The notes beneath the pieces are model-generated. The model saw nothing but the letters and a program-made list of their open reading frames with translations, ran no database searches and was not told the origin of the DNA. Of a stretch of DNA of 64,000 bases, positions 1-64,000 are shown piece by piece (the first letter of the stretch is position 1; the number at the start of each line of letters is the position of its first letter). Where the stretch lies: positions 22,010,001-22,074,000 of the forward strand of contig CM060731.1 in assembly GCA_030704615.1 (NCBI GenBank), read 5' to 3'. The translations under genes were made by a program, and so were the position numbers. This stretch comes from Takakia lepidozioides (Eukaryota; Plantae; Bryophyta).

Positions 1-2001
1 ATATGAGAAACGTTGGAGAGTCACAGCTTTATTAAGATGGTTTCTAATTTGGGTTTGCATGAAAGACATTGACACTCGACCAAGTCCAGTTTTTATGCTA
101 CAACAATCAAGGTGCTACAGTTAGAAAGGGACAAAGGACAGTATCTGCAGAAACCATGTAGAAACACCTGATCACTTCGCCATTGACATAGGCTGCCATT
201 GCTACAATATAACACAGGGAAAGAATGCCATCGGGCTACATGACTGTAGCTGATGTTGATTCATCCGAAAGTTTTTCTTTGTATGGAGAGTTAATAGTGA
301 GAGAAGGGAGAGTCAGGTATAGAGCCAGAAAGTCTAAGGCCCATCGAATTAAGTATATCAACAGTGGGTTCCTCACATTTGATAGGTATATTGAAACATC
401 CCCGGTAAAGAAGAGTATGTGAGGTGAAAACAAAGGCATCAGAGCAAAACCTAAAGAGAAATGACATGAAATGAAATGGTGCTTTACAACGTCCACGGAA
501 AACTCATAGAGCTTATGGGACAAAATGGAAGAAAACATGAGGAACAAATCCAGAGAAAGAAACAACAATACATAACAAGGAAGGAAATGAGAGAATGTTG
601 TCTCATCACTTACAGTGTCAATCCAAGTGATATTAATGAACTACATATAACAGTGACCAACTGTTATAACCCCCCACTTACTTGACAGGTTCCAACAGAG
701 GGTGCAGCCATACTGAGTTTCTTTCTCAGATTTATAGATAAAACCAGACAGGAAAACCACGGAGTGCAGTAGACAGACAGGCATGACTTTTGGGACATAA
801 TTGGGCTAAAATGAGCTCACAACTTTGCCCGTGGAACCAAGTAGAACCAAAGTGAATGTCCTCATAAGACTTTCATAGTGGGTGCAGCACCAGGACTTTA
901 GGCTCAGCCTGAAGATTTTGAAAGTTGGTGAACAGAGGTGCCGAGACAATGTTCTTGATTCTCCTGAAGAGGGTCACTCTCTGGTGAGAATATCCCAGAC
1001 AATGTATCAGATAATGGATACCTGTCTACCAGACAATTACAATCTGCACTTCCCATCTGCTTATTGTTCAAAGGTAGAAAACAAGATAGACAAGCAAAGT
1101 GGGGCCGTCAACAACAGATACTCTCCAAGGTGGAGAACACCTCTCTCAGGAATTGGCTGTCTCTGAATAGGTAAAAGTGGCAGCCCCAGATTTCGCAATA
1201 GAGAGGGCTGTGAAAGAAGAAATGTTCTTCATCTCTACGCTCAGGCTATGTGAACCCATCCTGAGTTATCCCAATACAAGAAGAGAGAGGGCGAACAGAC
1301 AAGCAATTGAACCGTAGGATCCTGTCCTTGCAGAGGACAAGAAGAGGGGGTTCCACTTATTTCCAGGTCCTATAATGAGTCTTTTCCTGCTGTGCTTGAA
1401 ATTATTTCCAGACATCATGGGTCTTTGGGAGAGAGAATGTACTCACAAAACGTTGTTTACTGTAGCCTTGGGAGAGAGAGAGCGTACTCATGGCGTTCAC
1501 AGCAAACGTTGGCTTGCCATAGCCTTAGGGCCATTGAAGAGAAGAGAGATAGAGAGATTCTACTCTTCCACACTTCTGAAAGGAATATAACAGTAACTCT
1601 TTACTTTTGTAATCTGTATGTGGGTGATATCAAACCACCATCTGTACAGCAGTAATGGTTGAAGGTGGAAGGGTTGCAAAGGCTTAGAAAAATTGTGCCT
1701 GTTTGCAACCCACCTGCAGACTAGTGTTTGTATCAGATCTGTCCAAGCTATCTACAATCTACTATACAGAGTCCCCAGTACCTCAATCTCTGTCGAGAAA
1801 TTACTCCTCACCCCAAGTCCACTATGCAGTTTTCATTTGCCTTTACTACTGTTATAGTAGGAATAAGCACCCTAGCCACCCACACACTCTGGTTGTTGTC
1901 CTGCCTTCAACAATTGCCATGTGATATAGCAATGCCACAGAATTGAAAAGGGAGACTAAACACCAGATGCGAAGAGAAGAGGGAAAAGTGGGAGCGAGTC
2001 A

Positions 2002-5000
2002 TCAAAATGACTTTCGGCTCACGACATTACCAGAGAGCAAATATCGGAAAGTGAAATCGAATGGAACAATCTCATAGTTGCGGGTGCTGAGAATCCGGTG
2101 TCGCCGCTGCTGTATGCATTCAAAGACGACTGCAATTTGAGAGATGGGAAGAAAGTTACAGACCCAATCTAAGAGTTCACTATCTTCTATCACTTCACGT
2201 GCGTAGCAGTGTAACAGCTTGGGCACCAGAAGCTTCCCCTTAGTTGAAATACCCACTGCTGCCCTTGAATAATCATGGAGTGCGAACTTCAACTCCTCAT
2301 GTACATACTCAGCTGTGTAGACACGCACCTGAAAACAAAACCCCAAAAGTCCAACACTGCAGCAGTGAAAAACTGCATGAGAAAATAATCAAAAGGTAGA
2401 AACTTCCTTTTTGGCATCAGGCACAATCCATGGCTGAGTGGAATTGGATCTCGACGACCAAGATCTCCTGAGGGCCAGGACCACAATGCCTATTCAGGGA
2501 GGGCCCAAATGTAGCATCATTCAGTACCCTAACATTCAAGGGAATCAAGTTTACTGAAACTTTTGAAGTGGGTATGGGAATCAACTCTTCTTCAGATTCA
2601 CAAAATCTACGCATTCCAATTACTAAAAGGTTATGGATTTGGACCACTGTATCCACCTTAACTAGAGCCAATCCATAGACAAACACAAAATTATTAAGCA
2701 CAGAACTTCTAACTACCAGCTTCATCTGGCGCTTTACATGGAGTCCTATAAACGACAAAGCACATTTAGCTCAAAGAAAACATGCTGATATTCAGTAGGG
2801 AAGTCGAGTTCATGACTGCTTTTGTAAGTTTACAATGCGAGTGCAACGTCACAGCCATCACTTTGCTAAACTGTGTGATACTGTTATGGTTGAGAAAGGA
2901 CAGGAAGGAAAGGACCTTACTAGGAAATGAAATGAAATCGTACTTATTAGGACCTTATTAGGAAGAAAGAAAACCTATTTGAGAGAAAGGAAATGATACT
3001 TTAGACCTTCCGCATAGACAGAGAGAAAAGAGAAAGGATCTGTACCATGGGGGAGGATCGAGCACCACAAGAGAGGGCAAAGTTGATGAGAGGCTCTGGG
3101 TGAGCTATAGCAAATTTGCTTTGCTCTTCTGTCAGCTTATTCTTATGCAGTGCCATCCAAAGAGTCTGCTTTCATGCATGGAGCCCCACCACCATTTCCC
3201 ATCATATGTCACTGGCAATGCGCTACTAAAGAAACAGCAATATTGACAAGTTTTGAAACATTACTGACAGGGAGACACTTGGAAGAACCTGAACCATGGT
3301 TAAGAGAATATTCAGTGTTGGGCACTAACAAAACATTTGCAACTCAGTTTTCCACTCTTACTGAAGACTCACAAATTGAGGCCGATGAGACATTAATTTT
3401 CCTTTGAGTAGACAAAACTCCATGGTAGCAGCATTGAATGAATGACCTCCCACATTGTATGATGCCTGCATGTTCTCACCCAGGAGACAAAGATTTTATT
3501 CCTTGGAGGGATTATGGAGGCAATCCTGCTTTACACTGAAACAGAGAGAAAGATAGAGAGAAACAAGAAATTAAGTACCTAACAGCGAATATTGCTTAGA
3601 AGGAATTGAAGTATAGTACCTTTTGCAGCAGAGAGAAGAATTTGAGGTCACTTCTTGGGATGCCATATGCAAGGAAAGCCTGGAAACAGCCAGTGCACAA
3701 TTCTATTTAGACACTACGACAACCACCACCTTTGTGTTCAAGAGAACAAGACCTACCAGATGCTCCTGTGCTTACAATCTTTGCAACGACACTAAACCAC
3801 AGAAACCAGATTGACTTTGGCAGCACTCTTTGGGAAAACAATCAAGATAGGTACATGTACCCTCTACAAAGACACTGGTGGGGTCGGTTACATCATGAAT
3901 TGAGGAGCAGAGACCATGTCAAACAGCATCAAACGAGTAGTAGCAGGTAATATATCTCAAAAAGTGACAGAAGCCTAGTACCATTTCATGCTCTAACCCA
4001 ATCCACAGCAGACCCACAGATACAGGTACATCTCAATGGGTAGAGTCTTACATGCATCAGCAGGGCATTGTAAAGATTGATCCAGAAGGCTAGCTTTTGA
4101 TCATGAGATAAAAGTGAAGGGTCAATTTTCGATAGCTGCTCCACTAACAATCTGCCCTTCCATCACCACCTCCCAATCAGCATCCATACATTCTGAAGAC
4201 GGGAATAAATCACACCAGACTCAGAGATCAGAGAAGAGCAAGCAAGACAAGACAGGAAACAGAATATGTCACCAAGATAACAGATGGAATTAACAAGAGA
4301 ATTTACCTGAACTTGCCTAGACTATGGGCGGCATATCCAAGTTGTTCCTTGCCCACAGACAACCATGGAACCTCAAACACATTGCTATAAGGGCCAATGT
4401 CAGCCCACGGCAGTTTTCCCCTTGATTTATAAGGGTCAGGGCCAGCCTCCGTCCCCATCACATCCTCCTTGCTACCGAGATTCACCAAAGGGCTCTGCGC
4501 AAATGTCAATGGAGATGACGGCGGCGAGGATGTGAAATGCCTTAATGGGGAGGTTGGAGAAGACATGTTGCCAGAGGGAGAGCTCTTTGTGACACCTGTG
4601 CCAGCAAGATGCCAATATATGTCGACCATACATTGAACCATCTCTTCTGACAATCTATTTGGATTTTTTGATGGCTCTGTCCATCTACTACCTACATCTG
4701 CCCTTGTGCCAATCGGCGATCTTTTTGGAGAAATCGATCGGCCTGTCTTTATCTGGACAAAGAAGAACCTTTGAGAATTAGAACATGTCCCTCGCAAAGT
4801 AGACAGCAAACTATAGAACAGATATCAATTTACAGGGATGTGCATATGTCTGTCAAAATGTTTCCAGCATGCCCACTCAAGAGTTCTCTCTCATACAATG
4901 TAGGTCTGGCACATAGGGGAAGATGGGACTATTGCTAAGGAAAGTAAACCCCGACTAGCACCACAGCATTTTTACAACCAACTATATACCCAGCCAAGTC

Positions 5001-8000
5001 TATAAGAGGTATGACAGATACCGAAGAATTGCTAGATGAACCAGAAGAGCTGAATTTGTCCAAATATTCCCTGTTTTTCTTGCTTCGATGCTCACGAACC
5101 CTTAGGATACCAATACGGTACTTGCTTCGCGGCTGAAAGACACCAGAATAGAGTTTTAACCTATTCAGTGATGTTACACAAACTTCTGCTCTTTCTACAG
5201 AAGCCTTCACAACCATTGACTTCTCTGTTCCTTCAGGATTGCAGAAACAACTATTATCCCTCTCTCTTTGTACCATTTCATTTGTTTGTTGGGCCATAAA
5301 CTCTTCAACCTTCCTGTTGAGCCTCTTTCCATGAATGTTCTTTTTTTTCCTTCAATTTTTGCTTTCCATATCTCTCCAGCAATAGAGAGGACTTGAAAGT
5401 AGTACCTCAGCTGCTGAGAGTACCGACTCAGATTGGTCATCGCACGTGAATTTGGCCGAAGCAATCTCACTAGAAGAGTGATCATCTTCTTGGAAAAAGC
5501 TCCAGAAATCAAGCCTCTTGGAAGGTGGCGATAGCTTAGGCTCAGAAGAGACTGGATGGGTCAAGATGTTCTTCTCAGGAACGGCAGGCGATGCAGGCTG
5601 TAAATGTACTTTAGGAGGGGTAAGCAATCCATGTTTCCATCCATTTTGTTCAAATAGGGCTGCTGGTGATGCGCATGCTTCATCCACTTCAGGCATGACA
5701 GGGACTGACAGGCGAAGAGGTGAAAGGGATCTGCCATCCTGTGCACAGGTTCAAACATTTTGCTAATGCACTCAGAGACATACTTCTGTTCAGGACAATG
5801 CAAAAGGCTCAATTCTACACCTTCTCACTGCAAATCAGGGATCAAGCTCTTCCATACCAAATGAATTTTCAGGAAAATGTGACCACTATGAAGCAGAAAC
5901 AACCCAAGGGAACCCCAAACCACCATGCTCACAAGCCACGATGACAGACCGTCTTTGAGAGCTGTCGAGGTGATTGTGAACGCCCATTCTGTCGGGGCCA
6001 CCGGGACCATAGACTCTGCTTAGGTGATGACAGGCGTTGATCGCGTTCCTTTGTGACAGGGCTTGTGGCCTGGAGATGCTCCTTGAGGGTAACGGGTGCC
6101 TTTTCTTGTGCATTTGACTGCTCTTTTGGCGGAGGTTCTAGGGAGGGGCCATTCAGGCGAGAGGATGGACACTGCTGGCGAGTCAGTTGCAATAAAATTT
6201 CAGGCATTTGGGTAAGGTGGTGTTCTATGATTTCTCGCTCTGTCCGCTCATGACCCACTTGCCTCTGCAGAGCTGTGGTCTGTTCCTCAAGTTTCCAGAC
6301 AGCCACTTCCAGCCCCGCAATCTCTGCCAGCAGCTCCTGCACCTGCATCCATGCCCCAATCTTCTTCACTGTGAACAATTGCAAATAGTGGGCAGGGCAG
6401 GAGACAGGATTGCTTCTGACTTAAAAGCAGGACTGAACACACCATGAATGACATCTCCTAGTGACACTATTTGGAAAGGCACCATCCATTACCCTAAGAG
6501 GAAGATGATGGGGGAATTTGGACAGAGCTCCCGAGACATGTGCCAAAGCCCTTTCCAAAGCTGAATGCAACTCCAGTTCCTCCTGCAGCCGCTTATGCAA
6601 GACCAAGACCTGCACGCAAGGATTTGTCAGCCACATGTTAAGAAACAGATCCATTCCTGTGCTTTGAAAAAGAGGCAAAAAGAAGAGAAATAATTCTTGT
6701 CCACAAGAGGCCACAAGAGGCCACAAGAGCCTTGCCATCAAGTCCTCATGTAACACAATTAATGCCAATTTGGAAATGGCGAGAGAGAGCGGGCCAAGAG
6801 TACCTTAAAACATACAACTTCAAACACAAAACCAAGGAAGACACTGAGCAGAGGACTCACTTCATCTTCCAGCTCAGAGCGATGTGCAACTCTTTCAACT
6901 GTTTTATTGCACACCAACTGTTTTAAAGCTTCTCCATCAACCTCCTGTTAGCAAGGGACAGAAATGACAATGACTTCTTAATAAGAAGAGTGTCACACTT
7001 TGCACTCCAAGCACCACCTTTAACTTGAACACAATTCCCAGATGTAAACATTCCATCCCTGGAACAACCAAAAATGAAGGTTTCCTAGTAGTATAATAGT
7101 CGCAAAAAAAGGCATGCCTTATCATGGTGAAAGCCTATGTTGAAGAGGAGTAGATCTAAAAGGATTTTAGACTGTTCGAACCTCTTTGGGAGGTGCAGTA
7201 TCCAGGAACTTTTCAATATGGCAGACCTTTGAGACAGGAGAGTGGCGACCCTTATGCTTCTTGTGAGCTTGCTTCTGTATCGTGCTGCACAACCCACACA
7301 TTCTTGTTGTAAATGACACCCAGAGAAAGTCAAATCCCAAATAGGTCGTTAAGCTTCAGTCTACAAGACTCCACAATGTAACTCTCCAGTGTAGACCGCA
7401 GCTGGGGGAGAGACACATACATACCCCTCCTGTCTCCTCCCTTTTTCCATTTACTGCATACTACTTTATTTTGAACGGTAAGTTCTTTGACCTCCCTGAG
7501 GACATTATCAAATTTCTTTCCTTCTTTCTTTTGCCCAGAAATGCTTGACCGCATTTTACATGAGTGTCTCCACCTCGGCATCTCTAGATGTTTGGGCTGC
7601 TTGTTGAGGGCTCCACTTTTCTTCTATAGGGCTTTCTTTTCTCCAACAAGCTCCTTGACTGTCGTGCTGACATTCTTAAAGTATTATTTCATTTCATTTT
7701 TCTTCCCCTCCCATACCAAAATTTTTCTCCTGAACAGGCAGCCTGGTGGTTGTTTGTTCAGTCCTTCAATCATCCATTGACCCCTTGGGCAGTGCCTAGA
7801 GAGGTAGGCTCTTTACATTCACTTTGAGTCATCTTTCCTCCTAAAAGAATTGCCTCGCCCTCTTGCATCCAAACCAGATCGCATGTTCCTCGACCTTAAA
7901 GAAACAAGCGTGGAAAGTAGAATTTGTAAAACAAAACCGCCAGCCTGCATGGCTCTTCAGACAAGGGATTAAGCAAGTTACCTCTTGCAGACAGGCCTGG

Positions 8001-8770
8001 TGTTGCCTGGGATCGTATAAATAACACAATCATGCACCTCCGTTGTCTGACGAACCATCTACATGAACGCAGAAAGAACTGATAACTGAGACGGCATCAA
8101 TTCCACAGTAAAAGCAGTCTCAGATTAAGACTCAAGTTGGAGGGTTCAGCCCACCCAGCGACGGCCCTTCACTATGCACTCCAGTGCTTACATTTAGATT
8201 CCCTACATATCACTGATGATTGTTCCAGGAATTTGAAATGAACCTGGCCCACCCTAAACATGTCCCGGCGATAACTCACTAAAAGAACTTACCGGTCGCC
8301 CTGGAGACCAGCGACAAGCTTGGCCCTGACTATCTGCTCTCCATTTACCCTGCATGTACGTCACGCAGACTGTAAAGAGTTTGGCTGAATGCTGCAAGCC
8401 ACATTTTCCCCAGACACGTCCACTAGCCTCAATTAGCATTGCAGCCTCGCAGAGTCTTCCCGCACTCAATGCGCGGGCAATCGTCATAGCCAAGCAGCAT
8501 CATATCACTCGTCCATAGACATGATGACTATTATGACCTGAGAACAACCCATACATCAAGCACAGAGGGAAGAGGGGTTGGAGAGGGTGGGGGGTGGGCG
8601 GTGCGTCCACTGGATTGCCAGTGTACCTCTAGATCCACCTGGAAATCAGAAGGGGACGGAGTAGAGATGCCGGCCTCCACTGTTCGGGAGATTATTGGCG
8701 ACAGGCAACAGTTCTCCAGGCCACCTGTGGCCCGCATCACTTCCATCCCATAAACTGACGACTCCAACAT
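2002..8770 (-). CDS. Lzipper-MIP1 + DUF547 domain protein, 14 coding exons (~822 aa)
   Basis: Phase-consistent GT-AG exons 8770-8627, 8058-7982, 7894-7823, 7284-7182, 6944-6861, 6609-6493, 6342-5950, 5738-5406, 4752-4307, 4151-4052, 3679-3620, 3465-3373, 3165-3046, 2328-2002. Leucine zipper (LQEELELHSALERAL...VQELLAEIAGLEVAVWKLEEQ), NPNRLSEEMVQCM, and DUF547 motifs KLAFWINLYNALLMHAFLAYGIP, PEPLINFALSCGARSSP, VRVYTAE, VPFDFTFRYL. The four 5' exons are less certain. Confidence 0.88.
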
Positions 8771-10271
8771 GAATGCCCTGTTGTCTCCCTCCTCCGGCTT
8801 ACCATCCACTTCGTCCGACACACTTCATTCAAAATTCGTAGAGGAAAATTCAGTAGACTCGACTGATACCCCCTGAGAGAAACGGTTCGAATTTCAACCG
8901 AACAGACGAAATATGGCTGAGGAGCGCGGACCGAAGTTCAGAGAACAAGCCCGAACAAATGTGAAGCACGCCAGCTGAGCTGGAACTGAGGAAGCAAACA
9001 GCTAAAGGTACCCCTGCCCAATTATGCTGTCTCTTTACCCCGCAAGTACAGCCCACAACTTCTGGAAAGGTCTATGCTTGATTCTTCACGACTTAACGTT
9101 CACACATTACATGCATGATTCACCTCAAAAACATGCAATCTAACGACGAGAAGCCGAAAAACTACCAGAACTCGCAGCCTTGATGCTCAACGACATGCAA
9201 CACAGCGCGAGCTGGAAAAACAAAGGTGGATACTTATGATAGCAACTAGAACAGCAGATTAAAAAAAATACAGGGAATGTGTGACTTCAGATGCTGGATG
9301 TCCAGCTCTACTTTGCCATTCCAAGCTCAACCATCAGAATCGCGCACAAACGAAAAAAGGACAGGAGAGTGAGTGTACGTCTCCCGTATGTCTCTACTAA
9401 AAAAAATGGTGGCCCCTAACTCCTATCCTCGCATAGGAAAAGAGTCGCCACTGAGGATTGCAAGAAAAAAGCAGGTGCAGGTCCGAGAACAGCTCGAGGA
9501 CAGGCTATGAGACGATTCTGCTGAGAAGACAAGCTGCTATACTTTTCAGGATCCATGAAGGCAAAGGCTGGTACAGACTGAGCATCAGAATGCATGCAGG
9601 GGGGGTTCGTGAGGGAGAGAGAAAGCGCAGCCACCAACGCGATCTCGGCAACACGAGTCTGGTACGCAAGCAGGCCGCCCGCACACGAGTCTCGGGGGGG
9701 CGACATGGCGTGTCTTGTACCCAAGGCAGCTTCCCAGGGGGCCCGCTTTCCCAGCCGCACTAAGTTATTCACTTACCTTAATCTAAACCGGGCATGCGCC
9801 CGCAAAATCTATTAAATGCTGTCCGGGCCCACACGGGCAGCCACGCGTTCAACTGCTAACCCCTCTGCGACTCAGTCCAAAACCCGCGGTCACAGTGCTC
9901 CGTTCGATGCTGTCTTTTCGATGAAGCTCGTGGATGATAACGCGGATGTAGATCGCGGACTGGATGAAATCGTTCACCGCGCTGCGTGGCCGCAGGAAAA
10001 CAGCGAAACGTGGCCGCATTCGGACAGACCGCGTCACGCCCGCTATGTTTGGGGACCGCGCCGCGGCGGCTCGAGTACGGCCACGTCCACGACCCTTCTC
10101 GCGCTGACTCCCATGTACCTGGGAACATGAGCTTCACGTCCCCGGAGGTGTGAGGGGTGACCCCTCACTGGGTCAACCCGAGGGCCGCACGCCAAGCACC
10201 GACCTTATGCAAGAAACAAAGAATGCAACGTGGATGAGGATTAGTTGCTATAAATGGGACAGGGGCCACCC

Positions 10272-10600
10272 GCCCCTAGCTGAGTTGGATAGAGCACACA
10301 CCCTGCTGATTTGATTCTTGGTTCCCATCCTGCTACCTTGTCCCCAGTGGTAGAAAGAGGACTAAGTCCTGAGGAAGCTAAATTTTAGTGCAATCAATTC
10401 ATCCCCAAGGACTACTGCCTTCTGTTGGAAAGTGGACCAACCATAGATCACCTAGGTTATGCACAGGCAAGGTGCAAAACACCCTCTTCTCCGCGTTCAC
10501 TTAGGCGGTGTCGCTAATCTTCTCCTCCTTCCATGGTCGGTGTGCTCGTGGCGCCTTGTGGTGAGGTTACTTTGAAAGAGGTTATTTTCTCCTCTACATA
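10272..10600 (+). mobile_element. tRNA-derived SINE copy
   Basis: Pol III A-box TAGCTGAGTTGG and degenerate B-box GGTTCCCATCC followed by TGCTACC. Shares GGTGAGGTTACTTTGAAA(A)GAGGTTA with the copy at ~17.6 kb. Confidence 0.6.
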
Positions 10601-10892
10601 TATGTGGTGAGGGGTCGCTTGCTCCTGAAAAAAGATAGGGGATTTTTCGAGTCCCGGCCCATTTCGGAGTCCTTAGTCCTTACTCTCTTGTCGTTTTATT
10701 GGCCCTGCCATGCATGGAATGACAGTTGGGCACCAGTTCCTTATGCATTATTTAAAAATTCGTAAAGCAAACCAATCTAAGTTTATTATACGGACAACTT
10801 TGTCATGGCACTTTGTCATGGCATTAGCTTTAGAGCAAGATTTTTGCATAAACACAAATATCTTAGAGAAAGACTTTTGAAAACAAATAATC

Positions 10893-11400
10893 ATGTTCCC
10901 AAGTGAGGCAGCAGAACTCATACTCAACAAATTGCCCACCCGTAAATTTTTTCCCAATTTTGTTCAGTTTGTAAGCATTGGAATGACATCATTTCTTCTC
11001 GAATGTGTTTGGTTGGCAAATCTCTCCCAGATCTTCAAGAACATTGGATGATAAACTTTGCAAACGGTCTCCATCTAGGTAACCTATATGCATACAATCC
11101 ACAAATGGATAAGTGGCACTCTTGATCGGCCAACAAATAGTTTCAATCAGTTTCCATTTGAATAGCTGGCACATGGGAATCTTGTCTGTATGGGTGATGG
11201 ATGTCTCAACAAGTCTTGGATTTATGGAAGGATTGTTGTTTGTGATCCATTTGCTCAAAGTATGGCATGAGTTGACCCCCTTGCAAAGTTGGGGAGTAAT
11301 AAGGGGTATGATTGTTGAACCGGTGACAAAAAGCATTCCAGATTCTTGCCACAAATTTCGTTGCATTCAATGATAATCACACTGCATATAGGCTTACATG
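10893..11400 (+). pseudogene. Degenerate F-box (kelch/FBA-like) protein pseudogene
   Basis: Reading across frameshifts gives MFPSEAAELILNKLPTRKF/FQFCSVCKHWNDIISS (F-box), LYAYNPQMDKWH, GNLVCMG...RIVVCDP/LLKVWHELTPL. Contains in-frame stops. The 3' extent is uncertain. Confidence 0.65.
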
Positions 11401-12814
11401 TGCATAATTGTACGTTGGAGCATTATCGCTCCTCCTAGTCTTTTTGTAACATCAGATCGTTGCTCTGTCTACTATATTCCCAGTTTTTCTTTTTGGATCA
11501 AAATGACTGTTTGTTTGCTTTTGATGTTGAGCAAGAAGAAATTAAAAAGAAATAGCGAGTGATGGATAGATCTTTCTCTTCACCATAGAAATTGATGATT
11601 ATGGCGGAGATTTCAGTATTTGGGCATTGAACAACGCTATGAAGTGGCAGATGGTAGCCAAGCCAGCACAAAATATCTCGACTGAATGTTTTCAAAAGTT
11701 AACATCGACTTGGATGATAGTGTTTTTGAAGTCAATAGGCAACCATTCAATCTATTTGAAGAACTCTTCCCTACACCCAATTTTACATTTTATATGACCA
11801 AAGAAGAAGATGAGCAAGGCCTTGTCACTGTCTTGTTCCCATCTTTGAAACCCTTTTTTTTTTTCATCGGAAATTTCTTCAAAAGTTTATGAAATTATCA
11901 TGATAACTTGCCTACTAGTGACAATTACTAAATTCAGTTTTTATTCCATACACTCAAAGCAGACACCCTCTTGTTTAATTATTTATAAAATATTAAATAA
12001 AAATAAAAGATTATCTACATATTGTGGCTACTTGGTTTAAGGTGTGAACAAATCATTTGATCAACAATGTCATTATGAAAATGATGATGATGTTATTGTC
12101 ATTCGCGTAAAGATATTTACCTATAAGTTGATGATTAGTATTTCTCATCACGTCTAATACGTTGACCGCGGTTTAATTGTTTCTCCAATTTATCTCATGT
12201 GATGATTTTAAAATAGTTTTTATCATGGTTAGTTGTGCAAATTGGACTCCATTTATTAATTATAGTGGATCCAAGTTGTAGTGGGCACATACCACCTGAG
12301 AAGTGACCACCTCAGAGGCGGCTATGGATTCAATCCACCGATTAGTGTCACAAAGGTGTCCACCTTCCGGTGGAAAGACAGTAGTCATTTGGGGTGAAGA
12401 GACACCATAATTTATGCTTCCTTCGGGAGGCATCATATAGTATTATTATGGCAGATCAGTTTTTATGGAATGCTCCTAGATAAAATTGCACTATCATTTG
12501 TGCTACCATATTATTGGTGTAATTACTATTGCAACTTCTATTTGTGATGTGAACATCTGTAGATCTACCGCTAGATAAATTGGTATATTATTTTGGGGCT
12601 AATATAATTTCGGTCAACTTGAGCATACAGTGGGAGGTTATTGCTCGTGACCACATTTTGCACCGAGCTACCAATTATAGCAGTTATGTTAGGAAGAATT
12701 TTCAGGGCCCGTTGGTGGTGTTGGTGCTCGAGAGCAGCACTGGGCCAGCATGTACAAATTTTGCCACTGCTGGGACGACACGAATGGCTGGCGAGTCGTT
12801 CAGAGTGGGCATAG

Positions 12815-13292
12815 ATGGCAATTTTTCCAACACCACACGAGTCCCAGTTTTTGCTTTACATTAGAGAAGTGAAAGGAGAAGGCGATGGGGAGCCGAGCCC
12901 AGATTGGATCAAGGGGATTTTGGAGAAATACCAGGATGTGATGCCGGAGGATTTACCAAGCGGCTTGCCACCGCGAAGAGGAGTTGACCACAAGATCGAG
13001 GTGATACCGGGATCAGAACCGCCTGCCAAGGCGCCCTACCGGTTGAGCCACAGAGAGTTGGTCGAGCTGAAGACTCAGCTCAAGGATCTAATGTCAAAGG
13101 GATACATCCGGCCGAGTAAGTCACCTTACGGAGCCCCGGTGCTATTCGCAGACAAGAAGGATGAGACGCTGCGGATGTGTGTCGATTACAGGGCTTTGAA
13201 TAAGGTGACTCTTAAAAACCGGTACCCTTTGCCAAGGATCGACGACCTTTTCGACCGATTGGCAGGAGCGAAGTATTTCAGCCGGATCGACT
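12815..13292 (+). mobile_element. Ty3/gypsy pol fragment (N-terminal part of reverse transcriptase)
   Basis: [80 protein letters not shown]. Truncated abruptly at ~13292. Confidence 0.95.
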
Positions 13293-13293
13293 A

Positions 13294-14655
13294 TCATCTT
13301 TCCATATTAATGCCTAGATGGTCAGTAATGCACTGATGCATAGAGGTCAAGTAGTCGTGATACACCTGGTTTTGAGTTGTGTTAACTGCTGCTGAGATCC
13401 TCGATCACATACGGGTAGCGAACATCAACCAAGCCCTGGTGGATACGGTAGAATCCATCAATATCCGACAGCACCCAAACTTTGTTAGCCACGGACTCCT
13501 CATGTCGGATCTAGACATGAAGCTCGCAATGCACTCCATCTCAATCAAACCGCAAGAAGTTCATCACGATCTTGAGGAGCTGGAAAGGCAAGTACCATTG
13601 AGGCTGTGAATGTGTGGATTGAAGTCAACGAATCTGTCGATCAGTGGTCTGTGTGGTTTGTTGCACCACATAGTGTAAATGATAAGGTTCTTGCAGGTGA
13701 ACTGGACCATCTCGATGTGTCTAGTTTTTTCTACAGTGGCGACATTATTGAAGAGCGTGTTGACAATATTGCCTTGGCCAAGTATGCTATTGAGCGCAAC
13801 GATGGCTTGTTGTGAGTGAGTGGGATTTAGGTTCTTGACGACGAGCGTCAGCGCGTCTCTCTCCGCAGTTATTTCCTTAGAACTGGCTTTGATACCCGAA
13901 ATGGTGAGTTTTTTTATGCGTATGTGTGGCCTGATGAGCAGGTGCCCCATCCGGACGCCAAGCTCCAACATGCGGGAGCGAGTGTCCTCGGATACAATAT
14001 AAATGAAGCCGAACTTGGAATTGGCAGACGTTGGTTTAACAACGTGCAGGATCTCAAAGTCATCTCCATAAGCGTAGGTCTCGGTGATGAAATGCACCGA
14101 TAGCTGGTTACCTGTGGAGCCAAGCCAAGAATCGTCACCAATGTAGAGAGAGAGGTATTCCGAAGAGGCCATCAAGTCAAAGGTTTTTTCGGTTTTCCCC
14201 TGCATCTTCACTTCGGATTCCATGGTCAAAATGAACGTTCGATTGCCTTTGAACACGGCGACACTGTTGGTGGTTGGGTAAAGGAGCTCGACTTTCAGCA
14301 TCTCTGACCATGTTCTGGTGTCTGGTTTGGTATAGATTAAGATATTAGACGCATATATTGTTGTCCTCAGCGAGATATTCATTTCTTTGAACCTTTGTCG
14401 TGCTTGCGCAAGGACTTGATCTTTGGGGATTGACGTTTCATTGTCAAATCTTCTGGTGATGTGGTAGGATTGAGTAGGGAACCCTTTAACTGCATCCACA
14501 TTTATGTCTTTTGGTAATTGTGTGAGGTGGCAAAACTGGCCATCATGGCCATATGGACGAGCAGCCGGGTAGAGACGTTGTGGGACTCGGGGATAAGCCT
14601 TCCTACATGTGAGCAATTCATTGCATTCCAAGTTGGGAATACCGGGTTTTAGCAC
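13294..14655 (-). mobile_element. Retroelement ORF1/gag-like ORF with RRM-like region, disrupted by an internal 207-bp inversion
   Basis: 363-aa open frame with RRM-like LVVKNLN...NIVNTLF...VQFTC...FVDFNPHIHSLNGT. It continues in frame if 13380-13586 is flipped. The family assignment is from recall of repetitive bryophyte proteins. Confidence 0.55.
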
Positions 14656-14707
14656 CTGATTTTTTCATCGCATCTCAAGGATGATAGGATGATTCCACTC
14701 AATGGCT

Positions 14708-14736
14708 CTGTGTTACATCATTTGGTATCCGAGCCA
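14708..14736 (+). mobile_element. LTR 3' end and primer-binding-site-like motif
   Basis: ...TGTGTTACATCATT TGGTATCCGAGCC, close to the tRNA-iMet PBS consensus TGGTATCAGAGC that follows an LTR ending in CA. Confidence 0.5.
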
Positions 14737-14992
14737 GATAAAGGGGCCATCACCGTAGCTGTCAGTTTTAGAAAAGGGTTGAGAGTCTTGCTGATTGTTG
14801 CGGGATTTCTTTCAAGTGTGCAAATGTGCCTCTATTAATGCTGTGTAGAAATATAATTTCGCCATCGTTAATTAAAAAAATACATTAAAAAAAATATTGA
14901 AGTTTTGTATGTGTTCTAATGATCATTAACCCCATAGGTTACATACTATATGTGTGTGTAACATCTAAAAGCATCATTTTATTTTATTTTGG

Positions 14993-15017
14993 AAAAAAAA
15001 AAAAAAAAAAAAAAAAA
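14993..15017 (+). repeat. poly(A) tract (~25 nt)
   Basis: Run of A seen directly in the sequence. Confidence 0.9.
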
Positions 15018-16096
15018 CGGAGTCATAACCACTGAGAGATCATCCCACAACCAAAGCAACTAGGAACAATGACAGCAACATCGCATTGTTTACATGTCAA
15101 TGACAAAATTGAACTGACCAGTATTTATTAGATATTTTATTATTGGTCAGACGAAAGGGCAAGTCTCTTGAGTTCATTAGCCAACGAAAAGGTATTTTGA
15201 ATGTGAAAGGTTACAAGTGCCATTTCTCCATCCTCAGATAAATACCCCTTAGCAACTTTCTATAGTCTTCATAGCTTAGGCTTGCTAACGATCCTCTTCT
15301 CTTAATGTAGATCCATGGTGATGGTGGATGATTTTGTAGTATCCTATAATGTTAGTCCCACTATGCATATATGTGGGTAGTGAGTATCTCTATAAAGCTT
15401 CTTACAAGGGCAAGGATTTTCATATGTACATAGGTGTGGAGGGTTTGTTGTACGTTGTTTTTATTTCTTGTTTTTGCATAGTTCACAATTTTTCTTACTA
15501 CGTTCCTCATATAAGAAAAGAGACACTTGAGTAATTGATACTTCAAACATCAAAATATCAAAATGCCAACAAATTCATCATCATTTTTTGATCAACTAAA
15601 CACTTTTGTGGCGGTACGAACAAGTAGGCCTGTGTGGGCCTTTCCAGGAATTAGCCCCCTTCAATCCCTCCAAATTCGCAAACTGTACACTTTTAGCTCT
15701 TATTTTTCTTGCTTGATTCATTGTCATTTTTCCAATATTAGGCATGGTTCAGAGTGGAACAACCAAAAATCCTTATGATCATTCGCTCGATTCGTAACTA
15801 ACAATGTTCTTCATTGCAGTTCATTGTTTGTGTTGTATTTCGAAGATCGAAATGCACGTATAAGCCTCCCTGGAATTAAAGTACTACACCTGAGAAAATA
15901 CGACGAAAAATAATCTACAACACAATATTTGTGAGTGAGGTACTTATTTCCAAATCTTAAGTTTGAGCTACTTACCGTACTACTCTTACACGACAAATGC
16001 ACATTTGCAATGCAGAAATGCACGAGTCGGTGAGAAAGGTTTTGCATAGCAAAAGTGACACTAGGGTGTGTGGGGCCATCGTTGAGCGAAAATACG

Positions 16097-16990
16097 ATGG
16101 TAAGGATTCACAAACGTAGAGAGCTCATATTGCCATTGAAACGAAAAGCTCTCCGTGTGATGCAATCAAGGTCACATGTGGACAATTTAATATCCAATTT
16201 CACAACCCATCTTTGCAAACGTGTGCGCAAAAGCAGATCTAGACTCTTTCCTCGTTGCATTCCTGCTAGTATATCTTATCACCAACAAGCCGGGGCACGT
16301 ATATGGCGCACAATTCTCCATTACCTCCAAATGAACAGACGTAATGAAGACTTGACATCACGCCATAGCATACCTCCCATCAGACCTCCCACCGTTTTTT
16401 CTCCTTCATCATGTCACCACGAACACGACGGTTTCACCACCATAGTGGACCTCCCGCCTATGAGGCGAGAGGATTGTGGCAAGAAGACTTTGGTGCTGGA
16501 TCTGGATGAAACCCTTGTTCATTCCTCCTTCAAGCCAATTCCACACTATGACTTTGTCATTCATGTGGAGGTTGAGGGCAGGATGACCACTGTGTACGTT
16601 CTTAAAAGGCCTTTTGTCGACCGTTTCCTTCACGCAGTGGCAAAAAGATTTGAGATTGTTCTCTTTACAGCAAGCTTGAAAAAGTATGCAGACCCACTAC
16701 TCGATCTTCTAGATGTAAACAGAGCTATTCAATATCGTCTCTACCGTGAGTCTTGTCGCACAATGGAGGGGGGATTGGTAAAAGATCTAGTTTGTCTAGG
16801 CCGCGACCTCCAAAAGGTGATCATTGTCGATAATAGTCCTCATTCTTACATGTTACAGCCCTCTAACGCAATCCCTATTGGATCTTTCATTGACAATCCC
16901 CGAGACCATGAACTGTTGGACCTTATTGACTATCTCGATGCCATAGCAGGGCTTGACAATGTTATGGACGCCCTCGGCAATCGAGCATGA
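16097..16990 (+). CDS. CTD small phosphatase-like (NIF/FCP1-SCP HAD phosphatase), intronless
   Basis: KKTLVLDLDETLVHSSF (DxDxT catalytic motif), YVLKRPFVDRFL, FEIVLFTASLKKYADPLLD, RLYRESC, KDLVCLGRDL, IIVDNSP. First ATG at 16097; the start could be at a downstream ATG. Confidence 0.9.
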   Translation: MVRIHKRRELILPLKRKALRVMQSRSHVDNLISNFTTHLCKRVRKSRSRLFPRCIPASISYHQQAGARIWRTILHYLQMNRRNEDLTSRHSIPPIRPPTVFSPSSCHHEHDGFTTIVDLPPMRREDCGKKTLVLDLDETLVHSSFKPIPHYDFVIHVEVEGRMTTVYVLKRPFVDRFLHAVAKRFEIVLFTASLKKYADPLLDLLDVNRAIQYRLYRESCRTMEGGLVKDLVCLGRDLQKVIIVDNSPHSYMLQPSNAIPIGSFIDNPRDHELLDLIDYLDAIAGLDNVMDALGNRA

Positions 16991-17515
16991 TGATTACAAC
17001 AGGAACAAACCCGGCAAGGCAAGTCTATGTTTCTCAAAGACCTAAAATATTGCAATTGTTAATCAAGTCAAAATCCAGAGCTTAGACGGCCAACTTAGGC
17101 TTCCACAACAAAAGATACGGACTTTATAAGTTACATATAAATAGCTTACTAGAGATCCTTAACTGCAGAAGGAATGTTGATATAATTTTAATATATTAAA
17201 ATTAAGATTAATCGTTAATTTTTCTTATTTCTTTTATTTAAAAGGGAACTAGTCATAAAATTTATTGATCATGGGGCAAGGAAAAAATAACCTTGCAGAA
17301 CAGCCATGGAGGCTTACAAAAGAGGACCGCTTTGTAATTGACAATCTTGTTTCTGATTGTCTAAACGGCCGTACGTACAGAACTTAGTGGACATGACATA
17401 TTGTCCACAATTGCATTATAAATGCCCTGGTTTTTTCCTCGCAATTGAATATTGTGAATAATTTGTGACCGAAATTATATTAAGGTGAGACTTTAACATT
17501 TAGGGTGACAATGTT

Positions 17516-17660
17516 GGTGTAAGCTGAGTGGAGAGAGCAGTAACTTAGGTGCCCACTCTGGTGATTCTGGGTTTCAAATACTGCTACCTGGGATGGTGTG
17601 TATTCCCCTTTGATGGTGAGGTTACTTTGAAAAGAGGTTAGATTTCCTCACTGTAAATTT
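17516..17660 (+). mobile_element. tRNA-derived SINE copy
   Basis: A-box AAGCTGAGTGG, B-box GGGTTTCAAATAC then TGCTACCTGG. Shares its core with the 10.3-kb and 45.3-kb copies. Confidence 0.6.
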
Positions 17661-17766
17661 TACCTGTGGCAGCTCCTTGGTTTTCCCCTTTTTAAGGTCA
17701 GAGAAAAGAAAACCTCACAATAAAAGAGATATTAAAAACAATCGGCAACGCTTAATTTGCATGTGT

Positions 17767-17847
17767 GTCAATATGGCCGAGTTGGTCTAAGGCGCCAGTT
17801 TCAGGTACTGGTCCGAAAGGGCGTGGGTTCGAATCCCACTGTTGACA
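17767..17847 (+). tRNA. tRNA-Leu (anticodon CAG)
   Basis: Full cloverleaf: acceptor GTCAATA/TGTTGAC, D-arm GCC..GGC, anticodon stem CCAGT/ACTGG with loop TTCAGGT, long variable arm, T-arm GTGGG-TTCGAAT-CCCAC, discriminator A. Confidence 0.97.
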
Positions 17848-19537
17848 ATTGGTTGAAGGAAAGCAAATCATGGGAAGTGTATCTTGTTCCTAAGTATATG
17901 CCAACCACTGATGAAAAGTCGAATAACCAAACATGCCTTTTTCTCCTCTAGAATTGATATGGTGTCCATTACTATAGGTGCACTAATCAAAACTAATCAA
18001 TGGGGCCTTGGTATAGTAAAATTCCAGTGTATCACATTCATCCATCCTCGTACTTTTTTAAGTTCTCAATCAATAATAACAATGATCTTTTCTCCAACCT
18101 ATGATTTTAGTAAGTAAGGTCTAGTACCAACTCCAACCATGGGTGGAGAAAACAAAGTACCTCCCTACTTTAATTTTTATTTAAAAAAAAATTAAACAGG
18201 GGACAGATGCCCTGGAAGAACTTCTATGCGCTCTGTTGTTTGTGTATGATGGAATGATGTTGTTTTCCAAATACTCAAACAAATCGAATAAGAATGATGT
18301 AGTTTGACTCTTGGGGGACGACCAGTATTGACTTGAATCGTCTGGATAGGGTCTAGAAGGCACCAGAGTTCATTCATGACCTCTGGAATGGCAGCTTCTG
18401 TCTGACATCCATCTATCATTCCATTCATCATTCAATCAGAACTTGCAGTCAGAGCTTGCAGTGTACCTCATGCGGTTGGTACTGCAGCTGGATCAGCGGA
18501 ACAGTGTCTAGAGCACACTGGGATTTGTGCATGGGAAGCCTGGGCAAATCACCAACCTCTGTTTGGATCAACCCCACAGGGATAAGTCTATTCTATTCTA
18601 CTGTGCATGGCTGCTAGTGGCAGGCCTTCAAAGACAAGGCCGTGGCCACTAGGCCACAAACACTGTTCATGATCAATACTCTGGACAACAATCATCAACT
18701 CGCTGTCTTTCTTGTCTGGAAGTCAGACATGGGTTTTTTGGGTCCCTGCAGTGTGGTGGGGGGCAGCTTAAAACACTTATAATCACCTTTTGTTAGTTAA
18801 GTACTTGCAATATCTGGGTGGTCCTTCCCTTGAATGGCCCCCTTTTGAGGATTTGAAATTTTTCCCTCCCTCCAACAACTCCAAATAAAGTTTCCAGTGG
18901 CGGATCTCTCCTTCAAGTGGGAAAAAAGACAACAAAGATCTGAAATTCCCCTGTTTGGAATGAATGACTCAACCCTCCCATCCATCCATCTGTCCATCCA
19001 TACACAAAGCATCTTAAGTGACAGAAAGAATCAGGTGCGGTCAACAGTTGACCGTCGCCCTCGTATCACGGCGACGACAGACTCCGTCAACGTACACTTG
19101 CCGGAGCCGTGACATCCGGTACTCCCGTCCTTCCCGGCCGTCGATCTAACCGCTCTGACAACCCGCCACCTAACCCAGCGGGTTAATATTCGGTGGACCA
19201 CCGGCAACTGCCGGTGGTGGTAAGTATGTAGGTCCAAATATTTCGGCCATAAAGGTTGCTCGCCCACGACTGACTGCCGGGTTGATTTCTCATTTTACGT
19301 CTTTACTTTACTTTATGAGCGTGGCGCACGACCGGCTGCGGCCGGTTCCGTGGATGGCGGAAAAGTACACCCGAATATGCCGACATTATGTAGTTATTTA
19401 TGGGATTTACTATCTTAGTTTTGACATTTTGACTTGGTGCTGTCCTTTTTTTAGTGCTCGTTTCTAGTGGAAGCAAACCAGATTAGTCCGGGTAAGTAAG
19501 TCCAGTTCTACCTAGGCTTAATCCCTACATTACCACT

Positions 19538-19593
19538 AGTCGGTAGCTCAGTTGCATAGAGCAATGATGAGCGATTCTGGGTTCAAATCCCAG
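19538..19593 (+). mobile_element. Short tRNA-derived SINE head
   Basis: GGTAGCTCAGTTG (A-box) ... GATTCTGGGTTCAAATCCC (B-box), with no complete cloverleaf. Confidence 0.55.
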
Positions 19594-21406
19594 ATATGTT
19601 TATAATATTCTAAACTCCTGGATTCATTGGAGTATAATGAGAAGTGGAAGGGTTTATTTGAATGAGTCAGAGGAGACTTTGGGGCACACTGTAGAGGGAC
19701 GGCTACTGAATGGCACATAAACAGGGAGTGTGGGACTCACACTTTATATAACCCTATGTTGTTAAAATAGCCCAGCCGACAGAATCATGTCAGTACCGTC
19801 AGATTGTTGGCTCCATCGGACGGCCTTCAGTAACAGAACAAAGTTAGGGTAGAAGCCCCCACCATCATGTCCATGTACCCCTATGGGGCACCCATTTTTA
19901 GGCTGGGTGGACCTCGATTGTCCAATAAATTTACCCAAAGAGGAGTGAACCATCTAACCCTTGTTTTACACTACATTTATCTTGGGTAAATGAACTCCGT
20001 TGAAAATTGTTCGAACTACAAATACATAAAGAGCTTTGAAATGGTATCTTTTTTTGCTGGCATGGTTACAACCCAAGGTAGGGTAAGGAGGCCTATGACC
20101 ATATACTTAAGGATATTTCATCACTATAGGGTGAAGTTCTTAATGGATTTCATCCATTCAAAGTTCATAACAAAGCTGACAAGATAGGCTTTAAAATGAC
20201 TCTAAGCAAATTTATTTGGACAGGATTACTGAATTATGTGTCTATCTGAAGGAGAGGGGGGTCCAAAATAGAGCTCATCAAGTCAATAGGTCATCTAACC
20301 ATAACCCTTGGAACCTTACTGCGCATCAAACTAGGATCAAGATTTCCTGGACTTGAGTATGATGATTTTTAACCTAGAAAAAAAGGCAAAAACTCCATTA
20401 AACTTTCAACTAAGGAAATCTGTCCTACATAAACCCTGTTCTGTTAAGGTATTACATGACCTCTAAAAGTAAAAGTACAGAAAGTTATAGACATTTCATG
20501 ATTGTAGTTTGCTGAGCATGGGCTTCTCTGTCAACATTGCCACGCGACAGTGGCCCCATTTTTGGACAATGGAGCTCAAAGTCCTGCCAATTTGGACGTG
20601 ATTGTGGTGTAGGCCTGCTGTGGTGCAGAAGCCGGAAGGTAATTCGTTGCAGTGCTTCATAGCGACAGAACAGGGCTGGAGTACTCCCAAAATGTGAGAT
20701 ACTCTCATCATTTCATTTGAGCCATGTCTACTTTGGATCGTCTGCGAAGAATCTGCCACGTAACTGTCTCGGGACCAAAAATGAGGAGATCATTGTGCTC
20801 GTTGTATCTGGACTCCGATAATTTTAGCTTGTTACATGTAGTGGCAAAATGGGTGCAGACAAACTGCTGCGCACTCATCACATGTTCCTGGAAGATCGAG
20901 TGAAGTAACTATTCGCGTGAGGTGTGAAAGATGATAGCAGAAGTCATGTTGGAAGATTTCATATTTCACTCACTGTGTTGCTTGGTGCTTCCTCAGATCA
21001 AAAAGCAGGAAATTGTGGAGATTGTCAGTCTCGTTCACGACTAGTGCAAATCATACTTGGATGTATCATCATTCACCTGTCCTGGTCCTTGGGTCCTGCT
21101 ATTTCAACTAAGCCTTTTCAGAGCCTCTCAGAAAAGCTTTTCCTAGTCACTGGACTCAGATCCTGCTGATTTACAGGTCTAATACACACCGGATTTGAAA
21201 GCTGATTGTGGGTAGGCAGAAACACTCCTAATGAGTGTCTGGGAATTGGACTCATTCTGGCAAGGATAATTAGGTTGAAGCTCACGGCAAATGCCGCACT
21301 GATTGTCACATTCAATGGCCTAAATCATGTCTTCTACCTCTTACTCGAAAACAAAAGGACAGCTTAGGACCTTTTCGACCCACCTTTGAAAACATCCTTT
21401 CTTGTT

Positions 21407-23938
21407 TCACCAGTAATCCCCACAAGAACAAACCCCACCTTCAAAGTGGTGGAAGCGGGTGGTATCCCGTACAACTACAGCTCGCCCCACAATCTTCGAG
21501 ATGAACTTCGTGGCAGTATGGCAGTCACCACATATGCGAAGGTTCTTGATGACGCAGATCGGCATTCCAGGAGGTGTGCTGATTAGCCCGAAAGCAATGG
21601 CCAGCCTCTCACTGTGGTGGCAAAGAGAGAATTCTTTTTCTTCCTCCTCCAAATCATGTAATACAAAGTCTGTGTCAGGCACGTATCCCGCCTCCTTCAT
21701 CTGGCCAGACAGTCTCTTCAGTTCAGCATGGATTTCAGCAATATCTGGATGAAATCTGTCTTCCACAAGAAACGTATGCACCCGTTTATTGACCTCAATG
21801 AAGCTGCACCCTGGCTCCTTTCTGACACCTCTATCCTCCATCAATTTTCTCACCTTTGCTTTATCGTCCCACCTGCCAGTTGCCGCATAGATGTTTGATA
21901 GCAACACATAAGCTGTGGCATGCTGTGGATCACTCTTGAGAATGCTTTTTGCCACTCGTTCTGCCACCTCCAGGTTGCCATGAATTGTGCAGGCACCAAG
22001 CAAGGCCCTCCACACGCAACCATCTGGTTTGATTGACATTTTTGTGATGAAGTCCTCTGCCTCATCCAATTGCCCTGCACGACCGAGAAGGTCCACCATG
22101 CAGCCGAAATGCTCCACTGTGGGAATTACCCCATGATCTCGACTCATGGAGTCAAAGTAGTGACAACCTTCATCCACTAGGCCAACATGGCTACAAGCAG
22201 AGAGCAGAGATATAAATGTGATGCTGTTTGGTTTCAACCCTTCCCGTTGCATTTGTTCAAAAAATTGCAGGGCCTCCTTGCCACACCCATGCTGGCAACA
22301 TCCTGCGATCATGGCATTCCATGAGACCACATTTCGTGTAGCCATGTTGTTGAATACTTGACGTGCATCCGTCATGCTCCCACATTTGGCATACATATCA
22401 GCAAGAGCAGTATCCAAGTTAATGGATGACACAATTCTAGATTTGTTGATTTCAGTGTGGATCTCTTTGCCCTTCTCTATGGCTCCTACACTGGCACATG
22501 CATTGAGAATACAAATGTATGTGACCCTGTCAGGCATGACCCCTTCCTGTTGCATTCCCTCATACAACATGAAAGCCTCCCCACCACACCCATGCCGAGC
22601 ATAACCTGCAATCATGGCGTTCCATGAGACGACATCTCGTTTAGTCATATTGTCAAACACTTTACGCGCATCATCCATGCTCCCACATTTGGCATACATG
22701 TCAGCAAGGGCAGTCTCTAAATTTGTATATGACCCAATTCCAGCTTTGACGAGGTCAGCATGCACCTCTTTGCCCTTTTCCAGGTCTTGTAGACTGGCAC
22801 AAGCATTGAGAAGACAGACGTAAGTGACCCTGTCAGGCATCACCCCTTCTTGACACATTTGCTCATACATCTTGAAAGCCTCCCTGCCACATCCATGCTG
22901 AGCATATCCTGTGATCAGGGCATTCCACGTGACTACATTGCGTTGAGCCATGTGGTCAAACACTCGACGGGCATCCTCCATGCTCCTGCATTTCGCATAC
23001 ATGTCAGCAATGGCAGTCTCAAGAATGATATCTTGTGGAATTTCAGCTTGGATGATGTCCGCATGGACCTTTTTGCCCTTTTCCAGGGCTCCTAGGCAGG
23101 CACAAGCATTAAGAACAGAAAGGAACGTGACCCTGTTGGGTGTCACCGCTTCCTCTTTCATTTTCTCATACATCTCGAAAGCCTCCCCACCACACCCATG
23201 CTGGGTATATCCCCCGATCATGGCATTCCAGGAGACTACATTTCGTTCAGCCATACTGTCAAATACTTTATGAGCATCCTCCATGCTGCCACACTTGGCA
23301 TACATGTCAGCAAGGGCCGTATCCAAATTAATATAAGGTGCAATTCCAGCTTCCACAATGTCAGCATGGACCTTTTTGCCCTTTTCAAGGGCTCCTAGGC
23401 TGGCACACGCATTAAGAACACAAATGAAAGTGACCCTGTCTGGCGTCACCTCTTCCTGCTGCATTTGCTCATAGATCTCAACAGCCTCCCTACCACACCT
23501 ATGCTTGGCATATCCTCCTATCATCATAGTCCATGTGAACATATCTCGATCCGGCATTTTGTCAAACACTTGACGTGCAGCCACAATGCTCCCGCACTTA
23601 GCATACATGTTGATTAGGGTGTTGAGTAGAGAGATGTTTGGCCTGAATCCAGTTTGGATAATGTGGGCATGCACCTGTTTCCCCTCTGCCAGTTCTTTCC
23701 CGTCGGTGCATTTCTTTAAGACACAGACGTAAGTACTGGAGTCTGCCTGCAGGCCTGTCTGCTTCAAAATGTGGAGTGCCTCTTTCAGTCGTCCCACCTT
23801 ACATAGTGTCCTGACATCCTCACAAATGCTAGAGGAGTTCTTGCTCACCGCCTCTCTTGTCCCTCCATAAGAAGTCAAAGTGGTTCTACACCTGATGCTA
23901 GTCCCAACAAGCCCGTGTCCAGGATCGAACCCTGCCAT
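21407..23938 (-). CDS. PLS-class pentatricopeptide repeat protein with E1/E2/DYW deaminase domain (organellar C-to-U editing factor)
   Basis: 17 L/S/P motifs, PG-box KEPGCSFIEV, HSERLA, CGDCH, terminal DYW. First ATG at 23938 (the ORF track start at 23977 is GTG). Confidence 0.97.
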   Translation of the reverse strand: MAGFDPGHGLVGTSIRCRTTLTSYGGTREAVSKNSSSICEDVRTLCKVGRLKEALHILKQTGLQADSSTYVCVLKKCTDGKELAEGKQVHAHIIQTGFRPNISLLNTLINMYAKCGSIVAARQVFDKMPDRDMFTWTMMIGGYAKHRCGREAVEIYEQMQQEEVTPDRVTFICVLNACASLGALEKGKKVHADIVEAGIAPYINLDTALADMYAKCGSMEDAHKVFDSMAERNVVSWNAMIGGYTQHGCGGEAFEMYEKMKEEAVTPNRVTFLSVLNACACLGALEKGKKVHADIIQAEIPQDIILETAIADMYAKCRSMEDARRVFDHMAQRNVVTWNALITGYAQHGCGREAFKMYEQMCQEGVMPDRVTYVCLLNACASLQDLEKGKEVHADLVKAGIGSYTNLETALADMYAKCGSMDDARKVFDNMTKRDVVSWNAMIAGYARHGCGGEAFMLYEGMQQEGVMPDRVTYICILNACASVGAIEKGKEIHTEINKSRIVSSINLDTALADMYAKCGSMTDARQVFNNMATRNVVSWNAMIAGCCQHGCGKEALQFFEQMQREGLKPNSITFISLLSACSHVGLVDEGCHYFDSMSRDHGVIPTVEHFGCMVDLLGRAGQLDEAEDFITKMSIKPDGCVWRALLGACTIHGNLEVAERVAKSILKSDPQHATAYVLLSNIYAATGRWDDKAKVRKLMEDRGVRKEPGCSFIEVNKRVHTFLVEDRFHPDIAEIHAELKRLSGQMKEAGYVPDTDFVLHDLEEEEKEFSLCHHSERLAIAFGLISTPPGMPICVIKNLRICGDCHTATKFISKIVGRAVVVRDTTRFHHFEGGVCSCGDYW

Positions 23939-23939
23939 C

Positions 23940-26900
23940 CTGCATATCTCAAAACTCTCAGTTACAAACCTTTCCACTCAAACTCACATAATATACCTCA
24001 AAGCTCCTCTACACTCCTAGGAAAGATCTGGCCAAGACAACAGGCTGATATTGACAGGGTTGACAAAGTACAGTATTTTACTTTGAGAGTAAACTGTACC
24101 TATTCTATCTGTTTGCCTTGAAATCAATTGAATACCCACTAAGTTTCTTGGCCTACAGCTCCAGGGTGTACATCAACATTAGAAGAATCACCAGATTGTG
24201 CTTGACCTTGTATGATGGCAGCTAGTTCTGCTTTCACCCAAGGAGGGTTTGACCAACTCTCCATCCAAAAGACCTCCTTTGTACAGTTGTGTCGGAAGTC
24301 TGGCGATCTTGGACTTTTCTGTGACAACCACAAGGGGCCAGCTGAAATCATAGCCCCACATAGACCATGCTACAGCACCAAAGCTTCAAGCATTTTTCAA
24401 ATACGAGGGAGTAACCTTGAGTAACCTACCATCATGTCACATGAAGATGGAAGAAAAACCCACTGGTATGACTAGTGCAATGTGCTCTTGCTATTCTCTC
24501 ATGACAACAGAAATTCTCAGTACTCTTAAGACACCAGATACAACCCAGTCTACAGAACATCATCATGCCAGCTTTCTTCACAAACCATCCTGACAAACTC
24601 TCATGAAGATACCCTCACCTTCTCAAACCTGTTGTCCCACCACTGCGAAGGATCTCCGAAGAACTCCTGCCAGAGCAGTTCTCTGGTCATTGCTTGACCT
24701 GAGTGCAAGAGAATCCAGAAGATAAGCAATTTGCTAGCATCCCATTGCCTCAGTTTCTGCTTAGGCCCAATGGTAGTGATTTAGAGCTGGTTTCTAGTGC
24801 ATCCTTCGTTTGTTATGTATTCATCCCATAAAATCTTTTGACTTCTCACAAGGTTCCTTTCTTTTCCCTCCACCTGTAATTCACACTACTGGAGTGAGCC
24901 CCTCACAAAGGTAATCTCTATTCCCTATGTTCCGTCCAAACTGGGTGAGGGGTCTATGGCCACAAGGCTACAGCAAACAAAGTCTTTATGAGAACTTCCT
25001 TTCACCTCCACTGAGAAGTGCTACTCTTTGTCTGACTCATGACAAAGAAACACACAAGCATACCAAAAAATACTGGATTTGAATAAGTTACTGTAGGAGC
25101 TTGTGGTAGCAAGCCACCCTCAAAGCCATGCCGATTCATATTCACGTTCCTCCATATGCACGGACCACCATCGCATCATCCTAATCATGGCAGCTGCATC
25201 TGCTTTCACCTACAAGTCTCAACTAACTCTCACTCGACTTCCTCAATGGCCTCCTACTTGTGCTTAAATATGCAGTCTGGTGATCTCTTTCTATCTTACC
25301 ATGCTTTTCTCAAGTTCAGTGTGACTAGCACTTCAATCACAGCCACGTATCACATCTGTTTCAGATCGGGAGCTAAAGCGTGACGGCTGTATTGCGTGCA
25401 ACAGGACTGCCACTGGCTGTGAACGAGCACTATGCCGTTTTTGGGTCGTGTCATTATCAACGATGGCAGGAACGGTCAATGAGTACATCGCTCTCTTCCC
25501 ATTATACCAGAGAAAAATACCAGAAGTTTCAGGAAATACCGAATAAGCTGGAGAAAGGAACACAACCATGTGGATTACCCTCACGTTCCTCTGCAGCCCC
25601 CTTGTACGACCCTTCACAGGATCGACCGAACTGGATGCAATGTCTGCTGGTATGGATCAAGAACAAAGATTGGCCGAACGCGCACAATTTAGAGACAAAG
25701 ATAATACGCAAGGATTTGCAAGTCCATACATTTATATTGTTATTGCAGGCGTCAGAGTCATCAGTCCAAGGGACTTGGGCCCCGCCTTAAGAGAACAGGG
25801 AAGTGGGTGTGTACACTCGTTGCACGCTCAGTAGAGCAAACAAGTGCATTCTGTTGCCTCTGTCAAACCTGTCTCTTGGCAATCGCTAATCGAGATTGGA
25901 GGAGTGTCCCATTGATGATAAGAAGCTCCATCCGAAACGAGAAAGTGTGCCCACGAATGCGGATGTTGTGAATTGTGAGCCCTTGAACTGGGTGGAGTGA
26001 ATTGTCACTCAGGTCAGAGTTTTCCACGTTATTTGGAAGTGTCACTGCACATTTATTGCATTTCAGATGAAGAGCGCAAAGTGAACCCTCACAATACCCC
26101 TACATGAGGAAAATAGCATCATTCAAACGAAAGTAGCACTTTTTCAGTAGGCATTGTTACCGGGCGAGGATAGTGTCGAGGCAATGTTGGATCAGGATGC
26201 CTTACGCCCACTTCGTCCTTTCAAAGACCCTGCGTGACCAGAGTTGTGCAAACATGATATATAGGGAGAGGCACTTTTCTTTATCGGGCTCTCGAGTGTG
26301 AATTCCGGCCCATCTCGTCTCTACTCTAGTACAGGCACAGTAATGGCAGAGTGCTCTTGCCCTCTCCTGAACGTGGAGGGGGAGGCCATGCGCAAGGTCC
26401 CGTCTTCTCCTTGCGGTGAACGGGCGGGAGGCCTCAATCATGCAGCAAACCACAGGGCGAGGGTGAGAACGGAAATGGCCATCCACCTCCGCAATATGGA
26501 GCCAGAGGCCCTTGCAAGTGATGGCTATGACGTCTTCCCAACCTCCAGGGGAACCGAGTAAAGGTAGAGCGTATAAATCTTTGCGCATTTGTCTGGCCCC
26601 TGCACCTAACGACAATGTGGTGACAGGTTTATTTATGTAAGGACTGATATACACACTAAGGTAAGAAAGGCTGTCACAATTGAGAACAATGGTAATTCTA
26701 GCCCCCAATCTGACAGACGACTGTGATCGCACTTCCAATCTCACTTTGCTTGAGAGAAGGTGGGAGAGACAGCACAAAGAAACGATCTGTACATTCAAAC
26801 ACATGGAGAGACACAGCGGTACATATTTTCAAAGCCTACACTAGTATTCCTCAATAATACTCAGGCTTAGGCCCTGGGGCATTCTAAGGACCCATTTTTT

Positions 26901-28226
26901 TCTAGTCTCTCCTGCAGATAAGAAACAGTATTAGAGAGTCTTTGGCAGACATACAAAGAATATTGCTTTGTCAGAGCAAAGCTGGTTTTGATATAGATCT
27001 GTAACTCATTTTTGGAGAGTGTTGTTGGTCCAACAGCATTGAAGTTGGTGCGGTGAAGTCATGTCCATTTTTTTGAATCAAGGCTTGTGGAGCTTCGGTG
27101 GTTGTTGCCTGGTCTTATAAGGCAGTGGTTACAGCTATTGCTGCTCAGAGTCACACCCATGTTCGTCACAGGAAACTGCAATGTCACCAGACTTTAAACA
27201 GAAGTGCACGAGGGAGGTGCTTTGGATCCAGAGTCTGTCTCCCCCACGTGGGTGAAGGCATAGCTACCTACCCGGGCACAAGGCTTAGCACATGGTGGAT
27301 GGATATCAGTGTATGGCTCTTAGTCTGCTGTGAATATTGGAGCCTTGTTGAAGTTTGAGAGTCCAGACGCTGTGGGAATGTCAGATTTGGAAAACAGGAG
27401 CTGTGAAGGAAGTCTTCCTCCATATCTGTAACATTCAGTAGGGTGGCTATTTCTTGTGTGCATGAGGCCATTCCTCAATACAGACTGAGGCAGTTTGGAA
27501 GCTGGCAAAGTTCTCATGTTCATGCTCTTCTTGAACGCAGGTCAAGCAATGAGCATAGAACAAGAGTTCTTCTTATATCCTTCACAATGGTGGGGGAACA
27601 GGTTTGGGAAGGTGAGGCTATCTTCCTTGAGAACCTGAAAGATTTTGTCAAGGAGGTCTTTGATTCGAGCCATAAAGAATCAAGTATGAAGATGTTTTGT
27701 CAAAGGGATTGTATCTCCAGTTGCTTTGATCACCAATATAGTAAGAGCAACAGTAGGATTCCCTTTCGCTATTTGAGAGATGCTTGTAGCATGACATGTT
27801 CTATCTGGGGCTGTCAGTGAAGCCATGGCTTCTCACCTCCCCTCGTGGTTTTGACAGAGAAGTCCAAGATCACCAGGCTTCAGAGACACATGCACAAAAG
27901 AAGTCCTATTGATTGAGAGTTGGTCAAATCCTCCTTGGGTTGAAACAGAGCTAGCTACTACAATACAAGGTCGAACACAATCTGGTGATTGTTGTACTGG
28001 TGATGTAAACTGTGGAGCTGCAGGCCGAGAAGTCAACAGGTATTGTTTTTGATGTAATTCGAGGTTATCAAAATAGACAGATAGAATTGTGACAATTTAT
28101 TCCAAAGTAGATCACTGCAGCAAATATCCATCCTATTAATATGTAGCGAGAAGCTTGTCCTCCATTTTGAGATATCTAAGAGCTTTGTGATCTGCGAGTT
28201 TGTCACTAAGAATTTGAGTCAAGCAG
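23940..28226. repeat. Inverted duplication of PPR upstream regions (arms ~24120-24780 and ~27460-28060) flanking a unique spacer
   Basis: For example, 24186 AATCACCAGATTGTG...CCCAAGGAGGGTTTGACCAACTCTC matches the reverse complement of ~27915-27990, and 24605 GAAGATACCCTCACCTTCTCAAACCTGTT matches the reverse complement of ~27597-27626. Confidence 0.85.
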
Positions 28227-28227
28227 G

Positions 28228-30774
28228 ATGGAAGGCTTGAATCAGGTACAGTTATTTGTTGGAACTCAGACGCGCAGCAGGGGGAGCACCTCCACCCTTG
28301 TCACTCCTATTGAAAGAGTATCAAGAGAGGGAGGCAACAAGAACTCCTCTGGAACCTGTGGGAATGTGAGGAGACTATGTAAGGCAGGACGATGGAAAGA
28401 GGCGCTGCACATCCTGAACCAAGGAGGCATTCAGGCAGACTCGAATACTTATGTCTGTGTCTTGCAGGAGTGCACCAATATGAAAGACCTAGCAGAGGGA
28501 AAGCAGGTGCATGCCCACATTATCCAAAGCGGATTCAAGCCCAATATTTTTCTCCTCAACACCCTCATCAACATGTATGCCAAGTGTGGGAGTGTGGTGG
28601 ATGCACGTCAAGTGTTTGACAAAATGCCTGACCGAGATATGTTCACATGGACAATAATGATAGCAGGATATGCCAAGCATGGATGTGGTAGGGAGGCTTT
28701 GGATATCTATGAGCAAATGCAAAGGCAAGGGGTGACGCCTGACAGGGTTACGTTTATATGTGCACTCAATGCTTGTGCCAGCCTAGGAGTTCTCAAAAAG
28801 GGCAAGGAAGTCCATGCTGACATTATCAAATCTGGAATTGTGCCAGACATTGTTCTAGAGACTGCCCTTGCTGATATGTATGCCAAATGCATGAACATGA
28901 AGAATGCGCGTCAAGTGTTTGACAATATGGCTCAACGAAGTATTGTCTCATGGAATGCCATGATTACAGGCTATGCTCGGCATGGGTTTGGTATGGAGGC
29001 TTTTGAGATCTATGATCAAATGCGACAGGAAGGAGTGACTCCCAACAGGGTCACGTTCATTTGTATTCTCAACGCTTGTGCCCGTCTAGGAGCTCTAGAA
29101 AAGGGTAAAGAGGTTCATGCTGACATCAGCAAAGCTGGAATTGTATTATGCATTCATTTGGGGATCGCCCTTACTGACATGTATGCCAAATGTGGAAGCA
29201 TGAGGGATGCACATGAAGTGTTTGACAGTAGGGCTCAACGAAATGTGGTCGCATGGAACATCATGATTGCAGGATATGCTCAGCATGGCTGTAGTAGGGA
29301 GGCTTTCGAGATATATGAGCGAATGCAAGGAGAAGGGGTGACTCCTGACTGCATCACGTTTACTGGAGTTCTGAGTGCGTGTGCCAGTCTAGGAGCCCTG
29401 GAAAATGGCAAGCAGGTCCATGCTGACATTAGGAGAAGTGGAATCGTGCCAGATATCATTGTCGAGAATACCCTAGTTGACATGTATGCCAAATGTGGGG
29501 CCATGAAGGAAGCACGTCAAGTGTTTGACAATATCTCAGAACGGGATGTTGTGTCGTGGAATGCCATGATCACAGGGTATGCTCAGCATGGGTGCAGTAG
29601 AGATGCTTTTGAGATGTATGAGCTGATGCAAGGGGATGAGGTGGTGGCCGATAGGGTCACATTCATCTGCCTTCTCAACGTGTGTGCCGCCCATGGAGCC
29701 CTGGAAAAGGGCAAAGAGGTCCATGCGGACATTATCAACACTGGAATTGCATCTAACATCAATTTGGAGACTGCCCTTGTTGACATGTATGCCAAATGTG
29801 GGAGCATGAGGAATGCACATCAAGTGTTTAACAGTATGGTTGAACGAAATGTGGTCTCGTGGAGTGCAATGATCACAGGATGTGGCCAGCATGGGTGTGG
29901 TAGGGAAGCACTGCAACTTTTTGAACAAATGCAACAGGAAAGGTTGGATCCAAACGGTATCACATTTATATCCCTGCTCTCTGCATGTAGCCATGTTGGC
30001 CTAGTGGATGAAGGGTGTCACTACTTCGATTCCATGAGTCGAGATCATGGCCTCACTCCCACAGTGGAGCATTTCGGCTGCATGGTGGACCTTCTAGGCC
30101 GTGCAGGGCAACTGGAAGAGGCAGAGGACTTCATTAAGAAAATGCCTATCAAACCTGATGCCAGGGTGTGGAAGGCCCTGCTTGGTGCCTGTACAATTCA
30201 TGCCAATGTAGAGTTGGCAGAACAAGCAGCAAAAAGCCTACTCAAGAGTGATTCACAGCAGCCTGCAGCTTATGTGCTGCTATCGAATATCTATGCTGCA
30301 ACTGGCAGGTGGGATGATACAGCGAAGGTGAGAAAATTGATGGAGGAAAGGATTGTCACAAAAGAGCCAGGGCTTAGCTTCATTGAGGTAAACCACGGGA
30401 TTCATACATTCATTGCTCAAGACAGATTGCATCCAGAAATTGAGGAAATCCATGCTGAGCTAAAGAGATTGTCTGGACTGATGGAAGCAGCAGGGTACGT
30501 GCCCGATACACACTCTGTATTGCATGATTTAGAGGAGGAGCAGAAAGAATTTTCTCTCTGCCACCACAGTGAGAGGCTGGCCATTGCTTTTGGCCTATTC
30601 AGCACACCCCCTGGGACGCCTATCCGGGTCATCAAGAACCTTCAGGTTTGTGGTGACTGTCACACTGCCACCAAATTCATTTCGAAGATTGTTGGACGAG
30701 AAGTCATTATACGGGATGCCAACCGCTTTCACCACTTCCTTGATGGGGCTTGTTCTTGTGGGGCCCACTGGTAA
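28228..30774 (+). CDS. PLS-class PPR protein with DYW-type domain (terminal AHW variant)
   Basis: 17 L/S/P motifs colinear with the paralog at 21.4-23.9 kb. KEPGLSFIEV, HSERLA, KNLQVCGDCH, ends CSCGAHW. Confidence 0.97.
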   Translation: MEGLNQVQLFVGTQTRSRGSTSTLVTPIERVSREGGNKNSSGTCGNVRRLCKAGRWKEALHILNQGGIQADSNTYVCVLQECTNMKDLAEGKQVHAHIIQSGFKPNIFLLNTLINMYAKCGSVVDARQVFDKMPDRDMFTWTIMIAGYAKHGCGREALDIYEQMQRQGVTPDRVTFICALNACASLGVLKKGKEVHADIIKSGIVPDIVLETALADMYAKCMNMKNARQVFDNMAQRSIVSWNAMITGYARHGFGMEAFEIYDQMRQEGVTPNRVTFICILNACARLGALEKGKEVHADISKAGIVLCIHLGIALTDMYAKCGSMRDAHEVFDSRAQRNVVAWNIMIAGYAQHGCSREAFEIYERMQGEGVTPDCITFTGVLSACASLGALENGKQVHADIRRSGIVPDIIVENTLVDMYAKCGAMKEARQVFDNISERDVVSWNAMITGYAQHGCSRDAFEMYELMQGDEVVADRVTFICLLNVCAAHGALEKGKEVHADIINTGIASNINLETALVDMYAKCGSMRNAHQVFNSMVERNVVSWSAMITGCGQHGCGREALQLFEQMQQERLDPNGITFISLLSACSHVGLVDEGCHYFDSMSRDHGLTPTVEHFGCMVDLLGRAGQLEEAEDFIKKMPIKPDARVWKALLGACTIHANVELAEQAAKSLLKSDSQQPAAYVLLSNIYAATGRWDDTAKVRKLMEERIVTKEPGLSFIEVNHGIHTFIAQDRLHPEIEEIHAELKRLSGLMEAAGYVPDTHSVLHDLEEEQKEFSLCHHSERLAIAFGLFSTPPGTPIRVIKNLQVCGDCHTATKFISKIVGREVIIRDANRFHHFLDGACSCGAHW

Positions 30775-31684
30775 CAGAAGTGACATTTCTCTCCTATGGA
30801 TGCAATAAATCTCTTTCTTTCGTTCTGTCTTTTCATGTTCAACATTGTAGGCTAGCTTTATACTCTGCAGCAGGTCCTTCCCATCTCTCTTTCCCTCACC
30901 CTCGCCTGCCCATCTTACTCATTTGGTTTCATCTCCCAAAAACAACCCCTGCACCACCCTCTCTCAATAGCAGAGAAAAACTACGTCCAGCTGGTAAATG
31001 AAATGGGTATGACCAAACTTCTATCATAAATGTTACACTGCACACTGCACTGATGACTGTTCAGACATCATGATGTGGCCATGAACTCCACCAAGAGCCA
31101 GCCAGCCCCTCATATCCAGGGTTGGCCTTGGCTGTCCCAACTTGTGCATTTTCTGCAACGTGAAGACATCTACAGATAGCAAGTTGATGGTTGAGGGTCA
31201 AGATCACATCTAGTCAATGGGCATACTAAGAAATCCTCAGAAATCTGCTTGTAGTCACTTCTTTGTCCTGATTGTTGATACCTATGAAAGCTCTAGGCCT
31301 GCACGGACTCGAATACCCTGAGTAAAACTCATGGCAACTAAGGTTTACCTCTGAGGAACTGCTATGCCGCCTGCAAAGATGCATTCTGTGACTGACAGAG
31401 GGCAGAAAGTTTATACAGGTAACAGGCTGCCTCAACTCAGGAAATGGATTGAACTCTGGCTATCAACCTATGCGTGGTGAATGCACAAGTCTACTTTAGT
31501 AATACATCTCCAAATGGTGTAAGCGCTTTGTGAGGTATGTGCAGACACATACTTGGACTTCAAGTCTAGTGAGTAATCTGATCCAAGCAGTGCATGCCAT
31601 TCTATTGAAACTTCCAGGCCTCCCACCTTGCATCAAATTTACTCTCGGTAGTGAAGTGCTATCACATATTTACCTTATGTGCTA

Positions 31685-34600
31685 TTATACAAAGTGTGCA
31701 GAGATTTGATCAGAAGTGCTACTCAAGAGGGCACATTCACGCTCCAATGTGCACGTGCCCTCCTGTCCTGGACCCACAATGATGCACCACTCATGGAAAA
31801 ATCCACTTGCCGTCACCACAAATATCCTGGCTCTGCAAAAGGAACCACCCCATTGCATCTTTGCATCTCACAACATCCCACGTGCAAGCCACTTGATGTA
31901 AGGTGGAGGAAACATTTCAAAAGGTTTAACTATTTGTGATACAGAATATTTTCCAAAATGAGCTTGATGCATATAGTATTGCCTCCTCATTGGCTTACAG
32001 GTCTGATGCCTCTCTATCTTTTTTCACAAAATTATCCTCATGGAAAGGCCGGAGTATCCGATGAACCATCAAATCACTTGCATTCTGTGACTAGGCTACT
32101 CGGTCACCACAGATATGAGCTTACACAGTGGGAGAACACAAACCTATTGCTTCTTGAAACGGATGGTGCCCCATCGCACCCAACATCATCCACTTGCCCT
32201 GCAATAGCACAATGACTGCCGCAAAGAAGGAAGATAAATGTCACTTCAAACTGCCACATTGGCTAAAAATTGTATGCAAAAACCAATGTAGATGAGTCTC
32301 TTTTGTGATGCATGCAGTTTCAAGAAGATGCCATTTGCAGTTGGCATGCAAGTGTCCACGAGACGATTTAGGGTAGGAGTTGCACCTGCGTACTCCTGGA
32401 GGAAATCCATTGTGGATGGTGACAAAGCAGCGTTCAGATTCCACCATGTCGCTCATAGAGTCTGGCATCACAGAGGCTAGCAGCCCCGCTGCTGTACGAT
32501 GGCTGACCACATAGAAACAAGCATCCACTGTCAATGCATGGTCATGAGCTCACGAACTACTATCCTGGATCAGGGTGTTCAAGTTTAAGGAACAAGCACC
32601 TAAAGCTCAAAAGCCAGGTCAAATGCGTGATCGGCAAAGGCATAAAATTGAATATCTTGACACCTCTCCCTCTCTACCCATATCCATCACTCTAGTAAAT
32701 CTTATTACTCACTCTTGCTGCTAGTGTAACAATCTGTGTTCCCTATGACACTCAAGATACTAGTTTAACTCAAAAGTAGAGAATAAAATAATCTTCAACT
32801 AGCATCCCCTTGCTTCTTACCTCGTTTCAGACCCATGACCAGCTATGTCCTCCTCCCTGAACAACCCAGTAGACCCCCCAACCTCTCCATCAGTGTCTCC
32901 CTCCCTAATCTGTCTGTTTGTCTTGTGTATCTCATGCCCTCACTAAGTCACTCTTTTTGTCTCTCCTTCTACTGCATTAATCCCATGCATTGCAGAATTC
33001 TCCAATCAGACCAGCTTGACATGTTGCAGATGGCCTGTGTCAGTTAAATTTCAGCCAGGGCTGGGTCATAGCGACCCCCCGCGCGTCGCAAGGGTTGTAT
33101 GAGGAAACTCATTATCTTCCACTACGTTTGTGGTTATGAGGCCAGTGCAAGCCCAGTCCAAGAATACCTTTTCGATGTGTGAAATTCTATGACATGTTCA
33201 TTTTACTGGAACCCATAGACCTCTAAGCCTCCTTTTTGACATAAGTTTTTCTTCTCTTTTCTCCTTTTACAATTTTGCCAGCGAAAACACACAGAAAATT
33301 TTTACAACCCAAACCGGGATCACAACCTTGGCAAGCTAAGAAATGCAGACCTTGGCAGGGCCAGGGGGCAGGGAACAGACCAAGTGCAGACAGGCCAGGG
33401 CAGTGTTCTTGAGAAGACCACCTTCATAGAACAAGGTAGCCTAACAAAATGAAGACGGGACACTCCCATGGATATTATGGAGTATATATCTTTATTTCCT
33501 TGGTTCGTGCTTTGGTTTCTGATGCACTACAACTCTTATGGCATGCCATCCATGCACTGAAGCTCATTGCTTTCTTTCTTCTTTCTTCTTTGTGACCCCC
33601 TCTCTTTCTTGTTTCTTTTTCCTCTTATCCCATAAGATCTTTGAGCTTCCTGCAGCCATTGTGAAGTACGATTTCATTTCATTGCTTTTCTTTTGTTCTG
33701 TTCCTCTGCGCCTCTCCACCTATCCTAAGCAGCTGATCGACTTTCAGAATTTTCATCCCACATGTGGAAACCGATATGCATGCAACAGAGTAAAAAACAA
33801 AATGATCTTCTTGAAGGGATTACCACAGTCTTGCCACAGGCCTGAGCTTAAAGATGTGGACTGTGCCAGAAGCACTTGTTGCTGCCAAAAGCTGTGGGAG
33901 CTGCGACGGTGGCCCAAATGAAAGAGAGTATATTGTAGCAGGGTAACTGCCCCGCCTGAATGTGAAGGCCTGCGACACATGACAAAACTCATTACCTTCT
34001 GAGATACAGGTTCTTGGACTCCTTAAATACATGCTATTTTCTTTATTCACTAGTTTTACTCACCACAGATCACAGAAAGATGCCAAAAGGAATCACTTGT
34101 AGAGGAATGCTAGCTTGTGCTTTAGCAGAGCTTGTCCTTACCTTCGTAGCATGGGGAATAAGATGTACTCTAATTACAGTGCCCTGTTCCGAGGCAGTGG
34201 CCAGAAGCATGCCATCTGAGGAGAATGCCACAGCTGCCAATGGGGAGCGATGAGCTTGTATCTGCCATGGAAGGAAAACAGTTTCCAGAACTTAATATTT
34301 TACCCAAAGAGTCTACACTGGTACAGATCAAATCCAGAGACATGTAATGGCACAGCCTGCCTAGATATTTTTCTGCTTGGGCTCAGAATTCAAAAGGAGT
34401 GAGCCCCAAGGTGCGGCTGAGGGAGATAAAAGAAAGAGAGAGGGATTACCTATGAAAACCCATGGCATCTGGACGCCAGACTGCCTTGTCAAAGCCGGAA
34501 GTCTCTAATGTCATGCATGTGAGTTGAGATACAAACTCAAGACATCAGCTTACATATCATGTTATGACTGCAAACTTCTGGCTTGAGAGGGACAATACCT

Positions 34601-37384
34601 GACAAAGGGCATGAAGATCCAATGCATCGTAGACCAACACAGCTCCGGAGGTGGTGCTTGCAGGAAGAGCTAAGTAGCAATTTTCTTGATTGGGCGACAG
34701 AGCGCATGTGCCTGCATCAGAACACAAGTCCAAAGAAGACTGGTGAACCATTCGCCAAAAGGAAGATTTAAGAAGAGTTCGACACTAATCCAGTATTCAC
34801 AGTTGCAACAGACCAATTCGCACATAATAACACACTGCCCATTCTTACTTGCAGAACTAACTTCAACTGAGAAGTCAGTAACTGACAGACCTCGAGGATT
34901 ACTGATGGTATCAATTGTCTCTAGAATAGTCAGCCGAATGAGGTCATGAATGTAGGTCTTGCGCTCCAAAACTACAACCAACCTGTCATTCATCAGACCC
35001 AACAAGAGCCATCAGGGACATAGAGTGGTGTCACCCTCCTGCAGTGTGAATTGTGGGGTGAATATTGCCATCAAATTCATGCTCGACTTAGAAGCAGAGT
35101 AAACAATGGGTGGGAGATCAATCTCGTGTCCATTGAGCTCCACCACCTCACCTTCTTCTTGAAATTAAAATGGGCACTGCAAATTCAGTTTCACCCTGAT
35201 ACAAGTAGTTCGGCAGGAAGCTGCCACAGCGACTTTATTGAGCCTATCCTATGCTTGGACCACTAACGCAGGCTTGTGAAGAATCTCAAATCATATGCCT
35301 ACCGTTTGCGATTCATGCGCACTGCTAGAATGGATGACATAAAGTTGAGCTCTGCCAAGTTGGATCCGGTGCACGTATTGAACACGCTCAACCGCCGCGG
35401 AGAGAGTGCAGGCTTCAATCAGGATCCACAACCATATTAGTTAGTTTTCTCCTGCCTTTCAAGATGCAACCAAGCAGAGCTGACGAAACACTTTGCCACA
35501 TTTGAATGTCAAGGCAAACATTCATTCATACCTCTGAGAAGGTATCGCACAGAGGTGTCTGTCAGTCAGAGAGGGACAAGAGAGCAAGCTACCTGTTCAC
35601 CAGCTCCCACAAGTGCAACCAAGCTGGAGCTGAAAAGCATCTCCACCACACTTATCGCTCCTTCCGCTGTCAACACTCAGCTCATCGATGTTAGACTACT
35701 GAAGTTTGAAATGTTTAAGATGTGCCTACAGTTAGATTATCCATCTTCCCAAACGATTGCCTGGCAGTCTGGAGTAATCCTAACTAAGTACTACAATGTT
35801 GAATACAGGCGTAAAGTTGATAGAGCAAAATTAGCAGATGGTGATGACACATTACTCATTTTGTTTGATAGCCATCAGATAATTAGCATCTCTTGAATAC
35901 CTTCCATTGATCAAAGGTATTGTAATCGAGGCTATAACCACAACTTCTCACTGAGTTGGTCAAAGGGTGTTGAGTGAAAACAAGTTTCATGTTAGAGCAG
36001 CTGTTCAGGCCCGCTAGCGAGAACAGATATTCTCCTGAGAACTTCCCCTTCTGTCTGTCTCCTACCCTGCTTTGAGCTCTTTTTGAGGTGGAAATAGTAT
36101 CGTATTGATTATTCAAAACACATATGATCTCTGAGAAGGTTTTGGATGAACAACATGGAATGAGATGCATGGAGGAAGAAGATGAGGCACCAAACACTCA
36201 CAGCGTTCGTAGCAGCAGCTACAAGTGTCGCAGTTGAAGATTTTGTAGCCATCCTTTGTCCCGATCGCCAGGCAACTGCAAACCCCCAACACCAAATCCA
36301 CATCAACAATTTCTAACTTGGAAATACTGGAACATAATAGTGATACCAAGATATAGCAAATACCAGGGTCCAGTCCCCATGATTTCATGTGTGTAGATCT
36401 TTCCCACAACAACCATTGGGGTGCTCCTTATAATCTGTGGACTTCCCTAAGTTGACAACTGTTGAATCTAGTCATACCACACCGCTGTAAGACCTCCCTT
36501 CGACACACATAAGATGATGAAGGCAGCTGTGCCTTTGAGTCCTTGGGTGGGAAGGTCTGGTAATGTATACGAGTATTGGTAGCCTTTGGCATTTGCCTTT
36601 GTGACGAAACTGCCCAATGTTTCATTAAGGTGCTTGAATTCTGGGAACCCCTACTGATGACAGCATAAATTATGTCATGTAGACTGACTGTCACTTACAG
36701 GATTTGTGGTGTGAGTGGACTTAAAATAGGATCCATTCCAGAATTTATCCGTTCTACCCTGAGCCTTTCCCATCCCTCCTCTCAGTAGCTAGCTGACACC
36801 ATGATTCTTAAAATAATACCCATAGCTAGCTTATCATCCACTGTGCCCAACTGCTGCAGCAATCTCGGACAGAGTTCATACCCTTCTGGTTGAAACCCTC
36901 AACCTGCAACCTCTCCCCCCACCTATCTCTTCCTCCTTTTCCTTCTGCACGTCTTAAGCTGACAACCTAATTTCCAACAGGTGAACCTTACCATGACTGG
37001 TACAAACTCCGACATTTACTGAAGCTGGTAGTTTGATTCTAAAGGAAGACCCCCTTCACTGGTCCTCTTTTGTCTCCAACTTCAGCAATCAAAGTCAACT
37101 TTACACTAGATCTGCAACAATTGTAACTGGAGATAAATGAAACATTCTGCACATCACAAGTGCTAGAACTTTCTGGTGCCAAGTGCCAAGGCCCATTTAA
37201 TGTATGACCTTTCATGGCCTGGGTTATGTAGCTGTGCAACAAACTGGCCCGTTACAACTTGGTGCTAAAAACATCCCAAATGGCCAACATTTTGGAAAAG
37301 GCAAATTCATGGTCAGCAACCGGACCTGTGGTCTTGATTGAATGCCGAATACAAGAGGCGGCGGGCTCCAGGCTGTTCACTCAT
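31685..37384 (-). CDS. ATG18b: Autophagy-related protein 18b (PROPPIN/WIPI WD40), 11 exons (~374 aa)
   Basis: Phase-consistent exons 37384-37326, 36275-36202, 35666-35593, 35412-35303, 34982-34891, 34711-34599, 34261-34142, 33969-33824, 32502-32386, 32215-32144, 31832-31685. Motifs [51 protein letters not shown], the FRRG lipid-binding motif, LERE. Confidence 0.95.
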
Positions 37385-38189
37385 GGCCCCCTCTCTCTCC
37401 AATCTCCCGGATGCCTTGCTGTAAAGGCCTTCAGAAATATTGTTTCAGTATACCTGCTCCCTTCGATCTGCTAGAAGATGTGACTTTGGAGTAACGAGTG
37501 CCGAAGTTAGCTTCAAATTCCTAGGCTCTCCCTTCATTGAATAAGGAACTAAGACTTTGATTTTCACTTACACGACGTGGACTTGAAGCTTGAGCTCAAA
37601 AGATACTCAATTCAGATGACCAAAAAAGACATGATAAGCAAATTCTTAAAAACCTCAAATCCCTGCAATAAAACTCAAACACAGCGATTCTCAGACGAGC
37701 AATCCGTCCGTCTACCTACCCTCCACTTGTTCCACGGATTCACTCCATAAGTTGTCAAATTACCAAGCGGTGCTGCTGTTCGCAGTCTAAAATTCCAGCC
37801 TCTCGCAAACCCAATTTCCTCTGTAATCTCCCTCCTCTAATCCCACTCTCCTCCCCTACAATTTAGTCTGGATTGGCTGAATCCTCAAGCTAATTACGGG
37901 CTATGACCCGTAGCCCACTTCGAAAGCCCACTTCTCGGACCTGCCAATTCACCCTCAGCCTTCCATGCACAGACCGGCAAATCGAGGAGAAGACCAGACC
38001 TCTCCCTCCCTTGTCTTTCCCAACGGCCCGCCCTTAAAAAGGCCCCCACGGCACGTTATGTCCCCGGGCAACCACAGATTCTGGGACCTCGTGCCACAAT
38101 TATGTCTACCGTTTCCTCTTTTTGTTTCCCCTTCTTCTTCTTCAAATCTGTTTTTTCTATTTAGATCCCCACTGCAGACCGGTGATAAA

Positions 38190-38270
38190 CACTCCACACA
38201 GCAAGGTGACAGGATTTGAACCCAGAGACACCCGGGTGGTTTGCAGTGCACTACCCAACTGATCTACCGA
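38190..38270 (-). mobile_element. tRNA-derived SINE copy in the divergent promoter region
   Basis: Reverse strand GGTAGATCAGTTGGGTAG...CCACCCGGGTGTCTCTGGGTTCAAATCCTGTCACC (A- and B-boxes). Confidence 0.6.
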
Positions 38271-38547
38271 GAATTCTAAGGCAATTGTGAAGTTGATTTA
38301 ACTTTGTATCAGGGTACAAATCCGATTTAGCGTGGCAGACAAATCCGCATTAACAAGTGTTTTTCTTTGTTTCTAGTCTCTCATTCTTGGCCTCTCGTTC
38401 TGCGGTCCTGCTTTTGCCTGAGTGTAATCGTCTCGGACCTTGAGGGTACTAACGTGATGCATTGCAGTATATGAAGATTGTGATTGTTGGATAGTGAGTA
38501 GAATTTCATTTCATTGTACATTTGCGAGCTCTTGAAGGAATCAGAGA

Positions 38548-38549
<2 letters not shown>

Positions 38550-38581
<32 letters not shown>
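38550..38581 (+). repeat. (GA)n microsatellite in the 5' region of the RRM gene
   Basis: About 16 GA units seen directly. Confidence 0.95.
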
Positions 38582-38582
<1 letters not shown>

Positions 38583-38633
38583 ATGGAGGCAGGTCTGCAG
38601 CGTGGGCAGATGTGAATTTTGGAAGTGAGGGCT

Positions 38634-41314
38634 ATGGTAGCAGCAAGTGCGGTGGTCGTTGCCTCACAGTTGTCACAAGGAATTTTAGTCCGTAAAAACA
38701 GCACCCTACCTTGTGGCTATGGCTGTGAGGCTGGCGTGGTGGCTGCCAGAGGTGTACATAAACCCTGGAAATGCAGGACCCGAAATCAGTTAGAAGGGAG
38801 TATAGAAGTGGGTTGTTCATGGGCGTGGGGGCAGTGTGGCGCGGTGAAGGAGCTTCTAGGCTTGGAATTAGCTGGCAAGCACAGAAAATGTAAAAATGGT
38901 TTTGAAGGAATTCGAGCAATAGTTCGCTCTCCCGCGAGAATGGACGTTGCTCTGTTAGGTTACTCGGAATGGTGTCCGGCATCGATGGTATCTACTTTGG
39001 CTACTCACAAAGGAGTTGTATCGCGGCTGAGATGTCAAGCATCTGGGAGGGGCCGTGAAAGAGGCGAGTTGCCACATTGCTGTTTTTCTTTCTTGAACGG
39101 AATAGTTGGGTACAGAGTTTGTGTTTGTTTAGAAGGAGTGTTTCTGTGTGGAAGAAATTCCTTCGACTACGAACTGATCAAACTCGGTGAAGAGATTTTG
39201 CACTTTGATGATTCAAAGTTAGTCTTTCTAAGGTTAAATCATTACGTTTAATTTCAGTGTAGGTTTTACAAGATTGCTCGTATAAAACCCTGCTTAGAGG
39301 AACTGGACTCACAAGGTTTCCACTATCCAGGCTGAGAACATGGACTGGACTACTGCATCTGGAGCAGCGTTAGGAAGCAGATTCTCAGTACAATTGGGTG
39401 CTCGAGGACCTTAAAATTTTCCCTGGAAATGTGGGGTTGCAACATTTTCATGGAGGCTTGTGGTCAAATAACCCTAGTCGGTTTGTACTGACATGATATC
39501 AAACACCTTCACATAATCCTTGTTGGCATCATTCAAGTGTATATTGTAACATTCAGATAAACCTCCTACCCATAAATTATTTCATGCAGGTGTAGTCAAA
39601 GAGGGCCAAGGAAAACGTGATGTTCGCATGAAAAGTAAAGAAAGCCAGGGTACTAGAGACAGCGATGAAAATCAGGCCAGTGGTGCGTTTGCTGCGCTTG
39701 CCTCCCTCAAGGCCCAGCTGGATTGTTGGGCGTCCTTCACTACTGTCAATGTGAATGTAGGTCTGCTATCCCTACTCTTTTGTGTGTCAATAAATAATCA
39801 ATTATATCAAACAGCAGTATTGCTAAGCATATGAGCTGACCTCAAGAGTGACCACCATGTCTTGTTTCTTGCAGTAATCATTTTCCATCCAAGTTTGTTC
39901 GTGCAGCATAGTCAAGTTGGCCTTCCTGCCACCTAAATATCTGTTCCACCAAGTATTAAGGGACCACTTCAGAACAACCTTCTCACCCCAGAGGGACCTG
40001 TCTTTTAGATTTCTTCTCCACCTCTTTCTTTTCCTCTTTCTTCCTCTCTTCGCCGAAGTGATGTAAAGCCTGGTATATCTGTGAAGTGACATTTATAAAC
40101 ACACGACGAGTATTTCACAATGCATTTCAAATCTGTTTCTCTCTTTCTTTCTATGCGGGGAGAAACAAGATTGTAATTCCTTTTGTGCATTGACAATATT
40201 CTGAATCTCCTCGTCTTGTCTCGGTTTTGGACTGAAGGGCAGGAGGCAAGGGCAGCCAGAGCTGTGACTCAGCAGTCTTCAGAGAGCAACCCTTCTCCAG
40301 ACCCATCTAGTTCCCCATCGTCAAACACAGCAACAAACCGCCTGAGTGGCAATCGACTAAAGACCAGTCCTTCACCAGTCGACAACGCTCCACAGACAAG
40401 TGATGCTGGAAACAAACAAGCAGGGTTACAGATTTATCTGTCTAACTTGCCAAACCGGTTGACAAGGCAGGAATTCACTCAATTTATGGAGGGTATTCCA
40501 GGGCTCACAAGCTGGAAATATGTTTCTAACAAAGCCGGGGGGTGCTGTGGGTACTCCTTTTGCGAGGTGGCGACAGCCAGAGACTTGGGGCCCGCCATTG
40601 AAGCTCTCTCTCAGCGGGTCGTTCATGGTAAACAAGTGAAGGCCAAGCTGACAGAAAATGGGCCCATTGCTGAGTCCAAGGGATCACAAGGTGATAGTCA
40701 ATTTTTAGTCAATATCCTCTGGTCACCTTAGTCACAATGGTAATGTATGTTCTCACGAGTTCTATTGGAATGCGGCAATTTTGATTATATGCAACTCATA
40801 TCTGAAAATCTCTCTCGCAGAGGAAGAAATGAAGCCTCAGCCAAGTCTCATGTCCACAGCAGCAAAGAGGTCAGCTCCAGCACCTGAGAAGGGCACTCAG
40901 TCAAGCCCTCTAGCAACCAAAAAGGGAGCTAGTCAGCCATCGGAGGCTAATACATCCAACAGGACACGGAAAACTAAGAACAAAGCTTCAATGGGTGGGA
41001 GAGGCCGCTTGGCAGTTGTAGAGAAACTACAAAATCCAGCTAAAGACACTTTGGGTTGGGAGATTGATGACTCAGAGACTGGGGTGTCCAAGGGGGCAGC
41101 TATTTTGGCTGCCTTGCAGAAAGCTACAGTCCTAGAAAAAGCAAAAACCCGACGTAGGAAAGAACCAGGAGAGAGTTTACAGACAAAAGTTGAAGAAAGA
41201 AGAGAGGAGGCAGCTCTGGAGGAGCGCCCCCCACAGCCTATTGTCTTAAGGCCAGAGTGGAGTGAACGAATTAAGAGCCTTGAGACACTATTAATGGACT
41301 TGAAGCAAATGTAA
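38634..41314 (+). CDS. Uncharacterised RRM-containing protein with transit-peptide-like N-terminus, 4 exons (~515 aa)
   Basis: Exons 38634-39063 (GC-AG donor AG|GCGAGT), 39590-39760, 40238-40690, 40821-41314, all phase 1. RNP2 IYLSNL and RNP1 CGYSFCEV. C-terminal KGAAILAALQKA...PIVLRPEWSERIKSLE helix. Confidence 0.75.
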
Positions 41315-42583
41315 AATTGATTGGTGACGGAGAAGAAGATATCTTGCACAATTGAAGATTTGGAGGGTTATAGGAGGAAAAGATGTCAATGACTGGATTC
41401 ATCAGCAGATTGTAAATATCAACAACAAATATTCCAATCTAGTCCAGAGTTCAGTGGTTGTTGAGGACATTGAAGGCAGGTCAGACGCCTATGCTTGACA
41501 AAGGAGTGGGGTAAAACATCTGATCTGATCACTAAATTTCAAGCATGCCAGATATCCGCTTCTGTTTCATTTGATTTTCCTTTCAAAGTACTGCATTGTC
41601 ATTTTTCCTTGCCAACAGAGACCATCTCACACCCAGAGAACCGTGGAAAGGCACACTAAGAGGGCTCAAAGACTTGGAAGACGGCATGTTATCACCTCTC
41701 TCACATACAACTGGTGATTACATTAGAATGGCTCGGTCAGTGCAATTGCCTGCAGACAAGATGCACAGCCGCAGAGCCCAATAAAACAATCATGACAAGG
41801 CGATATTGTGTTGAGAAATCTGGCTCAACTCAACAGTACATCTGTGCGATTGTGCTTATGAAGACCTGGACACCATCCTAAGCCCTGATGTCCACCCCCA
41901 CAACAATTTTGAATGGGTAGTCATACCAATTTATGTACAAAGATAACCAGGTGGAGGTGGTAGACTGTCAATAATCATCTGAGACACTACCAACCTATGA
42001 GGCCTGAATAGTCTAGCTACATACAAGTCAACTATATAGAGGTGTAGTTACAGCCTAGGAACATATACATCTATTGCACAGTCACAGCTTGGGGTGCACT
42101 TTGTCTCCAGGCGTCAAAGCTCACTGTAAAATGCTACTATATCCTTCCCAATATATATCACCGTTCACTGAAGCCTAGCAGATTCAGACTAGAGAATACT
42201 GACACCTAATCCACCTCTGCCCTCAGACCAGTGTGCAAAGCAGAAATTAGTAAACTTGGGTATATATACACATATGGACAACGGTGAATACTCTTTGCAG
42301 CTGTCGATGATGACCCTCGCTCCAGTAGCTGGCAGCCCTTGCCAGCCTTCTTCCAGGGATTTGAATCCCCCCTAGGGAGTTAATCTGGGCGCTTTACATG
42401 ATTCTACTGTAGCCATATATCCTTGATCCTCTCGATCTGAACCCCAACTGGGTTGTGAGGCAATGTGCAGTGAATGCATCGGCAGCATGCTTACTATCAA
42501 TCAAATCCCTTTGTTGATTCTACAGAGCCACACTTTGGACTTGGGGAGATATTACAGGATGATGTAGGTCTCTGAACAGAGTA

Positions 42584-43582
42584 TCATGCCTGCTTCTGCT
42601 GCCGCATCTTCTGAGAGCGCAGCTGTCTGAGCTCATCTCGTAGCTTTGCAGCATCACGGTAACGTTCCTCCACAGCTGCAATCATCATGCTCCGCACCAG
42701 CACAAATTCTGCGGCTGCAGCACAAGAGTCTGACTCCGGCCTATCCAATTCAGTTAGTACATGCCCTGCACTGGACCGCAGAGAGCGAGCGGGCAGCCTC
42801 GCAGGATCGCTTACAATGCGCACTCCATCCCCCAAGGCCAGCTCCTTGTTCACTTGGATTGGGATCTTGCAGCGAACCGCAAGATTGATGGCGTCCGACG
42901 GCCGCAGGTCCAAGCTCACGGCTTTCTGCAACTCGTCCCCCTCTTTTGCAAGGTACAGCCGAGCATAGTAGGCCTCGTTCACTCTCCGCGTGACGCGCAC
43001 CAGCTTAGCCTTGTAGCCCATGAGCTCCAGCATGTCCCTCATTACTTGATACACCGTGGGCCTTGCAACTTGGACATTGCGCACAGCCTCCATGAGCATG
43101 GTGCTAGGCAATTCTAACACAATTATGGGAAGGAGGAGGTTGGAGCCATCTTCCATCTGGAGAACAATGGCAGGCTGCGGAGCATAGTCAGGCAGATGAC
43201 CTCCTTCAGGGTTGTTGTGTGCGCACTTGACAAGACGGCCATCCCGCATCTTCATCACGAACCCCTCCGGACCACTCTTCACCTCGACCGCTTCCACAAC
43301 AGTGGAGTTAACATAATCTTCATCGTTCTCACTGAACCCCTCAGCAGTGCTCCCATTGTTAAACGACATGCTGGAGTTACACGATATGGATTGCCTCACG
43401 TCCGCACTATTCCCCAGCCTCAGGGAGGCCGGTATGGCCGTGAAGCGCGCTCCTCCAAGCTTGCTGATTTTCAGTGGCCCACCCGGCGCCCAGGCCACTG
43501 CCATAGCCAGGTTCTGCTGCAGCCCCATAGATGCGGGGCAGTGCATCACGCTCATGGCCGCCGTCTGCGTTAATGCCACCAT
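42584..43582 (-). CDS. BBD: Bifunctional nuclease (DUF151/BFN domain + UVR helix), intronless CDS
   Basis: FSENDEDYVNSTVVEAVEVKSG, GGHLPDYAPQPAIVLQMEDG, LLLPIIVLELPS, ARPTVYQV, DLRPSDAINLAVRCKIPIQVN, AAVEERYRDAAKLRDEL. Confidence 0.93.
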   Translation of the reverse strand: MVALTQTAAMSVMHCPASMGLQQNLAMAVAWAPGGPLKISKLGGARFTAIPASLRLGNSADVRQSISCNSSMSFNNGSTAEGFSENDEDYVNSTVVEAVEVKSGPEGFVMKMRDGRLVKCAHNNPEGGHLPDYAPQPAIVLQMEDGSNLLLPIIVLELPSTMLMEAVRNVQVARPTVYQVMRDMLELMGYKAKLVRVTRRVNEAYYARLYLAKEGDELQKAVSLDLRPSDAINLAVRCKIPIQVNKELALGDGVRIVSDPARLPARSLRSSAGHVLTELDRPESDSCAAAAEFVLVRSMMIAAVEERYRDAAKLRDELRQLRSQKMRQQKQA

Positions 43583-44731
43583 CTCACCCCACCCCACCCC
43601 GCAGCAGAGCTCCACAACAGAACCGCACCGTCTCCCAGGCCTCCCAACCTGCGCACACCGGTTCTCACTACCCACCAGAATCAAGCAAGCCGGAAGGCCT
43701 TGGACCTCCCTCACAGCATCTCACAAGCAAGCAACAAGCAAGCAAGGCTGCAGTCTGCAGGCAGGGACTTCTAAACTCTAAACACCTGCCTGTTAAAATT
43801 TGCTCAGCAGGACACCAGATCCAGCAAAGACACTGCCGTCTCTTCTGTCAGACTCTTCTGTCACTGCACGATGCTCTGACAGCCTGCTCACAGCCTCAGA
43901 AGAAGGAGAAATTGAATGCAAGAGCAGCAGAGATGGCGTGCTGGGCAGAAAAAGCTCATCACAACCCCACCACAGCCATATCAGCTTCAAATCCAAGTAA
44001 AAATCCCAAACCACTCTTTAAACTGATCCAATCCTTCCCCCTCGATTCTCTCAATTTCAGAAAAGCAAGCAGGCGCTGCAAATCCTCAGCAGGCCACTTG
44101 CGCAATCAAAGCAGCAAACAAATGAGGCTACAAGCCTACCTACCTACATGCATCCCATCCCCTCATCTCACTACTCGCCGTCTTCATCTTTCCACACGAC
44201 CGGTTCAGATGAGGCATATTCACATCCAACGATCAGGGTCTGCTGATTTTGTTGTATGGTAAAAAGATGGGTCCGCATGATAAAGTGCTCACGCTACCGT
44301 GAATCTTTCTGGGGCATCTTGTACACGAGATTCTTATCTTTTTTTTTCTTTTTTTCGTTGTTTTTCCATCCATTGATCAGTCAGGATGTGAGCGGGGACG
44401 AGCCCACGGGGGAACGGTGTCGTGTAGAGAGTATTTATAGGTGCAGCAGCAGAGAGTTATCGGCAAACAATATGGGATAATGAAGTCCAAGGTGCGGCGG
44501 TGGGCCAGACGAATATCCTGCCTTCCTTTTGTCAAAATCAACTGATTCAGGTCCCTCAAATTCTTTGGATTCATATTCCGATAGCTGCGCAACAGAGCTT
44601 GTTACCTCTCTAACTATGAGGCTGTTGCCTGTGTGGAGGATAAGGGTTAACTTAATGGGATCACTTTTGCTCAATTTTTTTTTGGTTGTTTTTAGAAAAC
44701 AACAGGCCCTCCTCAAGGACCTGAATAAGTA

Positions 44732-44790
44732 GTGAGCAGTGGCTCCCAGGTTTCCATTAAAAAAACAATGGCCAGGGAGCCACTGCTCAC
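44732..44790. repeat. Perfect 16-bp-stem inverted repeat (hairpin)
   Basis: GTGAGCAGTGGCTCCC (44732-47) pairs with GGGAGCCACTGCTCAC (44775-90), with an inner CCATT/AATGG pair. Confidence 0.9.
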
Positions 44791-45279
44791 AAATCAGGCC
44801 CCTTAATTATAGTGAGAGGAGAAAATAACCTGTATGATGGTAACCTCGCCATGAGGCGCGCACAAGGCTCAGGGACAGCACCCAAGGGAAGGAGCAGAAG
44901 AACATGCACGTGTTGGGAGGTTCTCTGATTCAACTACAAGACCTCGGAGGTTATCGAGAAGGTTATGTGGATATATAACCACGGTTCTACGAAAAACAAT
45001 ATCAGGCAAAAGGCTCATAAACGCCGGTTAGGTAGTTTTGATATAATTGGCCTGAAAACCATTTTGACTTGCGGGTTATTTGATGGAAACAGCCCATTCT
45101 TTGGGGTTCTTACAATTAACCAGAATGGGTGGTTCTTTCCATTAAAAGTATATGTGAAAAACCCGCGGTTCTTTGATTCTAGGATTCTGTAAGAACTGGA
45201 GGATCTTCGACTCTAAGATTCTGTAAGAACCTGAACTGGAGGTTATGAAAGAAATCACTTTCCGACCAACACTGGAACA

Positions 45280-45372
45280 TACCACACCCCACCAGGTAGC
45301 AGGGATTTGACCCCAAAGTCACCTGGGTGGTACTCATGGCCAACTTCCATGTCCTAGCCAAATCGCCAAGTT
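45280..45372 (-). mobile_element. tRNA-derived SINE copy
   Basis: Reverse strand ...CCACCCAGGTGACTTTGGGGTCAAATCCCTGCTACCTGGTGGGGTGTG, homologous to the 17.55-kb copy. Confidence 0.55.
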
Positions 45373-45833
45373 ATCCAAAGTTTGCCGAATGGTGGCATGG
45401 ATGGTTGCTTTTATGTGCATAGGGTTTGAAAGTAACCTGGCAATAGGTCTACCTCGCTGTCCAAGGCCAGGACCAATTGAGCGGGTCACTTGGCAAAGGG
45501 TGGGTCCCGCAAGTGCGATATCCTACTAAAGAGAGATGAGAATAATGAGCAATGTGCACAAAGGTCACCTTCAGATCACGTAGAAGAGAAGGGCAACCTA
45601 GTACAACAGGTGAAAAGCGATTACTGATATGATATCGGCCATGAACTCTAGCGCCAATTTCCCAGTATTACGCTCACCGATGTCAGTCACCGGTTTCTCG
45701 GCGCCTGCGAAAATTAAGGCATGGAAGCAAGTCGTCATTTTTGTCATCTAGTGCCAACTTGGCCGACTGTCGATACATGGAAGTTGGCCCTTAGTGCCCT
45801 GTCCAACTGGTGGAACGAAAATTGCTTTACTTA

Positions 45834-46151
45834 GAGCATCCCCACCGGTGTCCCTAAATGCCACGGCAACGGTACTTGAGCCCCGGCCCTTGTATCCGCA
45901 CCCCCGGGCCCGCACTTTGGTGCAGGATACATGCCCTCATCAGCCCGGCCGGTACCTGCTGGAGTGACTAAAAACCACGCCTGCGTGCATTTATGGCGTG
46001 ATGGTAAGGCGGTGTCTGCCAAGTGGTCCCTCCGCAGCAAGGCACGTCATCAAAAATTAGTTTGATGCAATTGCCGCCGGGGAGGGGAGTGTTCGAGGCC
46101 GCGGGAGGTTACTCAGCAGTGGTGTTTAGTGTACCCCCCGTGGAGATGCTC
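45834..46151. mobile_element. PIF/Harbinger (Tourist-like) MITE
   Basis: TIRs GAGCATCCCCAC / GTGGAGATGCTC flanked by a TTA target-site duplication on both sides; 318 bp. Confidence 0.88.
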
Positions 46152-48294
46152 TTAGGCTACATTCACGGTACTTCACACCATACGTTATAGTTATAGTTAT
46201 GTGGTTACAATTTATTAACACAATTTATTAACAGCTTATGATGACCTAGTGATTCAATCTACTACTTTTTGGGGGGTTAATTTGTCTTTCAAATGATATT
46301 TTACACCATGACAGCAGCAATTCTTTTGTTTTGTTTTGTTTTTTTAGAGAACAAGGGATGGAGGCCCTGGGAAATATATTAAAAATAACGGGAAAAAATA
46401 ACCCGTGGAGATACAGCCTTAAAGCGTATTAAGGGGATACCACCCCGGACATTTTTTGCATTGCAACGTGTTTGATGGTTTTTTCTGTTTTTTTTTTTAA
46501 GGGAAACACCTGGGAATTATTGGATTTGTAACTACACGGTTATTAACAAATCAAATAGATTATTGTAATCATGATTTGCACTCAATTAATCACCTAAAGA
46601 GCATGCATAGGCCAGATTTGGGGCAGATTGTGTTTCAAAATACCATGAGGGATGTTCCATTTAAAGAGAGTGGATGCTCCATTTCAAATGGACCCGCTGA
46701 CCATTCAAAGTTTCAAACTCTAACACCAAGTATAAACACGGGGCCCAAATGTGCAAGAGGCCAGCTTGCAATCCATAAAAGTTCCAGGACGGAAGCAATT
46801 TAGATATTTTCAGATACAGCAGGGATATTAAGACTTGTTTTGGGTGCAGCATGGATAAGCACTCGACCAGTGTTTCTTTTATTGGCGATTTTTCGCCATT
46901 TGGCCCCTGAAAATCCCCTTGGCGAATGAAACAAAGGGAAAAAGACGTCCAAATAAGGCAATTTTCGCCAAAAATTGGGGGGTCTCATAAAGGTCATTGC
47001 CAATGGACCCACAAGGGGTAACAGAGATGTGGCCATGGCGGGCCCCATGCAGGATGATCTGACGAGCTAGATGAGGAGTGGATTGAGGGTTGTGGGGCCT
47101 CCTCCGTTTCCATGGAGATGCTCGTCGCCTCTCTTGCCTACGCACTTGGAAAGCTTCTCGCCGCATGCAATCTAGGTACCTTTGCCTAGATTTTGTAGGG
47201 TGTAGATGTTTGCTTGACATCTTGAACATAGGCCATGAGGTTCTAACAATTATATCTGCCAGTGATTATATGCAATTGTAATAACATTTCCATTTCTTAG
47301 CAATGAATGGCAGACCTATATTCCTTGATCTTAGCAAGTATGGTGCAAGTTTAATTGTGGGCTGCAGGAACCTATGTTGCCTTGGGCAGGGTCCTATGGG
47401 GCTGAGGTTCAACTCCTCCTTAAGGTAAATGTCCATGTCAATATCTGATGATCTGCTTGGGGGCTGGTTTGTATGCTTGGGAGCTAGTCTATATGCTAGC
47501 CTTAGGGGGGTGCCAAATAACACTATTTGTAATATGTCATAAGCCATAATTGTAGACCTCATTTGTACCAATTACCTTGTGATTTTCAAATAGAAAGAGT
47601 TCCATTTGCCTATTATGGCTTCCAGCTATTTCTGTACTTCGCCTTCTATTGCTCATCAACATCCATTTGAGTCGCCAAATATGACAAGAGCGGAAATACA
47701 TGTAGCCTACCAATTCGAGGAAAATTACCTAGACTGGGCCACTTGCACTACCCTACACCCAATAATATAGCCACTCGTACCTTAAGAAAAAACCTGCAGT
47801 GGACTTAGGGCAATTTAGTTTTCATTTACTTGGGCACATTTTCACACACTATCCTAGGTCAGCATATGCCACTTGAATGTTTTGACTTTGGATACATAGA
47901 GTAGCCTACAGGGAGCATACCACCTCATGGACAATGAATATGTCCTTCCTAATTTGCTTTATAGGGGTGTCTTTTTGGATGCACAACTTGTGCACCTTAG
48001 GCAGTTTAAGGCTTTACATTAATCATTTATTGGGTTCACAATAGTTGGGTCTATCACTTACATATAGGAAGTTGTTAAGTACCACGTTGAAAATTAATAT
48101 CAATTCATGGTTGTGGTAAAAAAAAATTGTAATTGATAGGAGGACCTCTTTGTTCTGTTGCTAATCGAACGAGATATATATCTCCTTGCTAGACCTTTTC
48201 TACTAGTAGAATTGCTTAAACGCACACATTTAGGTGTTACTACCTTAGATAATCTCAATAGAGCAGTGAAAGATATTCATCAAGATTTTTTATT

Positions 48295-48520
48295 TTATTT
48301 TTTTATAAAAGAAAACCTTGGAGCGACAGCCCACAATTTAGGCCCTTGAGGAGGGGTAAAAATTAACCCCCTTTCATTTATGGGCCATGAGACCTACATG
48401 ACGATCGACGTTACACATACCATCACGAACAATCCCACACACCGGGCAGGGCAGCGGGTTTTGAACCCCGAACCACTAGGGCGACACACACTGTGCACTT
48501 ATGAACTAAGCTACCAGCCA
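48295..48520 (-). mobile_element. tRNA-derived SINE (near full length, A-rich tail)
   Basis: Reverse strand GGTAGCTTAGTT (A-box), GGGGTTCAAAACCC (B-box). The body is highly similar to 60540-60710, and there is a T-rich tail on the + strand. Confidence 0.7.
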
Positions 48521-50817
48521 ATGTGCATATTATTACCATCTTGAAAATTCAGGGGTTGCATTGTTGGAAAACCTACCTATCTTAAGAAAATGTGGCACTA
48601 CATATACCAGGACCCTTATGGTATTTCCAATTCAAAATACCAAGCCAACATTGGTTGCTACGTTACTTTGTGGATACTAAAAGGAAACCTATTCCGGCAG
48701 ATAAACGTTGTGTATGTACGTAAATTTGGCGTAGATTTGCAAAGAGCTTGGTAACCAATTAAGCAGGTTATGGGGACAAAATCACTAGCTAGTGTTGGTC
48801 AACCACGAAGAACGAGACCGTGCGCCCAACGCCTCACCTCCAAGTGAGGGCTTCGCTGGATGCATGGCTCCATTCTTCCCTCATGTGACTTGGAGAATGA
48901 GACACACATAGAAAGGAATCCTAACCCCCTTTCAAGGTCTCCCACCGATGATTATAATAACTGGTGATGGTTCTATGCTAGCATCATTAAGCGATCCTAT
49001 CATATACACCCTGATTGCTATTCACTATTCATACCAACATATACCCTTGACAAAATTGGTATATCAACAAACCCCATTGACCTATAAGTATACGGGTATA
49101 ATAAGATTATCTTGACATAAGGATATACATTCTAGTCCCAGAACTTGCCACCATCAAAGAATATATATATATTGGATATGTACTTGTCCAAATACTCCAT
49201 TATACCTTGTCATACATAATATTTGTATTACTTTAGTGGTTATGTATTCAAGTCTTTGTCTATTTCTTCTATGAACCAACGAATAGAATTAGTACGTCTT
49301 GCCTCGGTGAACCCCTTTGGAGTAAATGTAGGTATTCTACAACTACTATCTTCATTTCCACACGAGATAAAAGTTGTATAAAACATATAGAGGATTATAG
49401 CCGTACTCCCAATGACTTTGTTGTAACGGACTGTTGAAGCGCAAAGGACTAAACCCCTCAAATTGTAGTTAAAGTTTCCAAATCAATATTTGATCATAAA
49501 TAAATTTACACTCCAATGCACCTTTTGTGATGTATCTAATATGACCAAACGATTTTGTGTCGTATCTAACCTCAAACTTTGATCTTGATTCATCTTGACT
49601 CATAATCAAGTCATGTATATGGAGCCTACCCTTGGACTTCAATGTAGCTACAAGGTTTGTTGTTGTTTCTTCTTCACATCTTTCAAGTTTTGGGTATAAT
49701 CTTCGAGAGTATCAATATAGTAAGATTGATAGCTTGTTTGTTTGTTTGTATGTACGCTGAGATCTCTCTATCCACTTGGCCTCCGCCTGGATTCTTAATA
49801 CCAGGAAAGCCCTCAATGAGTAGGAGTGCATCGAGACAGTTTCATAATTTTTGGATCTGCAGTGTGGAAGATATTGAATTTCAAGTATTTTTATTTGTGG
49901 CAGGACATTCATGAAAAATAACAAATTGCGTTTTTCTGGATGGAGATCATACACTACTTTATAATTTATCCATTAGGTTTTCATTGAAGCAAATTGGAAA
50001 AATGACAATTTTTTAGGGCAAGTATTCCATGCCCTTATAATCACCATCAAATAGAAAATTTCTTGAGATTTAATTTCAAAGTCCATGCTGAACAATCAAA
50101 ATTCTTCATTCATCATGAAATACTAGACTAAACAATATTCGAATATCTTAGACAACACACAATAAATTTGATATTGTAGGTTTGTGGGTTGTTTTATGAT
50201 GATTGTTAATCTATCCATGTACCTAATATAACCTTATGTTCATAAAAAAAAATGACCCCATTCGATCCTTCCCAGCTAATTAGCAACATTGCTAAGCTAG
50301 GTGGGATCGTCTTGTTTATGGACAAAAATTTGTATGGCTATGTTTCCAAGCACGAGGGATGCATTGAGTTTGGTAACATATGAGAAAGAATGGCATATGA
50401 AAGTGTGCATGTGTGGGTCCAATGTTTTAAGGATTTCATTTGGGATGAAGTCAAGGCCCAGTGTTTTGGAGTTAGAGAAGGAGATGAGGCAATAGTGATA
50501 AATATTTGGGGTGAATTGTGTACTAAGGTTGGTTGTAAAAGTCCCTCTCTGTTCTAATTTGTATCCATATATATCATGCCATGGGTAGTGTCTAGCTTGA
50601 CATGAGCAATGTAGAATATGACAGGAAGGTTGGAGACAAACAAAGACTTGTGGTTGGTAGATGGTTGAAGCTTGTTGAAAAATTGCATTGTTTATGGTAG
50701 ATGGGGAGATACAAATGGTATCGATAGTGTTACATATGTATCAAGTGGGAGATTAGTCGATGGGTTAATGAAAATGAATTTTGTGGATGTGTCGATGGTT
50801 TGTTCTGTAATGCTAAA

Positions 50818-51613
50818 CCCCTAAAGGACGACGCGACCCGATTCGGGTCACGTCAGATTACTTGCCACGCTCCAGTTCCCATGGATGATATTGGATGGAA
50901 GCGAACGTTCGAGATGAATTGTACATGTCAAAGAGGAGCACATGTGGGAATTTACAGCACCAAAAAATAATAAAAGCTCTGCTCCCTAGAATTTTGCAAA
51001 GTGCCAGGGTTTCATGAAATCCAGTGTTAGAGCACCATTGACCTGCCTATGTAGCAATCAAATGGGCAATATTCAAGATAACATCTAGGGCTGAAAATTT
51101 ATCATAATGCCAAAAAATATGGACAAGGCACCGTGAAATGTTAATGTGCACTTACTTACCAGAGGAATTGGAAAACAAATGTCACCTCATGGGTGTACTT
51201 GGGAAAGAAGCCAAAACAAGATTTTTTACCCCCCAGATTTCACATACAAAGTAGCCCCTCCATATTTTTGGCATTTTGGTCTGAGATTCTGGGAGATGAC
51301 CTGTTGATTGCCCCTTCTGGAGGCCATTTCTTCAAGAAAAAATGTAAAATCACCAAACTTGCATGGTCAAAGCAATTTTTCCTCTCTTTTTTTGTTCATG
51401 GTTTCAACTTGGCCAATTTTCTTTTGTTATAATCTACTAAATGGAACGGTCAAAAGTGCTACAATTTTATGAGGACCTTCATGTAGTAGGTAGGGATGAA
51501 ATGGAACGGTTCATCCAACTGGAGGTAAGGGGGGTAGGAACTTAAAGCTCAGCAATGGAGGGTATGGCCCACTTTTTGGGAAAACTCCCAAAAGTTAGCT
51601 CGTCCTTTAGGGG
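50818..51613. mobile_element. Non-autonomous piggyBac-like TIR element (copy A)
   Basis: Perfect 14-bp TIR CCCCTAAAGGACGA, flanks TAAA / TTAA, subterminal palindrome GACCCGATTCGGGTC. Confidence 0.72.
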
Positions 51614-52735
51614 TTAAGAGTAAGATGATATTTTATTTTCTGGTATCTCGAGCTTGTTCTTTAGTAATATGGTTCGCAATTAATTCTTTGGCAGATTCAC
51701 GCTTATTGGCTTCATGGGGCGACGGTGGGAAAATTGTTGTGCACATAGGGCTTTTGCTATAGGACATGATATATGGGTTGGTACACCATTTGTGATCTCA
51801 TGGGGTGGTTGAGAGGATAGTGATAGCCTTGCAGATTGAAGAATTATCTAAGTTTGTCATGCATTTTGTTGGGTATATGTTAGGTTATAACCTCATTAAC
51901 TTCTGGCCGTGGAGTTTACAGAACTGTGTCAGGGGTTGTTGAGCATATGACTACCTAATGTACATTTAATAATTTAGGCAACTATTTCTTGGAATTTGAC
52001 ATTTGTTGCTTCCGATAAATATCGATGAATGGGTTGGATGTAATCCAAGATGATTTTGTGTGTAGATATTCTTGTTAGTGATATATAACAAAATTTGAAT
52101 TGGAATGTTACGATAGATTGAGTTGGAATGGGGTGGGATACAAGGGTGCAGATCAATTAGGTTGAGGTTCTAGATTGGCTGTATGCGGATAATATCATGT
52201 GGGAGGTGGATCATAATTATAATTTATATGAAACTCTGGAATGTTTGAGATAGTATTCATCAATCAGTTAGCTCAGAAGTGTAATTTGAGCCACATTGTT
52301 TGGAGAAGTTTACGTGCATAAGGGACAGATTTGGAGTTGAAGTCTTGTTATTAAATCAGTATTGTGAATGCTTAAAGTTGAGACAACATTCATTAGATAG
52401 CATGGTATTTAAAAACAATGTCTTAGTACCAAGGTTACTAATAACTTGGAAAAAACTTGGTAGGTTTATTACAATTATCAAAGCCTTCCATATATTGTTA
52501 GGAAAAAATACCCATAAATGTTTTCTAAAAACCTATAAAATTGACCAAATATGTTTCAATGTATGATTTGTTTTTCAATATAAAAATAATTCAATAAATA
52601 TGTTATCGCTTTGAACAATTTGTAAAACATCTATGTTCTATTATCTATAGCAACATTAACAATTAAGGGTTTGTCCCTTTTCCAATAATAATAATAATAA
52701 TAACGATCTAATTTTTGCAATTGAGAACTTATCAA

Positions 52736-53729
52736 CCCCTAAAGGACGAGAGGTGTTTTTGGGTTTTTGGACAATTCCGGGACCCACCCTCACACGTCAG
52801 CGACTGCCCACCAACGTTGATGAACCGTACAAACTGCTTCCTACCTACCAGATGCACAAGCCCCCCAAATTTGGGGAGATTCCATCATGTAGTTTGGGAG
52901 ATTATAACATTTGAAGACTGTGCATTTTTTTGAAAATGGAAAAAACAAAGCAAAAGTTCATGTTTGACCAAGCAAATTATCCATGATCCCAAATTTTCTT
53001 GGGAGAAAAAGTGCTATATTCCTGTGAAGTGCACAATCCCAAACCCTCACACCAAATTTCACCCCAATCTGCCAAAATGAAAGGGGGGTGCTTTGTATGT
53101 GACTGGAATGGGGGTCCAAAAAGAGAATTTGCAAAGGAAATGGTATAGGCCCCATTGGGACCCCAAATTCTCCTTCATTTGGGAATTCCAACAGCCAGTC
53201 CCTCATAGGCCAAGAACTACACAAGTCTGCCCAAGAATGTCCCAAAAATTCCCTAAATTGCATTTGGGATGTGGGATTTTGTTCAGGTCAGGCAATTGGT
53301 GGCCGGAATGTCGCCTGAATCCGGCGACGTTTTCCGGGCCACATCGAGGTTCCCCATTATTTGCCAGGGCCAGCTCATTCGAGCCGTCCCCTTGTTCGTC
53401 GGCTTTTTGGGGAGGGCCTCACAAGCCCTCCACTCCAACCCCTGCATGCCCCCCGCCGCAAAATCCCACCTGCATGGCTGCTGCCACTTGCCACGTCGAC
53501 GGTCAACTGCCGTGCCCCCCCCCCCCCCCCACCCAAAATCCTGCAATTTCCAAACTTCAAAAAATTCCTGACGGCGGAGTTTTTCTCTGTTGGGGGCGCC
53601 ATAAAGACCTGCGTGTGCAGCTCGTTCCGCGCTACATTTTTCGTTCAAGCCATCGGACTTCATCCGTGCATGCTACGGATGGATGAAAAATCGGGCCGAC
53701 CCGATTTGGGTCGGCTCGTCATTTAGGGG
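52736..53729. mobile_element. Non-autonomous piggyBac-like TIR element (copy B, opposite orientation to A)
   Basis: TIR CCCCTAAAGGACGAG / CTCGTCATTTAGGGG, flanks TCAA / TTAA, palindrome GACCCGATTTGGGTC. An internal TCACATACAAAG block is shared with A in reverse. Confidence 0.72.
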
Positions 53730-56700
53730 TTAATGACCATTGAGACATATATTCACTTTTATTTTCATAATGCATTGAATTGTTCTAAGAATGCTGCTTA
53801 TGTATCTAAGACATCCAATAATTATTGCTTCACTATTAGATACCTAGTTAGTCTTAACTATGTTTAGTATCCCATTTACAATTAGCATTGATAACTAGAT
53901 CACCAACTACACAAATTAATTGTCAAAGAGTACATCCATTAGCGTATTTTGGTTGGTTTGTTTGTTTGATTATGTCGGCAGTGTGATAGTTGAGATATGT
54001 TGTCAACTACATATAAGCTCCGCAGTCTGGGGACTTCTATCTATAAATAAACAAAATAGGATCAATTACATGGTCTATTATGAATGTGTTTTATATATAG
54101 AAAGATAGAAAAAAATTACTTGAAATTATTGGGAGAAAAACTTTAAAAACCCTAGTAGTGTCATGAGGCATAGTACTATAAAAAATAAATTTGCAGATTT
54201 CCGGAAGATATGGGATTATGGAAAAAGAATTCCAAGTGGCCCGAATTCATACTCTCGAAAAGAGACAAAACTCCCCAAAGTACAAGTGTAACATGAGGTA
54301 TTCGGTGATTGGTATACCAATAATCCAAAGCTGTTGAGCCAGGGATGGGCCTATTGAGACTTCCACCATGCCAAGAACACATAAAAATTATCGGAGACAC
54401 AAGACTTGTTTTTAGATTGATTTGTGGGGTGATAGCTTATACTTGTAATTATGTAAATCCAATTTATATTTTGCTGGCAAGATAGGTGGGGATTTTTCAA
54501 CCGATGATGCCGGTGACAAATCTGACAACCAAACTGATCCACTACATAACAACAAAAAGGTCTTTCGAAAATATGTAGGGTTTGACAAACATGTTGGAGA
54601 CTAATAAAGAGAAAATATTTACACAGATGCAAATTGCACAAAAACAGGAAAATGTGGGGTACAAAACATCAATGGAACTTGGATTTAGCAAAGATATTGG
54701 ATTTGGATAAATTTCAACACTAATGGGTTGAAGATTATTGGTGGTTCAAGACAAACCCAACAATATTGGGAGTATTGACAAAGATTTGACCTTTCACTGT
54801 CTCTACTAGCAATTTGTTTCACTACCTTGGAATGTGGGTAAGAAAACTTGACAAAGGAGAACGACTTGCCGTACACGTGTAGTTTCGTGGAAACCAACTG
54901 ACTGGTTTCGTTGCATGGTGGTGCATGGATGATGGTCAAAGGGTTCTGCCGCACCTGCCGGGTTAACTCACCAGAACGACGAAATGTTTGACCAACGGGG
55001 TTGGTACCCAACCGGTGACGTAGCCTGTATCAGGCCGCAGTGAGCAGGTTACGGATGACTGGAGCGGTTGATTATTGCTAGCGGCCGCACTCACCAGTGT
55101 GGTCAGGGGATTGATCATTATAGAGATTTTCAGGAGCAGGAAAGTCTGTGTCAAGTTATTTTACCACTAGTGTGAAGTTAGCTAGGAAATAGCTAGCTTT
55201 TATATATTGACATTTGGGATTGACCCAAGTGTCAATCCAAGGGCCAATACATATTTGGGCACCTGACGTTGTTATCTTCACGGCAGATCGCGGTGGGCTC
55301 ATCTTTCTCGAGTTGAGTCTCACCGCGTTTAGCTATGGCGCCGTAGTGTGGATTCCCCATGGCATGGGGTGCACTTGGCTCGACTTAATATATGAGTGAT
55401 GTTTTCATGTGCAAGTATGTGAGTTTGAGAGAGCTTGTGTACTTGTATCTTTCCTTTCTTTATCACTCGAGAAAGATCAGCTCGAGTCTGTGAGTGCTAG
55501 GTTCGAGTTAGTTGTAGCACTTGAGTTTTCAGATCATGAAAAGCGGTTCAGCCTATAGTGCAGGGATCCGTGTATGAACCTTTCCAAGCGGATAGAGTGC
55601 GAAGACGAACAAGTTGCAGGTTTGTAATGGATAGAGAGGCGGTCAGTGTTGCATAGCTCAACGCTATGGCAACCAAGTTTGGGCTTCTAGTGTGAAGCGG
55701 AGGAGATGTTGACCACGAGTGGGCGAACTGGTGGTCGTCTTCTTCAGTTGCAGGCCGAGTTAAGGAGCTGCAGGAATGTGGGTTACGCATGGGAAGCTAG
55801 CGTGTTGCAGGTTGGAGATGATATGATCAGCTCCAAGTATTTCTACCCGAAATCAGTTGTTACGGGTAGATGAGGAGCAGCCAAATAGTGGAGCTACGAG
55901 GGGATGCATCGCAACCTATTGGGAGCCTCAGCTCCAAACTCCTGAAGAGGTATGAGTGAAGAGAGGGGGCAGGTCTCTCTTGTGTGTAAATCAGTGCACT
56001 TGTGAAACATGTGTTGAGTTGGAGTTTCAATCTGAAACTCAGCAGTGTAAGGGCTCTTGGAGTGGCAAGAGCGGGGCTGGAAGGGCAGCAACGAGGCGCC
56101 CTAGAGCCAGGGGATATGCATGAGAAGTGCAGGTGCACCAAGTTTGTAAAGGTGTGTATTTTCAGATTCGCATGCTCACCTCTAGTACGAAAACTGCATG
56201 ATGGAGAGGTGCCTCCAGTTGCAGCCTAACACAAACCCCTCCACCCCACAAAGTTAGCAATTATGGAAAATAAGGTCAACCGGGCAACGAGCAAGGTCGG
56301 CAGTTCGTGAACGCATACAAACCTTGGTCCAACGTGCCAAAAAAAATTTGGCATCCAATGGCGTGAATGCATGGAATGTCATGCTCTGACGCCCTAGCAA
56401 TGTCCCACATCCATTCAGTATTAAAACCCTAACACATGTTCTAACCCTTTGAAATTTAATCCATGGGTCAAGCCATATATAGTACTTCGTAAGCCATTCA
56501 TCTTTCTAACAAGGTTTCCAGGTCATTCACATTTAGGAAAGAACTTTGGTTTGATATATAACATTTACCACCATATATGCAGATTGTAAACTCATCACAA
56601 AAGCAGATTGCAGGTCTGGAGATAAATCTCCGGAACCAGGCTCAAAGCATATCAGGTTTGAAATGAAACAATCAGCCACTCATGCCTTAAGTTCATGAAG

Positions 56701-57059
56701 TTTTTACCTCGGTTGTCCCACCATTGACTGGGGTCAGAAAAGTATTCATTCCACAGCTTCTCCTCGTCTCAGCTGTTACATGTTTTTGGATACTTCCATG
56801 TTGTCACATTGGCAGTACCATGTCAAAGTCGCTCCAAACTATCAAAGGCTCACTCAACCAGCTAACTTGCAGAATTCAACATGAAAATTTAGGGCCGATT
56901 CTGATAAGAGGGAAAAACAGGGTGAAATGTGTTGAAGAAGGTGCTTTCATTACCAGTGCCTGAGTTTATCATTGTGCCGCTGCTACTGCGGCTTCTAGTT
57001 GACCAGTCACCATCTACCCATGCAGGTTTCTTGTAGCTATTGATCCATTTGGTACATTT

Positions 57060-59628
57060 CCAGCTTTGGTGATGAATTATACACCTCCAATGCCCTTTTC
57101 CAGGGCTGCCAGGCTTGCACACGCACTGCAAACGCACACAAACATGATGTGGTTGAACTTCACCCCTTCCCCCATCATTTGCTTTCAGGTCTCCAAAGCC
57201 CCATACAGCGCCCCTGCTCTGCACACCCTGCAAACATCACATTCCACAACACCACATCTCATTCAGCCATAGTGTTGAACACTCCCTTGGCATCCTCAAT
57301 GCTACCATATTTGGCATACATGGCCACCAGAGCAGTGTTCAGGATGACATCTGGAACAATTGCAGATTTGATCATGTACCAGGGATCTCTTTGCCCTTTT
57401 CCAGGGATGCCAGACACACTGCAAACACACACAAACCTTATGTCGGCGGGCTTCACCCCTTCTCCCATCATTTGCTCATAGGTTGGAGCCTCCATCCCGC
57501 ACCCCTGCTGTGCATACCCCGCAAGCATCGCACTCCACGACACCACATCTTGTTCAGCCATAGTGTTGAACACTCCCTTGGCATCCTCGATGCACCCACA
57601 TTTGGCATATATGTCCACCAGGGCAGGGGCAGTGTTCAGAATGACATCTGGTAATCTGACAAACATTCTCCTTTTAGAATTGTTCCAGCAAATGCCCCAA
57701 CCCTACTGACTTAGAGGTTGTAGTGTCCAAAGCCATGTCCGTTTCCAGAAAATTGTCTGATGAAAATGAAGTTAGGCAGAAAACTTCCCTGGACTTGTTT
57801 CCAGTCTGTGACATGGGGGAGGACATCATGGATGACCTCAAGGGTCTACCCACTCTCGCTACCAAACTGAAATTTAAACAAAGAGCAGGAATCCTACCTT
57901 TGAATAGCAAACAGAAGCAGAGAGGAAAGGGAGAGTGCAATTGCACCCAACTCAACTTATCGCACTAGTTCCTATGATCAATTGCATCTGCTACACTCTG
58001 TAATCTGACAGGCATTCACCTTTTTGCCTCGGTTGTCCCACCAGTTACTGGGGTCAGAAAAGTATCCATCCCACATCTTCTTCTCATATCTATTACCTGT
58101 TTTTGGATACTTAGGGACGACTCTAATAGCAGGGGAATTCAGGGTGAAATATGTTGAAGAAGGTACCTAATTCATTAGCAGTGGGCCTTGTTCTATCAAT
58201 TGCGTTGTTGCCATTGCTTTTACCAATTGACCATCTACCCACTCGTAGCCATTGTGCTATTGAAGAAGGTGGCCCCCCTTCCCCCATCATTTGCTCATAG
58301 CTCTCCAAAGCCTCCATCCCACGTCCCTGCCGTGCATACCATGCAAGCATCGCACTCCACGACACCACATCTCGTTCAGCCATAGTGTTGAACACTCCCT
58401 TTGCATCCTAGATGCACCCACATTTTGCAAACATGTTCACCAGGGTTTTGTTCAGGATGACATCTGGTACAATTCCAGCTCTGAAGATGTCGCCATGGAC
58501 CTCTTTCCCCTAAGTTGCCAGGGCAGTGTTCAGATTGACATTTGGCACAATTCCAGCTTTGATGATATCCCCATGCACCTAGATTTGCCCTTCATTTCAC
58601 ATACACCTCCACCAGGGTATGGTTCAGACTGACATTTGGTACAATTCAAGCTCTGAAGATGTCGCCATGGACCTCTTTCCCCTTTTCCAGAGCTGCCAGG
58701 GCAGTGTTCAGATTCACATTTGGTACAATTCCAGCTTTGATGATATCCCCATGCACCTCTTTGCCCTTCTCCAGGCCGGCTGCCAGGCTTGCACAAGCAT
58801 TGCAAATGCACACAAACATGATGTGCTTCCCCAATCATTTGCTCATAGCTCTCCAAAGCCTCCATCCCACGTCCCTGCCGTGCATACCATGCAAGCATCG
58901 CACTCCACGACACCACATCTCGTTCAGCCATAGTGTCGAACACTCCCTTTGCATCCTAGATGCACCCACATTTTGCAAACATGTTCACCAGGGTTTTGTT
59001 CAGAATGACATCTGGTACAATAATAACTCTGAAGATGTCGCCATGCACCTCTTTCCCCTAAGATGCCAGGGCAGTGTTCGATTGACATTTGGCACAATTC
59101 CAGCTTTGATGATATCCCTATGCACCTCTTGCCCTTCTCCAGGGCTGCCAGGCTTGCACGCACATTGCAAATGCACACAAACATGATGTGCTTCCCCCAT
59201 CATCTGCTCATAGCTCTCCAAAGCCTCCATCCCACGTCCCTGCCGGGCATACCCTGCAAGCATCGCACTCCACGGCACCACATCTCGTTCAGCCATAGTG
59301 TCAAACACTCCCTTTGCATCCTAGATGCACCCATATTTTGCAAACATGTTCACTAGGGTATTGTTCATAATGACATGTGATACAATTCCAGCTCTGAAGA
59401 TGATGCAATGGACCTCATTCCCCTTTTCCAAAGCTGCCAGGGCAGTGTTCAGATTGACATTTGGCACAATTCCAGCTTTGATGATATCCCCATGCACCTC
59501 TTGCCCTTCTCCAGGGCTGCCATGCTTGCACAAGCATTACAAATGCACACAAACACGACGTGTTTCCCCCATCATTTGCTCATAGGTCTCCAAAGCCTCC
59601 ATCCCACGTCCCTGCCGTGCATACCCTG
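57060..59628 (-). pseudogene. Tandemly amplified, frameshifted PPR (P-L-S) module array
   Basis: Repeated YAKCGCIEDAKGVFNTMAERDVVSWSAMLAGYARQGRGMEALESYEQMMGE and LEKGKEVHGDIIKAGIVPNVNLNTAL blocks in shifting frames. Highly similar DNA units at ~57467, 58285, 58835, 59197 and 59570. No E/DYW domain. Confidence 0.9.
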
Positions 59629-59629
59629 G

Positions 59630-60330
59630 ACCAAGCTGACTCTCCCAAGAACCTTGTAAACATCAGCGAGGACTTAAGTGCGCATCAGCGATAGGGCTTA
59701 GTGGGGCTTAGTGCTTGAGGGGGAAAAAAAACATCGCATTGGTCCATGAGAACCACCATGGTGCAGCTAAGCGAGCAAAGATTGAAACACGACCTGCTAA
59801 GACCAAGCTGACTCTTCCAAGAACCTTGTAAACATCAGGAAGAATACCAAATCATGGTACTAACAGGAGCCAAAAGCCCACATTTGCAGGATGGACAAAC
59901 TTCTTCACATCCTACATTAAGAAAAAGCCACACCTTGCGATTGCGATTGTCCCACCATCATGAAGGATCGTAAAAAGACTCATGCGAGCTTTGCTCTGTG
60001 CTGCAAATTCAGGGTCGAGTTTGATGAGAGGGCAAAACAGGCTGAAATAGGTCGAAGAAGAAGGTGCCCTAACCACATTGTCGTCGACCTTGTGTCATGA
60101 CCCATGGAGGATTTGACAGACCATGAACCCAAACGGACCTCTTGTGTGTGCTGCTTGTGTCTGTAGTCAGGTAATGTCGGATTGTCCATGAGAACCACCA
60201 CGGTGTAGCTGAGCGAGCAGAGATTGAAACGCGACCTGCTAAGACCAACTTGCACGAGGACTTAGTGTGCACATCAACGATAGGGCTTAGTAGGGCTTAG
60301 TGGGGCTTAGTGCATGAGGGGGAAAAAAAC
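59630..60330. repeat. Interleaved direct repeats
   Basis: ACCAAGCTGACTCTYCCAAGAACCTTGTAAACATCAG at ~59630 and ~59802. GGACTTA..GATAGGGCTTAGTGGGGCTTAGTG at ~59670 and ~60258. GTCCATGAGAACCACCA...CCTGCTAAGACCAA at ~59742 and ~60184. Confidence 0.85.
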
Positions 60331-60499
60331 AACGCGAGGAGTTTGAACCTGCGACCCCGCGACACACATGAAGCCCTTACCAGTACGCTACATGCAAACA
60401 TTTGAAATTTCCCCCCAAAAGTATGTATATATTGTACATACGTGATGGGCAACTTTTTAAGTTTTTAAACCTTTTCACAAACCCTATAAGCAACTTTTT

Positions 60500-60710
60500 G
60501 TTTTTTTTATTTTATTTTTATTTTTTTAAAGGAAATCTCAAGCCCTTGAGGAGGGGAAAAAATTGACCCCCTTTCATTTATGGGCCATGAGACCTACAGG
60601 AGGATCAACGCCCAGACATACCGTCGTTACAAACAATCCCACACATGGAGTAATGCAGCGGGTTTGAACCCTGAACCACCAGGGCGACACACTCTGCACT
60701 TACCAGTCGA
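60500..60710 (-). mobile_element. tRNA-derived SINE copy (same subfamily as the 48.3-kb copy)
   Basis: CCCTTGAGGAGGGG...CCCCCTTTCATTTATGGGCCATGAGACCTACA...GCAGCGGGTTTGAACCC shared with 48343-48470. Confidence 0.7.
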
Positions 60711-60759
60711 TGTGTTTTTTTTTAAATCTTTTGCATTTTGATTTTTTTAAAAAAAAATC

Positions 60760-62348
60760 ATTTTAGTGGTTACAAGTGAGCACATAGATGTATTCCATGG
60801 AGATAAACAAAACTGTTCATCCGGTGTCTTCACGGTGGATGTATCCCATGGAGCGTTACATGAAAGATCTTAAGGGATACGTTAGGAATTACGCAAAGCC
60901 AGAAGGGAGTACGGCTGCAGGGTATGTTCTGGATGAGGCCATGGGGTTCATGACTACGTATATGCAATCATTTGATGCAACTCAACAACGGACTTGGGAT
61001 GCAAATGCGGAGGAAGGGGTTGAGGACGAGGTCTTCGAAGGTGTCGGCAAAAAGCGGGACATGACTGGAGCTGGGAAAATTTTGTATGTGCTGAACAATA
61101 CCAATGTCATGGCTCCTTGGACGCAGTGAGTACTTCTTTTCATTGCACCTTATTCATATCAAGTTCAATTTCAATTCTGACTGTCACCAGTGTAATCAAA
61201 CCACCCACAAAGTCACAAATGTCAGTAGTTTATCCAGATTATAACCAATGTTGTAGTAACGGAATGTCTGAGTGAGTGACTTGTTGGAAGAGCATGTTCA
61301 TTTACAAGTCATTCTGCTCACTCTTCCAGTGGTTTGAAACAGTGGTTTTCAAAATATCATTCATGCTAGGTATTTTTTGCTAAGTAATGCAATACTTCAT
61401 TGCTAACATGTGTCATTCTTGTTGCCATTTTGTGACAAAAAGTATGCAGCAGAGAAGGCACAGTTCACAGCAGACAGAGAAGCATGTGGTGATGAGTGGC
61501 GTGCCAATCGACGTCTACCTTATCAGATCAGCCAATACCTAGGTCATTAGATGGTCCCACGGCTCTAAATAAAGAAGATCTGGCTATGTTGGCTACCATT
61601 CAAGCGGCATTTGTGCAACCAACCGCTATTCCAGTTGAGCAAAGTGATTCAGAGGGTGACGAATATGTTTCAGATTCAGAATAAAATTTATTGTTGGAAC
61701 CATTTGTTCAATAGCATCATCCCACAATGGTCTGGCCACTTGTCTGTTTTTCAAAGTCTGTCACAGCTACACAAACCACTTAAAGTTTTTCATGTATCAC
61801 CCAAAAAGTGGTACCAATCACTGTTGTGTAGGCAACCACTCATGAGCAACCACTAGTATAGTGGTTCCAATTACTGCAGTATCTTTCACCACCCACTCTC
61901 CACCACTGTCAAAGTGGTACAAATCAATGAGGTGTCTTTAACCACTCAAGATCAACGTGCACTGTCCCCGTCCACGTGGAATATTATATTTATGAACTAA
62001 AATATATTTCCAAATAATAAATCACAAATAAAATTTGAATTATTACACGTGGAGTAGGAAGTGGTTTCAACCACTTCCCATCGATGAGGTGTCTATAACC
62101 ACTCACTATGTACCACTGCACTCGTCCACGTGGAATATTATATTTATTAATTAAAATGTATTAGCAAATAAATAATAATAAATAATAATAAATAAAAACA
62201 AATTATTACACGTGGACTACTGAGTGGTTGAAACCACTTCCAACCACTGTCTGTGATGCCACCGTGGCATTTCATTGGTGGTTTATAGAGTGGAAAAAGA
62301 CAGTAGTGGTTAAAGGGCCAGTGGTTATTCCACGTTTTTCTTCTAGTG
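60760..62348 (+). mobile_element. CACTA (En/Spm) transposon 3' portion with transposase (DUF4218-like) fragment
   Basis: ORF 60788-61129 PVSSRWMYPMERYMKDLKGYVRNYAKPEGS. ACCAC/GTGGT-rich subterminal repeats include a ~155-bp direct duplication (61928-62245). The element terminates ...TTTTCTTCTAGTG, the reverse complement of CACTAG. Confidence 0.85.
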
Positions 62349-64000
62349 TGAGCAGTACTCCCTGCCTGCTCAATCAATGACAAGGCCTCATCCTGCCCCA
62401 TCATCTCATCCTTGAGGACCTCCTCAACCCGAGAAGAATCCCCAACCTCATCCATCACAGCCGCCTTGGCTCCCAACTCCCTTGAACCTCGAGCACCTCC
62501 CACGTGTGCCATAGATGTTTACACCCCGTGGTCCTCACTTGCTCGCCCCCACTCACTACTTGTACCATCTCGGTAGGCAGAGAGACCGTAAAGGGAAGTG
62601 CACTCCGCACTCTACGTTGCTCAACCATAGCCAAGCTGATAATCCAGGTCAAGCAATTGAGATCCATCGCTTGCCCCAACACCCGACGACGTGATGCCTC
62701 AGAAAGAAAAGGCACCACCGTGGTCCCAGTGGAAAAACCCATAGCCCGCTTTTGCTCGTCGGCATTAGGCTCCACTAACTGCTGCAACTGAGCATCCTAC
62801 AGGAGGTCAGGTCCACTATCTCGGAAAGCATGCGATCCTGGGAAGCTGAGCAGTGTAGGTGGTGTTGCTCATGGTTGACCCACCTTGTTGACCACTGCCA
62901 AAGGCGAACAGTCATCGTGTCTCACACGCTGAGACTGCCTCCCTGTGTACAAAATGCTATTCACTATGAGGTGTGCAGGCCGCTGCACCCAATCAAATGC
63001 ATGCTTGAACAGTGCGGGTGACATCAAGTTAGTCCACCATAACCGTGGACGATAAGCCTGTAACCCCACTGCAGCTGCATCCAGCAACACTGCTGACCCA
63101 AGCCACGACCAAACTTGATGCACACTGGCCATCACCCTGGCCGGAGAATCGCCCATCAGTGGCACATTCTCCAAGATGTATGCTGGAGATACAACTTGAT
63201 GAAGCTGTAAGTGGCGCAAAACCCGCACCATCTCTCAAAACAGACCCGACCTCGAGTCTCGCAATCCATTGTCATGCCCGGCTGATGAATGCCCTTGGCG
63301 GGGCCAACCTGCCACTACCAGATCAATGGAGCCAACCCACTCCAAATCCTGCGCTCCCAGCAACGAAATGTCAAGTCCTGCTGATATCCACGAACTGCAG
63401 ACACCGGCAACAACTCAGGGTATTGTTGCACCAACTGAGCAACATGGCGTAGGGAGATGCGTCGTGCGGTCTTATCCCTCTCCACATAGAGGTAACGCCA
63501 AACTCTTTACACATGCCTATAGAACAGCAGCCAACTCGGTGCTGATCCCACCAAACAAGTTTAGAAGGCAAATGCCTTCATCCGGACACTGCCACATGAT
63601 CGGTGTGGTATCCAATGGTGACAACTAAGGTGGTCCTGGTGCAATTTCCGTACTGTCCTCTTCTCCTGACGGTACAAACGCCTCTACCCAGGCTTATTGC
63701 ACACGACAATCAGCAACCCGATACAAATCCTTGCTCGAGCCCTACAATGGAGTGTGAGCAACCATGGCAAACAACTACGCCATACCATACATGTCATCAT
63801 GCTCTTCCGAAGGTGACACATCCTCTGAATGAGTGTTGTCATCCAACAACTCTCCAGGCCAAGTCACTGCAGCTATGAATGCTGCCAATGTCGGCATCTT
63901 GCCTCGTTGGGCAACCGCAATTCCTCCTATAAACATCATAGGGAGCTGCACATGTCGGCCCTCCCCTGACTGCCCTCCAGGGCTATAGGAAGCTGACTCC
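62349..64000 (-). pseudogene. Decayed C5 DNA-cytosine methyltransferase domain within a probable retrotransposon polyprotein
   Basis: Across stops and frameshifts: motif I LLNLFGGIS, II YLYVERD, III DI, IV DLVVAGWP[R]QG, V GLRDSRSGLF, VI YILENV, VIII QAYRPRLWWTN, IX EQKRAMGF..G.T, X RRVLGQAMD. Intronless, with coding-like sequence continuing on both sides. Confidence 0.85.

Follow-up and report, generated by a model that had tools for sequence, protein, structure and literature searches.

A dead copy of a Ty3/gypsy retrotransposon family carrying a DNMT3-like methyltransferase in a land-plant genome

The locus and its surroundings

The window, the whole stretch of 64,000 nucleotides analysed here, ends in a minus-strand sequence (62349–64000) that is almost certainly a dead, CACTA-truncated copy of a Ty3/gypsy family with a DNMT3-like DNA methyltransferase (DNMT) between protease (PR) and reverse transcriptase (RT). 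The following parts were recognised.

63576–64000, minus strand: linker from the aspartic protease to the DNMT of a Gag-PR-DNMT polyprotein, matched by tblastn to Marchantia protein P0003 from residue 735; it leaves the window just behind the protease
62620–63575, minus strand: DNMT3-like C5 cytosine methyltransferase domain, intronless and inactive here, recognised by PF00145, motif order, and Calypogeia protein P0001
62349–62619, minus strand: linker after the DNMT, homologous to P0003 up to residue 1243 and interrupted by the CACTA element some 13 bases short of where the family has its conserved stop
60830–62348, plus strand: CACTA DNA transposon, right end, cutting the retroelement short, with a terminal repeat at 62333–62348 and a DUF4218 fragment

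The first-pass annotation had reported ordered C5 methyltransferase motifs on this strand, and all six that it named are present in canonical order, namely LFGGIS (63558–63541), GWPRQG (63309–63292), ENV (63171–63163), RPRLWW (63051–63034), RAMGF (62748–62734), and LGQAM (62679–62665). The Pfam model PF00145 (DNA_methylase) matched the window at E 1.4e-8 with 35 bits against a cut-off of 22. By tblastn, positions 63999–62494 align to residues 735–1243 of P0003 with 49% identity (E 1e-124) and without intron-sized gaps, in agreement with the intronless reading. As this alignment runs past both edges of the domain, the coding-like parts noticed on either side are real homologous linkers. The protease motif LLDSGAQP precedes the corresponding linker in relatives. 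The DNMT domain shares 66% identity with Calypogeia P0001.

The copy is inactive and is itself incapable of any of the steps proposed below. It contains eight in-frame stops, four in the 63576–64000 part and four in the DNMT domain, as well as three frameshifts near 63505, 63372, and 62483, and arginine occupies the position of the catalytic cysteine of motif IV (PCQ to PRQ). At 85 of the 161 sites that differ from other family contigs of the host sequencing run X1, the window has A/T and the others have G/C, which fits decay by cytosine deamination. The CACTA end proposed to cut the copy at 62348 was confirmed by its terminal repeat and by the DUF4218 transposase fragment behind it (about 60833–60991, plus strand, E 1.5e-14). 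Neither a second CACTA terminal repeat nor the RT, RNase H (RH), and integrase (INT) of the family was found across the 64-kb window.

The sole RT match in the window belongs to an unrelated gypsy fragment (13019–13291, within 12815–13336, plus strand), which is about 33% identical to the DNMT family. An intronless gene for a bifunctional nuclease (42584–43720, minus strand) has its best named matches in the liverworts Marchantia paleacea, Riccia fluitans, and Calypogeia fissa (81–82%, over the core), with mosses below them at 60–62% in longer alignments, and this closeness supports the land-plant setting assigned to the DNA from its letters. Two intact, intronless PPR-DYW editing-factor genes lie in opposite orientation at 21407–23977 (minus) and 28210–30774 (plus), with a third, decayed copy at about 57000–59400, in line with organelle RNA editing in the host. 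The window also contains a 366-codon open reading frame (ORF) without a Pfam match (13564–14664, minus), which may be a remnant of a LINE ORF1, an intronless ORF with a DLDETLV motif (16034–16990, plus), which we take to be CTD-phosphatase-like from this motif, and a tRNA-Leu(CAG) gene (17766–17848, plus).

The family and its methyltransferase domain

A protein search with the window DNMT returned 30 matches among 3199 candidates, comprising 18 from Marchantia, two each from Calypogeia and Sphagnum, one from Monoraphidium, and seven unnamed. Proteins P0006 and P0016 contain RT and RNase H besides the DNMT, and an integrase is present in P0022. The metagenome loci analysed are the best 80 of 129 stretches, and their linker text is of the type of Sphagnum fallax P0022 (hereafter moss-type), except for L033, which represents a separate family. 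Gag, protease, DNMT, RT, RNase H, and integrase are collinear in 21 of the 80 loci by a manual table count. The Pfam order in L033 is zf-CCHC and DNMT, followed by RT, RNase H, and integrase (rve, H2C2), and a PHD finger was detected behind the integrase in L077 (E 3e-8). Assembled from relatives, the domain order reads Gag(CCHC)-PR-DNMT-stop-RT-RH-INT-PHD, and the Ty3/gypsy linkage suspected for the window copy is thereby borne out in relatives.

A wider search among 1.84 billion proteins gave 221 clusters at E ≤1e-30. Two layouts occur among the 175 of 227 proteins that cover most of the domain, one with the DNMT before the RT and the other reading RT-RH-DNMT-INT (44 complete), often with a PHD finger. 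Chlorophyte gypsy polyproteins with the DNMT between RNase H and integrase include P0336, P0337, P0341, P0345, P0029, and many unnamed ones. The DNMT has changed its position within one gypsy group, and the named members of the DNMT clade include Closterium and Chlamydomonas eustigma. Klebsormidium had no named match in the protein searches for DNMT relatives. A protein of 1770 residues, P0346, combines a distant DNMT of this type with an RNase H of the DIRS kind and may belong to an element of the SymbioDIRS type. A quick tree of 68 rows, which omits 11 near-duplicate or partial rows and includes 16 of the 44 RT-RH-DNMT-INT proteins drawn at random, places the window together with Marchantia, Calypogeia, L003, and L033 in one group of 10 rows (SH-aLRT 100); none of the rows is a host DNMT3, DRM, or Klebsormidium sequence, and the tree is hence silent on the origin of the domain.

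Among PDB sequences, the L033 DNMT matched DNMT3A best (E 3e-11), with DRM at 4.5e-4 and HaeIII at 1.3e-4, and DNMT3A/B are the best solved relatives of the domain. The predicted structure of the relative P0156 (pLDDT 89, 45% identical) gave a fold match to DNMT3A at E 1.3e-20. Because of these sequence and fold searches, assignment to the DNMT3 type, with unpermuted motifs, is supported. Between the window and five loci, identity at the three codon positions is about 0.69/0.81/0.45, with dN of 0.25–0.31 and dS above 2.3, and between L033 and four loci the dN/dS of the DNMT is about 0.17–0.20. Judged from these codon changes, purifying selection on the DNMT is shown between families.

The reading of the window DNMT as a processed pseudogene of a host DNMT3 or DRM gene, or as a bacterial or viral contaminant, can draw on the absence of introns and on the DNMT3 affinity of the best solved relatives, and is extremely improbable. 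Retroelement linkers flank the domain on both sides, the motifs are unpermuted, the family is highly repeated, and the window groups with the bryophyte element DNMTs in the tree. DUF3444, which plant DNMT3s carry according to the available excerpt of PMC6453930, had no Pfam match in the window. The bacterial relatives (13 loci on bacterial genome contigs) reach only 25–31% identity, and 30 loci on viral contigs are phage methyltransferases only, with weak, partial matches (E 8e-12 or worse). Both the pseudogene and the contaminant readings were rejected. The bacterial loci (L111–L123, from Bacteroidota including Flavobacterium and Chitinophagaceae) encode methyltransferases with a DNMT3-like AHRxRxYWTN motif and are possible bacterial sisters of DNMT3.

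The multi-copy nature anticipated for the family is evident in the host runs, since 14,261 contigs of run X1 match the 2.5 kb of window positions 61500–64000. Summed contig depth in X1 is 1.7e5–1.2e6 over the element, 2.6e4–5.1e4 over the CACTA end, and about 60–100 for listed single contigs; such a sum is inflated by overlapping short contigs and does not equal copy number. We infer hundreds of copies or more in the host. Run X1 further contains contigs with at least 80% similarity to portions of the L033 RT, RNase H, and integrase, with a summed depth of up to 5.5e5. No contig spanning DNMT and RT was listed when host runs were searched on L033, and a 2173-base contig of run X6 that extends 1814 bases beyond the CACTA junction has no match to the L033 RT at 80%; we infer the DNMT–RT linkage in the host. 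The CpG observed/expected ratios did not separate the element from genes. Two contigs of 1724 and 1428 bases, from two runs that belong to two studies and are guessed to be RNA, share a 37-base DNMT match (L033:3975–4011) and the same flanks and are without a match to the window copy; they may represent an expressed divergent paralogue or a chance match.

The stop behind the methyltransferase and the element ends

Among the 80 loci, 53 are readable from the end of the DNMT to the start of the RT, three being skipped for insertions and 24 being without one side. A stop occupies the identical place in all 39 in-frame loci. In any frame it is present in 52 of the 53 (36 TAG, 16 TAA, and one TAC instead), or in 43 of 44 after near-identical loci are merged, and the next codon is CAA in 50 of the 53. 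In L033, a Gag-PR-DNMT frame of 1297 codons, interrupted once by an internal stop, ends at TAG-CAA-CCA, and RT-RH-INT continues in frame behind it. Beyond the CACTA junction at 62349, host contigs (36 in run X1, 11 in run X3) reach TAG-CAA-CCA in frame at a matching distance, the stop following GQAMDL by about 114 codons in the window family and 113 in L033. Of 30 Gag/PR-DNMT proteins, 24 end 53–177 residues past the DNMT domain, whereas in the distant relatives P0173, P0182, P0308, and P0179 the DNMT runs into the RT without a stop. The polyprotein context proposed by the first-pass annotation thus holds for the Gag-protease frame, but the DNMT ends before the conserved stop and is not situated within an uninterrupted Pol.

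UAG-CAR-YYA is the readthrough signal of TMV, and UAA followed by these codons is decoded as well (PMC2754532, PMC3159437, as excerpted). The conserved UAG/UAA-CAA-CCN is probably read through at a low rate, and such readthrough would therefore place the DNMT at the level of Gag and the RT and integrase at a few percent of it. An alternative that accepts the stop as genuine has pol expressed through a spliced RNA or by re-initiation at an ATG close by, and it appears distinctly unlikely. The moss-type loci read CAA-CCC, missing the last A of CAR-YYA, and in most of them an ATG follows two codons later, as re-initiation would need; however, L033, L040, and the host contigs past the junction have no ATG just after the stop, and TAG-CAA-CC and the frame are retained across three families. 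Splicing could be read from the gene models P0013, P0022, and P0009, which bypass the stop by an intron, but the starts and ends of these introns vary. Ogre elements splice at the corresponding place.

The termini are known from the moss-type relatives alone, which are 66% identical to the window. The moss-type element has a repeat A (about 340 bases) at its start and a repeat B (115 bases), preceded by a G-rich (polypurine) tract, at its end. The end consists of B alone in about 20 loci, of B-A-B in L045, L077, L068, and L060/L063, and of B-A in L003 and L061/L062, and the whole A-coding-B-A-B with both flanks is found only in L045, L077, and, in part, L060. As for the earlier designation as an LTR retroelement, the gypsy domain order stands in relatives, but an ordinary pair of identical direct LTRs is not their form, the repeats being split into an A start and a B or B-A-B end. 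At L013:1678–2014, an A repeat (starting TGTCATG) lies inside the region of another copy and is followed by unrelated sequence, a nested or truncated insertion.

In 13 of 22 loci, compared with 0 of 440 controls, the 11 bases that follow A can pair with a site located about 31 bases past a TATA-like box. An 11-base complement is a feature of self-priming elements, and the one observed is as expected for putative self-priming of reverse transcription. Self-priming is known for Tf1/Sushi and Tcn1 (PMC6317226, as excerpted). The LTR-like unit in priming would be B-xx-A, and the integrated ends would sit at its inner B/A junction. This junction is palindromic, with a 2-base self-complementary spacer in all four clean cases (GC twice, AT twice), and the A/B junctions differ in all four independent cases, one of them retaining letters of the primer site. 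End-joined two-LTR circles show such variable junctions. Ten loci with two ends, after two rows with a missing end were dropped, gave an exact 4-bp target duplication in seven, a duplication with one mismatch in two, and none in one. Because of the palindromic B/A junction, the variable A/B junctions, and the 4-bp duplications, integration of a circular cDNA by the DDE integrase can be proposed, a suggestion we place just short of an even bet.

A-coding-B-A-B could also stem from linear integration with later recombination or nested insertion, or in part from an assembly artefact, and this view keeps an appreciable minority share of our confidence. The loci are contigs of short-read metagenomes, the complete form is confined to the three loci named above, and one site occurs in two forms, L027 (B alone) and L067/L068 (B-A-B) having common flanks, so that assembly collapse or B-by-B recombination explains some of the B-only ends. 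However, exact 4-bp duplications enclose the entire A...B-A-B in L045, L060, and L077, the spacer is self-complementary in all four clean B/A junctions, the four A/B junctions all differ, and the same repeat order has been published for KnitGypsy-Dnmt3 (PMC5890265, as excerpted). A tyrosine recombinase was sought in L077 and L045, and six-frame listings inspected by eye contained no further long ORF resembling one.

Proposed role and comparison with known systems

Taken as a whole, it is very probable that the window contains a dead copy of a repeated gypsy-DNMT family, in whose active members the enzyme was likely produced in the amounts of Gag, would enter the particle, and likely methylated the element's own cDNA. 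By the leaky UAG/UAA-CAA-CCN, Gag-PR-DNMT would be abundant and RT-RH-INT scarce; the DNMT would be packaged with Gag and freed by the protease inside the particle, where it could methylate the new cDNA de novo. The new copy would then carry methylation from the moment it inserts, and the integrase may steer it in chromatin through its PHD finger. In moss-type relatives, reverse transcription would be self-primed, with B-xx-A as the true repeat unit, and the cDNA would circularise, after which the DDE integrase may open the circle at the palindromic B/A, yielding A-coding-B-A-B and a 4-bp target duplication.

Methylation of the element's own cDNA is, on balance, the role we favour. Premarking of the cDNA and escape from recognition as foreign DNA are both hypotheses in the excerpted text of PMC5890265. 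The DNMT might otherwise act in trans on older copies or host chromatin and damp transposition, or bind nucleic acid in the particle non-catalytically, which seems rather unlikely. An amount at Gag level, as read from the conserved stop, would exceed the need of one cDNA, and PMC5890265 lists a host-benefit model and reports that the KnitGypsy DNMT gave no methylation in yeast, a result called inconclusive there. Against these roles stand the catalytic cysteine in 76 and the ENV glutamate in 79 of the 80 related loci, counts biased by the picking of loci with patterns over these motifs, and the Gag fusion, which would put the domain where cDNA is made.

Methylation of cDNA in the particle would also belong to a broader picture, which we offer as speculation and consider improbable in its entirety. 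An old green-plant gypsy lineage, spanning chlorophytes, Closterium, liverworts, and mosses, would make a Gag-stoichiometric de novo DNMT3 through a leaky stop, methylate its cDNA in the particle, and use a DDE integrase to insert circular cDNA via an att site that lies mid-LTR, and the Klebsormidium element would be one member of it and not a private capture.

A transposon carrying its own silencing enzyme has been a puzzle since 2018, studied only in algae that are hard to handle. Since many annotated Marchantia proteins belong to the family, the puzzle can be tested experimentally in a model land plant for which methylation mutants exist. From the conserved stop, both the amount and the place of the enzyme can be predicted, at Gag level and in the particle, and the repeat anatomy suggests a DDE integrase acting on circles. 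Retroviral work has largely set aside integrase action on circles. Elements with unlike ends would escape finders of LTR pairs, so counts of transposons and DNMTs in bryophytes may be off.

The closest known system is KnitGypsy-Dnmt3 of Klebsormidium nitens (de Mendoza et al., 2018; PMC5890265), described as an acquisition in that lineage with DIRS-like repeats. It shares the Gypsy domain set, an intronless, unpermuted Dnmt3-like domain under purifying selection, and the split A-coding-B-A-B repeats, here found in the moss-type L045, L077, L068, and L060/L063. In contrast, it resides in an alga, whereas the present family occurs in land plants (liverworts, peat moss), and its DNMT lies in the Pol ORF by the wording of the paper, whereas here the DNMT ends the Gag-PR ORF before the stop. 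A readthrough context, a PHD finger, self-priming, and circle junctions are absent from the excerpted text, and the comparison is one of descriptions. SymbioDIRS-Dnmt3, whose domain methylates CG de novo in yeast (PMC5890265, same excerpt), likewise combines a retrotransposon-borne Dnmt3 domain with A-coding-B-A-B repeats, but has the tyrosine recombinase of DIRS elements instead of the DDE integrase (rve, H2C2) and 4-bp target duplications seen here. EpiLTRs/DAM-LTRs (10.64898/2026.05.21.726589, as excerpted) are also LTR elements combining a methyltransferase with a chromatin reader; they carry DAM, a DNMT4-sister domain, and a chromodomain (Cymbomonas, Euglena), whereas one DNMT3-like domain and a PHD finger are present here.

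Host plant DNMT3/DRM proteins (excerpt of PMC6453930) have the DNMT3-type catalytic fold and motifs in common with the window domain, which differs in having no DUF3444, introns, or permutation and in being embedded in a polyprotein and highly repeated. TMV-type readthrough (excerpts of PMC2754532 and PMC3159437) is matched by UAG-CAA-YYA in the host family and L033, but not by CAA-CCC of the moss-type family, and the present case is known from sequence alone. The available portions of PMC12344493 and 10.64898/2026.05.21.726589 speak, for such elements, only of 'streptophytes', citing PMC5890265, and those of PMC6453930, PMC10952607, PMC6317226, PMC10508981, 10.1101/2022.06.16.496473, and 10.1101/2021.11.30.470311 mention no such element of liverworts, mosses, or chlorophytes. 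In the literature at hand, itself partly excerpts, no such element was found described in liverworts, mosses, or chlorophytes, though Marchantia genome or methylome papers, Repbase, or supplementary trees might mention one, and no description was found of a conserved stop or circle junction in such elements. Relative to these systems, the novelty lies in a known kind of element occurring in a land plant, with its enzyme placed before a conserved stop and with a testable model for its odd ends.
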